From: Carpediemonas membranifera BICM
Lineage: Eukaryota; Protista; Fornicata
Direction of reading: 5' to 3'
NCBI GenBank assembly: GCA_019828565.1
Contig: JAHDYR010000032.1
Location: 1-64,000 of the forward strand
Length of the DNA stretch: 64,000 nt
Below, in pieces: positions 1-64,000 of the stretch. Position 1 is the first letter of the stretch; each line of letters begins with the position of its first letter. Made by a program: the position numbers and the translations under genes. The notes below the pieces were generated by a model. The model ran no database searches, had not been told where the DNA came from, and saw nothing but the letters and a program-made list of their open reading frames with translations.

Positions 1-776
1 CCTCGGCTGGGTGATCAGAGACGGCACCTACGACATTTCACCGGAGCGTGCCCAAGACGTTAGCGACCTGGTCCTTCCCAAATCCGTCAGGGGATGCAGG
101 GACTAGTCGGATTCCTCAATTATTTCAGGGACTTCGTGAACGACTTTGCCGTGATCGCCAAGCCGCTGACTGACGCAATGGCAGGCAAGATCCAGATCGG
201 CGGCGCACAACAGCAAGACGCGCTCGATCGCCTCAAGAAGGCACTCACCTCCAAGCATACCCTACAGCTGTTCGACGCAACCAAGGAGCATACTGTCATG
301 ACAGACGCATCCGGACTCGGATACGGCGCAGTGCTTTTGCAAGAAGGCAAGCCCGTGTGCTACATGAGTAAGGCGTTCAATGACGTGCAGTCGCGCTGGG
401 CCACGAACGAGAAGGAGGCTTATGCCATCGTCGCAGCCCTGCAGAAGTGGCGGAAGTTCCTGTCGTGGGGAAAGTTCACCCTGCTGACAGATCACCGCAA
501 TCTACTATTCATGTATCGCAGCGTCAACTCGAAGGTGAAGCGCTGGGCCGACGCGATAGCGGACCTGGATTTCGACATTCAACACATCCCGGGTCTAGAT
601 AACGGCGCAGCCGATGGCCTATCGAGAGTGTTCACAGTGAGACAAACAGCGTCGACGACCGATATTAAGACGGCGCATGAGACCGCTGGGGCACATCTAT
701 CGAGGAGGATGACCATAGAGCGACTGAGAGCCGACAATATGTCTGTATCACGTGCCGCAGTCGACGAGTGCCACGG
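1..776 (+). mobile_element. Ty3/gypsy pol fragment (RT C-terminus, RNase H, start of integrase Zn-binding domain), truncated at ~776
   Basis: ORF 94..786 has TDASG..YGAVL, EKEAYA, TDHRNL and NGAADGLSR RNase H motifs, then H..H..C. An upstream frame LGWVI..ISPER joins via an indel in the G run near 89-93. The sequence breaks off at VDECH. Confidence 0.9.
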
Positions 777-1267
777 TCTCTCGTGATGTGGTGGTGGACC
801 TCCTCAAGCGCGTGGTGATGGCAGGCCGACACCCAGCCATGTTCTCGCTGCTTATGGCGGCTGAGAACCGCGGTGCCTCGCGCCTGACCGCCACCCGCTC
901 CCGCGACTTCGTTCGGGCCTATTGGACCTGTGTCCGGCTTGAGCATCTCCCGGCTATGGAGCTTGCCATGAACAAGGAGCTGTTCACGCTCCAGCTCACG
1001 GACACGTCCGCCGCGTACGGTGTGGTGGAGGTCAAAGAGCACATCGAGCTCTACGAGAACGCCCGCCAGGAGGAGTCGTTCATCCTGCTCGTCCAGTTTT
1101 CGGGCTATCCGCTGCCGTCACTGACCTTCCTGACCCAGGATCTTTGCCGCACCATGCCTGTCACTCGTTATCTCAACGAGCATAACTTATGGCGTCGTGT
1201 TCGTCGGCGCTGGGAGCATGACGGCATCTTCTTTGAGCTTGGTGACAGCCTTGGTGCCATTGAATAA
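752..1267 (+). CDS. C-terminal half of the family A antisense accessory protein, with a chromo/chromoshadow-like C-terminus (5'-truncated at ~776)
   Basis: Aligns by eye with 37132..38253 (RVVMAG/RAVMLG, DFVRAYW/EFARQYF, TSAAYGV/TSAAFTV, VTRYLNEH/VAQFLTEH). Convergent with pol, 30 nt from the pol stop. Confidence 0.75.
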   Translation: MPQSTSATVSRDVVVDLLKRVVMAGRHPAMFSLLMAAENRGASRLTATRSRDFVRAYWTCVRLEHLPAMELAMNKELFTLQLTDTSAAYGVVEVKEHIELYENARQEESFILLVQFSGYPLPSLTFLTQDLCRTMPVTRYLNEHNLWRRVRRRWEHDGIFFELGDSLGAIE

Positions 1268-1297
1268 AATCAGATTGTGACTCTCTCTGGGCGCCAT

Positions 1298-4200
1298 TTA
1301 CTTGGCCCTTCCCAGGAATACATCCAGTGCTTCACAACCCTTGACATTCCCATATGGTTCCCATGTGTCCTCTGACGGCTCATATCCCAGCCATCTAACC
1401 CGGAACTTCCTGTCTCTCATCCTGGCCTCACTCGTCGACTCTAGTATGGACTCGACCAGATATTCACCGAGCGTGACTGCCGCGAGTTCCTGAGCCCGTT
1501 GCTCGGACAACTCACCCATAAAGGCGCGAACTCTCTCCGAGGCGACTTGGAACTCCTTCTTTGTGTTGACATCCTTGACGACATAGCCCACCGTGAGGTT
1601 CTGCCTCACGATAGGACGCACTAGCTTCATAGGCCCTCGCCATCCTGACGCCAACTTGGACGGCGGTCCATTCGGGTACTTGACCAACACATAGTCGGAC
1701 GAGATAGGTGTCGTTGCTGACACTTTGTCTAGCGCATCTTGGTGCATGACCTTGATTCTCGCCTCTGCCAAGTCTCGGGCTAACTGAGCTGCTTGAACAT
1801 TACTGCTGGGCTGTCCAGCCATACTCTGGACGTCTGCCATCATCACGTCTGCCGGGACACGGAAATCGCTACCGAAGATGACCTCGGCCGGTGTTAAGCG
1901 TGTCGCGGTGTGGGGAGACGCGTTGACGATATACTGCGCGACAGGGAGGGAGTCTGACCACAACTCGCTCCGAAGCTGGTATTGCCTGTTGCGTAAAATG
2001 CGCTCAATGCGGCTGTTCGCCCGTTCCACAATGCCGTTTGACTGTGGATGGTACGGGGTGGTGACGTGAGTAGCAAACCCTACGCGCACCGATAGATCTG
2101 TGAATAGCTTGTTGACGAACTGCTTGCCACCGTCTGTCTGTAGAACTCTGGGCACGCCGTACCGGAGAATCCATCCGTTGACGAAGGCAGTCACAGCTTC
2201 GTCCGCCCTTGTGGACTTGAGTGGGACGAGCTCGGTCCACCGCGAGGCCATATCAATAATAACTAAGATGAACTTGTACCCGCGAGACTCTGGCAGGGGG
2301 CCAATAGTATCCATGGCTACCCGCTGGAACGGTCGCAGGCTCGCCGTGTGGAGGTACGGTCTGGACGCCTCGGCCGGCTTGGCGGTAAGTTGGCACACGG
2401 GGCAACGATCCATGACCCGCGCTACCCTATCCACTGGAGCCCGGAGCCCGTTAGATCTCAGCCACTCTACCGTCGTATAAACCGGGAGGTGGGCCTGGCC
2501 GTGCATATGAGCTGCCTGGATCTCGTCATCGGTAGCTGTTGCCTGTCTGGCAGTTGCGGAGAAGACTCGACTCAGCCCGTCCGCCGCTCCGTTGTCAACC
2601 CCGGCCACATGCTTCACTGTGAAGTCTAGGTCTGCGATTGACTCGTACCAACGCTGGACTTTTTGCGTTAGACGATCGTGACATGTAGACCAGGTTCCGG
2701 TGGTCAGTGAGGAGAGTAAACGACGTCCAGCACAGGAAACGGCGCCACCTCTGGAGGGCGGTGACAATCGCATACGCTTCCTGTTCGATCGTGCTCCAAC
2801 GCGTCTGCACATCTGAGAACGCGTGGGACATATAACACACCGGCTTGCCGTCCTGGAGGAGAACACCCCCGATCCCGAGATCAGACGCGTCTGTCATGAC
2901 CACATGATCCTTCGAAACGTCAAAGTGCTCGAGTGCCGGTGCGTGGCAGAGGCGGTCCTTAACCTTGGCCAGCGCCTCTGCCTGAGGTAATCCGTCCGGA
3001 GCCTCCTTGCCGCTTGCCGCCCGGGCTAACGGTCGGATAAGCTCGGAGAAGTTAGGAACAAAGTCTCTCATAAAGTTGAGGAATCCCATAAGGGCCTGCG
3101 TGGCCTTCTTCGTCTTCGGTAGCCGCAGGCCTTCTACATCGCGGATCCTGTCTGGAGCAATCCGGAAACCCGAGCCGGACACAACCCATCCTAGGAACTC
3201 CACTTCGGCTAGGCCGAAATGCGACTTCTCCTTGTTCAACGATAGCTTGAGCTCGTCACATCGGCGGAGCACCTTAGCGAGGTTGGCCAGATATTCCTGC
3301 TCCGAGCGTCCAAAGATGATAATGTCATCTATATATATAATGCAGGCGTCGCCTAAGAGGTCCTGGAACCCGCGCTCAATCGCGTACTGAAAGTGCGCGC
3401 CAGCGTTCTTCAGGCCGAACGGCATTCCGGTGTATTGGAACTTCCCACGGGGGGTCATAAACGCCGTGTATTGCCTAGAACGCTCGGTCAGCTCGACCTG
3501 GTGATACCCTTTCGAGAGGTCGAGAGTGGCGAAGACCTTGGCACCAGCAAGCCTGGTCAAGCACGTGTTAACCTCGGGGATCGGATAGTCGAATGGCGTG
3601 GTCAAATCATTGATTCTGCGGAAGTCTACGACCATCCTGGTCTTGTCCTTGCCCTTGGGGACGAGCAATGCTGGAGAAGAGTATGGCGAGAAGCTGGCCT
3701 CGATGTATTTCTTCGACAGTAGTTCGTTGACGTGCTCGTCGAACAGGCCCTGCTTCTGGTACGGTATGTAATTGGATCTCGTGGCGACGACGCGGTCCTC
3801 CTTGAGTACGAGGTCGTATGGCTCTAATGCTGAGAACCCTTCTCGAGCATCAAAGCAATGAGCATAAGCTGCGAGGATGCGGTCATGAGTGAGAGTGTAG
3901 TCCGAAGACAGAGTATACGCCTGGAGCGGCTCAGGCTCTGGCACGAAAGGCTCCAAGGCGTCTTCATTGTCAGACTGAGACGGTTCACACAAGCTGGGGA
4001 GAATACCCCACTCGACCATGGTCTGATATGACAAGAGGAGATCATAAGCACAGTCAACCCCATACGCGGAGACTGTGGTGGATAGACCTTTCGGGGTGAA
4101 AGGTGACTTACACATCTTCAACGGCACCTCATAACACGTATCAGTCTCGATCGTTCCACCCGGAGTCTTGATCTTAATGGGTGCAGCGAGCTTCGTCGGA

Positions 4201-5262
4201 ATGAGCTCGGCCGCTCTGGCGGAAGCCGGGTTGACAAGAGAAATGTCAGCACCACAGTCGAATAAGACACGGTGCCATGTGGTAGATTCGTCGCTACCCA
4301 TAGGGACGACGGCACTCACGACGGGTAGGGAGCGCTGGCCTTCAGCCGCCGACGTAGAAACAGAGACAGAGAAGCATTATCTGGGGGTTTACCTGACAGA
4401 ACTTGTCTAGGTGCCCCGACTTGCCGCACTTCGCGCACACGGCCTTCTCTCTGGTGCATTCGAAAGCGCGGTGGTTCGGCCTGCCGCAGTTAAAGCATAC
4501 GATGTCTCGCTGGTGACCGTGGTGTTGCGTCTGCTGCTGACGCTGACCGTGACGTTGGCCTTGCTGGTGGAAGTGCGTCTGATACTGGCGGGGCTGGTGT
4601 TGCTGCCGCTTGTCTTGGCGCGGCTGATCCTGAGGCTCGCGCTGCTCACGCGGGGGGCGTTTGCGGACAGCGGACTGCTTAGAGCGTTCGCGCTCTTGAG
4701 CAGGGGCAGGCTTGGACGTTGAAGTGAGCTTGATTGCTTCCTCCAGACGCTTACATGTCAGGAGGGCGGTCGAAAAGGTCGCGTCAAGTGACAGACCCTT
4801 GGAGGCGTGAGAAACCTCCTCTCTGAGCGTTTCGTCTTGGATTCCGCGCAAAAACTGGCCGCGAAGGACTGAATCCTTGCCCGTGGGTGCAATGAGACGG
4901 CGGCGGGAAGCGAAGCGGTCGATATAGAGAGATAGGCGGCCAATATCGATACCAGTGGTCGATAGGTCGAAAAGGCGGCGCTCAAGGATCGCATCGGAGG
5001 GCTTAACAATGTCCACAATCGCCTGGAATACGATGTCCTCGCGTTCGTGCTTCGTTCTTTTGGAGCCATCATCGTGATGTTTTGCGGCCTGATACTTTCT
5101 GGTAATATCAGTACCCATCGCCTTGCAGTATGAGGTCACCGCGGGTCCGAGTCGCTTAAGCAAGCGCCTCTTTCCGCCCGCGCGAACATGCTTATCCAAT
5201 TTCTCGGCAAATGAGAGGACTGCGTGAATCTCAGGCTGTGTACATAAAGGTCCCTTATCCAT
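1298..5262 (-). CDS. Family A Gag-Pol polyprotein (two CCHC knuckles, protease LFDCGA, RT YIDD, RNase H, integrase, chromodomain); two apparent 1-nt indels near 4378 and 2662
   Basis: ORFs 4342..5325, 2595..4319 and 1298..2866 are colinear with family B, where both junctions are in frame. Likely start is the ATG at 5262 (MDKGPLCTQ). Confidence 0.92.
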
Positions 5263-5282
5263 TAGTTTGGAAGTAAGCTTAC

Positions 5283-5390
5283 TGTGATCACTAAGGAAAA
5301 AGACTTTACAAAGAGAGCTCGACACAAGGGTGTCGAGCTGGACGGATCAAGACCGTATCAAATACGTATCTCATATATAAATGGCTGACA
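5283..5390 (-). repeat. 5' LTR of family A (~108 bp, TG...CA)
   Basis: Similar to the B LTR; contains the AGCTCGACAC-N4-GTGTCGAGCT hairpin; abuts the palindrome 5272-5283. Confidence 0.8.
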
Positions 5391-5465
5391 GGCCCCCTCG
5401 CCGGCAGAAGATTAACACTCATCAATATCATTGTCCCTTCGTCAAGTGATGCTTCAAGGAAGCAT

Positions 5466-5590
5466 GGAGGGGCGGTGTAGTGGGTCTTACCCAATACTTA
5501 CATAGTTTATGACTTATAGATTACACCATATTTGCAACCATTGGGTTTTCTCTTTATTAAAAGTTCTTTCCCTCCTCCAGTAGGAGCACA
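5466..5590 (+). repeat. Polypurine tract plus putative 3' LTR remnant of another gypsy element
   Basis: GGAGGGGCGG is followed directly by TGTAG...GCACA (5476-5590), and it interrupts a protease fragment. No partner LTR in the window. Confidence 0.45.
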
Positions 5591-5660
5591 CGACACGAAG
5601 TTCGCCGTGGCGCCGGTGTCTACCAGTGCGCGGTTGGTTGACACCTCATGACCGCGAGGG
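5591..5660 (-). pseudogene. Gypsy aspartic protease fragment
   Basis: Minus strand translates RALVDTGATANFVS, compare family C RALFDTGATANFIS. Confidence 0.7.
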
Positions 5661-5661
5661 A

Positions 5662-5751
5662 TCATACGTATATTTATACAGTCAAGGAGTTTCTACTCGA
5701 CACACTTGTGTCGAGTCTTCTTCTTTATAAACTGTTCTCTTAAGCCATACA
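5662..5751 (+). repeat. Partial LTR related to families A/B
   Basis: ACTCGACAC-ACTT-GTGTCGAGT hairpin followed by TTCTTTATAAACTGTTCTC...ACA, matching the sense-strand A/B LTR 3' half. Confidence 0.65.
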
Positions 5752-5831
5752 GGCCACAAGGTGAGAATCGTCGGACGGGACATATTCAGCATCGCTGTTC
5801 TCGTCGGTTTCGTCCACAAGCCAAGCTTGCA

Positions 5832-7359
5832 TTAATTCGAGCTCGTCGCTCGTGACGAACTAATCGTCGTCGTCGCTTTCCTGTAGAAGAAGGCGTCTGC
5901 GGCACGTCGGATGATAGGCGTGTGTTCTCGTGCTCTCCGGAGTCCTCTCCGGGATAGGTGATACTGTTCCGTTGGCGTAGTGACGAGAGTAGGCAGTAGG
6001 TTCGCCGTTTTCGTTTTTGATGACGATGTAGTCCATTCTTTCTCATCGATCTGATCATACTCAGCCTCAGTTAGCATCTTCTCCAGACAGAAGGGGTAGA
6101 GAGCCATGGGTTTGCGTTCACGCCAGTACTGCTCACCATACTCGATGGAGAGGTACTCGAACTTGGCAATCTCGCGGTCCGCCAAGTAGAGGATGACAGG
6201 AAGTAGCTTCGTCTTGTCCTCCACCTTCACATGAACGTATGCCGTCGCCGGAACCACGTTATAAAAGGCGGAACCATCGTTGATTTTGTGACAGCCGACC
6301 GGGAGGCCGGCCGAGTCAACGGCAAACTTGCTAGGCCTCTTGAGTCTCGTCAAGTAGGTGGTGGGTGCACCTGGCTCAGGTGTGCCTCGCTAATGCGGAG
6401 AATGCTTTTACAGGGAAAGAAGAAGAGAAAACCCTTGTGCCAATAAATGGCTTAAACTGTATAAATGATTTGTGTGGTCTATGACCACCACACAGGCTCG
6501 GGGATCACCTTGCCGCAGTATATGCCGATGACCGTGTTGTGGGGGATGTTCTCCTGCGTAATGACGCCATCGCCAACCTCCGGGCCCATGAGTGCATGTT
6601 GTGGCACGATAGCGAGATCGAGCTCGCTATTAAAGCCATTCTCGTCCACAGTGACGGAGAACGAAGTGCCTTGGGCGGATGCCTGCTGCATCACAGGCCG
6701 CAACAAATGACTCAAAGTCATCAGTTGTCCCGCTGTAGGCGCCAATTGATAATGCCGGCGGGCGGATGGTCGCACTGCACGAAAACGCGATCTTACCCCA
6801 ATGCAGGAACTGCAGGTGACGTTCCATGATGCTCGATGTTCGCGCAACAGCCGAAACCTCACCACGGGAGGAAGATATAGTTCTCATGATGCTGTCCGCA
6901 CCTGAGCACCGCACAATTCCGTCCATCCATAGCTCTCATGCAGAGCAACTGTTTTTTCGGCGTAAATCTTTGCTGCGTTCTCAGTCGTTAGCCAGTACGT
7001 CACAAATGCTTCCACGCAAGAATCCTCAAGCCTGGTTATCTCGAGTACACGTGGCGAAGTAAATCATGCGCGCAAGGTCCCGTAGCATCTTTGCATGCGT
7101 GAGGAGCATGGGTGCTATGTCAACGTACGCGCTCAGTCGCATCGAAATCTTCGTCGGTCGTCGGCATCGCGAGTAAGACACTCTGGAGGTTGAAATGGAT
7201 TGAGTTGCTAGCGGAGCTGGACAACTCATTTGTACGACTGCGGTAGTGCGCATATCCGGCTTTGGAACCAGCCCAGTCCTTCATTACGGCAGTTCTGAAT
7301 TGGCTGTTGAGGAACTTGGTATATCTTTCTAACAGACCTGTTTCAATGGATTCATTCAA
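5832..7359 (-). pseudogene. SET-domain protein gene, frameshifted or degraded 5' part, with a probable intron at 6390-6493
   Basis: GDGVITQENIPHNTVIGIYCGKVI (SET N-terminal part) joins in frame via GT..AG to AVDS..HKINDG..YNV..ILYLADREIAKFEYLSIEYGEQYW (SET C-terminal motifs). Upstream ORFs are fragmented. Confidence 0.65.
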
Positions 7360-8084
7360 AGCCAGTGCTCATACCTAACCGTGAAAGCAGTAGAATGGCT
7401 GACGATTGCGTTAGCCCTCTTGGCCACACTTGTCGGTGCGAGAGTAATACATGCCTTCTTGACCTTGTCGCTCGGCAGTCTCATATCCTCGCCTTAGCAG
7501 CAATGACACGTCAAACAACCAAGCGCTGCACGTCTTTGAGCAGTGCGAGGATGGTGTCGATCGACATTGACGACGGATCACCCGCACCAACGTGCGAAAA
7601 TTGTCGTCTGAATGTCGACTGCCACAGGGCCCGAAAACGACGTCAGAAGGCTGTTCTTCAACACCCAGCTGAGATCGGCGTGCTTGGTGAGCACGACCTC
7701 ACGCGGCGTCTAGCACGTGCGAACCGACGTGCGAACCCTGGCCTGCGGAGCCAGGTGCGAACTCAATAAACACAACGACACGACAACATGAATATTCCTT
7801 TAGTTCGACGAAACGGGAACAGGCGGACCGTGGGTTGAAGTGGTCAACTTGCGCGTATGGCGCGCGTGGACGTTAGTGCACCTGAGAACATACCTCGTGC
7901 CCGTCGGGATTCTGACCATCTTGATGCGGCGATCCAGGGCAGACGCGTATAAGGGGAATGAACATCCCACACTCACGCTGCACGCACGCAGCGCACTGTC
8001 AGTAAACGCACCATATGCATATACTATCCATATTCAGAGCTCGGCCGGAGTCGCCTGCTCTGTCGCATCCAGACGAGGGTCGAG

Positions 8085-11000
8085 TGTCGTAGACTCCTTA
8101 TCATTTAATCAGTTGATGATTACGACACCATTGTGTCGAGATTAAAATGTTTCCCACCGACAACGTCATAGTGATCACTCGTAATGGTTCAGTTGGAAAT
8201 CGATTATAATTTCCCGCGTATGTCGGCCAAGGAGCTCGATCCTCGCGGTGTTAAGAAATTCAAAGCCGAGGTTCGCGTGTTTCGCGCTCGGATCCCCGAC
8301 TATGCTACCGGGCTCCTGCTTAGCGAGGAGTTACAGGAAGAATTAGAAGCAACCCTCGGTGTGAGCGCTGAGAGCGCCACCTCCAACCAAGTATATGAGT
8401 TCCTCGAATCCGAGGCCACACCCCGTTCCCTGCTCGAACTTAAACGCCAGCTGCGTGCTGTGCTGTGCCCGAAGCTAGGTACCGAGGGTTACCCCTCGAA
8501 TCTCTCTGTCGTCCGCCAGCTGGGCGCCGATTTCGTGGAACTCGCAGATTACGCCCTTCGTTCCGCCGCGAAGGAGGGCAGCGAGAGCCTAGCAGCGCTC
8601 TTTGGCAAGGAGAAGCGAAAGATGGCCCGCCTGCTTGAAGACGGCACTGCCGAGGTGGTGGAGGAGGAGGCACTCCTCACTGCCGCCGACGTCGCAGCGA
8701 AGCGAGCAGCCGCCTTCGACAAGACGGCAAGGAAGATCTTTCTGGAGAAGATCAAGCCGAAGTCGCTCTACGAAAGGATCGAGCTCGAGAGCCAGTTCGT
8801 CAAGCCGTCCTCCCTCAAGGACCTCATCAACATCGCACGCACCGTCGCCAAGCTCGAGGATGCGTCTAACTCCACGACCACGACCGCCTCCAGCACCTCT
8901 GCAGGCGCCTCGCAGGCCAACGACCACCGGGAGCACCGTCAGGCGCCTCCCCAGGCTGCTAAGACCACCACTGCCGCCCAGTCCTCGCGTAAGCAGCGTA
9001 CAAGACCGTGCCGCCTTTGCGGAGGCGAGCACTGGGACTCAGATTGCCCTAAGCTCGGGGGCCGGACCCGCGAGAGCGGCCAGCTCCGCCCTAACCCCCC
9101 GAAGAAGACGCCCTTCGAGGCGCACGCGGCAGAGGAGGGTGATGCTGAAGCTCTCCACACGGAGGCTGTCATAAATCACTCCTCCTATTCTGCTACGGTT
9201 GACACGGGAGCCGGGGTCTCATTCATTAGCAGCCGACTGCTTCACACTCTGAGAGAGCGTGACAACTCCATCAAGCCGAAGAAGTGCCAACCGTTTATCG
9301 TCTCGCTGGCGGGAGGTAGCACCGTCAAGGGTAATGAGATGGTTGAGCTCCGCGTCGAGCTCCCACACCTGACCACGAGACCCATAGTCAAGAACATCAG
9401 CTTCAGAGTACTCCCAGGTCCTGTGGAGAAGCTCCTATTGGGCGTAGATCAGCTGAGAGCCCTCGGGTTCATCAGCGACAGAGGAATCTTCCTCCCTTTC
9501 CCGTCGCCAGAAGGCCCGGAGAAGGAAGATGACATCCTCCCTTACAACCACAGCTACTTATCGGCGGAACACGCTGATAATAGGAGCATCAAGACCGAAA
9601 TCGATAAGATCGAGTTCGGCGAGAACGAAACCGGCGCAGCAGCACGAGAGATCTGCGCTGCATACGAAGAAGTGTTCGAGGAAGAGCTCCCTACAGAAGG
9701 TAGCAAGCTTGAACCGATGTCTATTGATTTCATTTCCGACGACTGGGTGAATGAGTTCAACCAAAAACCGAGACACCTCTCGGAGGAAAAGCGAGAGAAG
9801 GTGCGCCAGGAGGTCACGCAGATGCACCTCCAGCACATTATCCGCCACAGTCACGGGCCATATGCCTCGCCCGTAGTGGTGGTTTCGAACGGGCACAAGG
9901 GGTCGACCAAGATTCGCCTATGTGTAGACTACACCGTCATCAACCGTCACACGAAGCGGGATAGGTACCCGCTACCTGACATCAGGGCGTACCTGCGGGA
10001 AGCCGCAGGCGCAGAGTACTACGCCAGTCTCGACCTGAGACAAGGTTACTATCAAGTCAAGGTTAAGGAGGAGGACATTCCCAAGACCGCCTTTATCACC
10101 CCGGATGCGTACGAGGAGTTCGAGAGACTCCCGTTTGGCCTCTGCAACGCCCCATCACACTTTCAGAGATGTATGGAGAAGGCCTTCGCGAAGGAGCTAC
10201 ACCACGGCGTGGCTATCTACATCGACGATGTCATGATATATGGCCGCACGAAGGAGGAGTTCCTAGAACGGCTGCATAACGTCCTTGATATCTGCAAGGA
10301 ACAACGCCTCCGGCTCAAAGCGCCGAAATGCAAGATTGGCGTGGAGGAGGTGGAGATGCTAGGCTTCATCTGTAATACAGAGGGCCTAAAGCTAAGCAAG
10401 GAACGCGTGGAGGGAATCCATGCCCTGAAAACGCCAACGACGAAGAAAGGACTTCTTTCAATGTGTGGTTCGCTGAACTACGTAGCGAAATTTGTTCCTG
10501 ACGCTAGTAGAGTACTATCTCCCATCAATGACTTGCGGTCGGCCACCGATGGCGCCGATTTCATTTGGTCATCGATTCATGATGAGGCACTTGACGAGTT
10601 CAAGAGACGCCTCGAGAAGTACCTAGTACTGGTCCATCCGGACCTCAACAAGAAGTGGGTGCTCCAGACGGACGCCTCAGATATAGGATTCGGTGGCATC
10701 CTCACTCAGGAGGGGGACGACGGACGCCAAGAGATAGTCTCGTTCTTCTCGGGATCCTTCAACAAGACTCAGACAAGGTGGAGTACCTACGAACAGGAGC
10801 TGTTCGCAATCATACACTGCCTGACCAGACCAGATCTTGGCCAGCTCTTCAGGATTCACCCAAATCTGACAATTCAGACTGATCACAAGAACCTTGTGTA
10901 TCTTGATCAGAAGAAGCTTAAGAACGATAAGATCCTCCGTTGGTCGCTGTTACTATCGGATTATCAGTATACAATCGAACATATCGCCGGTCTTGATAAC

Positions 11001-12522
11001 GAGACCGCGGACTTGATGTCCCGCATCGACGCACTAGCCGTGGAGCTTACAGAGTGGAACGATGAGATTAGTTCTGCTCAAAAGAACACCTCCCAAGAGG
11101 AGAAGGATTCTTGGCGACGCGCTGGTGCCACCATCAACAACAACACCTGGGTGAAGGATGCCGTCCCCGTCCTCCCCAAAGACGCCAGAGCGCTACGACA
11201 CAAGCTGATCAAAGCCGCCCACAGCAGACATGGCGGCAGAGCTGATACGCTTCAACGGGTAGCCGAGGTCGCCTGGTGGCCCGGCCGCGCTAGAGACGTG
11301 AGCAACTTCGTCCAGCAGTGCCCCACCTGTGCCAAGACAAGGCTCAAGCAGTTCTTGTCAGCCCCAGAGGGGCGCACCATTCAAGACTCGTTCTGGAACA
11401 CCATAGCCATCGACACGGTGGGACCGCTGTCGGAGGACGCGTATGGGGCCAAGTACATCTACGTCATCACGGACCTCTACACACGCTACACAGAGCTGCA
11501 TGCGGCAACCGCAAACAATGCCCAGAGCGCGGTCGACGCCCTATGGCTGGCCGTCACCCGCCACGGCATCCCAAGCTACATCAAGAGTGACAACGGAACA
11601 GAGTATGTTAATCAGGTCGTGAGCCTCCTGATTGAACAGCTCGGAGCGCACCACCAGCGGACGTTGCCATACCATCCTCAAAGTAACGGGGTGGTCGAGC
11701 GCCGGAACGCGGAAGTCGGACGTCACCTCAGATGGCTGGCGCTGGCTATGGACGGCTATGGAGAGTGGAGCCAACTCCTCCCCTTCGTCCAGCACATCTT
11801 GAACACATCAACACACACGAAGCTCGGCGTATCGCCGCACGAGGTCGTCTACGGCCGCCGAGCAGAGATCGGTCTGGTCAGAAATCAACAAGCGGCGCTA
11901 GAGAGACCCGATATCGCGCAATATCTCGATCGACTAGCTCACGTCCAGGACAATCTGGACAAGGTTATAACTCAGTGCAACAAGAGGGAGGAGAGGCTGG
12001 GCCCTGCCCCAACACGCCCAGCTATTGGGTCAGGTGACCTAGTGTTCATCAAACCAGCTGTCAAGCACAAGCTGCACGGCCTACTCGGCCCATTCAAGGT
12101 TCACGCAATCCACAGCAACAACGCTGTTGAAGTAGCGTCCCTACTCAATGACGAGAGGCAATTCACGCATCTGGACAAGATTGCCCTCTGCCCTGACATC
12201 TCCCTGGAGTTGGCGAGACAGTATGCCGCCTCCGACGACGAGAGATACATTGTAGAACAAGTACTTGAGCACAACACTCGAGACCACACCCTACTCATTA
12301 AGTGGGAGGGCTACACCCAGACGACATGGGAACCACTGACACGCGACAATGCCAAGGTCGGCCCAATTTCCGACTACCTCCGGCAACATAGGATTCGATG
12401 GAAGCCGTTGAACACCTCGGAGCGGGGGAGGAGCAGGATGTCGTAGACTCCTTATCATTTAATCAGTTGATGATTACGACACCATTGTGTCGAGATTAAA
12501 ATGTTTCCCACCGACAACGTCA
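8085..12522 (+). mobile_element. Intact chromovirus-type gypsy element, family D copy 1
   Basis: Identical 84-bp LTRs 8085-8168 and 12439-12522; TSD CGAG (8081-8084, 12523-12526); PPT 12424-12438. Confidence 0.97.
8184..12446 (+). CDS. Family D single-ORF Gag-Pol, 1420 aa
   Basis: CRLCGGEHWDSDC knuckle, VDTGA protease, YIDD RT, TDASD RNase H, H..H..CPTC and SDNG integrase, GPF motif, C-terminal chromodomain. The stop codon lies inside the 3' LTR. Confidence 0.97.
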   Translation: MVQLEIDYNFPRMSAKELDPRGVKKFKAEVRVFRARIPDYATGLLLSEELQEELEATLGVSAESATSNQVYEFLESEATPRSLLELKRQLRAVLCPKLGTEGYPSNLSVVRQLGADFVELADYALRSAAKEGSESLAALFGKEKRKMARLLEDGTAEVVEEEALLTAADVAAKRAAAFDKTARKIFLEKIKPKSLYERIELESQFVKPSSLKDLINIARTVAKLEDASNSTTTTASSTSAGASQANDHREHRQAPPQAAKTTTAAQSSRKQRTRPCRLCGGEHWDSDCPKLGGRTRESGQLRPNPPKKTPFEAHAAEEGDAEALHTEAVINHSSYSATVDTGAGVSFISSRLLHTLRERDNSIKPKKCQPFIVSLAGGSTVKGNEMVELRVELPHLTTRPIVKNISFRVLPGPVEKLLLGVDQLRALGFISDRGIFLPFPSPEGPEKEDDILPYNHSYLSAEHADNRSIKTEIDKIEFGENETGAAAREICAAYEEVFEEELPTEGSKLEPMSIDFISDDWVNEFNQKPRHLSEEKREKVRQEVTQMHLQHIIRHSHGPYASPVVVVSNGHKGSTKIRLCVDYTVINRHTKRDRYPLPDIRAYLREAAGAEYYASLDLRQGYYQVKVKEEDIPKTAFITPDAYEEFERLPFGLCNAPSHFQRCMEKAFAKELHHGVAIYIDDVMIYGRTKEEFLERLHNVLDICKEQRLRLKAPKCKIGVEEVEMLGFICNTEGLKLSKERVEGIHALKTPTTKKGLLSMCGSLNYVAKFVPDASRVLSPINDLRSATDGADFIWSSIHDEALDEFKRRLEKYLVLVHPDLNKKWVLQTDASDIGFGGILTQEGDDGRQEIVSFFSGSFNKTQTRWSTYEQELFAIIHCLTRPDLGQLFRIHPNLTIQTDHKNLVYLDQKKLKNDKILRWSLLLSDYQYTIEHIAGLDNETADLMSRIDALAVELTEWNDEISSAQKNTSQEEKDSWRRAGATINNNTWVKDAVPVLPKDARALRHKLIKAAHSRHGGRADTLQRVAEVAWWPGRARDVSNFVQQCPTCAKTRLKQFLSAPEGRTIQDSFWNTIAIDTVGPLSEDAYGAKYIYVITDLYTRYTELHAATANNAQSAVDALWLAVTRHGIPSYIKSDNGTEYVNQVVSLLIEQLGAHHQRTLPYHPQSNGVVERRNAEVGRHLRWLALAMDGYGEWSQLLPFVQHILNTSTHTKLGVSPHEVVYGRRAEIGLVRNQQAALERPDIAQYLDRLAHVQDNLDKVITQCNKREERLGPAPTRPAIGSGDLVFIKPAVKHKLHGLLGPFKVHAIHSNNAVEVASLLNDERQFTHLDKIALCPDISLELARQYAASDDERYIVEQVLEHNTRDHTLLIKWEGYTQTTWEPLTRDNAKVGPISDYLRQHRIRWKPLNTSERGRSRMS

Positions 12523-12562
12523 CGAGTTGGGTCGACCGAGCATCGAGGCGGGCGGAGGGCGC

Positions 12563-12629
12563 CGGACCGCGCGCTACCGGAATACGTGGAGTGAGTATCG
12601 CTCTGCTGATTCCAGGAGCGCGCTGCCCG
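12563..12629 (+). ncRNA. Conserved long hairpin (pre-miRNA-like); copies at 17822-17888 and a diverged homologue at 44730-44798
   Basis: Compensatory and G-U changes between homologues; 3' arm is 19/20 nt identical. Confidence 0.5.
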
Positions 12630-13338
12630 TTCGCGTCCGACTCGCCATTTGGGGGTCGAGTCACATCTCGGCCCCGAATGAACACCCCACACGTATGCTG
12701 CAAGGGAACAGTCAGAGCAAATCGATGCGCGGAGGGGAGGGACCAGGTGTGCGCGAGGGCAGGCCGGGAGGCTAGTCCTCTGGCGCACAGCGAAATCGGT
12801 CAGACCCATGTCAACCCAGACACCATCAGTCAACAGGGCACCAACGTGCGAAAATTGTCGTCTGAATGTCGACTGCCACAGGGCCCGAAAACGACGTCAG
12901 AAGGCTGTTCTTCAACACCCAGCTGAGATCGGCGTGCTTGGTGAGCACGACCTCACGCGGCGTCTAGCACGTGCGAACCGACGTGCGAACCCTGGCCTGC
13001 GGAGCCAGGTGCGAACTCAATAAACACAACGACACGACAACATGAATATTCCTTTAGTTCGACGAAACGGGAACAGGCGGACCGTGGGTTGAAGTGGTCA
13101 ACTTGCGCGTATGGCGCGCGTGGACGTTAGTGCACCTGAGAACATACCTCGTGCCCGTCGGGATTCTGACCATCTTGATGCGGCGATCCAGGGCAGACGC
13201 GTATAAGGGGAATGAACACCCCACACTCACGCTGCACGCACGCAGCGCACTGTCAGTAAACGCACCATATGCATATACTATCCATATTCAGAGCTCGGCC
13301 GGAGTCGCCTGCTCTGTCGCATCCAGACGAGGGTCGAG

Positions 13339-16300
13339 TGTCGTAGACTCCTTATCATTTAATCAGTTGATGATTACGACACCATTGTGTCGAGATTAAA
13401 ATGTTTCCCACCGACAACGTCATAGTGATCACTCGTAATGGTTCAGTTGGAAATCGATTATAATTTCCCGCGTATGTCGGCCAAGGAGCTCGATCCTCGC
13501 GGTGTTAAGAAATTCAAAGCCGAGGTTCGCGTGTTTCGCGCTCGGATCCCCGACTATGCTACCGGGCTCCTGCTTAGCGAGGAGTTACAGGAAGAATTAG
13601 AAGCAACCCTCGGTGTGAGCGCTGAGAGCGCCACCTCCAACCAAGTATATGAGTTCCTCGAATCCGAGGCCACACCCCGTTCCCTGCTCGAACTTAAACG
13701 CCAGCTGCGTGCTGTGCTGTGCCCGAAGCTAGGTACCGAGGGTTACCCCTCGAATCTCTCTGTCGTCCGCCAGCTGGGCGCCGATTTCGTGGAACTCGCA
13801 GATTACGCCCTTCGTTCCGCCGCGAAGGAGGGCAGCGAGAGCCTAGCAGCGCTCTTTGGCAAGGAGAAGCGAAAGATGGCCCGCCTGCTTGAAGACGGCA
13901 CTGCCGAGGTGGTGGAGGAGGAGGCACTCCTCACTGCCGCCGACGTCGCAGCGAAGCGAGCAGCCGCCTTCGACAAGACGGCAAGGAAGATCTTTCTGGA
14001 GAAGATCAAGCCGAAGTCGCTCTACGAAAGGATCGAGCTCGAGAGCCAGTTCGTCAAGCCGTCCTCCCTCAAGGACCTCATCAACATCGCACGCACCGTC
14101 GCCAAGCTCGAGGATGCGTCTAACTCCACGGCCACGACCGCCTCCAGCACCTCTGCAGGCGCCTCGCAGGCCAACGACCACCGGGAGCACCGTCAGGCGC
14201 CTCCCCCAGGCTGCTAAGACCACCACTGCCGCCCAGTCCTCGCGTAAGCAGCGTACAAGACCGTGCCGCCTTTGCGGAGGCGAGCACTGGGACTCAGATT
14301 GCCCTAAGCTCGGGGGCCGGACCCGCGAGAGCGGCCAGCTCCGCCCTAACCCCCCGAAGAAGACGCCCTTCGAGGCGCACGCGGCAGAGGAGGGTGATGC
14401 TGAAGCTCTCCACACGGAGGCTGTCATAAATCACTCCTCCTATTCTGCTACGGTTGACACGGGAGCCGGGGTCTCATTCATTAGCAGCCGACTGCTTCAC
14501 ACTCTGAGAGAGCGTGACAACTCCATCAAGCCGAAGAAGTGCCAACCGTTTATCGTCTCGCTGGCGGGAGGTAGCACCGTCAAGGGTAATGAGATGGTTG
14601 AGCTCCGCGTCGAGCTCCCACACCTGACCACGAGACCCATAGTCAAGAACATCAGCTTCAGAGTACTCCCAGGTCCTGTGGAGAAGCTCCTATTGGGCGT
14701 AGATCAGCTGAGAGCCCTCGGGTTCATCAGCGACAGAGGAATCTTCCTCCCTTTCCCGTCGCCAGAAGGCCCGGAGAAGGAAGATGACATCCTCCCTTAC
14801 AACCACAGCTACTTATCGGCGGAACACGCTGATAATAGGAGCATCAAGACCGAAATCGATAAGATCGAGTTCGGCGAGAACGAAACCGGCGCAGCAGCAC
14901 GAGAGATCTGCGCTGCATACGAAGAAGTGTTCGAGGAAGAGCTCCCTACAGAAGGTAGCAAGCTTGAACCGATGTCTATTGATTTCATTTCCGACGACTG
15001 GGTGAATGAGTTCAACCAAAAACCGAGACACCTCTCGGAGGAAAAGCGAGAGAAGGTGCGCCAGGAGGTCACGCAGATGCACCTCCAGCACATTATCCGC
15101 CACAGTCACGGGCCATATGCCTCGCCCGTAGTGGTGGTTTCGAACGGGCACAAGGGGTCGACCAAGATTCGCCTATGTGTAGACTACACCGTCATCAACC
15201 GTCACACGAAGCGGGATAGGTACCCGCTACCTGACATCAGGGCGTACCTGCGGGAAAGCCGCAGGCGCAGAGTACTACGCCAGTCTCGACCTGAGACAAG
15301 GTTACTATCAAGTCAAGGTTAAGGAGGAGGACATTCCCAAGACCGCCTTTATCACCCCCGGATGCGTACGAGGAGTTCGAGAGACTCCCGTTTGGCCTCT
15401 GCAACGCCCCATCACACTTTCAGAGATGTATGGAGAAGGCCTTCGCGAAGGAGCTACACCACGGCGTGGCTATCTACATCGACGATGTCATGATATATGG
15501 CCGCACGAAGGAGGAGTTCCTAGAACGGCTGCATAACGTCCTTGATATCTGCAAGGAACAACGCCTCCGGCTCAAAGCGCCGAAATGCAAGATTGGCGTG
15601 GAGGAGGTGGAGATGCTAGGCTTCATCTGTAATACAGAGGGCCTAAAGCTAAGCAAGGAACGCGTGGAGGGAATCCATGCCCTGAAAACGCCAACGACGA
15701 AGAAAGGACTTCTTTCAATGTGTGGTTCGCTGAACTACGTAGCGAAATTTGTTCCTGACGCTAGTAGAGTACTATCTCCCATCAATGACTTGCGGTCGGC
15801 CACCGATGGCGCCGATTTCATTTGGTCATCGATTCATGATGAGGCACTTGACGAGTTCAAGAGACGCCTCGAGAAGTACCTAGTACTGGTCCATCCGGAC
15901 CTCAACAAGAAGTGGGTGCTCCAGACGGACGCCTCAGATATAGGATTCGGTGGCATCCTCACTCAGGAGGGGGACGACGGACGCCAAGAGATAGTCTCGT
16001 TCTTCTCGGGATCCTTCAACAAGACTCAGACAAGGTGGAGTACCTACGAACAGGAGCTGTTCGCAATCATACACTGCCTGACCAGACCAGATCTTGGCCA
16101 GCTCTTCAGGATTCACCCAAATCTGACAATTCAGACTGATCACAAGAACCTTGTGTATCTTGATCAGAAGAAGCTTAAGAACGATAAGATCCTCCGTTGG
16201 TCGCTGTTACTATCGGATTATCAGTATACAATCGAACATATCGCCGGTCTTGATAACGAGACCGCGGACTTGATGTCCCGCATCGACGCACTAGCCGTGG

Positions 16301-17781
16301 AGCTTACAGAGTGGAACGATGAGATTAGTTCTGCTCAAAAAGAACACCTCCCAAGAGGAGAAGGATTCTTGGCGACGCGCTGGTGCCACCATCAACAACA
16401 ACACCTGGGTGAAGGATGCCGTCCCCGTCCTCCCCAAAGACGCCAGAGCGCTACGACACAAGCTGATCAAAGCCGCCCACAGCAGACATGGCGGCAGAGC
16501 TGATACGCTTCAACGGGTAGCCGAGGTCGCCTGGTGGCCCGGCCGCGCTAGAGACGTGAGCAACTTCGTCCAGCAGTGCCCCACCTGTGCCAAGACAAGG
16601 CTCAAGCAGTTCTTGTCAGCCCCAGAGGGGCGCACCATTCAAGACTCGTTCTGGAACACCATAGCCATCGACACGGTGGGACCGCTGTCGGAGGACGCGT
16701 ATGGGGCCAAGTACATCTACGTCATCACGGACCTCTACACACGCTACACAGAGCTGCATGCGGCAACCGCAAACAATGCCCAGAGCGCGGTCGACGCCCT
16801 ATGGCTGGCCGTCACCCGCCACGGCATCCCAAGCTACATCAAGAGTGACAACGGAACAGAGTATGTTAATCAGGTCGTGAGCCTCCTGATTGAACAGCTC
16901 GGAGCGCACCACCAGCGGACGTTGCCATACCATCCTCAAAGTAACGGGGTGGTCGAGCGCCGGAACGCGGAAGTCGGACGTCACCTCAGATGGCTGGCGC
17001 TGGCTATGGACGGCTATGGAGAGTGGAGCCAACTCCTCCCCTTCGTCCAGCACATCTTGAACACATCAACACACACGAAGCTCGGCGTATCGCCGCACGA
17101 GGTCGTCTACGGCCGCCGAGCAGAGATCGGTCTGGTCAGAAATCAACAAGCGGCGCTAGAGAGACCCGATATCGCGCAATATCTCGATCGACTAGCTCAC
17201 GTCCAGGACAATCTGGACAAGGTTATAACTCAGTGCAACAAGAGGGAGGAGAGGCTGGGCCCTGCCCCAACACGCCCAGCTATTGGGTCAGGTGACCTAG
17301 TGTTCATCAAACCAGCTGTCAAGCACAAGCTGCACGGCCTACTCGGCCCATTCAAGGTTCACGCAATCCACAGCAACAACGCTGTTGAAGTAGCGTCCCT
17401 ACTCAATGACGAGAGGCAATTCACGCATCTGGACAAGATTGCCCTCTGCCCTGACATCTCCCCTGGAGTTGGCGAGACAGTATGCCGCCTCCGACGACGA
17501 GAGATACATTGTAGAACAAGTACTTGAGCACAACACTCGAGACCACACCCTACTCATTAAGTGGGAGGGCTACACCCAGACGACATGGGAACCACTGACA
17601 CGCGACAATGCCAAGGTCGGCCCAATTTCCGACTACCTCCGGCAACATAGGATTCGATGGAAGCCGTTGAACACCTCGGAGCGGGGGAGGAGCAGGATGT
17701 CGTAGACTCCTTATCATTTAATCAGTTGATGATTACGACACCATTGTGTCGAGATTAAAATGTTTCCCACCGACAACGTCA
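13339..17781 (+). mobile_element. Family D copy 2, duplicated with its flanks; gag-pol 13438-17705 broken by five homopolymer +1 indels
   Basis: LTRs 13339-13422 and 17698-17781; same CGAG TSD as copy 1. Confidence 0.95.
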
Positions 17782-19418
17782 CGAGTTGGGTCGACCGAGC
17801 ATCGAGGCGGGCGGAGGGCGCCGGACCGCGCGCTACCGGAATACGTGGAGTGAGTATCGCTCTGCTGATTCCAGGAGCGCGCTGCCCGTTCGCGTCCGAC
17901 TCGCCATTTGGGGGTCGAGTCACATCTCGGCCCCGAATGAACACCCCACACGTATGCTGCAAGGGAACAGTCAGAGCAAATCGATGCGCGGAGGGGAGGG
18001 ACCAGGTGTGCGCGAGGGCAGGCCGGGAGGCTAGTCCTCTGGCGTACAGCGAAATCGGTCAGACCCATGTCAACCCAGACACCATCAGTCAACAGGGTGC
18101 ATGAATGCATGCTTTAGAGCCCAGCCCGATGCTATATCGGCCATCAATTTGGTTGACGAACTGTTCACCTGCCTTTCGAAATCCTCTCGAGACTGCGGGT
18201 CCGAAGCTGAGCGATGCCGTCACCTCGACTACAACCATCGAATCGCTGCCGCTCTGCCATAAAGCTTGTATAGCCCTCTTACATCTGGATCCGGGCTGTT
18301 ACCAGCAGGGGCACACTGGAAGTATGCGTTTGGAGTCGGCCCGATCTTCGATCTCGACGGACATCGAACATGACGAGTAGAGGTCGGAGAGGGCTGAAAC
18401 TCACATCATTACACTGTACGAGAAGCTCATACATGATGGCTGACCCATCTTAGTCTTTAAACTCCCAACCTTAATCTCTGGAGTCGTCGAAAATGACGAC
18501 TCAGTTTGACTCGATCCACCATCAGCCCGCACCCAATGGCGTAACCTCAGCTACTAGGCCTGGATATAGTGCGAGTGCCCCACTAACAGCCTTGGACGCA
18601 ACGTCTGCCGTCCTCGAGATGGTTGTGCAGAATACGCCATCTTTTTTCACACATCCCTTCGCGACCTCGAATAATCGCTCTCCAAGCACCTCTGCTGCTA
18701 TATTTGTGTAAGATGCTCATTTAATACGTCTAGATCACGATTCCTCGCTTTCGCTCTTTCAGTTTCGGTCACTTCTTCGTGCCGAACTAAACAACATCAA
18801 TCAGGTGCGCCGACGGGACCCTGGAGCGGCAACAAGGTAAGTCCGCCACCATCTAATGCTGTCAAAATCCTAGCTGTGCGCCACGGCGTCTTCGGACCCG
18901 GGGTATTGCATTGGCCTCTGGCCCTTGCTGCACACCGGGACATCCGCGCCACCTTACACGGCGCGGAACCCGGCTTCTAGCTAGGAGCGCGCGGGCGGTG
19001 TGAGACTGCCGCGCGGACATCAGATGGACCTAGGACAGTGAGCCTAGATGATACACTTGGACGACCCAGCAGCTGCTGGCGGTTGGCGAGTGTATGCGGG
19101 AGGGCAAGATCGCGGTGTGGAGCCCCATCTGTGAGTCACACCCATGGGAGGTCATTTTCGTCCAAAATTTCCATTTGCCAGAATTGCCCACGTGTGATGC
19201 GAGCCCGCTTTTGCCGCGCAGCTATCCAAGCGTTGACCTGGCCTCAAGGGCAAGGCGCTACCACGGTCAGTCTGACGCGCCGCTGATATATTTGTGCTAC
19301 CGTGGCTGTGGTTAATTCGACAGTACCCTGATTTAAAGCGCGCAGCTCCTTCAATGATTGAAACTCTTGCCTCCCTGCAACGAGGGTTGTCCAAGGCGCA
19401 GCCAATTGACGCCATGCC

Positions 19419-20105
19419 ATGTTCGCCATGTCGCCCGTCGTGCATGACGCCAAGGTACAGACTAGCCAGCGAGTACGTGTGGCGCTGTCCCAGGACGCTA
19501 CGGTGACTCACATGAACCCCGAGTCCGTCGACTGGCACGAGACGACGCTGGCAGATATGATGCTCCAGCTGCAGGCCGAGTGGGCGAACAGGGGTCGGCC
19601 CAAGGCTGTGGCAGACGCTATTGCAGCAATGATTTCCGGCAAGGCCTCAGTCACCCAGCCCACACCGGCCGAGGCCGAGTTCGAGACTCAGGCCGGAGTC
19701 GGGGTCGAGGAGTCAGCATCAGACACTGAGATCGATGACGATCATGCGAATATGAAGGCCGAGGTGAACGACACGTCCCTCCCCGGGCCCGCCAGGGGCC
19801 AGACGAGGCCTGCTGAGGAGGCCCCAGACTCCGAGGCCGACCCTGCTGTTGACCCAACAACGGGCAGTACAGCCCCAGAGCCCGAGCCGGCGATCAAGCC
19901 GACCCCCGTCGACCCTGATCCGACCGAGCCCGTCCCGCTGTCCGAGTCGATCCCGGGCCCGACCAGGTCCACGGTCTCGCTCCCTCTCCCCGCGTCAGAC
20001 CATGGCGGGCGGGGCCGGGGGCACGCCAGCATGTTTGCAGGGGTGGTAGTGGGGACACAGGATTTGCCCGAGGACTCGGACAGCGAGCTGCCCGTGGTGC
20101 TGTGA
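19419..20105 (+). CDS. Hypothetical protein with acidic/Pro-rich C-terminus, possibly a retroelement ORF1 remnant
   Basis: 228-aa ATG-initiated ORF with coding-like composition; no recognisable domain. Confidence 0.45.
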   Translation: MFAMSPVVHDAKVQTSQRVRVALSQDATVTHMNPESVDWHETTLADMMLQLQAEWANRGRPKAVADAIAAMISGKASVTQPTPAEAEFETQAGVGVEESASDTEIDDDHANMKAEVNDTSLPGPARGQTRPAEEAPDSEADPAVDPTTGSTAPEPEPAIKPTPVDPDPTEPVPLSESIPGPTRSTVSLPLPASDHGGRGRGHASMFAGVVVGTQDLPEDSDSELPVVL

Positions 20106-20936
20106 GGAGTCTGCCGGGGATCGACAGGGGGCTGTCAGTTGCCCCTCGGACCACCAGACCTGGCCTTAAACGGCAGATTACGGCTGTGGAAATCGATTAC
20201 AGCTGTCGGTATGGAGTACGATGCTCGAGCCTGACAGGAAAAGCTTAATACTTTTCGACGCGTGTGGTCACGTCAACGGGTCGACCCGGGAAGTGAGCCT
20301 GCTCGATGGCTTCAGATGCTTTACATGTGTGACACCGATCCGGACCTGCCATAAATGAGCGTGTGATGTGCACGTATTTAGACAAGCCACAAAAACACGT
20401 CATCGAACCATGGGTGCAGGACAACCAGGCAGTGGCGTAGCACTTGATCCCAGACACCTAATCACTCCGTTTAGCATGCCGATCAACACTGGAGAAGGGC
20501 CTTCGGAAGAGCCGCCGACGAATGATGCCGACTCGTAAGAGCACATTTGCTGTTGGGCTGAAGTAAAGCGGGCTTAGTGTTGCTTGCATATCAATTGTTT
20601 ATCGTTTGAGCAGCTCATTTGTGCTGCTTTGTGTTGTGGATTATGTGGTAGTTTCAAAGGTGGAGCTTAAACTTCTGTCGATTACCACGCGGGTAGCCAG
20701 CGACGCCGGCATCCCAGCTGATATCACCAACTGGCACCGCTTAGGCATCGAGCGGGACTCTTTTGACGACAGCGGCAGCCTGGCAGTAAGGACCAAACGT
20801 CCTGGCCCAGGTCTAGCTGCTAGTAGCCATGTGAGCTTGACTCGTAGAGGCACGCGCATAGTCTCAGCGCACAGCCTCGGGGCGAAAGATCCGACCATAG
20901 TGCAGTTTAAGGACCTTTGACGTCGCCAGGGCATTA

Positions 20937-21977
20937 ATGTCGCAATGGGGCACATTTCTCACAGTTTTGAGCATGATGCTCTTTGGGCTTCTATTCTCCG
21001 TATACTACGCCTTTCGTCCGGTCCCCCTAGCCCAGTACGTCGACATATGGGTTGGCATTCTATTTGACTGGCTTGCATGGGCCATCAGCACCCTTTTAGA
21101 CATCTCGATGATTCTAGGTGCCACTATTGGCTACATCGCCCAGTGCAGGGATATCCGCACGCTCCACTCATCGCAGGGCTTCTCCTCGCTCGTGACTGCG
21201 ATTCTCCTCTTCTCAAACACCCTCCGCTGCTTCTGGTGGTTCGGAAGCCGCTACGACATCGCTCTTCTCATCCAGGCGATGCTCATGCTCGTTGTCCAGC
21301 TCTACCTCCTCTACCTCGCCGTCAAGTACCGCGACCCCCGCCCCCCTGTGGAGAGGACGCCGCTGCAGCTGGTGTGGGACAAGGTGAAGAACTTCTGGAA
21401 CTGGGAGAACTACTACGAGTACATGGTGGTCTATGTGCTGTTCGCAGCCTTCTTTTTCATTGTAACAATCGTCTTTGTTTACGGTCAGCTCCCCTACGTC
21501 GACCTGTACAATGAGCTCCTCGGATTCGCCGCTCTCTTGATCGAGGCAGCGCTGGGTATGCCACAAATCATCAAGAACTTCAAAAACAGGTCGACCAAGG
21601 GCCTCTCCTACATTATGATCGCCACCTGGGCATTCGGGGATACATACAAGCTAATATACTACACAATCTCCGCCCAGCCCCTCCAGTTCATTCTATGCTC
21701 AGCCATCCAGCTGTTCGACGACGTCGTGGTTCTGTGTCAGATGTGGTTCTTCAGGCCACCCCGAGTCAAGCGGCAGGCAGGCCCTGGTACGGTTGTTGCC
21801 AAGTGGCTAGCACGCATCTCCGCTTATCTGATGACCAGGAGAGTGTCGAAATTCCTCATCCGGTATGCTTTGAAGATGCTGCAAGTCGAGGTGCAGCTTA
21901 AGCCCGCGGGGTTCATGACGAAGGCGAAGAAGTCATCGCAGTTGGAGTTTACAGCAGCGCCTGAGAATGTTTTGTAG
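20937..21977 (+). CDS. PQ-loop repeat membrane protein (SLC66A2/PQLC1/Any1-like)
   Basis: Multiple TM segments; GYIAQ..SQGFS and ALGMPQIIKNFKNRSTKGLS PQ-loop repeats; FW.W..Y..Y motif. Confidence 0.85.
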   Translation: MSQWGTFLTVLSMMLFGLLFSVYYAFRPVPLAQYVDIWVGILFDWLAWAISTLLDISMILGATIGYIAQCRDIRTLHSSQGFSSLVTAILLFSNTLRCFWWFGSRYDIALLIQAMLMLVVQLYLLYLAVKYRDPRPPVERTPLQLVWDKVKNFWNWENYYEYMVVYVLFAAFFFIVTIVFVYGQLPYVDLYNELLGFAALLIEAALGMPQIIKNFKNRSTKGLSYIMIATWAFGDTYKLIYYTISAQPLQFILCSAIQLFDDVVVLCQMWFFRPPRVKRQAGPGTVVAKWLARISAYLMTRRVSKFLIRYALKMLQVEVQLKPAGFMTKAKKSSQLEFTAAPENVL

Positions 21978-22009
21978 TCGGCCCTGCCAGTTTCTATGAA
22001 TTTTCTGTT

Positions 22010-22483
22010 TTGTTGTTCGGTGACGCCGCGGGCCTCAGGATTGCTATATCCCTCATGCTCGACGCCGCTGAGACGTATGAGATCGTGGAGCCCCTGCATC
22101 ACATCATCCGGGACAGCCAGCACCGTCCGCCCGAGCTGAGCGGCATCACCTCCCACCTGCCTCTTGAGAAGCACGAGCCGAGGCTTATCCGCAACAGCAA
22201 GCCGAGCCCGACAGACTCGCCCATGGTGAAGACCTCGGCCTACCTCACGGTGCGGGCCGGTGCGACTGGCGGGCCCCCGAAGCCGCCCCAGCCGATTGAC
22301 TACATCATCAACGCCGTACGAGAGCTTGACCCGACCTTCAATGTCACCCCGCCCGGCAGACCCCCAGCCCGGCCACCTGGGATGTCTGTGGAGGACTACG
22401 AGGCTGTGTACCGAGAGATTGGACTCAGCATGCCGAAGACTGTGGATAATCGCCCAAGTTTGTACCAGATGGTGGTCAGGTGA
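22010..22483 (+). CDS. Hypothetical protein; boundaries uncertain, possibly spliced
   Basis: 157-aa ORF with the GC3-rich codon usage of neighbouring host genes. Confidence 0.45.
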   Translation: MLFGDAAGLRIAISLMLDAAETYEIVEPLHHIIRDSQHRPPELSGITSHLPLEKHEPRLIRNSKPSPTDSPMVKTSAYLTVRAGATGGPPKPPQPIDYIINAVRELDPTFNVTPPGRPPARPPGMSVEDYEAVYREIGLSMPKTVDNRPSLYQMVVR

Positions 22484-22869
22484 TACTATTACTTACCTAT
22501 TATGGTGCTGTCATGAACATGCCATGCCTCTCGAGGGTTGGCCTGAGACTCACTCCCGACTTCCCGTCAGACACAGTCCCGGTAGTCGAAATGCTTGCCA
22601 CACTCTATACACAGTACAACCAGAATATTTACGCTAGAAATCATTCCATCGCATCCATAAATGCAGGTCGAACTCGACCTCGCCATTCTCGACCTCAATG
22701 ATCGGTCGGGCATTGAAGATGTCTGCAGTTGAGACGATTGGACTTGGATACTGGGACGTTATGGTGCCGCATGAGGCTGTTTTGCTGGAAAACTGGCGTG
22801 TTCGTAAAAAGCTGGCAAACGTAGCGTTTGTCCATGGACGGGTCTCGTGCAGGACAATCGGAGTTTATT

Positions 22870-23510
22870 ATGAGCGCTTCTTCTGATGGACAGCAAGGTA
22901 CATCTGCAAAGAACTTCGGAGTGCACACTCTCAATCGTTTAATGGAATCCGACCAAAAGTGCCGTGTCACCGGCCAGAAGAACCGACCAGACGTTTCAGT
23001 CCTGGGTATGCACTAATTATTCGCTTTTACACAGCTCTTGGCCTCGATCTGAACACTCTCGACCTTCGTTTGACAGGGATGGATCCTCTCTACCCGCAGC
23101 TCGGGACCGTGTGGGCGAAAACACCACCGGACGTCAACCGCATCAACAACGACGTGTACACGCCCGCATGCTACGATATTAGGCCCCCACACGATCTGTA
23201 CAAACACGTCCACCGACTCGAGGAGCCTTCTCTTTTTTACGCATTTTACGGCATGCCCGGCGATGAGATGCAGCTAGCAGCTGCCGGTGAGCTCTACCGT
23301 CGCGGGTGGCGGTACCACATGGACAGCATGGTCTGGTTCCTTCCTGACGCAGCACAGCCGCCCATGGTCCACGAGAGGTACCAGCAGGGCAAGTTCCATT
23401 ACTGGGACAAGGCAAAATGGTGCCGCGGCGTGCGCGATAGTATGACGCTCATCAGCGACCAGCTTGAGGGCGAGCCCGAACTTCCCGATTTTATGAAGAG
23501 GGCTGAGTGA
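22870..23510 (+). CDS. NOT2: CCR4-NOT subunit NOT2 (NOT2/3/5 box), intron 23006-23034
   Basis: ALGLDLNTL..LYP, LFYAFYGMPGDEMQLAAAGELYRRGWRYH. The 29-nt GTATG..CTAAT..CAG intron restores the frame. Confidence 0.9.
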
Positions 23511-23804
23511 GTGTGCTGCCGCATGTTAAATATTTCCCGCCATAATAAGCTTGACTGGCCGATTCTTCAGCTGCGTGATTAACTGGCAATAGCTGGCTGG
23601 GTTCGCGGTACGTTCGTCCGACTTCTAGAACCGCGAGGTCGGCGTCAGACCGTCAGGCAGCAGGCGCCATCGCAGCGACCCAGGGAGTTGGCTTGGTACG
23701 CTTAGGGAACAACTCATGAGCTGTACGTGAGGACGCACTCAGCCCTACCATCGTCCGACGCTGAGTCGCCATTTGAAAGTCGCTCGCAGCGACAAGATCA
23801 CAGA

Positions 23805-24845
23805 ATGAATGAATTCGACCATTCAAGGCCGAGAAAGACTGGAAATGTGATGCTGTACATCATATTATTCCATTTCTTCAGTCTTTGTCTCCTGAGCATT
23901 TCTCTATTTGTCAGTGTTGTCGGTTTTACCCCCGAACTTGGACGTATAGGCGATGAGCATCACTATGCGCACAATGACGGCTCTTCTGAAGAGGAAATCG
24001 TTCACATGCACCACCCACCCGTTGTTCCTGGCACACTTCTCGTCATCCTTGCATCCCACACTGTGCCCATCGCGCTCCTCCTCGCCAAGGCAAGAAGCAC
24101 ATCCTTTATAGAGGAGTCATACTCCACTTCTAAGGACCCCGACGCCTATGTTCCCCTGCAGGACCCGGTTGCTCGGCGGGCTAGGGCCCACACCGTCGGC
24201 CTGTTCTCATCGTGTGTCGTCGTTGCGTTCTTGTGTTTCTGGGTCGCCGAGAGCGTGCTTGAGTTCGCACTAGAGGTTTACACAACGAAGCAGACCTTCT
24301 GTCTCGTCGGCACGCCCTTCCATGCCGCAGCCGTCGTGTGCGGCCTGGCCTCTATCCTGGTCACCGTATGTTATTCTCTCAGTCACAAGGCCATTGCCTC
24401 AGCCGTTGTGCTGCCGTATACTCTGCCACTCGCCCTTGCTGACATGGTAGCAGCCGCGCTTGTCGTCGTCGGCTTCTTCTCCACTGTGCCAGCCTCTCTG
24501 GCCGCCATGCCCGGCATACTCGCCCTGTCCCAGTCAGCCTTCTGCATGCCGGCCCTCGCTGCAGTATTCATTGCCCTCACGATCCGGGCTAAATCACTTG
24601 GCGCCATCCTCCTGCAGGGTGACTGCGAGGAAGCCCCCTCCCTGGTCCCAGGTCTTATGGCCCTCGCCGATGACGGCATCACAGTGGACTCGTGCCATGT
24701 CTGGTGGCCAGGACCGGGCGTGAGGCTGGCCGGGGTGAGGGTCCGCGCAGACCGGGCTGATGATGGGGCGAGGGTCGCTGTCAGGAGGGTGCTTGAAGAC
24801 GCTGGCATGCACGACTGCACGGTGGAGGTCGTATACGCCGGGTAG
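23805..24845 (+). CDS. Divergent cation diffusion facilitator (ZnT-like) transporter
   Basis: TM helices, His-rich loop, C-terminal CHVWW..GVRV..GMHDCTVEV resembling the CDF cytosolic domain. Confidence 0.65.
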   Translation: MNEFDHSRPRKTGNVMLYIILFHFFSLCLLSISLFVSVVGFTPELGRIGDEHHYAHNDGSSEEEIVHMHHPPVVPGTLLVILASHTVPIALLLAKARSTSFIEESYSTSKDPDAYVPLQDPVARRARAHTVGLFSSCVVVAFLCFWVAESVLEFALEVYTTKQTFCLVGTPFHAAAVVCGLASILVTVCYSLSHKAIASAVVLPYTLPLALADMVAAALVVVGFFSTVPASLAAMPGILALSQSAFCMPALAAVFIALTIRAKSLGAILLQGDCEEAPSLVPGLMALADDGITVDSCHVWWPGPGVRLAGVRVRADRADDGARVAVRRVLEDAGMHDCTVEVVYAG

Positions 24846-25320
24846 TACTGGAGTCCGGTCTATTAGTCTGGATGCTAGTCATTTATAATGATTAAGTCGG
24901 TGCAGTCGACATGCCCGTATGGTAAATGCCACTTCATCGTCAGCGACGAATGTCTCACTAAAAGTGGCATTAGCTACGTCAGCGCTCGCCGCGTTGATCT
25001 GTTGGGATGCAGACGCTGCGGGGACCATGAGATAGACCCCCATAGAGCTCCACTCAGCTGCCCAAAGACAATTGCAGGCGCTTCGTCCTCGCCGTCATAA
25101 GCGTCACCGGTGTCATGAAGAGCTCAGCACTCGCAACGTCACTCGAAGTCAACCCGGCATCTCGCCCCACGTCACACTGACATGCCGGAACTCGAAGGTC
25201 GTCCACGGTTTGGAAAACCAGCAGATGTATGATGACATAAGCGCCTGTCGAACTGTGTTGGCGAGTCAATGCATTCAGCTATTTAGTGATCCTTAAATAT
25301 TGTTTGACAGACAAGCACGA

Positions 25321-27604
25321 ATGACTGAAGTTACGAAAGACACTGAATTGGAGCCGATTTTCACTAGTTTGTGGCACATCTAGGTATTACACAGCAATTG
25401 ATCGGCTTTTGGAAGAGAATAACCTGCAGGACATTGTCAAGAGTATTGATCAGGCCAATCTCCCCAATGTAACGCTGTACATCGAGCAAGTTGTCGATAA
25501 CTCTCCTCTTGACCAGCGTGTTGCTCTTCTCAACACCCTTCGCGGCATCCAGCTCCACTTTGGTGGTGAGATCGAGGGCTTTCTCACCGCACTGAGAGTG
25601 TTCCATCTCACCAACGACCCCACGCTCGTCCAAGACAGCTTCAACCGTGTCCAGGACAACCACGACATGCTTCACCAGATGTGCTTCATCCTTGCCGCCA
25701 ACGGGCAGGTTTCCCTTGCCCCCTCGGACCTTGACAACGTCTCAAAGTCAATACTCGGCAATAGACTCCTTTCCCGGACGTTCAACCTGCTTGCTGATAG
25801 ACTTGACCTCAACGAGCCCAAGACCCTCGAGGCCATCTTCCGTTCCCACGATGCAGACGGCACGAGGGTCCGCCCCTCACTGCTTGGTACAGACACCGTT
25901 TCGATGCTCGACTCCCTCGTCAACGCTGTTGTGAACGCTGGATTCGGCACTGACGGCCTCTTCACCTCGGTCGAGAAGCGCAGCCCTGATCCCGCAGCTC
26001 ATGTCGCGGGCATCAACAGACTTGTCATGACTGCATCGCTCGGCTTCATCCACATGTGGTCTTTCGACGAGGGACCCAACAAGATCGCGCCCTATCTCCT
26101 ATGCGAGGACAACGACGTTGTTGCCGGCGCCTGTCTTGCACTCGGTACCGTCTTTGCGGGTGTCCAGTCCGATTACGACGTTCCTCTGCACATGTTGACG
26201 CCACACCTCTCCAGCAGCGAGGAACGCATCAGAGTCTGCGCCGCTCTCGGCATCGGCATAGCGTACGCTGGCACGGATCGCGGGGATGTCGTCGAGACAC
26301 TTCTTAGCGCCGATATTCAAGGCGACTACCGCTTTGGCGCCCATATCGCCCTTGCTGTGGGCCTCATCGCCATCCGCACCGGCAATGCAGCGTACGCCAA
26401 CATCGTCATCGCACTAACAGCCGAGGTCCCGGCCGAGACGATCGAGGCGTCCCAGTACACCAAGCTGTACGCCCTCTCCCTCGCTCTGATGTTCTTTGGC
26501 CAGAAGGACGCCGAGAGCACCGTTGCAGACGACCTACTCACAGCCTGGCCGGACAAGCCCAGAGCCATGGCCGCGGCCCTTGTCCGCGCCACGGCCATTG
26601 CCGGCCACTCTGACGTCCTCGCCCACCAGGATGCAGCCCACAGCCTCGCCGCCCTTCTTTCCGAAGATCGTACAGTCGAGTCTGACTTTATCAAGAAGAA
26701 GAGCGAAGACGACGCCAACCCCGGTCTGTCAGACAAGCCCACCTCACTTGCAGCCATGTTTGCTGCCCGGGACCAGCCGAAGAGCGCGCCAGTTCCGACC
26801 GACGAAGCGTCGCCGCTTCCCCCGACCCTGATGGCCCTCTCCCTTGGCCACCTCGGCGACGACCTCACCCAGCCCCTGCTCGGCCGTCTCTTCGACCGCA
26901 TCCACCACTACGGAACCACCGCATCCCAGCGAGTACTGCCTCTGGCGGCCTCCATGGGCTCTCTCGGCGTCCCTGACCAGGCTCTCGCCGCGGGACTCCA
27001 CCGCATGGCCCACAACTCGGATGAAGCGGCGTCGTTCAATGCGATCGTAAGCCTGGGATTGCTGGGTGCCGGTACCGGCGACGCGCACATTGCCCAGACG
27101 CTGAAGACGCTGAGGAAGTACTACAAGAGCTCTTCAGTGCACCAGGGCGCTGTCAGGCTCGCCCACGGCCTCCTCCATGCCGGCAAGGGTCTGATTGGCG
27201 TCCATACCGTTCACATGGACAAGAAACTTCTTCGCCCCACCGCCATTGCCGGTATTCTCACGACAGCACTGGCGATGTGCTCCCACGAGAGCTTCCTCAA
27301 GGAGGATATGATCCTCTTCTTCCCCCTCGCCCTTGCTATGACGCCCAGGTGCGTCTCGACGGTGGATGCGGCGCTCAACCCCATCGGCGCTTCTGTGAAG
27401 GTAGGTCAGAAGATCGATATTGTCGGTCTCGCCGGAAAGCCTCGCAAGATCGCTGGCTTCCAGTCGCATGTGTCTCCGGTTGTCTGCGGGCTTGATAACG
27501 TGGCCGAGGTCGTTGAGGGCGAGTTTGAGCCACTGACTTCGTTGCACGAGGGTGTCCTCATTTGCAAGGTCCACAAGGATGTCGAGCATGACGATGTCGA
27601 TTAG
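25321..27604 (+). CDS. RPN1: 26S proteasome regulatory subunit RPN1/PSMD2, intron 25367-25394
   Basis: PC repeats (ALGIGIAYAGT) and the C-terminal VKVGQKIDIVGLAGKPRKIAGFQSH signature. The 28-nt intron restores the frame. Confidence 0.92.
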
Positions 27605-27896
27605 TGTTATAAATACTGGCAGATATGGCCATTTGTCTCGGTGATCTAGAAGTACCCATGACAGGATGGGCGGCGCGCCTCGCCTTCGGTGCCAGGGCAA
27701 CCAACCCCAACGACGGCCATGATTGGCCTCGGATTGGGCCAAGCCATAGTTCTGGATTAGACAAAGATATGTCTGCAACAGTCCCCTGGCGTGCAGTAGC
27801 ACTGTGCAAAAGCGTCGTTTATGTTGACAAGGGGGCACATGTATACCGTAAAACGAGCGGCCAAAAATTCCATTGAACACACAAGCAGACCAGGCA

Positions 27897-28442
27897 ATGG
27901 CCGAATACAACAGACACAGGGACGATGGCAAGACCGTTCGTATTGGGAACTGGGTTGCCGAGCTTCAGCTCCAGGAGTCCATGAATGGCGTGCCCAAGAA
28001 CTTGAACTGTCCCACGGCCTACCTATCGGCGTTCGACAACCAGGAGGCCGTGTACGAGTCCACAACACGGTCGATGCATGCGAATCCCAGTGACAGGAAC
28101 ACTGGCAGATCAGTCCACGTTGTTAACAAGAAGACGGTGCCCTTCGAGCCAGTCTTGCCCAAGCCCAAGAACGGCCACGCATCGTCAATCGTCTTCGACG
28201 ACGGCGAGGATAAGTTCATGAGCACGAAGCAGATGGAGGAAGCCGCGATCAGGGAGCTCACACCGGCCCCAGAGAACGACACCAACGACAATGTCGACCT
28301 GGACGAGCCGATCTCCTTCTACACGGAGAAGCAGCACCACATCTTCCACAGCAAGGTCGGGGGCAAGGCCCGGTTCGCCAAGTGCACCGACTTCAGCGCG
28401 CCGACCGAGCTTTACGGCAAGGGCGCCGTCCACATCGAGTGA
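27897..28442 (+). CDS. SPAG8/FAP143-like ciliary microtubule inner protein
   Basis: VRIGNWVAE motif and C-terminal PISFY...FAKCTDFSAP resembling the SPAG8 C-terminus. Confidence 0.55.
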   Translation: MAEYNRHRDDGKTVRIGNWVAELQLQESMNGVPKNLNCPTAYLSAFDNQEAVYESTTRSMHANPSDRNTGRSVHVVNKKTVPFEPVLPKPKNGHASSIVFDDGEDKFMSTKQMEEAAIRELTPAPENDTNDNVDLDEPISFYTEKQHHIFHSKVGGKARFAKCTDFSAPTELYGKGAVHIE

Positions 28443-28602
28443 GGGGCCACGAGTAGGCGTTGTAAATACGGATCACGAGGACGAATACTGGCGGAGGTCT
28501 GCTGGTGACCGGTGATTGATCCGGACGGGATTTACGTGAGGGTATATAAATCGTGTTTATGCGATTGCCACTTGGTGCCTCGGCGAGACTGTAACACGGA
28601 GG

Positions 28603-29460
28603 ATGGTTCAGCTACCAGCCCGTTTCAGCTATCACGTGAGCTTAAAAGACATTGGAACATCTAGCATCGTTCCTCTGCCCATTTTCCTCGCCTTTCGCAC
28701 GATTTCTGTCGTTCTTGTTCTTTTCACCGTTGCCCTGGGAATATACACCCGTCGTGCTGAGTTTTTTGTCCAGTTTACCAACCAAATGATGCTAGTATCA
28801 CTAGCCTACATGATTTCGGCCTGGATTGTTACGTACCGCTACATCCGCTGCCTGCTGTACGGTGACGTTGCTCAGGACGTCGCGTTCTTCGAGGAGCCGC
28901 GGCCCTCCCGCCTTGCCAAGACCACGTGGATCCTATTCCAGGTGGCGTTTTCTACGGAGGTCATTGTCACGTCTGTGTTCTGGCTGCTGCTGCTGGACGA
29001 GTTCAACACGGAGCACGGCCTGCTCGACTGGATATACGGTGTCTGCAGCCACGGGGCAGTGCTCGGCATCCTTGTCATCGAGCTCCTGACGACCAAGATT
29101 CGGTTTGTCCGGCTGCACCACTCGTACGTGACTGCGACCCTCACACTCTACGTCACGATCGCCAGCGTCGCATTTTACCGATTCAACCACATGATCTACT
29201 TCTTCTGCGACCTAGCAGTGCCCATCCACCGCGTGATCGTGATGATGATCTTCCTCATGGGTGCCGTGTGCTTCGAGCTCGGCCGCCTGCTCTGTCTGCT
29301 GAGAGACTTCATACTCCAGCTGCTCGGCATCAACATCGTCGTCCCAGTCATCCGGAAGCACAAGAAGCTCGAGCGGCTCCCCATCGAGGAGATGAAACCC
29401 CGTATCGTCCGCGAACGCCGCATGCCCGACGGCCGAGTGAGGGCACACAGCTTCCACTGA
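28603..29460 (+). CDS. Rolling stone-like / FAR-17a-AIG1-like membrane protein
   Basis: About 6 TM segments with FTNQ, VFWLLL, conserved His and IY.F motifs. Confidence 0.65.
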   Translation: MVQLPARFSYHVSLKDIGTSSIVPLPIFLAFRTISVVLVLFTVALGIYTRRAEFFVQFTNQMMLVSLAYMISAWIVTYRYIRCLLYGDVAQDVAFFEEPRPSRLAKTTWILFQVAFSTEVIVTSVFWLLLLDEFNTEHGLLDWIYGVCSHGAVLGILVIELLTTKIRFVRLHHSYVTATLTLYVTIASVAFYRFNHMIYFFCDLAVPIHRVIVMMIFLMGAVCFELGRLLCLLRDFILQLLGINIVVPVIRKHKKLERLPIEEMKPRIVRERRMPDGRVRAHSFH

Positions 29461-30262
29461 AAGCCATAGTTTGCGGCCATCGGACATAGCATGGATTAAA
29501 CCCCAGTATTCCCCTGGTTCTTGGACTCGTCGAAGCGGCTGATAGCTTTGGTCAGCTCTGAAATCATAATCAGACGAGAGCTGTGATGGCCGGCTTGGCG
29601 GTCACCTGATGCCATGACCCGACTTACAGATATCTGGCGAGATCTACCGAATCTATTTCTGCACTTCGAAGTGAACCAAGGGTACTCTGTGCTTTACTGT
29701 CTTGACCCGGAACTTCTACTATCCACGGAGACCAGGACCCACGTAGACCAAATGAGTAAATCAATTTGCCTGAGGCAGTGCTTCTCGGCCGTTGACTACT
29801 AAGCACCCCACCCAACCCGCTACTTACCCTTTACATGAGTTGGCTCATAAACGGAACAATCAACAAGGATCTCACACTGTTGAAATAGATGATGGGCATC
29901 GGAGAACGTGCCCTCTGTGCAAACGAGGGCACGAGGGATATTTTGAGATGAACGCGATCAGACACCTGACCCTTGCAGTCAGTCGACCGAATCACAATGG
30001 ACGACATCCGCTTGATCCTAGCAGACAGCCTGGCGCACTCCCTGGCTGAGGGAGTCACCAGTGCCACCACACGAGTCGGCCATCTGTCGATCGACCGCCT
30101 CCGACAGGCCGCCATAGTCTCTGCTGCCCGCGGGGCCCCCATCGTGACCGCGACCGAGTCCGTGCCCTGGCCGCCTTAGTCCACCCCATCCCATCCCATG
30201 TACATACATTTACCCTTATGTAACCGTGTATAAATGAGTCTTAATCAACCACTCTCAGAAGG

Positions 30263-31123
30263 ATGGCGGCGACTCTTGTCTCATCCTCTCTGATCAGGAA
30301 GCCTAAGGCGATTAGCTTACTACATACACCACCATTATCAGCCCTACGGCCAGAAGCATCTATCGCGACACTTCCAAACCCACCAACGGCAACACTTCTG
30401 CTTGGATGGCTTGGAAGCAACAATAGAAAGCTCAGACGGTACTCAGAAGCATACGCTGGTATGGGAATTCCATCTATTGGCTTTGTGCCGCCTATGTGGT
30501 ACTGGACGAAGCCCGACCTTCGTCAGAAGTCCATGCTCACGCTCATGGACCGACTTGAGGCCGCCCTGGAGGCCCAGTCCTTCGCCAACAGCACGCCTAG
30601 ACTGGTTGTGCACGCGTTCAGCAACAACGGCGCCCTTGCGCTGTCCGAGCTCTTTGCAGGGCTCGGTACCAGCCGCTATCCTCTCATCGCCAGGGACCTC
30701 CGCGTCATACTCGACTCCGCCCCAGCACCAGTCGACCCGGACGTATTCTCCAGGGCGATGTCGGCGGTGGCGTGCGCCCAGGTGCGGCGGGGCCGGCCAC
30801 CCGTTTACACGTCGCCCGTGACCCACGCCATGCGGCCCCTGTTCCGCCTCATCTCCGCTAGGGTGCATGAGATCGACATCCCAACGCAGCTTCTGACCCG
30901 GTGGCTCGACTGGCCCGCGCTGCTGCTGTACAGTCGGACGGACGCGTGTGTCGGATTCGGTCACGTCGAGCGGTTCGGCCACGCTCTCCAGGGGCGAGGG
31001 AATGCTGTGACTGGCTTCGAGTTCCAGGACTCCTACCATTGCGCCCACATTCTGAAGTTCCCATCGTTGTACCGGGCCATCATCCGCCACTACCTGCTGA
31101 CGACAGGCGCCAGGCTCGGGTAG
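30263..31123 (+). CDS. TMEM53: TMEM53/DUF829 family alpha/beta-hydrolase-fold protein
   Basis: LLGWLGS, VHAFSNNG, ILDSAP, LYSRTD, FQDSYHCAH. Confidence 0.88.
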   Translation: MAATLVSSSLIRKPKAISLLHTPPLSALRPEASIATLPNPPTATLLLGWLGSNNRKLRRYSEAYAGMGIPSIGFVPPMWYWTKPDLRQKSMLTLMDRLEAALEAQSFANSTPRLVVHAFSNNGALALSELFAGLGTSRYPLIARDLRVILDSAPAPVDPDVFSRAMSAVACAQVRRGRPPVYTSPVTHAMRPLFRLISARVHEIDIPTQLLTRWLDWPALLLYSRTDACVGFGHVERFGHALQGRGNAVTGFEFQDSYHCAHILKFPSLYRAIIRHYLLTTGARLG

Positions 31124-31706
31124 CGAGCAGTGTAAACTAAGTAAATGATCGTTACATAAAAGGTACAAGCTGGTGAGCTGTGCACGGTTGTTTTGATCGG
31201 ATCATAAACTTCTCAGGGCGTTTCGACCTGACTGGGAGTTCAAGCCTTGGTCAGGTGGGAGGTTACAGGTTAAGATGGTCACACGGTGAGGTCAGCTGGG
31301 TGCTCGTACAGGTTTGCACCGGAACATTGCCATGTACAAAATTCTCTCACTTTGCTGACATAAAACACGGGAGATGGGAGAGACTCATCCAAGCGGGGCA
31401 CACTCGCGCCGCTCGTCTACTCCCTCCTAAATGTACATAGCCTATGTATACGTGTAATGGTTTTATGTCAGTGGACCCTCATGTCCGCTACCCTTTTGGT
31501 GTATGACAGGTGGGCGCTCAAGCTGGGACTTTTCAACCCGCCGGAGTTCCTTTCAGTGGACCCTGTTGCCTAAGCCAGCGTTTACTGAATCATGATTTAT
31601 CTTCATGTAAACAGCTGGCTCAGGCCGACAGCTCGACTGGGAGGAGCTCCAGTGGGCTGAACAGTCGCAGCTTGACACATTACTGTGAAATAAAATAAGA
31701 AATAAA

Positions 31707-32516
31707 ATGAGTGGAATTGAAAACTCACCACAGCGAGGGCAAGGCGAGACGAATGCCAACGACAGCAGGCCAGTATCCGAAGCAGCACCGCTTCCCGAAG
31801 GATGGGCCCCGTGTGACGATTATTCACCGGACAAGCTTGAGATATTCCTCGCTAGGCGCCGGTACTTCTCCAACCCGCCAGCTGATGCCCTGCGAAACTT
31901 CACCGACAAAGCGCTGATAAGCCTCAGAGCCGCTGGCCTGATGAACGACATCTCTGACCTATTTGAGAATGTCGTTAACAATATCAGTCGCTCGAGAGCT
32001 CTTAGCGTGCAGGACAGGTTCGTGAAGGTACAAAAGATGCGCCCCATCCCCAGAGGCGCTCTCAGTACCGCTAACACAAGGTTCGTCACCGACCTTCTGA
32101 CCGGTGGCGATCCTGCCCTCGACGACCGCCAACGAGGCGACATGATGCTCCTTATGTGCGGGAAGCTCAAGTCTAAGACTGCCGCGAGCAGTCTATCGGC
32201 GCTCGTTCATGCCGAGATGCCCGAGGCTACGCAGTTCATCGACTCCCTACGCTCCGCGCAGGCTAGGGACGAAGAGCTACTCACCGCCGAAAGGCAGACG
32301 AGCAAGCCCCTCCAGGCTGAGATCGAGAGCCTGAAGGCCAAGAACAAGGCGCTTGCGGCCAACCAAGTGGGCCAGCGGCGTCGTACGCGAGGAGGGAGGG
32401 GCGGTCGGAGCCGGCAGGCGAGTGGGAAGGATGTAAAGAGTCGTAAGTACTGTTCCTTTAATAGTCAAAGCGGGACTCAGACTCCCCCACCATCCCCCCG
32501 GGCTTCGAGCAGGTAA
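31707..32516 (+). CDS. ORF1 or N-terminal region of the CRE-like element (coiled coil, basic tail)
   Basis: 269-aa ORF overlapping the next frame (-1) at 32465-32516. Confidence 0.6.
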   Translation: MSGIENSPQRGQGETNANDSRPVSEAAPLPEGWAPCDDYSPDKLEIFLARRRYFSNPPADALRNFTDKALISLRAAGLMNDISDLFENVVNNISRSRALSVQDRFVKVQKMRPIPRGALSTANTRFVTDLLTGGDPALDDRQRGDMMLLMCGKLKSKTAASSLSALVHAEMPEATQFIDSLRSAQARDEELLTAERQTSKPLQAEIESLKAKNKALAANQVGQRRRTRGGRGGRSRQASGKDVKSRKYCSFNSQSGTQTPPPSPRASSR

Positions 32517-32536
32517 CCCTCGCCCGCCTGACTCAG

Positions 32537-35461
32537 GTGGAGTCCGCCCGGAGGCCGGAGTCCACGCCCGCACCCGCGCCCATGCCCGCACCCGCGCCTG
32601 TGCCCACGCCTACGCACGCGCCCACGCCCGCACTTACGCCCGCGGGAAACAATGGCGCGCCAGGAAGCCCAGCGGCAGAGGCACCAGCCTCCGCTCAGCG
32701 AGCACGGAGACCGGTCCGAGCGAGGAAGGTCAAGCTCCCGTACACCCCACCCTCGCCCCGCCGAAGAGCTCCGCGGGCGGTTGGCATCCCGGTCGCCCGG
32801 TTGACATCGAGGGCAGCAGAGGGCGACCAGGCACACGCAGCCCGTGTCGAGCTTGGGGCGTTCCTGACCCCATCGCCCAGGCCAGACCTCCACCGCATGT
32901 CCCGCACATCCAGCCCAACGTCGGATTACGAGTCCTCGTGGGGCGGCGAAGGTGAGGAGACAGACTCCGAGGCCACGGTGATAGACCAGAGCGCATCATC
33001 AGAGGACCCTGACGATTATACGGAGGAATATGAGGACCCCCAAGCCTCCCGGTCTGGTCCTGACGGAGAGGCACACACGGGCGGGAACCACACTGAAATG
33101 CCGGAGGAGCTTGAGTTAAGCCCCGATGAAAGTGACAGCGGCGATGACGGCGGACAGGAGTATTACCCTACTGACGACGCCCCCTCAGAAACCGATGAGG
33201 TGAGCGTAACAGAGCCTGACGCTGCAGGCTCGGCCACCGAGGCCCCAACCTTCATCCTTGGCTCTGACGAAGACTACGAGTCCTTGTCGGGAGGCGGGGC
33301 AGAGGGGTCCAGCGATGACGAGCCCGACTTCACCTCCGCGACATGCCCCATACGCCTGCCGGGCGTACCAGACGCCGCGACCGGCAGGGACCTCCGACAC
33401 CTGCTGGTGGCTGCGACGGCGGACCAGATTAGCAGATACTGCGGGTGCCAGGAGTTACCACGCATCTGCAGAGAATGCGGGATGGTCTTCCGCCATGGCG
33501 GCCACGCAATCTGGCGCCGGCACGTCAATGTGGATCAATGTGACGACAGCAGGCTCGCCAACCGCATCACAGCAGCGTCCATACAGCTTGAGATGGCGGC
33601 GAGAGTCGGACACCGAGCCCCACATATGGCCCAGACCCACCTGCCCCAGAGACCACGCGGCGTCGTCCCCCACAGCGAGCTCGCACCAGCAGGCACAGCG
33701 CTGGCCGGGAGATCCCTGGGTAGAGCACGCATGCTCGGGAGCATGAACCTGTCTGCAGACAGCAGGGCAGTCATCACCTCGAAATTGAGTCAGCTCAGAG
33801 CGTTCATGGCGGGACACCCACAGGAGGGCGTCGACCGCGCGATGGAGACGGTCGCAGTGCTCATCAGGTGCCTGCCACACAGCGGGAAGTTCGCTGCGGT
33901 CGGCTTCCGAAATGCCATCAGACGGGTAATCCGCAACATCCCTGCCACCCCCCCGCACCGCCGCATCCCGGCAGAGGAGACAGGTTGAGAAGGCAGTGGA
34001 CTCTTTCATGCTTGGACAGGTCGGAAAATCACGGAAGCTTCTGGCACCACGCCATGAGTCGGCATGGTCGGAGGACCAAATAGTGGCGGAGGTCCACAGG
34101 CTCTTCCCGGCAGACCGTGCTGATGAGATCGTACCCCTCCCACGCACAACGGTGGCTCGAGCGGAGTCCCTGAAATGGGCCAGCCCACCGCCCACACTAC
34201 CGAGGGACCTGCCGACCCGAGAATGCGAGGAGATCATGACCGGCCTGGACGGCACCAAAGCGGCGGGACTGTCAGGATGGTCGAACAAACACATCTTACA
34301 GCTCCTGGGCCGGCATCTCGCCACCGACACGAGGGAGGAACGCCCGACGTCTGAGGCCAGCCGACTCCAACAAATCGGTAGTCAGCGCAATGACCGAGAT
34401 TGTCTCCTGCATCGTGAGGGGTGAGTCGTCCTGCAGACCGTTGACGCAGGCATACCTCTCGATGCTGCCAAAGCCGAACGGTAGCCTGAGGCCAATAGGG
34501 GTGAACGAACCGTTCTACGTGATCGCAGGCAAATACCTCGCTAAGCTTGCTCTCGGGCACCTGAAGCCAGACGACAGCGGGGACGACCCGGCCGGGGCAC
34601 TGCCGGACTGGCTGCCGGAACAATATGGCCTGGGCGGCCGGAGCGACGTGGAGAAACTGATCGACCGTGTCGACAAGGCATACCGGGCTGGGAAGTATAT
34701 CGTCATAGCGGACTTCACGAACGCCTTCAACGAAGCGAACCGTCACACGATGAAGGCCATGGTTCATGAGTACGCGCCGGCCCTTACTGACTTTGTCGAC
34801 CAGTTCTACGACGACCCGCGCCTCTACTACGAGACATACGGCGCGGCTGGCACAACCGCGCGGTGGGTGGACGTCAAACGCGGGACCATCCAAGGAGACG
34901 CTCTTGGCCCGCTGCTGTTCTCCTTCGTCATGCGCTGCATACTCGACGAGCTCACCGAGGCGGCTCCAAATGAACGCTTTGCGTACCTGGATGATGTCGC
35001 CAGTATCCACAGCACGGCTGGCGACGCCACGGCTGAGATCGCCACGCTCACGCGCATCGCGTCGAAGTATGGTCTCCGCCTGAACATGGCGAAGACGGTG
35101 ATCCTCGCCAACCCGGACGTACACGACGCAGGACACCCATTCGTACATGCGTGGGAATACCTCGGGGTGACCATCGGCCCGACCACGAGCCGCGTTACAG
35201 CGGTGCAGGTTACGGCTGAGAAGGTTATTGACGAGCTCAGCTGGCTGTGTGGAATTATCGAGCAGTCGACGGGGCACGCGAAAAACCAGGTGTCCTGGAT
35301 GTGTCTGCACATCATCCGCAAATGCATCAGCGCGGACCTGAATTTCATGTTCAGGACGAACGCACCGAATGTAGCCATCGCTGAGAGGTTAGAAGCCAGC
35401 CTCATCGAGGTGGCGAGGGTCATAGCGAACTCCCCAGCCGGCTGGGAGAGCGCGAGGTTAG
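32537..35461 (+). CDS. CRE-like element ORF: acidic region, Zn finger (CREC..H), reverse transcriptase; frameshifts near 33950 and 34350; continues at 54987-55638 and 60314-60842
   Basis: ORFs 32537..33988, 33996..34424, 34390..35466, 55049..55672 and 60324..60842. Confidence 0.85.
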
Positions 35462-37131
35462 TGTAGACCTTCGGGTCGATTAGTTTTATCCAATTTTGTG
35501 TCCCGGGTCAAACCCTATAAATCCTCTCTCTCCTCTCATCGCTACAGTAATTACTGGTACCTAGTAAGATGAATCAGCTCCAGTCAATTGACCTGTTTAT
35601 GGCCCCCTTCCTCACCAAGACTACTCAGAAAGAGTGGGAGGAATTCCGCGAGAACTATTACGCGTACCGTGCCAAAGGCGGTGCTATTCCTATTAAGCAC
35701 TTGATTGGCCGTACGGTATGGCAAATCTTCGCTCTCCGTGACCCCGCTCTCAAAGAATCCCTTCCTGATCCCGCTCGCAACGCCCTTGTTGCTGAGGGAG
35801 GACGATGAGAGCGACGAAGACTTCGAAGACGCCACGGATGATGACACCGAGGACGAAGCACCTATTCCTGATCCTCTTCCCGTTTTCCCCGAGGACGCCG
35901 AATCCTCGCGCATCCTACGCCGCATCAACGTTCTCTTCCAGCCCATCGACCGCAGAGAAGCCCTTGACCGCTTCGAGCGGATTACCTGCCACTCTCGTGG
36001 TCCCCTTCAGGACAACGTTCTCCGTTACGTCCATGCATATCAGACGCAGCTTGAGAACTGCGGCGATGTTCGCCCTTCAATCAAGCAACTCGTCCGCTGT
36101 TTCGTGCAGCACATCCAGCCGGAGCGCCTCCGCGATCGCGTCTTAACCTACCAGGATCGCCGGGACCTAGACGCCACTTTCCGCGCCGCCATAGAGCAGG
36201 CTCGGCACGTGGAACAGGTCACCCGCGAGGGGGACCGCCTACGCGCCGCTGAACGCCCGGGCCCTGTGGGTTCGTGAGAACAAAGCTTTACAAAGAATAG
36301 AGCTCGACACCCATGTGTCGAGCTGGACGACTCAAGACTATTAAATAATCTATTGATGAACCAACACTTCCCTCCCATGCTCCGGTAGAGCATCAAAAAA
36401 CTCAACACTATTATGAAGGGTGTGCTAGGTGCTTGGTCCGGGTGAATTGCCCAGATACAAGCTCCAGTAACCGTCGCTTCCATGGGGACTCGCCATGGAG
36501 CCGGAGTTGGCAATGGACTAAGCCCTATTGCCTGAACCGTTGTGAGCTCGGGACTTTCGAGTTCATCGGATACCCGTTGACCAGACTGGCTATAAAAACC
36601 CTGTGTCTTATGCCCGGCGTGATGTCCAGTCACGTTTCTGAGATATGCTTACCTCACTACCAAATCTAAATTACCTAATATTATCTGATCAAATCTTGCG
36701 TGGTACCACTGTATTAGCGCGCTATGTTATGGGTATCCTTACCTGGGGTCCTGCCCCTCTTGAAAGTCTTTGAAACATACCCGACGATTCTGAAAGGGTC
36801 AAATGGCGCACTTTTAGGTGCCATCGATGTCCCCATGTCAATTCTTACCAGAGGTTGGTTACATTCCGCCTAATCTTACACGGCGTTCAAAAAACGGGTT
36901 AAGAGGCTCCAATTCCTTCTCGTTCGCGAGATATGGCACTTTTTCGTTTTGCACCGCCGGAAACACTTTTTGGATCCCGAAAACGCGGCTATATTGAATA
37001 ACAACATCAGTTCCACCATGTAAACAACTCTATGTTCCACTTCTGAACAGCATTGTTGCGTAACCATTGCGTTTCATCGATTTCGCATTTTTTGCTTTCT
37101 GGAAAGTCGACTTTCTAGACGATCACAGCTC

Positions 37132-38253
37132 ATGGGGGATTTCGACGCCGCTGTGGAAACTATTCTAAATCGTCTTACGACTAACACTTCGAGAATGCAA
37201 TTTTGCCGTCTCCTCCGTCGCCATATCTCTGAAACTGGTTCCTACCTCGAGCTGTTCACCCCTTACCAGCCGCGACGTGCTCCTAGGCGCCAAAACGTCC
37301 CTAATGTCCCAGAGGAACTTGCTGGCGCCGTAACCAGTTCTGCATCTGACAGCGAGAGCGTTAACGCCGTCGACCTACGCTACCTTCCGGCTTCTCCTGA
37401 CCCAACCGACAATGAGTCTGACTCCGAGTCGGACGACACCCCGCCATCCCTCTCTGGCTACGTGGAACTCGTCACCCGGCAGGCAGTCAGCTACTACTGG
37501 AACTCTCCCCGGACTGAGTTACTGCTGCTCACCGACAACCGGCTGCACTCTTACACCCGCGCTTCCGCTGCAGTGCACTCGCATGACGCCGGCGCTGATC
37601 TCTGCCGTGACGCTATCGTACTCCAGGCGATGTCGGCTTACCTCTCCATACGTCGCGATTCGACTGATGCTGCCATCGTTTCAGCCTACCTCACTGCTGT
37701 TCGAGACAAACGCGCGTATGTGCCGAACGCGCTCAAGCAAGAGATCGAGAATCGCTCTGGCCTCAGCATCGTCACCATGCGTCCTCATGTCTTCCGTGCT
37801 GTCATGCTCGGCCACGATGTCAACCTATATTTTGTGCTGCACATGGGAGAGGCCCTCGGTATCCTCACCCGCGCTGATTGCGCTGAGTTCGCTCGTCAGT
37901 ACTTCGCTCGCATGCGTAGCGGCGCTTCCTTCGACGACGCAGAGTTCAGTCTTCTGTCAGGCTTCATGCCGGTTACTGCTGACCGCGCCCCGTCGCTGAC
38001 TCTGCAAGACATGACTTCTGCAGCCTTCACGGTCTCGCGTGTTTGGCATTATCGTTTTGACGCCCCTGGTCTTCTGCGCCTGCATGTCAGTTATGAGGAA
38101 TGCCCCAATGTGAGCAGCATTGCCATCGCTACTCGGCGCATGCAGACTCACCCTGCCGTTGCCCAGTTCCTCACTGAGCATCTGTCTTACGAGTCTTACC
38201 TCGCCGACGACGTTGCCCTCGATGGTAACGTCCGTTGTGACACTTGCGAATAA
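37132..38253 (+). CDS. Family B antisense accessory protein, 373 aa, with a chromo/chromoshadow-like C-terminal domain
   Basis: Intact ATG-to-TAA ORF inside the LTRs, not overlapping pol; homologous to 752..1267. Confidence 0.85.
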   Translation: MGDFDAAVETILNRLTTNTSRMQFCRLLRRHISETGSYLELFTPYQPRRAPRRQNVPNVPEELAGAVTSSASDSESVNAVDLRYLPASPDPTDNESDSESDDTPPSLSGYVELVTRQAVSYYWNSPRTELLLLTDNRLHSYTRASAAVHSHDAGADLCRDAIVLQAMSAYLSIRRDSTDAAIVSAYLTAVRDKRAYVPNALKQEIENRSGLSIVTMRPHVFRAVMLGHDVNLYFVLHMGEALGILTRADCAEFARQYFARMRSGASFDDAEFSLLSGFMPVTADRAPSLTLQDMTSAAFTVSRVWHYRFDAPGLLRLHVSYEECPNVSSIAIATRRMQTHPAVAQFLTEHLSYESYLADDVALDGNVRCDTCE

Positions 38254-38278
38254 ACAGTTTCTGATGCTTGGGGGCCAT

Positions 38279-41200
38279 TTATTCGGCCTTCCCCAGATAT
38301 ATATCCAACGCTTCGCATCCCTTAACGTTCTGGTACGGCTCCCACGTATCTTCCGAAGGCTCGTACCCTGCCCATCGGACGTGGAACTGCCGATCGCTGA
38401 GTCTGCGCTCATGCGTTGCTTCGTATATCGACTCCACGACATACTCGCCGATCGTCACTGCTGCTAGCTCTTGGGCATGTTGCATGGACAGCTCGCCTGA
38501 AAATGGTCTGACCCTCTCGGACGCGACCTGGAATTCGGTCCTCGTATTGACATCTCTAACCCAGTAACCAACAGGAAAGTCATTCCTCATGATAGGCTGG
38601 ATCAGTTGCATGGGGCCTCGCCACCCTGCAGCCAACTTTGATGGTGGCCCATTCGGGTATTTGACCAATACAAACTCAGACGTAATTGGTTCAGGAGGGG
38701 GCAGCTTGCTGAGAGCGTCAGCGTGCATTGCCTTAATACGTGCTTCAGCGAGCTCTCGAGCGAGTTTGGCAGCAGCTACGTTGCTCGCTGGTTGGCTGAC
38801 CGCCTTCTCACCCAGTTCTTTGACGATTAGCATGTCGGCCGGTACGCGCAGATCACTACCAAAAATCACCTCTGCTGGGGTTAAACGCGTTGCTGAGTGT
38901 GGTGTCGCGTTGACAATGTACTGTGCGACTGGCAACGACTCCGACCACAGCTCCGACCTCAGCTCGTACTGCCGCGCCCTCAGAATACGCTCGACTCTGC
39001 TGTTCGCTCGTTCGACCACTCCATTTGACTGTGGATGATATGGAGTGGTTGTATGGATTGAAAAGCCAACTCGGACGGACAAGTCCTTGAACAGCTTGTT
39101 GACAAACTGCTTGCCTCCGTCTGTTTGGAGGACTCGAGGGACTCCATACCTGAGTATCCACTGGTCAGCAAATGCTCTGACAGCTTCGTCGGCTCTCGTT
39201 GTCTTCAGCGGAATGAGCTCGGTCCACCTCGAAGCCATATCGACTACTACTAAAATGAACTTGTATCCGAGCGACTCGGGCAACGGACCGATAGTGTCCA
39301 TTGCTACCTTCATGAACGGCCTGAGTCCGGCTGTATGTAAGTATGCCCTGGCGGCTTCAGCTGGTTTTGCTGTGAGTTGACATACCGGACATCTGTCGAT
39401 CACCCTCGCCACCTGATCCACGGGCGCCCTCTTGCCATGTGTCCTCAAGAATTGTATCGTGGTATGCAGTGGCAGGTGAGCTTGCCCGTGTCTGTGTGCC
39501 TCAGCTATCTCCGTCTCAGACGCCACTGGCAACCGATCTGCCGATGCCGCAAACACGCGACTGAGACCATCGGCTGCACTGTTATCCACTCCGGCCACAT
39601 GTTTGATCGTGAAATCAAGATCAGATATTGATTCGTACCACCGTTGAACCTTGGAGTTGGAAGAACGCGACATAAACACAAGATTGCGATGATCAGTCAG
39701 CAATGTGAATGGTGTCCAACACAAGAACCTGCGCCACCTCTGCAACGCGGAAACGATTGCATACGCCTCCTGTTCAATTGTGCTCCATCTCGTCTGCACA
39801 TCGTTGAAAGACTTGGACATGTATGACACCGGCTTACCGTCTTGTAGCAACACTCCGCCAATTCCAAGGTCTGACGCGTCAGTCATGACGACGTGCTCAC
39901 GGGTAACATCGAAGTGTTCGAGGGCGGGAGCCTGACACAGCAGATCTTTGACCTGCGCCAAAGCCTCGACCTGATCGCTGCCGTCGGGAGGTGCCTTGCC
40001 ACACGCGGCTTGAGCTAAAGGGTGCACGATCCTCGAAAAACCTGGCACAAAATCTCTCATGAAGTTCAAGAATCCCATTAGGGCTTGAGCGGCCTTCTTC
40101 GTCTTCGGGACACGCAGCGTCTCAACATCCCGAATGCGGTCTGGCGCCATTCTAAATCCTGTACCCGACACCACCCAGCCTAAGAACTCGACTTCTGCGA
40201 GTCCAAAGTGTGACTTCTCCTTGTTGAGGCTGAGTTTCAACTCTTCGGCCCTCGCCAACACCTTGTTCAAGTTGGACAAGTACTCTTGCTCTGTGCGGCC
40301 GAAAATTATAATGTCGTCAATATATATGATACACGCGGTACCAAGTAGATCGTGGAATCCCCGTTCAATTGCAAACTGGAAATGCGCCCCAGCGTTTTTT
40401 CAATCCAAACGGCATGCCCGTATACTGGAACTTGCCTCGTGGGGTCTGGAACGCAGTGTATTGTCTCGACCTTTCGGACAACTTGACTTGATGATAACCC
40501 TTCGAAAGGTCAATCGTGGCGAAGATCTTAGCTCCTGCCAACCGTGCGAGGCACGCTTGAACCTCTGGGATCGGGTAATCAAACGGCTCAGTCAGGTCGT
40601 TGATCCTTCTGAAATCGACAACCATACGAGTTCTGTCTCGGCCCTTCGGGACGAGGAGAGCTGGGGACGAGTACGGAGAGAAACTCGCCTCAATATACTT
40701 CTTGGCTAACAGCTCCCGGACGTGCTCATCAAACAGACCCTGCTTCTGGTGAGGGATGTAATTTGACCTGGACGCTACTACTCGGTCCTCCTTCAAGATC
40801 AGGTCATAAGGCTCTAAGGCAGAAAACCCCTCACGCTCCTCGAAGCAACGGCTGAACTTGGCGATGATTCGCGCATGCATCGCTGTAAAATCTGTTGACA
40901 TAGTGTAGGACTGCATCGCGTCCATTGGGGGGACGGACGGTTCCATATCGTCAGAGTCCCGGCTCGCTTGAGATTCCGCGACACTGGGCAGGATGCCCCA
41001 CTCAACCATCGTTGGGTACGACAATAGAAGGTCGTAGATGCATTCAACTCCGTATGCGGCGACAGTAGTCGACAGTGCCTTTGGAGTGAAAGGTGACTTA
41101 TGCATGAGAAGGGGAATCTCATAGCAAACGTCGGACTCAATAGATCCCCCTGGAGTCTTGATGACGATAGGTTGACTGAGCTTCGTCGGAATAAGTTCAG

Positions 41201-42281
41201 CAGCGGTTGCCGACTGGGGGTTCACCAAGCAAATATCCGCCCCGCAGTCGAAAAGTACACGCTCCCATTGCACACTGTGATCATTACCGACCGGAACCTC
41301 TGCTGTTACTATCGGGAGCGCGTTGCTGTGTGTCTGACTCAACGATGTCAGGACATGAGCGGGTGCACGAGAAAAGGATGAACAAGCCTGGGGGTTTACT
41401 GAAGTACCCCGACAGAACTTGTCTTGATGTCCCTGCTTACCGCACTTGCTGCAGACAGTCTTCGGGTTCCGACACTGGCGCGATGTGTGACCGGACTTGC
41501 CGCAGTTGTAGCACACGATGGTACGGCTGGTGCTCTGATGATCGGTGCTTGAGCCGGTCTGCTGACTTCTCTGCATTTCAGACTGGGCTCCCCGGTACTG
41601 GTGCTTGCCATGAGACTGGTGCTCACCCGGGTGAGGCGGGCCGCCCTGTCGGCGCAGACCTCGAGAATGGCTTGCGCGCTGGTCCTTAGGAGGGCGGTTT
41701 CGAGGCTGAGAATCGGACTTGATGGTCCTGGAAGTAATCATCGCAGCCTCTTGGAGACGCTTGCACGTCTGGAGAGCGACCTGGATGGTGCTGTTAAGGT
41801 CAAGCCCTGTAGCCGCCTCCTTGACCTCCCTACGGAGGTCCTCGTCCTGGATTCCCTTCACGAACATGCTGCGCATCACGGCGTCGGAGAAAGAGGGAGC
41901 CAAGACGGCCTTGCGGCTGATGAATCTGTCGGCATAGAGTGAGAGACGTCCCACGTCAATACCCTGGGTCGTTAGCTGGAAAAGACGGCGCTCTAGGATC
42001 GGATCAGTGGGCTTAATTGCGTTAGCAATCGCTCTGAAAACGAGGTCCTCTCTCTCATGTTTCTTACGCTTCTCGCCCGTCACTGTGTTGTGCTTCGCGC
42101 TCTTGTACGTCTTGGCTACGTCTACACCAACTGCTGCACAGTATGAGGTGACAGCCGGACCCAAACGCTTGATAAGTCGGCGTTTTCCGCCCGTTCGGAC
42201 ATGGCGATCGAGTTTCTCCTTAAACGAAAGCAGAGCATTAATCTCTGGTTGAGTACATAACGGACCCTTGTCCTCAGTCAT
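38279..42281 (-). CDS. Family B Gag-Pol with chromodomain; one +1 indel in the T run at ~40395-40400
   Basis: ORFs 40365..42281 and 38279..40279; all gypsy domains present. Confidence 0.94.
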
Positions 42282-45200
42282 TGTAAGTAACGTTACTGTG
42301 GGTTCGTGAGAACAAAGCTTTACAAAGAATAGAGCTCGACACCCATGTGTCGAGCTGGACGACTCAAGACTATTAAATAATCTATTGATGAACCAACAGC
42401 CCCAACGCCCACTCCGCGGCTCCGCGCCCTACGTGTTCCTTCTGCGGCAAGGTCGGCCATGACATAGACCACTGTTTCGCTAAGCGTGACAAGAAGCCCC
42501 GTAATAAACGGGCATCCTATTTTGAGCTGTTGACGATAGATCCCTTGCCTGGTCCAGAGAGAGTGACACCGCAGGCCGTATTCTCGGTGTCGACCCCAGG
42601 GATGCCCTGTGTCCGCGCGCTATTTGACACAGGCGCCACAGCGAATTTTATTAGCCGCGAGCTCCTGGAGCAGCTCAAACCAATCTCGGTACGGCCCACG
42701 ACTCGCAAGGTCCAGTTTGGCAGTGGCCAAATAATGAAAGCCGCACAGGAAGCCATACTGGAGCTCGACCTTGGAGTTTGTAAGACATCGGGGCGCCAAC
42801 TCACGGCGTTGGCCCCCTCCTAGTTTTGGATCAGCTATCCCATCCACTTGTACTTGGCTATCCACTTCTTAACGAGCTAGGCGTCGTTCGCTTTGATATG
42901 GGCGAACCAGACGTTTCTGACACTGACAGCGAGGTGGACGTGGACCTCAACGTCATAGAGACCGACGATAACCAGGAGCCCCAGTGCCTGGTGCCCGAGC
43001 TAGCTTCAGAAGTCGAGGCCCTTCAAAGGCGCTTTCCTGAGCTGTTCGGCGGTCTGACAGCCACGCCAGCCAAGGTCACACCCTTCGACATTGTCCTCGA
43101 GGAAGGAATGACCACCAACTGCCCACCATACCGCTACTCAGCCGCTGTCCTCGAAGAAATTCGCCGGCAGACTGAGGAGCAGGAGGCAACTGGAATCATT
43201 CAACCCTCAGAGTCGCAGTTCAACTCCCCAATCGTTGCCGTCACCAAGCGTGACGGGACAATAAGACTGTGCCTTGACTTCCGCCGGGTCAACGAGATTA
43301 CCCGACCTGACGAGCACCCCCTGCCTATCATTGATGACCTCGTGGGAACCCTGGAAGGAAAGCAGTTTTTCGCTGCAATAGACTTGTCCAAGGCCTTCCT
43401 TCAAATCCCACTCACTGATACAGCAAGAACCATTACTGCATTTGTTGCTGCCGGGAAGAAATACGAGTACTTACGGATGCCTTTCGGCCTCCGGAACGCC
43501 GCAATACATTGCCAGAGATGCCTAGAGGAAGCCCTGGGTCCCGCTCTCTACATAAGAGCGCTGGTCTACATTGATGACATCGTTGTCTTCGGTAACGACC
43601 AAGATGAGTTCATCAGCAATCTGAGGGATGTGTTAGAACGGCTCGACGCCGCCAACCTTCGGATCAACGCCAAGAAGACCATCCTCCATACTGTCAACAT
43701 CCCTAGATTATCTTTGCTAAACCCTAGATTATCTTCGACCTCAAAACGCTAGATAATCTACAATTTCTTGCTCAGAAATGAAGTATTCATTAAATTTAAG
43801 CTATTTAGAGATAAACGAAGGTCTTCTTTAGAGTCCATATGATGTACGTAGAGCATGGAAAGAAGCTCTGGCTCTGACTCCTTGCCTGGTTTGAGCATTT
43901 CGCCGTGCAGGTTAAGACGAAACGATAAAATGGACAATAACAGAAAATCTAACAGGTAGATTCACTACGATAGTGATTATGTGAGTAGTTGAAAGGAGGT
44001 ACATATGCGCATAATCACTTTCAGAGTGAATCTACCTGTTAGATTTTGAGATATGGTCGATTTCTTGTTTTTTGACTTGGCTAGAGTCGAATTGAAGAAA
44101 AGGAGAGGCTATTACTCAGGGAATATTGCTCGTCAAAGAAAAGCAAGCAAGGCCGCGAGGTATGGCCACCCGACCTACAAGATGGGCTGGGTGTCATCGC
44201 GTAAGGACGACCGGTCGTGCGCGGTCAACGCTGACAAAACTTAGCGATTCAGAGAAATAAATGGCGCCACCGTATTCAGCACAAGGCAGTGAACTCAGCT
44301 ATATGTTTTTTTCTCAGTATATTTACCCAGCGGCTGATCCCACAGTTTAAGGACGGGTATTAGCCTGCACTTTGCATGAAAAAATTATGCCTGAACACGA
44401 CCAATTATCCAAAACACAGCATTTAGCATGCAACAGGAGCTGGAAGCAGCTGCAACATCTATTCTAGGCCATTCCACAACCATTACGCAAGAAATTGACG
44501 CAATAGAGGCCATTCAGTCCCATTACTTCATAGATTCACGCTTGAACGATATTACGAGCCTTATCAGGCGAGAAACAAGAAAGCTGAACGCGATTGGTGA
44601 CTCCTTTCTCGCTGAGACATATGCAGCATACTGACAGCCACGACACGCTGTTCAAGCAGATTTAAGGGAGCGCCATCACCAAACACGTAAATAGACCTGT
44701 ATACGACAACCAGAGACGGACGTATGAGTCAGAACGGTGTGCTACCGGAATACGCAGGGTGTTTTGTGCCCTGTTGATTCCAGGAGCACGCTGCTCTGGG
44801 CCACGTGAGATACCGCGAGACTAAATCCGATCTTTACTATCTCTTACATATGCAAATATCATGAGTGTGTCCCTGCTCGTGAATGGGAACATCCAGCCAG
44901 TCTGAGTCAAAGCTACGGTCTGCTTTCGACAAGACAGTGCGCCATAGGCCGTTGACTAAACACCATGTGCAGCTTTTGGCACTCAGTCGACCTCTGTTTG
45001 AAGGTCAAGTGGATGGTCTATGGAAGAAGGTGTTGAGGTAGGGCTCGTGTTTGACGGGCAATGAGGAAGGAGAGATCTCACTGGATGTGTGCATCTGCGG
45101 CAAGTATGAGTAAAGAATGAAAACATGATTGGTAGTTATAGATCGCGAGAATAGGCATTCTCATCTGCATTGCGGAGAAAAGGAGTTGATGTTGTATTAA

Positions 45201-45624
45201 GAAAAGGACGAATGCATTATCAGCCATTTGAATGCATGGCTCCAAACTACACGCGTTTTGGCGTTGATATTGATTATTAAATGCACTGTTGGTAGCCTAT
45301 TGAGGGATTTCGTCACTGTACTCGAATGCACAAGTGTGCATTTTATGCTCGCAACGAGACTGAAATGGCGAACTGACGAATAGAAAGAATACGCTGCAAA
45401 GGGGGCACAATGCGCTCAGAGAGCGATACTGCCGACAGTATCGTCTTTTCCTTCATCTGACATTGTAAAGAGGAAGAGTTTATGATTGGAGCATAGCTGA
45501 TGTCCATAAACACCATTCATAAGCCAGTCCTGGCTTGTTTTCCACTGCTACTTCTCTCGTTGCGACGCACAGCTAGCTGTCGCGAAATGCACTTTAAGAC
45601 CAATTTTCACACAGCTACCTGTGC

Positions 45625-45847
45625 ATGGTGTTCGAGCTAGATAGCGACAAGCTGGAGCGACTTACTTCCTTACCTGGTAATAGTAGACAATATCTGCACG
45701 ACTTTGAACCTGAAAAGCTGCAGGTCGTGATCAAAGTTGATGAGCATTATGGTATGGAGGTTCCCACCCTGCTAGCGCTCAAGGACAGTCCGCATGTCCT
45801 CCCTGTCGTCGATACAGGTTTTGTCGACCGTGATCCAGCCTATATGC
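45625..45847 (+). pseudogene. Protein kinase N-lobe fragment
   Basis: VVIKV...EV.TL..LKDSPHVLPVVD resembles kinase subdomains II-IV; interrupted by an inverted-repeat segment at 45848. Confidence 0.5.
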
Positions 45848-47224
45848 GGTATTGCAATTTCAGAATTTCGTACATACAAAATTATCAAATACTTGGATTC
45901 GACCTAAACTTGGCTCAGATCCGCAATCCTGAGCTGGAGTGGGTTCATGGGAACATTTTAAAATTTTAAAGTAGTCATGAACATCCAAATTCTAAGACAA
46001 TCTCCGGTACTGGAAGTAATTCTGAAATTGCAATACCAACACAAGTTATATTTCTGAAAACCGAATACACGGTGATACTGTTATCTATTAGCTCCAGTAG
46101 GGACCCAGGCCAGGTTTTGTACACCCTACCCGCTTGCCTCGGAATTCGGACATGCCGAAATTCTGAAATTCGAATACCACCGCCCATTTTTGACGTATGA
46201 GATCAGTATCCCATGCCAAACCTCAGGACGGCATTGTGTACCTTGTCCTGCCCTGTATCCATTAGATAACCACCCACTTTCCTTTCACAATGTGCATTTT
46301 ATGCTCGCAACGAGACCGAAATGAGGATCTTAAGAATAGAAAGAATACTGGCGGCTTTAACGTAGTAGGCATGCACATATCACTAAGAAACATCAGTAAG
46401 CGAGCGCAGAGCATCATTAAAGCAACAATTATCCCTAAACAACATCAACAACTATAAGTCCACTAGGACCATACGATATGAACTATAAATGAACCACAGA
46501 GCAGTATAGATGATTTGAGAGTACCAGGCATGGCCAGAATACCGCAATACTCGCCCGTTGATCCACGTGACCTCCATCTTGGTCGGTATCCAGAGAACGC
46601 CCGTCAGACGCTTGCAACGGAACATTTAGGGGTGCATCCTGAATAGGGCCAGATTTGAGGGACCCTTGGTCTGATATGTCATGACCGAGTTCTCTAGGGG
46701 CCTCCACAGTGCGTCCCGAGGTACGTTAGAGCACCACAGACCTTCCCCCAAAAGCTGACTCCTGGACCCCTTGGCCGGAGCTCGCCCGAAGCGTGCCTCG
46801 GCTTGAACTAACGGCAAGAGAGCATAAAATCAGCCCTTTCGAACCGTGTTTTATGCTCTGCTGCCGTTATAGAATTATTCAAAGGGCCCTCTCTTTGCGC
46901 TTTTTTTCTGGTTCGTGGGACGAAGTAGGGACGGACAAAAAAGCACATACGGAAGGTATTGGAGGTACTGAGGCCGCCTAGGTACATAGTTGCCGTGTGG
47001 ATGGTTTCAGTTTATTAAGGAGGAGCTCCAGGATAAGTTGAAGAAGCAGTTTATGGCACTCGCCGGACCAAGAAGTTCCAAGAAGCTGAAGCATATCGTG
47101 TATAGCCAGGGAGAAGCGCAAGGCGCGTAAGGCCATTATTGAGGCCATTGACGCCGAGGAGAAGGACAAGGGCAAGGGCAAGGCCGAGAGCGCTAAGAAA
47201 GAACCCGTCGACGATGAGAGTGGC

Positions 47225-48922
47225 GTGGACAGTGGTGAAGAGAGCGGCGTCGACGATTCTGAGTTGTGCGACAGTGAGAGTGAGGTGGACTTTGACAACG
47301 AGTCCGACGATGAGATTAGAGAACGCGCGATCAAGCGCCGGCGCGAGAGAAAGATCGCCCAGAAGCTCAAGGAGTGGGAGGACAATAACGCTCGCAACTA
47401 CGTCCTGTGGCATAGAGTCCAGAAGGAGGTGCACGGCGAGCTTCGCATTCGCGCCTCTCGAGAGTCAGCTTCGGTTGCTGGGGACAACCACGTCGACGTC
47501 CAGTTCGACAGATACCTTCGCGTATCCAAGCTGCTCGAAATGAAGGACTGGATTCACAAAGACCTCCCATCTCTTCCGATGGAGGCACGAGTGCTCCATC
47601 ACAAGGCGCAGAAGAGAGTACTCGAGCTGGAGGAGACCGTCACGAGGCTGCTGCAAGACGTGGGATACGCAGCTGACATCTCCATCGGTGCCAGCCCGAC
47701 ACCCGCGCCGTTTCGCCGCGACCTACCCCAGTCGGGCACACACCAAGCACGAACGAGTACCCCCCGCCGTACGGGGAAGAGCGACACAATCCACATGAAG
47801 CGCAAGGCCCTCATGACAATCCCTCAGAAGATCGCTGATGTCGATAGCAACTCAGAGGAGTCAGACGAGGAGGAGATGGTGACAGAGGAGAAGAAGCGCG
47901 AGGCACACGAGGAGGTGGTGACAGAGGAGAGGAAGGGTGAGTCACATGAGGAGGACGTGACCAAATGCGACGCCTGCATCCAGGCTGAGCCCGAGAAGGC
48001 CAGGCCAGAGGACTCGGAGGAGGAGTCAGAGGAGGAAGAGGAGCCAGTGGAGGAGGGTGAGGCAGAGGAGGAGGAGCAGGAGGACGAGATGGCTGAGTCA
48101 GAGGTGAATGCAGAGTCAGAGGAGAAGCGTGAGGCAGATAAGGAGCAAGAGGCAGACAACGAGGTGGCATTCGAGGCTGAGTCGGACGTTGAATATGTCC
48201 AGGTCGACCACGTCGACCCAGCTTCCGAGCAGATGAGGAGCAGGGAAGTCAAGTTTAGAGTTGACGTCGCCAATCAGCTGGAGAAGAGCAAGCAGTGGGT
48301 CAGATACAAAACCCTACCCCACGGCAACTGCATAACACACTGCCTCATGATGATCGAGGGCGTCACGGAGCCTCATGCGTTCAAGAGCTGGGAGACGATG
48401 ACGAATGAAGAGCAGTGTGCAGTGGAGACGAAGGCGGACAACTACCGCGAGCAGATATACAAGGAAGCGATAGAGATGAACCGGCGGGCCACTCCGGGGT
48501 ACAGGCGGCCCGAGGAGGGTCTCCGGGACGAACTTTTCCATGAAGTGTGCAGTGTACACACTGTCACGGAGGAGGGCAACATCGGTAAGCCAATCATGCA
48601 GGAGAAGTGGTTGACTCAGTGGGCTGTTGAAGCCTGGTGCTCAATGACTGGAAAGTCCGTTGCATACCTCCATGTTGTCCGGGATTTTGACCCAAAGATC
48701 GATCCAGTCGTCGGCATGTACGTTTTTAGCAAGTCTGAGGAGGGCAAGGTGACACATGTCGCGTTTAAGCCCAACGAAAACGGCCAGAGCGCCCTGGCGT
48801 GTTTTGCCCAACAGTGTCGCGAGTGGAAAATCGAGTATGCGGTCGAAGTGACAAGGGGACACGCCACTCTGCGCAAGGTTCCTCCCGGGCTGAAGAGGAG
48901 GAGATGGTCAGTGAAGAAGTAA
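47225..48922 (+). CDS. Acidic/coiled-coil protein with a C-terminal OTU-like cysteine protease domain; true start probably upstream (~47000)
   Basis: PHGNCITHCL (compare DGNC), WLTQWAVEAW..TGKSVAYL (compare WG..EL.A) and RGHA (catalytic His) in OTU order. Confidence 0.6.
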   Translation: MDSGEESGVDDSELCDSESEVDFDNESDDEIRERAIKRRRERKIAQKLKEWEDNNARNYVLWHRVQKEVHGELRIRASRESASVAGDNHVDVQFDRYLRVSKLLEMKDWIHKDLPSLPMEARVLHHKAQKRVLELEETVTRLLQDVGYAADISIGASPTPAPFRRDLPQSGTHQARTSTPRRTGKSDTIHMKRKALMTIPQKIADVDSNSEESDEEEMVTEEKKREAHEEVVTEERKGESHEEDVTKCDACIQAEPEKARPEDSEEESEEEEEPVEEGEAEEEEQEDEMAESEVNAESEEKREADKEQEADNEVAFEAESDVEYVQVDHVDPASEQMRSREVKFRVDVANQLEKSKQWVRYKTLPHGNCITHCLMMIEGVTEPHAFKSWETMTNEEQCAVETKADNYREQIYKEAIEMNRRATPGYRRPEEGLRDELFHEVCSVHTVTEEGNIGKPIMQEKWLTQWAVEAWCSMTGKSVAYLHVVRDFDPKIDPVVGMYVFSKSEEGKVTHVAFKPNENGQSALACFAQQCREWKIEYAVEVTRGHATLRKVPPGLKRRRWSVKK

Positions 48923-49404
48923 GAGTAAAGGATTGATATACCGACCGTATCGCTTATGTTTATGTGACCTTGAGGTTGATTCGCGGTTTGTAGGTGGGTA
49001 TGGTGCTATATTACTCAGCCTGCTGTATATGTCTAGTCTACAGCCTGTATGCAGCTGTCTGTGGTGGTAAATATCGTCGGCTGGCCGAGAAAGCATAAAC
49101 TGCACACTTGTGCATTCGAGTACAGTGACGAAATCCCTCAATATGCTACCAGCAGTGCACTTAATAACCAATATCAACGCCGAAACGCGTGTAGTTTGGA
49201 GCCGTCCAGTTTTTTGCGCTAGTAATGCCTCCAAAACCCTTTTAATCAACATCATCTTCTGTTATCGACCATGTCAACGAGAATGATCAGAATAAACGAC
49301 GATTTGGCACTGAATGAACCTTGTAATGAGACTGGTCAAGCCTGTGGACACGAAAACAGCTCTCAATAACAACATCAAGAAGGCAAGACATGAAGATGGT
49401 TTAA

Positions 49405-49880
49405 ATGGAGGAGAGCCCCAGGGGAAGAGAGCCGGGGGGAAGAGCGCCCGGGGGAAGAGAGCCCCAGGAGAGCCCCCGGGGAAGAGCGCCCGGAGGAAGA
49501 GAGCCCAGGGGAAGAGCCCGGAGGGGAAGAGAGCTCAGGAGCAGGGAAGAGCTCAGAGGGAAAGAGCACGGGCAGAAAGAGCTCGAGGGAAGCAAAGGCT
49601 CGAGGAAAATCAAAAGCGGCATCGAGGAAATCGAGGCATCGGGAAGAAATCAGGCGCAAATCAGGGCTCAGGCATCAAAAAGGCGAAATCAGGACAGAAA
49701 AGGCAGCTCGAAGAGCTCAGAAAGGCAGAACTCAGGGAAGAGCCCTCGGAGGAAAGAGCAGAGGCCCAGGAAGAGCTCAGGAAGAGCATCAGAGGGAAAG
49801 AGCCCAGGGGAAGAGCGCCCGGAGGAAGAGAGCCCCAGGAGAGCCCCAGGGGAAGAGAGCCGGGGGAAGAGCCCCAGGAG
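49405..49880. repeat. Purine-rich minisatellite (~14-15 bp units, GGGGAAGAGAGCCC)
   Basis: Directly visible; degenerate in the middle. Confidence 0.85.
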
Positions 49881-50330
49881 AGCCACCAGGGAGGAGACAC
49901 GGGGAGAAAGCATGTGGGGCCCCGGAAAACGCCAGCACCAGCGCAAGTAAGCTATTCTATTACAAAAATGCTTCACTTGAGCTGGTACTAGAGCGTTTTC
50001 GGGGGCCCTTGCCCATCTTTCGTTGTCTGATTTTTTCGTGCAGAATTCAAACGAGAGCCGCCTGGAAGAGGCTGAGCAGGGAGAGCTAGGCACCTGCGGC
50101 ACCACTCGTCTGGCCCAGCTCCCGGGGGTATGCTCCAGGAAAATTCTGGTGCAGATTTGGGGGAGCAGAAATGTCGACGAACCCCGAAAACGCCATAACC
50201 GGCACCAGTGAGCGCATCTTCGTTGATGAAGCTCATTGGTGTTGGCATTATGGCGTTTTCGGGGTTCGATACTGTACTCGTGGCCTGAGGCGCCCGCACA
50301 GCGCCACCACGCCAGCAGCAGCGCCCTCAC

Positions 50331-50735
50331 ATGCCTGATGCCCTCATCCTGGCGCCCTCATCCTGGCGCACTCATCCCTGGCGCCTCATCCCTGGCGCCC
50401 TCATCCATGGCGCCTCATCCCTGGCGCCCTCATCCCTGGCGCCTCATGCCTGGCGCCCTCATCCATGGCGCCTCATCCCTGGCGCCCTCATCCTGGCGCC
50501 CTCATCCTGGCGCACTCATCCCTGGCGCCTCATCCCTGGCGCCCTCATCCATGGCGCCTCATCCCTGGCGCCCTCATCCCTGGCGCCTCATGCCTGGCGC
50601 CCTCATCCATGGCGCCTCATCCCTGGCGCCCTCATCCCTGGCGCCTCATCCCTGGCGCCCTAATCCATGGCGCCTCATCCCTGGCGCCTCATCCCTGGCG
50701 CCCTCATCCATGGCGCCTCATTTCTGGCGCCCTCA
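50331..50735. repeat. Minisatellite of 14-15 bp units (CCTCATCCCTGGCG) with a 144-bp higher-order duplication
   Basis: Directly visible; blocks starting at 50341 and 50485 are identical. Confidence 0.92.
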
Positions 50736-53700
50736 TCGCAGCGCCCACACAGCACCCCTACGCCAGCGCCCTCTGCGCCACGACGTTACCGCCCTCTGCG
50801 CCACACCCACACCGCAACCGCCAGCCCCACGCCAGCCCCGCATCACCGGCGCCCTCAACAGCAAGTTCCATCATCCACATCACTCCTTAACAACATCAAC
50901 GACTCGCCTACCACCGACAGCGATGGCGAAGTCTGCGTTGATGTCGCCAGTGCCAACCCAGTTGGCATACGCGTCGCAATGAATGTAAATGTTTACGTGT
51001 TCTCTTCGTACCTTCTATCGTCCAGGATCTGCTTTCAGACGTCCATGAGCGATCATCCCTTATCCTGCGGAGCAGCCCAACATCAGCTCCAGCGGTTCAG
51101 AGCATGCGTACAATGCTTCCGGGGCATGTAGAGTGATCGTGTAGGAGCTTTATGACGATTCCAGGACGTGGAGTTCAGGAATACGTCCGTATTACCCAGC
51201 AAGTTTCATCATCTCCATTATTGCTGCAGTATTCAAAGTAAACGCGAACAACACGATCTATCTCCATTCATTGGCGCCTCGAGGAGCGCTTCAGTCCCTC
51301 TAGAGCGTGCGTCAGCAGCATTTCGATCGAGATTAAAAATCACCCGAATTCTAGCTCTGTTCTGGCCGCTGCAGGCACCGCTGGGCGCGATAGAGCTCGG
51401 AGCGGCGTTGTCTGCCAAAAAGAGCATATTGCTCCCGGTGAAAATTGAACCCACGATCAGGAGACTGGGTAGCAAAGTCTCTTCCCTCTATACTATGAAT
51501 TATGGGAAATCCGCTCTTATTAGGCTTCCTACAGGGAATATAGGCCATTTTGGAGGTATGAGCGACTGGGAGGGGAGTTTGGGGGACATTTACGGTGTGG
51601 CTGGAGTCTACTCGGGCAGACTATTATAACGAGGCTCAGATCAGACCTCTACGGCAGCTATACGAGGAGAAACGAGCCAAGCAGCGCGCTAGCGGCCCAT
51701 GGCTGCAGCAGCGCCCAGCCAAGCTCAGCTATAGGGTCACCAGAGACCCCAAATGACGTGCTGATCAGGTCGACTCCCATCTATTGACTTGGTAATTGCA
51801 GAGGCCGTCTGAACGCGATGTCCTAATAACCGACTTGGTCGGAGCGGTTCGGCGATGACTCCTCTGTATTCCACGCCTTCTTCTGATGCCGAAACATGCA
51901 GTCCTTTTGAGTCAACGCGCGTCCTGTCCGTCAGGCATGAAGGGCATTCAGCAGAGGCATTGCTGCGGGCTGCAGGCCGCCCTAGCGCTTCAGGATGGCC
52001 AACTGCATGATCTGGACCCATGTCTATCAAATCCATTTTGATCACATCAAACGTGTGTCAAATCCGGCAAATCGATTTTGCGATAAAAAAAGGGGCAGAG
52101 GGGAGGAAGCGACCCATAAGGCGTACCTATGGACCATTTCCTCCACCCTGCCCGTTTTTTGAGTCTCAACTCTCAATTCGAATTTGTCCCTATGTTACTT
52201 TTTTCTAGCAGGATTTAAAGTTTGATACTGCGCATGCGTATTGCTTAGGTATAGCCAAGTACTACCATACCACTTTGAAGATCCAGCTCCGGCTCATCGT
52301 CGAGTTCATTTTTTCTTGCAACCGTAGATTATCTAGCTTTTTGAGGTCGAAGATAATCTAGGGTTTAGCAAAGATAATCTAGGGATGTTGACAGTATGTC
52401 GCAGCCCGAAGCATCGACTATCTCGGATGGCATGTCTCCGCGGAAGGGAAATCCATCTCGACCGATCGTCTCGAACCCATCCGCACGCTCAAGGCCCCCT
52501 CAAACATCTCTGAGGTACGCAGCCTCTTAGGTCTCGTCAACTATTTCCGCCCGATGATACCGAGCTTCGCTGTGACAGCTGAGCCGATCCTAGCACTAAC
52601 GCGATCCGGCGTCGCGTGGCGCTGGGAGGCCCCCCAACAGCAAGCCCTCGAGCGGATCAAGGAGACCCTCCTGGATAACATGGTCCTGGCCCACCCGAAA
52701 CCAAACCAGCCCCTTCACCTGTTTACTGATGCCAGCGACATAGGCATAGGTGCGGTGCTCACTACCGGGACCGGCTCGGAGATGAAAGTCGTCTCCTATT
52801 TTTCCAAGACTCTGACCCCCGTCCAACGTAGGTGGTCTACCTATGAACAAGAAGGTTTCGCTATTATATCAGCGATTGCTCAGGCACAACACTTTCTCAG
52901 GGGTCGCCACTTCACACTGCATACCGACCACCGTAATCTGGTCTTTATGGCCACCGCCACAGCACCCAAGGTCCAGAGGTGGCGCCTGCAGCTTCAGACA
53001 TACGACTTCGACATTGTGCATGTGGCCGGCGCCGACAACGGCGCCGCCGACGCACTTAGTCGCCTTCTATCTGTCACGCTACTTCCCTCCGAACGGGAGG
53101 AGCTAATTATGCATTTCCACGGCCGACGTGGAGGCCATGTCGGATATAGGGCCGTTGTAGAGCACCTCCGAGAGGCAGGCCACACTTGGAAAGGCATGGT
53201 AGCCGACACTCGACGTGTCATCTCCACCTGCCCTACCTGCCAGCTGACAAGGCCTACGAAGCCCGCACAGACATCCATGGGACGCACCGCCGCCAGTGCT
53301 CCATTCGAGCGGATTCAGATAGACACGCTCGGCCCTCTCCCTGTTGCCGACACCGGCGAGAGATATCTCCTAGTCCTTGTGGACACTTTCAGCAAGTATA
53401 CTAAGCTTTACCCCACAGTGACTTGCTCGGCGAGCGCCGCTGCCGCTGCCATCCGCGATTGGTCCGCCAATTTCGGCAGACCTAAGGAGATACAGTCCGA
53501 TAACGCCACTCAATTCACAGCCCAGGCCATCGCCGAGCTCCACGAACGTCTCGACTTATCCCACCGCTTCTCCCCGCCCTACCACCCAGCCGCCAACGGC
53601 ATAGTGGAACGCCAGAACGCGGAGATCATTAAGTATATGAGGTCACTGCTTTTCGACAACCGGCAAGACAAGACGGAGTGGCCCAGCCTAATCCCGGCCG

Positions 53701-56228
53701 TCACCTATATCCTCAACGCGACACCCAACACTCGCAGCAAATTGTCCCCACTGAAGCTTTTTGTTTAACGCGAACTTCACACCGGTGGATCCTACAACGC
53801 TCGCTAGTGAGCCGCACATTGCCGCGCAGATTGAACAATTCCGCGCCGACATCAACAATTGGGCGCAAATACAGGAGGAAATGCTCGTAGCCCAGCAAGA
53901 AAGACGTCCGAAGAGTGGTCAGAGCTTCCAAGCCGACGACTATGTCCTCTTATGGCCAACCAGCAAGCCTTCCAAGCTCGATCGCCGTGTGAGAGGCCCA
54001 TTGCTGGTTGTGGGGGCGGGAACTATCCGTAATACGTATGAACTACAAGACTTGGTGTCCCTAGCCACCTTCACCGTCCACGCGGACCGCCTGACGCCAT
54101 TCTACACCAAGCTCACACGAGATGAAGTCACGGAGTACGCCACGCGGCAGACCGGCGAATACCTAGTTGAAGCCATCGTTGACCATCACTTAGACAACGA
54201 TAATCGTCTGTTTCTCACCATCAAATGGCTCAACTACGAGCCGGAAGAGTCCACAGATGAGCCCTTCTCCCGAGAGCTAGATCAGCTTGAAGCCCTCGAC
54301 CGTTATGTCGGGTCACATCCAGAGGTCATACCCCTCCTAGCGCGTGCCCGCCGGGCATGGGGGCGGAGCAAGTCGCAGCGCCCTCGGCACTAAGCTGCAC
54401 ACAAAGGCCTCGAGAGGCATTTCTCCCAAACTGCTTCATTCCACGCCGACAAGCCAGTTATCTTCAGAGTTACGGCAGAATCTTCACAGACTTACCGTAT
54501 CATTCTCATCACGCTGAGCTTTCCTTTATCCCACCAACTTTTGGTTGATACAACCGCCCCGTTGCTGCATATAGGCAGATACACAAGGATTGATCTCCTT
54601 TATAGATATGATGCCTATTCCACAAGTTCCAGCGTGATCGGCGACATCAAGTTGCTGACGGCAACTTTTCGTTCCGACGAGAACTCCGCCCACGCACGTT
54701 GATCATAGCCGGTACTACGCCAACGCATTCCCCCAGGGCGGCCAACGAACTGAGCCCACTTTCAGTTTTTCGCCAACTTCATCCCTTCATACGTTCGTTC
54801 AGCGATGACTCGAACTTAGAGTCGTGCACTTTAAGGGTTGGATCAAAGTTCTGACTATCCAGACGCAGATGATGCCTACCAACATCATGGGGGTAGTGTA
54901 GACCTTCGGGTCGATTAGTTTTATCCAATTTTGTGTCCCGGGTCAAACCCTATAAATCCTCTCTCTCCTCTCATCGCTACAGTTAGATGCACTGTGGCAG
55001 AAGCCGAGTGACAACGGCTGGGGCTTCAGGCACCCACTCGACCACTGGGTGGCAGCATACCTTGGCGCCAGGAGTGATCTCATACGCATGGGCGGCCCTG
55101 GATACACCCCTGTCTGCGACACAGTCCCGCCCATCCCCCACATGGCAGGCTCGGACCCGGAACTCATGATGCCTAAGGCGGACCGGCCGCAGTGCGTTTT
55201 CTCCGAGCACATATACCGCGCCCGTCACAGGACGTCGAGGATTCCGTACGGCGAACTGCTGGCGGCCTGCCTCAACACGGCGGTAGACGACCAGTACGCG
55301 ACAGCACGACCGGTGATAGCAGCCTATAGGGCGGTCCTCGGGGTTGGCATGATCTCGGGGCTCCCCAGCCCAGTGGCACGGCGCCTCCAGGACGGGAACA
55401 CGGCACTCTTCTGCCCCTTCTGCGGCAAAGGTGTAACTAGAGGCACGTGGGAAGACCATGCCATGCTCTGTAGCGCGAAGCGCTGGTTCCCTCAGCGGAA
55501 GAGGAACCTTTTGCACCGCCACGACTTGGTGAAACACGGAATCGTACAGCTGCTTAGCACGACCTCGACAGAGGTCCTTCATGAGGAACCCCTTGATGAT
55601 GGGCTCCTAAAGGACGAGAAGTACCGAGCAAAGGTTGCTGTAGCGATGAGAGGAGAGAGAGAGGATTTATAGGGTTTGACCCGGGACACAAAATTGGATA
55701 AAACTAATCGACCCGAAGGTCTACACTACCCCCATGATGTTGGTAGGCATCATCTGCGTCTGGATAGTCAGAACTTTGATCCAACCCTTAAAGTGCACGA
55801 CTCTAAGTTCGAGTCATCGCTGAACGAACGTATGAAGGGATGAAGTTGGCGAAAAACTGAAAGTGGGCTCAGTTCGTTGGCCGCCCTGGGGGAATGCGTT
55901 GGCGTAGTACCGGCTATGATCAACGTGCGTGGGCGGAGTTCTCGTCGGAACGAAAAGTTGCCGTCAGCAACTTGATGTCGCCGATCACGCTGGAACTTGT
56001 GGAATAGGCATCATATCTATAAAGGAGATCAATCCTTGTGTATCTGCCTATATGCAGCAACGGGGCGGTTGTATCAACCAAAAGTTGGTGGGATAAAGGA
56101 AAGCTCAGCGTGATGAGAATGATACGGTAAGTCTGTGAAGATTCTGCCGTAACTCTGAAGATAACTGGCTTGTCGGCGTGGAATGAAGCAGTTTGGGAGA
56201 AATGCCTCTCGAGGCCTTTGTGTGCAGC

Positions 56229-59081
56229 TTAGTGCCGAGGGCGCTGCGACTTGCTCCGCCCCCATGCCCGGCGGGCACGCGCTAGGAGGAGTATGACCTC
56301 TGGATGTGACCCGACATAACGGTCGAGGGCTTCAAGCTGATCTAGCTCTCGGGAGAAGGGCTCATCTGTGGACTCTTCCGGCTCGTAGTTGAGCCATTTG
56401 ATGGTGAGAAACAGACGATTATCGTTGTCTAAGTGATGGTCAACGATGGCTTCAACTAGGTATTCGCCGGTCTGCCGCGTGGCGTACTCCGTGACTTCAT
56501 CTCGTGTGAGCTTGGTGTAGAATGGCGTCAGGCGGTCCGCGTGGACGGTGAAGGTGGCTAGGGACACCAAGTCTTGTAGTTCATACGTATTACGGATAGT
56601 TCCCGCCCCCACAACCAGCAATGGGCCTCTCACACGGCGATCGAGCTTGGAAGGCTTGCTGGTTGGCCATAAGAGGACATAGTCGTCGGCTTGGAAGCTC
56701 TGACCACTCTTCGGACGTCTTTCTTGCTGGGCTACGAGCATTTCCTCCTGTATTTGCGCCCAATTGTTGATGTCGGCGCGGAATTGTTCAATCTGCGCGG
56801 CAATGTGCGGCTCACTAGCGAGCGTTGTAGGATCCACCGGTGTGAAGTTCGCGTTAAACAAAAGCTTCAGTGGGGACAATTTGCTGCGAGTGTTGGGTGT
56901 CGCGTTGAGGATATAGGTGACGGCCGGGATTAGGCTGGGCCACTCCGTCTTGTCTTGCCGGTTGTCGAAAAGCAGTGACCTCATATACTTAATGATCTCC
57001 GCGTTCTGGCGTTCCACCATGCCGTTGGCGGCTGGGTGGTAGGGCGGGGAGAAGCGGTGGGATAAGTCGAGACGTTCGTGGAGCTCGGCGATGGCCTGGG
57101 CTGTGAATTGAGTGGCGTTATCGGACTGTATCTCCTTAGGTCTGCCGAAATTGGCGGACCAATCGCGGATGGCAGCGGCAGCGGCGCTCGCCGAGCAAGT
57201 CACTGTGGGGTAAAGCTTAGTATACTTGCTGAAAGTGTCCACAAGGACTAGGAGATATCTCTCGCCGGTGTCGGCAACAGGGAGAGGGCCGAGCGTGTCT
57301 ATCTGAATCCGCTCGAATGGAGCACTGGCGGCGGTGCGTCCCATGGATGTCTGTGCGGGCTTCGTAGGCCTTGTCAGCTGGCAGGTAGGGCAGGTGGAGA
57401 TGACACGTCGAGTGTCGGCTACCATGCCTTTCCAAGTGTGGCCTGCCTCTCGGAGGTGCTCTACAACGGCCCTATATCCGACATGGCCTCCACGTCGGCC
57501 GTGGAAATGCATAATTAGCTCCTCCCGTTCGGAGGGAAGTAGCGTGACAGATAGAAGGCGACTAAGTGCGTCGGCGGCGCCGTTGTCGGCGCCGGCCACA
57601 TGCACAATGTCGAAGTCGTATGTCTGAAGCTGCAGGCGCCACCTCTGGACCTTGGGTGCTGTGGCGGTGGCCATAAAGACCAGATTACGGTGGTCGGTAT
57701 GCAGTGTGAAGTGGCGACCCCTGAGAAAGTGTTGTGCCTGAGCAATCGCTGATATAATAGCGAAACCTTCTTGTTCATAGGTAGACCACCTACGTTGGAC
57801 GGGGGTCAGAGTCTTGGAAAAATAGGAGACGACTTTCATCTCCGAGCCGGTCCCGGTAGTGAGCACCGCACCTATGCCTATGTCGCTGGCATCAGTAAAC
57901 AGGTGAAGGGGCTGGTTTGGTTTCGGGTGGGCCAGGACCATGTTATCCAGGAGGGTCTCCTTGATCCGCTCGAGGGCTTGCTGTTGGGGGGCCTCCCAGC
58001 GCCACGCGACGCCGGATCGCGTTAGTGCTAGGATCGGCTCAGCTGTCACAGCGAAGCTCGGTATCATCGGGCGGAAATAGTTGACGAGACCTAAGAGGCT
58101 GCGTACCTCAGAGATGTTTGAGGGGGCCTTGAGCGTGCGGATGGGTTCGAGACGATCGGTCGAGATGGATTTCCCTTCCGCGGAGACATGCCATCCGAGA
58201 TAGTCGATGCTTCGGGCTGCGAGGATGGTCTTCTTGGCGTTGATCCGAAGGTTGGCGGCGTCGAGCCGTTCTAACACATCCCTCAGATTGCTGATGAACT
58301 CATCTTGGTCGTTACCGAAGACAACGATGTCATCAATGTAGACCAGCGCTCTTATGTAGAGAGCGGGACCCAGGGCTTCCTCTAGGCATCTCTGGCAATG
58401 TATTGCGGCGTTCCGGAGGCCGAAAGGCATCCGTAAGTACTCGTATTTCTTCCCGGCAGCAACAAATGCAGTAATGGTTCTTGCTGTATCAGTGAGTGGG
58501 ATTTGAAGGAAGGCCTTGGACAAGTCTATTGCAGCGAAAAACTGCTTTCCTTCCAGGGTTCCCACGAGGTCATCAATGATAGGCAGGGGGTGCTCGTCAG
58601 GTCGGGTAATCTCGTTGACCCGGCGGAAGTCAAGGCACAGTCTTATTGTCCCGTCACGCTTGGTGACGGCAACGATTGGGGAGTTGAACTGCGACTCTGA
58701 GGGTTGAATGATTCCAGTTGCCTCCTGCTCCTCAGTCTGCCGGCGAATTTCTTCGAGGACAGCGGCTGAGTAGCGGTATGGTGGGCAGTTGGTGGTCATT
58801 CCTTCCTCGAGGACAATGTCGAAGGGTGTGACCTTGGCTGGCGTGGCTGTCAGACCGCCGAACAGCTCAGGAAAGCGCCTTTGAAGGGCCTCGACTTCTG
58901 AAGCTAGCTCGGGCACCAGGCACTGGGGCTCCTGGTTATCGTCGGTCTCTATGACGTTGAGGTCCACGTCCACCTCGCTGTCAGTGTCAGAAACGTCTGG
59001 TTCGCCCATATCAAAGCGAACGACGCCTAGCTCGTTAAGAAGTGGATAGCCAAGTACAAGTGGATGGGATAGCTGATCCAA
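56229..59081 (-). CDS. Family C Pol (end of protease, RT, RNase H, integrase, chromodomain)
   Basis: 950-aa ORF with YIDD, TDASD, CPTC, SDNA and YLVEAIVDH..IKWLNY. Confidence 0.95.
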   Translation of the reverse strand: MDQLSHPLVLGYPLLNELGVVRFDMGEPDVSDTDSEVDVDLNVIETDDNQEPQCLVPELASEVEALQRRFPELFGGLTATPAKVTPFDIVLEEGMTTNCPPYRYSAAVLEEIRRQTEEQEATGIIQPSESQFNSPIVAVTKRDGTIRLCLDFRRVNEITRPDEHPLPIIDDLVGTLEGKQFFAAIDLSKAFLQIPLTDTARTITAFVAAGKKYEYLRMPFGLRNAAIHCQRCLEEALGPALYIRALVYIDDIVVFGNDQDEFISNLRDVLERLDAANLRINAKKTILAARSIDYLGWHVSAEGKSISTDRLEPIRTLKAPSNISEVRSLLGLVNYFRPMIPSFAVTAEPILALTRSGVAWRWEAPQQQALERIKETLLDNMVLAHPKPNQPLHLFTDASDIGIGAVLTTGTGSEMKVVSYFSKTLTPVQRRWSTYEQEGFAIISAIAQAQHFLRGRHFTLHTDHRNLVFMATATAPKVQRWRLQLQTYDFDIVHVAGADNGAADALSRLLSVTLLPSEREELIMHFHGRRGGHVGYRAVVEHLREAGHTWKGMVADTRRVISTCPTCQLTRPTKPAQTSMGRTAASAPFERIQIDTLGPLPVADTGERYLLVLVDTFSKYTKLYPTVTCSASAAAAAIRDWSANFGRPKEIQSDNATQFTAQAIAELHERLDLSHRFSPPYHPAANGMVERQNAEIIKYMRSLLFDNRQDKTEWPSLIPAVTYILNATPNTRSKLSPLKLLFNANFTPVDPTTLASEPHIAAQIEQFRADINNWAQIQEEMLVAQQERRPKSGQSFQADDYVLLWPTSKPSKLDRRVRGPLLVVGAGTIRNTYELQDLVSLATFTVHADRLTPFYTKLTRDEVTEYATRQTGEYLVEAIVDHHLDNDNRLFLTIKWLNYEPEESTDEPFSRELDQLEALDRYVGSHPEVILLLARARRAWGRSKSQRPRH

Positions 59082-59083
59082 AA

Positions 59084-60199
59084 CTAGGAGGGGGCCAACG
59101 CCGTGAGTTGGCGCCCCGATGTCTTACAAACTCCAAGGTCGAGCTCCAGTATGGCTTCCTGTGCGGCTTTCATTATTTGGCCACTGCCAAACTGGACCTT
59201 GCGAGTCGTGGGCCGTACCGAGATTGGTTTGAGCTGCTCCAGGAGCTCGCGGCTAATAAAATTCGCTGTGGCGCCTGTGTCAAATAGCGCGCGGACACAG
59301 GGCATCCCTGGGGTCGACACCGAGAATACGGCCTGCGGTGTCACTCTCTCTGGACCAGGCAAGGGATCTATCGTCAACAGCTCAAAATAGGATGCCCGTT
59401 TATTACGGGGCTTCTTGTCACGCTTAGCGAAACAGTGGTCTATGTCATGGCCGACCTTGCCGCAGAAGGAACACGTAGGGCGCGGAGCCGCGGAGTGGGC
59501 GTTGGGGCCCGGGCGTTCAGCGGCGCGTAGGCGGTCCCCCTCGCGGGTGACCTGTTCCACGTGCCGAGCCTGCTCTATGGCGGCGCGGAAAGTGGCGTCT
59601 AGGTCCCGGCGATCCTGGTAGGTTAAGACGCGATCGCGGAGGCGCTCCGGCTGGATGTGCTGCACGAAACAGCGGACGAGTTGCTTGATTGAAGGGCGAA
59701 CATCGCCGCAGTTCTCAAGCTGCGTCTGATATGCATGGACGTAACGGAGAACGTTGTCCTGAAGGGGACCACGAGAGTGGCAGGTAATCCGCTCGAAGCG
59801 GTCAAGGGCTTCTCTGCGGTCGATGGGCTGGAAGAGAACGTTGATGCGGCGTAGGATGCGCGAGGATTCGGCGTCCTCGGGGAAAACGGGAAGAGGATCA
59901 GGAATAGGTGCTTCGTCCTCGGTGTCATCATCCGTGGCGTCTTCGAAGTCTTCGTCGCTCTCATCGTCCTCCTCAGCAACAAGGGCGTTGCGAGCGGGAT
60001 CAGGAAGGGATTCTTTGAGAGCGGGGTCACGGAGAGCGAAGATTTGCCATACCGTACGGCCAATCAAGTGCTTAATAGGAATAGCACCGCCTTTGGCACG
60101 GTACGCGTAATAGTTCTCGCGGAATTCCTCCCACTCTTTCTGAGTAGTCTTGGTGAGGAAGGGGGCCATAAACAGGTCAATTGACTGGAGCTGATTCAT
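59084..60199 (-). CDS. Family C Gag plus N-terminal part of protease
   Basis: CSFCGKVGHDIDHC knuckle and LFDTGA; pol follows in the -1 frame. Confidence 0.93.
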   Translation of the reverse strand: MNQLQSIDLFMAPFLTKTTQKEWEEFRENYYAYRAKGGAIPIKHLIGRTVWQIFALRDPALKESLPDPARNALVAEEDDESDEDFEDATDDDTEDEAPIPDPLPVFPEDAESSRILRRINVLFQPIDRREALDRFERITCHSRGPLQDNVLRYVHAYQTQLENCGDVRPSIKQLVRCFVQHIQPERLRDRVLTYQDRRDLDATFRAAIEQARHVEQVTREGDRLRAAERPGPNAHSAAPRPTCSFCGKVGHDIDHCFAKRDKKPRNKRASYFELLTIDPLPGPERVTPQAVFSVSTPGMPCVRALFDTGATANFISRELLEQLKPISVRPTTRKVQFGSGQIMKAAQEAILELDLGVCKTSGRQLTALAPS

Positions 60200-60924
60200 C
60201 TTACTAGGTACCAGTAATTACTGTAGCGATGAGAGGAGAGAGAGAGGATTTATAGGGTTTGACCCGGGACACAAAATTGGATAAAACTAATCGACCCGAA
60301 GGTCTACAGTTGCATACGACGAAATGGAACGCCTGCAGAAAGCAAACAGGCCTATTCCGCAAGCAATCGCTGATCAGGCAAGTAAGATCACGCAGGCACG
60401 CGCAGATATCCTGATTAATGAGCCTCTGCTCCGGAACGGCCGTCCTCTAGTGATTGAGGTCACAGTCGGCAAGTCTGACTCGGACTCATTCATCCAGAAG
60501 AAGAAGGACCAGTACGCCGACTACAATGTTGACGTCATCGTCGTCGCACTCACTCCAACCGGCAGCCACATCGAGTCAGCCGCCAGGAGTCTGGTTGAAA
60601 TCGGACAGGAAATCTGCACGATCACTGGCGCAGAATGCTTTACTGACCGCCGAGCTCGGTCGGTTCTCGCGATCGCACTGATGGGCTGGCTACTGAAGAA
60701 GTCATTCGAGCTCCGCAAGGCACACCGCCTGCTCCATCTGGCCACGTCCGTGATCAATCCTCCACATCTCCCCCCACCCCCTCCCACCGCCGCCATCCAG
60801 CGGAGTCAGCGTGGAGGCGCTTCGGCGCCCCGCAATGGCTGAATAATGGTATGTACATGTTTACATACAATCGAGTAAATTCGTAAATTCATAAATGGAG
60901 TCGTGTTATAAGTGATCGCTCGAG

Positions 60925-61549
60925 ATGGCAAGAAACGCGGAAAAGGCGCGGAATGTGCTCAATAGATGGGTTGCAATGCAGCATTCTGATGCACTTGGGA
61001 CGGGAGGAGCAGTTCTTCGTCCCAAACACTCTTCTGATTGCCACAGTGCAGCTGCTGCCGAGAAGTGGCGCAACGAAGTCCTTAATGACCTACACATGAA
61101 GATCAGAGCCATTGATAACGGTTTGTATCCCTTCACCCTATTCCTCACCCAGTTAACCTTGGCGAGCATCGTGCCCGCGAGCTCAACGATGAAATCAACC
61201 GCCTCGTCCGCGAACGCCACGTGTTGGAGATGCGATGCCTCGAGCTCGGTGGCCCAGACTTCCGCCGGGCCCACACGGTCGTCGATGATGCCATGCCGCT
61301 CGGAACGAAGGGGGTTGCCAGTACTATGGCCGCGCAAAGGACCTGCCCGGCGTTAAGGAGATGTTCCAACCCCTTGGTATGTTTACATGACTTATGAGAT
61401 TCTTATTTTGTGGAGCAACAGAAGAAAATGAGGACGCGCGACGATTTGGCCAAGATCGCCGGGCCGAGTACTTCGGCATGTTGTTCGAGGACGAAGCGGT
61501 GCTGGCAGCGGAGAAGGCAGCAGAGATGCAGGCGCGCGGACTTGTGTAA
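60925..61549 (+). CDS. ISY1: Pre-mRNA splicing factor ISY1; intron 61121-61152, a second intron from ~61377, and two apparent indels
   Basis: MARNAEKARNVLNRW, RELNDEINRL, LGGPDF, YYGRAKDLPGVKEMF. Confidence 0.9.
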
Positions 61550-61763
61550 CAGTGTTCAGCATGGCTCTCTCTTCACCACTCTCTTCATCACGGGACCATT
61601 GTTGCCGGCAGTAACATGCCATGCTGGAACTGTGCCGGGCTTGATGGTCTGTGCGGTAGTATGAGACGTATGTCGTAGGCCCCAACGTTCTCGCAGACTA
61701 CATGGCATGATATGTATACGTATAAAGCGCGTCATCTCTACGACAACCACGATCAATATTACG

Positions 61764-62706
61764 ATGGAGGTCTCTGTGCACCCTATTGTGCTTCTATCCA
61801 TTGTAGATCACTATAACAGAATAGCTAGTCAGACGAATAAGCGCGTTGTAGGCGCCCTTCTCGGAGAAAAGGTCGGGAACAAGCTGGAGGTCACCAATTG
61901 CTATGCTAGTACGTTCCCATGCACTTATCCATCACGCAGTCCCCTATGACGAGGACCCCGAGGACAACCAGATCTGGTTCCTCGACGACCTCTTCCACCG
62001 GGAGATGCTGCAGCTCTTCCACCGCGTATCGTCCCGCGAGCACTTCATCGGGTGGTACAGCACGGGCAGCTCGCTCTTGGGACATGATATGCGCATCCAT
62101 GACCTCTTCACGCACGATGCGAGCGACCCCCTCTACCTCCTGGTCGACATCCAGAGCGGCTCGCCGTTCCTGCCCCTCTCGGCCTACGTCTGCCGCAACA
62201 ACGACGGTGAGAAGGTGTTCAAGCACGTCAACTACAACATAGGCTACCTCGAGGCCGAGGCCATCGGCGTGGAGCATCTTCTGCGAGACATCCTCCAGTT
62301 CAAGCACCTTCCCATGGCCGCACAGGTCGAGAAGAAGGTGTCCGCACTCGCCGCGTTCAAGCGGTGCATGCATGAGGTGCTGGAATACATGAATCTCGTC
62401 GTGGAGGGCAAGCTGCCACTCAATCAACAGATTAACATGTTGATCCAGGAGATCTTCTGCATCCTGCCCAACAGCGAGGATAAGCAGCTCATCGCAGCCG
62501 TGAACGAGCGGATGAATGACTTCTACCTCTCGCTCTTCATCTCGTCGCTCGTGAGATCAGTCACCGCGTGCCACCGTTTGATTGACAATTTGATCGAATA
62601 TCACGAGGACGGCAAGGTCATTGAGCACGAGAAGCCCAAGGCCGTCGTCCTGGCGGAGGGCGAGGGCGAGGTGCCCCACGTGGGAACGACGGCGGAGAGC
62701 GCCTGA
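61764..62706 (+). CDS. RPN8: 26S proteasome subunit RPN8/PSMD7, intron 61909-61939
   Basis: [48 protein letters not shown]. Confidence 0.95.
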
Positions 62707-62984
62707 TGAGTGCTGGATGAATGTAAATTGATCCTGCTAGCACTGGAACTCCGCTTGTAACCGTATCTTCGTGTTCAGATGACCTGGAAAATAATTTTGA
62801 GACCGGTGACTGTGAGGAGTCGACTCCGGCAAGGAGGGTGTCTTGGGCAGTCATGGTCCGCGTGCGACGGCCCAAAGCCTGTGTACTGGGAAGCGAGGGG
62901 GACTATCACGGCGGCGATTCCCACCACTACTGGGGTGTCAACTGTGGCGGGTTTGCCCGGACAACGGACGGAGCACGTATTTGA

Positions 62985-64000
62985 ATGAGCGATGACGGCC
63001 AAACATGCCCGGCATGCCAGAATAAGCTTGAGAAACCAATGATACTGACTTGCGGACATGTATTCTGCAAGCGATGTCTCCGCGCGGCAATGCGTCGTGT
63101 TTCGGGTGATTCCTCCGTCCCCAAATGCCCGCTGTGCAGGACACCCATCACAATCAAGCCCATTCCCATCGACGGCTTCGTAGACAAGGTTCTAGCTGCC
63201 GCTGTGCCGCCCAAGCCCGAGCCCGAGCCTGAGGCTCGCTCGAGAACGGCTTCCCTGGATGTGATCGAGCTAGACCTCGAGGACCTTCTTAGACCGCCAG
63301 TCCGCCCGAAGGAGTCCAAGCATCGTGTGCCCGAGAAGCACATTGGCGCAGTGGGTGGCACGCTCGACACGATGACGGCATGGAAGGCGCGGCTGGACCG
63401 GCATGGAATCAAGATGAGCTGGATCACACCAACAGGCAAGGACGCTGCCCAGCGCGCCCATGTACGTGCGTTCTTTGGGCACTACCGAGACCTGCACAAC
63501 GCGGAGATCGACGCGTGTGAACACGCGGCCAGGACACCTATTCGGACGCTCGTGCGGCAGGCATGGTCAAAGACGGTCAACGGGGGCCGCCAGACGACGT
63601 GGAAGTCGAACCCCCAGTCCCCCGAGGCCGCTACGTCTGCAGCAGCGTCTGCTGCGGTCACACCCGCCGCACAGCCTGCACGCCATGACATGGCACTGAG
63701 CGAGGGCACAGCGCCCCTAACCGCGGATGACCTGGGGGCGTACGGCCGGCTCGCCCGCCGTGCACTGCGGCGCCAGACCGAAGCAAGGATCCGATCAGAG
63801 ATGCGGACCGGATTTGACCGACTCCTCGCAAGTCAGGCGGATGCCGGCATGTGTGCCGCGTGTGTCAGCCGTCTGCGGGATCTGGTGTCGAACGGCGGGA
63901 TCCTCGACCGCGCGGTGAAGGCGGCCACGGCCGTTGGTGACTTCGCCCAGCACGAGGCGAGCCAGCGGGCTGACGAAGAGACTCGGGACAGGGCAGTCGA
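62985..64000 (+). CDS. RING-HC E3 ligase, RAD18-like; open to the window end (absent from the ORF track)
   Basis: CPAC..LTCGHVFCKRC..CPLCR, then a SAP-like segment followed by LHNAEID, resembling the RAD18 YNA.CD region. Confidence 0.65.
   Translation, partial: MSDDGQTCPACQNKLEKPMILTCGHVFCKRCLRAAMRRVSGDSSVPKCPLCRTPITIKPIPIDGFVDKVLAAAVPPKPEPEPEARSRTASLDVIELDLEDLLRPPVRPKESKHRVPEKHIGAVGGTLDTMTAWKARLDRHGIKMSWITPTGKDAAQRAHVRAFFGHYRDLHNAEIDACEHAARTPIRTLVRQAWSKTVNGGRQTTWKSNPQSPEAATSAAASAAVTPAAQPARHDMALSEGTAPLTADDLGAYGRLARRALRRQTEARIRSEMRTGFDRLLASQADAGMCAACVSRLRDLVSNGGILDRAVKAATAVGDFAQHEASQRADEETRDRAV

Follow-up and report, generated by a model that had tools for sequence, protein, structure and literature searches.

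When considered as a whole, the locus is occupied by a young Ty3/gypsy LTR retrotransposon (element B), which lies on the minus strand of the 64,000-nucleotide stretch of DNA analysed here (the window), from the free-living metamonad protist Carpediemonas membranifera. Element B retains its LTR pair, target-site duplication and polypurine tract: the duplication GCCC flanks it on the left (36261..36264), where it interrupts the gag of another LTR element (family C), and on the right (42399..42402), and a family C copy without the insertion, compared within the window, shows a single GCCC. The 102-bp 3' LTR (36265..36366, minus strand; TGT...ACA) is identical to the 5' LTR (42297..42398, minus strand) and is adjoined by the polypurine tract (36367..36376, minus strand), and a perfect 12-nt palindrome at the primer-binding position overlaps the LTR end (42286..42297, minus strand). 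One minus-strand reading frame comprises gag with zinc knuckles, protease and the first part of RT (40365..42281), and the other, pol, comprises the second part of RT, RNase H, integrase and a chromodomain (38279..40399); the frame break in an A-run of the RT near 40390 is due to a slip in the assembly or else to a recent mutation. The domain order is gag-PR-RT-RH-IN and the RT is Ty3-like, the solved structures closest to the RT of the related family A being 4ol8 and the Ty3-G polyprotein (E about 1e-63). The chromovirus hallmark, a chromodomain at the integrase C-terminus, is found above the PF00385 cut-off (25.1 bits) in both families, in element B with 35.8 bits and a Y/W/Y cage (38297..38443, minus strand).

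Between pol and the 3' LTR, antisense to pol, lies an accessory ORF (P0001; 37132..38253, plus strand), the product of which is letter-identical to the NCBI record J8273_7566 of C. membranifera. An earlier note on this DNA had described an intact gene of 373 aa at this place, preceded by some 750 bp of non-coding DNA, and both statements are borne out: the ORF runs unbroken from ATG to TAA within a stop-free frame of 409 codons, a length of 373 was reached in none of 2000 base shuffles of 36380-38278, and the 765 nt from the 3' LTR to the ATG contain no ATG ORF longer than 63 aa on either strand. For this spacer (36377..37131, plus strand), the presumed site of an antisense promoter, no similar DNA was found elsewhere in the window. 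Since the LTRs are identical and the target duplication is intact, the ORF was carried along by the recent insertion of element B; an origin of the cassette by nested insertion was considered and discarded, no flanking repeat over 9 nt being present.

The accessory ORF is almost certainly a real, element-borne gene. Its base composition shows strong codon periodicity (p 3e-16, and 1e-9 for the corresponding ORF of family A), and the third-position A content amounts to 0.09 in B and 0.04 in A, as against 0.08-0.15 in four host ORFs and 0.19-0.22 in pol. The synonymous-codon host-versus-pol score of B (-0.008) lies inside both the host range (-0.008 to 0.049) and the pol range (-0.099 to 0.005; both leave-one-out), so that host-like codon use is no more than suggested. 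Both accessory stops sit, as had been pointed out earlier, in the word GAATAAA, the distance to the pol stop being 25 nt in B and 30 nt in A. A reading of this word as a poly(A) signal found no support, the pol stop of B sitting in the same word and a stop inside AATAAA occurring at one of the 13 listed non-retroelement ORF ends. One DNA sequencing run yielded a single 179-nt contig over 38209-38387, which has no bearing on expression.

As for the organization of the product, it opens with a helix pair (aa 1-35; 37132..37236, plus strand), predicted with low confidence (pLDDT 45-60) and similar to the start of the paralogue P0007, and continues with a Ser/Pro-rich acidic linker that includes a short Arg cluster (aa 44-106; 37261..37449, plus strand; 12 D/E and 20 S/P among 63 residues) and for which no regular structure is predicted. 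A conserved four-helix domain (aa 198-263; 37723..37920, plus strand; pLDDT about 70), for which there is no specific fold match, precedes a degenerate, chromodomain-like domain (aa 294-353; 38011..38190, plus strand) with three predicted strands, a short helix and a C-terminal helix, and with F299, Y321 and C324 at the cage positions.

A second element of the window, belonging to family A, retains the end of its pol with integrase and chromodomain (1298..2893, minus strand; PF00385 33.2 bits), beside which lies an accessory ORF (770..1267, plus strand) with a chromodomain-like part at about 998-1213. The start at 752 formerly assigned to this ORF has to be given up: the DNA up to about 768 belongs, by tblastn, to the pol gene of another, third element, and a full-length paralogue is matched from 803 onward, which leaves a remnant 5'-truncated at the junction with that pol. 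The DNA similarity between the A and B elements begins exactly at the accessory ORF stops (blastn), and both of the two A/B-type elements of the window that retain the pol end have the accessory ORF, in agreement with the earlier view that the elements carry an antisense gene which has kept its place in two LTR families.

The two ORFs had also been called clearly homologous, which holds through their paralogues and position but not in direct comparison, where the best BLASTP E was 7.1, the Smith-Waterman score was reached by 88 of 1000 shuffles and the glocal score by 34-64 of 3000; identity amounts to 33 of 144 positions (22.9%) for the accessory proteins versus 360 of 524 (68.7%) for pol. 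A two-sequence profile searched against 1.84 billion representatives retrieved six proteins at E<=0.001, namely B, four further proteins of C. membranifera and a bacterial repeat protein; the last of these (P0006 from Legionella, E 2.8e-7) was set aside as spurious, showing six repeated stretches and giving a pairwise E of 0.24. P0003 (J8273_6937) shares 36% identity with the A ORF, and B shares 31-34% with P0004 and P0005; P0007, which matches B over the first 164 aa only, did not enter the C-terminal alignments. The records of the paralogues other than P0003 are J8273_6971, J8273_1499 and J8273_0022. The A and B subfamilies are colinear over 125 columns (hhalign E 5.7e-4, probability 29%). 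Given this paralogue link and the common position in the element, homology was accepted, and the A and B ORFs are very probably remote homologues.

The accessory proteins form a fast-evolving family of C. membranifera, whose members vary widely in architecture. The two-sequence profile found no credible relative outside this species among the 1.84 billion representatives, and in a word-based search B found only itself among 7606 candidates and the A ORF nothing among 74. Scans for related elements gave four distant loci, none of them with an accessory match, and no locus in prokaryote genomes; among the 19 matches of a pol search, annotated C. membranifera pol genes were absent.

LTR elements of plants and fungi are known to have antisense ORFs in the interval from pol to the 3' LTR, with function unknown according to the accessible text of the sources (PMC7264820, PMC11963269, PMC4408406, PMC6317226, PMC8365987), so the layout of element B is not in itself new. 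Examples of such aORF-3R genes given there are Boty brtn in Botrytis and Sclerotinia, maize Grande gene23, rice RIRE2, the TRP28 ORFs of Silene Retand, and PvRetro13 (PMC7264820, PMC11963269). Element B likewise carries a long ORF antisense to gag-pol in this slot, and the likeness extends to the orientation, to an upstream spacer fit for an antisense promoter and to retention across families, nuclear roles having been proposed for the known genes in the portions of text available. In contrast, the domains named there for aORF-3R genes are TRP28, plant mobile and SMC domains, a chromodomain not being among them; their hosts are plants and fungi rather than a metamonad, and no sequence relation to the accessory proteins was found. 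Boty, for its part, carries a chromodomain. In the literature searched, which included few subscription papers, there was no description of the accessory gene, nor of a separate, free chromodomain ORF.

The C-terminal part of the accessory protein was approached through structure prediction. AlphaFold gave a pLDDT of 36 for the whole protein from its single sequence; from a five-sequence alignment of aa 190-373 it predicted the four-helix domain followed by three successive strands, a short helix and a longer helix, with a mean pLDDT of 62 and about 65-74 in the C-terminal unit, the remaining four models of this region reaching only 43-51. A check by AlphaFold and Foldseek, as the earlier note had suggested, does place chromo and chromoshadow domains among the best matches, but none at E<=0.001: ranks 2-4 are the Swi6 and Chp2 chromoshadow domains, that of Swi6 (rank 2, E 0.33, probability 0.72) being the best compact match, and several chromodomains are also among the best compact matches. 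The two classes are tied in a second VIA structure search, in which the CBX3 chromodomain (Z 4.1, rmsd 2.8, 50 residues) stands beside the chromoshadow domain of Drosophila HP1a (Z 3.9, rmsd 3.3, 56 residues). In that search ranks 2-23 are all chromo or chromoshadow domains (Z 3.0-4.1, rmsd 2.7-4.2, 47-58 residues), every Z being below the tool's bar of 8, and 34 of the 50 rows are chromo or chromoshadow chains, 7 of these chromoshadow; New1 and cpSRP43, two of the 34, we take to be chromodomain-bearing. Tudor-like and SAWADEE domains appear at Z 2.7-2.9. A wide VIA search was dominated by generic helical bundles (best Z 5.5), with the DNMT1 N-terminal helical domain at Z 5.2 (rmsd 3.3, 69 residues) and a single chromo row at rank 48; a viral structure library gave no match, and the ESM Atlas no usable one for aa 285-373. 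It is quite probable that the C-terminal 60 aa adopt a chromo fold.

At the sequence level, searches of the accessory family against Pfam, PHROGs, NCBIfam and PDB sequences gave nothing meaningful; the isolated domains of B and A had no Pfam match at E<=10, the PF00385 profile included, and neither Pfam, PDB sequences nor the Atlas gave a chromo-family match for B or A. In an unbiased scan of 1285 six-frame segments from the window and four loci, the four best non-self matches of the accessory-only profile all fell on the C-terminus of pol in families C and E (E 1.8e-4 to 4.3e-3; the next match 0.56). With the C-terminal profile alone, family E was recovered at E 1.2e-4 and family C at 0.72, the best reversed decoy lying at 0.11, and the integrase chromodomains of elements A and B were missed at E<=10. 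The closest sequence relative found is the integrase chromodomain of LTR family E (12225..12410, plus strand), a comparator outside element B, and its own identity as a chromodomain is clear from PF00385 (E 5.8e-5, just under the cut-off) and from the scores against the HP1alpha chromodomain (21.4 bits) and chromoshadow domain (-0.4 bits). In pairwise comparison with this domain, the A ORF gave a score of 66 at 33% identity, reached by none of 500 shuffles, and the scores of P0003 and P0005 were reached by 0 and 3 of 500, respectively; B and P0004 showed no significant similarity. The best result of B alone over nine chromodomains was reached by 16 of 500 shuffles, and its subfamily had an hhalign probability of 6%; since B has no significant signal of its own, its assignment to the chromo class rests on family homology and on the model.

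Comparisons of profiles gave a mixed picture. Against the first three chromodomains of the window the result was not significant (reached by 44 of 150 shuffles); against twelve chromodomains it was reached by none of 200 column shuffles, yet at 14.75 it failed realistic controls (11.8 for the reversed control and 15.84 for the best pol window), the A subfamily alone scoring 22.0, above all 106 control windows. Inclusion of family E, which was added after the accessory scan had found it, gave a probability of 48.6%. The match to family C reaches about 25 residues upstream, into the integrase tail, which hints at a reverse capture of another element's pol end. Taken as a class, the chromodomains of chromovirus integrases, of types I and II, share with the accessory domain the chromo-fold pattern and spacing, its nearest relatives being the pol ends of families E and C, and its partial cage loss recalls type II, in which position 1 and usually position 3 are lost according to the accessible text (PMC6317226). 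The accessory domain differs in that it sits on a protein of its own, encoded antisense, alongside the integrase chromodomain, in having lost the TWEP motif and, unlike type II, in that B keeps cage positions 1 and 2 and loses position 3. It is predicted to descend from a retroelement integrase chromodomain.

Several observations would suit a C-terminus unrelated to the chromo class, the model having been drawn to a common small beta-beta-beta-alpha arrangement and the protein being some other accessory factor, such as a nucleic-acid-binding relic of a fusion with a DEDD-type nuclease: the fold scores are weak throughout, with Tudor-like and SAWADEE domains not far behind, B lacks a direct sequence signal, and the Atlas models nearest to the N-terminus of P0005 are of the exonuclease family (TM 0.17-0.35). 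Against this stands the unbiased profile scan, which picked integrase chromodomains in agreement with the model and with the best reversed decoy at E 0.11, so we regard that explanation as decidedly unlikely. As between chromodomain and chromoshadow domain, the earlier note had quoted C-terminal peptides, which do occur in the translations, in favour of a chromoshadow-like, HP1-type dimerization module. Such a domain would dimerize and sequester or recruit HP1 or silencing factors of the PxVxL type; in HP1beta, I161 and L168 are required for dimerization and W170 for PxVxL binding, according to the available text (PMC9841413). With the register of the last helix set by the HP1alpha chromoshadow sequence and the VIA aligned ranges, and no gap assumed in the helix, the I161 position, two before the helix aromatic, is occupied by A, T, T, K and K in the five members, none of them the hydrophobic dimer residue, and three integrase chromodomains have D, D and S there. 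Of the five members, B alone has L at the L168 position, and the W170 position is Y, W, W, L and V, aromatic in three of five and Y in B. All five have a spacing of 9 between the hydrophobic residue of the short helix and the helix aromatic, as in the HP1 chromodomain, as against 11 in chromoshadow domains, and the Trp after the last helix is also present in the ordinary chromodomain of family E. An incomplete aromatic cage, which had been reported for these C-termini, is found in B (F, Y, C), and P0004 and P0005 likewise have two of three, but A (Y, F, Y) and P0003 (Y, Y, Y) have all three; positions 1 and 2 are aromatic in 5/5 members and position 3 in 2/5. The loss of TWEP, whose place is taken by a hydrophobic strand in the manner of chromoshadow domains, is the single chromoshadow-like trait. 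HP1/Swi6 chromoshadow domains, the family of which we take to be PF01393, thus share with the accessory domain the fold class, the structural tie (Swi6 and Chp2 at Foldseek ranks 2-4, 7 of 50 VIA rows, and Drosophila HP1a), the hydrophobic third strand and, in three of five members, the aromatic after the last helix, B having L at the L168 position and Y at that of W170; they differ in the non-hydrophobic I161 position, the single L168, the chromodomain-type spacing, the partly kept cage and the missing Pfam match. A homodimer prediction for aa 289-367 scored 0.00, which, with no alignment and an uncertain fold, weighs neither way. What stands of the earlier claim is the chromo-type fold, whereas the HP1-like dimer module does not agree with the I161 position, the spacing and the family E relative and is very improbable; the sequence features make a degenerate chromodomain of the integrase type likely.

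Judging from the modelled domain, the accessory protein is likely to bind chromatin. We tentatively propose that this third, antisense gene encodes a product ending in a degenerate integrase-type chromodomain, which may act as a free chromatin-binding adaptor or decoy and keep the element copies transcribed; this reading as a whole falls somewhat short of probable, and if the element-borne gene, the chromo fold and the chromodomain type are granted, the case for an anti-silencing role is about evenly balanced. The gene may have originated in an ancient reverse capture of another element's pol tail. Its 765-nt spacer would drive an antisense transcript, as has been reported for maize Grande in the text available (PMC7264820), and the protein would then enter the nucleus and dock on chromatin through the chromodomain. 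Binding of a methyl-lysine tail would be likelier for the A-type members with three aromatics than for B. Once docked, the protein might compete with host readers, while its helical and acidic parts could recruit or block other factors. Three considerations favour counter-silencing over targeting: a full-cage chromodomain is already present on the integrase, a promoter of its own would permit the protein to be expressed during repression of the LTR, and the fast divergence of the accessory gene (22.9% versus 68.7% in pol) fits a conflict with the host. In the literature searched there was no paper on HP1 or H3K9 methylation in C. membranifera, and in the supplements searched no HP1 entry.

Mobile elements with chromatin-acting or nuclease accessory modules provide points of comparison in the available text of the sources, such as DAM-LTR and EpiLTR (bioRxiv 10.64898/2026.05.21.726589), the DEDDy ORF3 of bdelloid elements (PMC5408684) and the VANDAL anti-silencing proteins (as cited in bioRxiv 10.64898/2026.05.21.726589). 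DAM-LTR/EpiLTR and DEDDy ORF3 are the nearest functional parallels. Element B differs in that it has no methyltransferase and its cargo is a predicted reader-like domain on an antisense gene.

Other services to the element, or none, have to be weighed against the decoy. If the accessory protein were an integration or particle cofactor, it would join the pre-integration complex and, by a second chromatin-reading specificity, steer insertion into repeat-rich regions; its domain does resemble integrase chromodomains, these are assumed to confer a targeting preference in the accessible part of one source (PMC6317226), and element B is itself inserted in another LTR element. However, the integrase has its own full-cage chromodomain, and families C and E occur in the same clusters without an accessory ORF, the longest stop-free frame in the family C gap being 102 codons and the family E pol running into its LTR, which makes a cofactor quite improbable. 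Somewhat less improbable, though still unlikely, is a passenger, either a host family confined to this lineage or a degraded stretch of another element's pol, captured once, of no service to the element and with any effect exerted through antisense RNA. Such an origin would suit the host-like third-position A of A and B, which is unlike that of pol, the wide differences in architecture and the annotation as genes of four other paralogues; against it, the reading frame has remained open at its place through a divergence of the families to 69% (pol) and 23% (accessory), and the two-sequence profile search gave no orthologue outside C. membranifera, which would not be expected of a host gene of the ordinary, conserved kind.

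LTR retrotransposons widely carry antisense accessory genes, for which neither function nor origin is known according to the accessible text of the reviews. In the accessory gene of element B there is a recognizable module, and a source can be proposed for it in the chromodomain of a retroelement integrase, although its reach is limited in that the family comes so far from one species. If the protein does bind chromatin, antisense accessory genes would be tied to chromatin control, and a route to new genes from parts of other elements would become apparent. Carpediemonas has been reported to be without ORC and Cdc6, and alternative heterochromatin mechanisms have been suggested for it, as far as the available text goes (PMC8516963); the binding specificity of the accessory domain would inform on the histone marks of this organism.

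A further-reaching version, in which a lineage of protist chromoviruses turned a duplicated integrase chromodomain into a free reader of histone marks, expressed separately and serving as a decoy against host silencing, that an arms race then diversified, one version being fused to a DEDD-type nuclease, is rather unlikely as it stands; if true, it would amount to a retrotransposon-encoded counter-silencing reader in a eukaryote with an uncharted chromatin system. The member of interest in this respect is P0005: the ten Atlas models nearest to its N-terminus are all exonuclease-family clusters, at low TM, and its motifs are, in what we take to be the appropriate reading, DEDD-like, so that, as a lead only, this paralogue possibly joins a DEDD-like domain to the accessory module.

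The C. membranifera paralogue P0005 (J8273_1499) of the accessory protein encoded antisense in element B may have a DEDD-exonuclease-like N-terminus (aa about 23-265, low TM) joined to the helical and chromodomain-like module. The B accessory protein and a second paralogue, P0007, both contain, at the place matching this N-terminus, an HxAxxD word that we take to be ExoIII-like. Given the putative P0005 fusion and the matching position of this word, the accessory proteins may all derive from an ancestor in which a nuclease was fused to a chromodomain. The closest sequence relative found of its chromodomain-like domain, the integrase chromodomain of LTR family E (12225-12410, with a second copy near 17500), was detected by a Pfam scan of the isolated domain (E 5.8e-5) and missed by the scan at full length. 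Copies of family E, whose LTRs measure 84 bp, lie in tandem, 5.25 kb apart. In element B, the stops of pol and of the antisense ORF converge at 38247-38284, each inside a GAATAAA word, and these two words form a 7-nt inverted repeat; on the pol side of the corresponding stops, family A reads AAGTAAA.

All four LTR families examined (A, B, C and E) present a perfect palindrome of 10-12 nt at the primer-binding position, located at the 5' LTR end or adjoining it and 15-25 nt upstream of the gag ATG. The palindromes lie at 42286-42297 in family B, about 5273-5284 in family A, about 35545-35556 and near 60213-60224 in family C, and about 8170-8179 in family E. A search of the LTRs of these families for a Tf1-type complement found none, and the tRNA-type TGG start is absent in families A, B and E. 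Together with the palindromes, these absences suggest an unusual mode of priming, for instance with a second RNA copy as primer.

Families A, B and E also have a related hairpin core in their LTRs (36301-36324, 42333-42356, 5316-5339 and 8123-8140). Near the family A 5' LTR, an LTR-like stretch in opposite orientation (about 5650-5758) contains the same hairpin. Two minus-strand ORFs, 6479-6883 and 5832-6389, adjoin the family A 5' LTR; the former closes with a pattern resembling the beginning of a SET domain and had no match in Pfam scans. Elsewhere, a plus-strand ORF for a reverse transcriptase of non-LTR type (34240-35466; Pfam RVT_1) is cut on its 3' side by a family C LTR, and purine-rich repeats with a 14/15-nt tandem array occupy 49400-50800.
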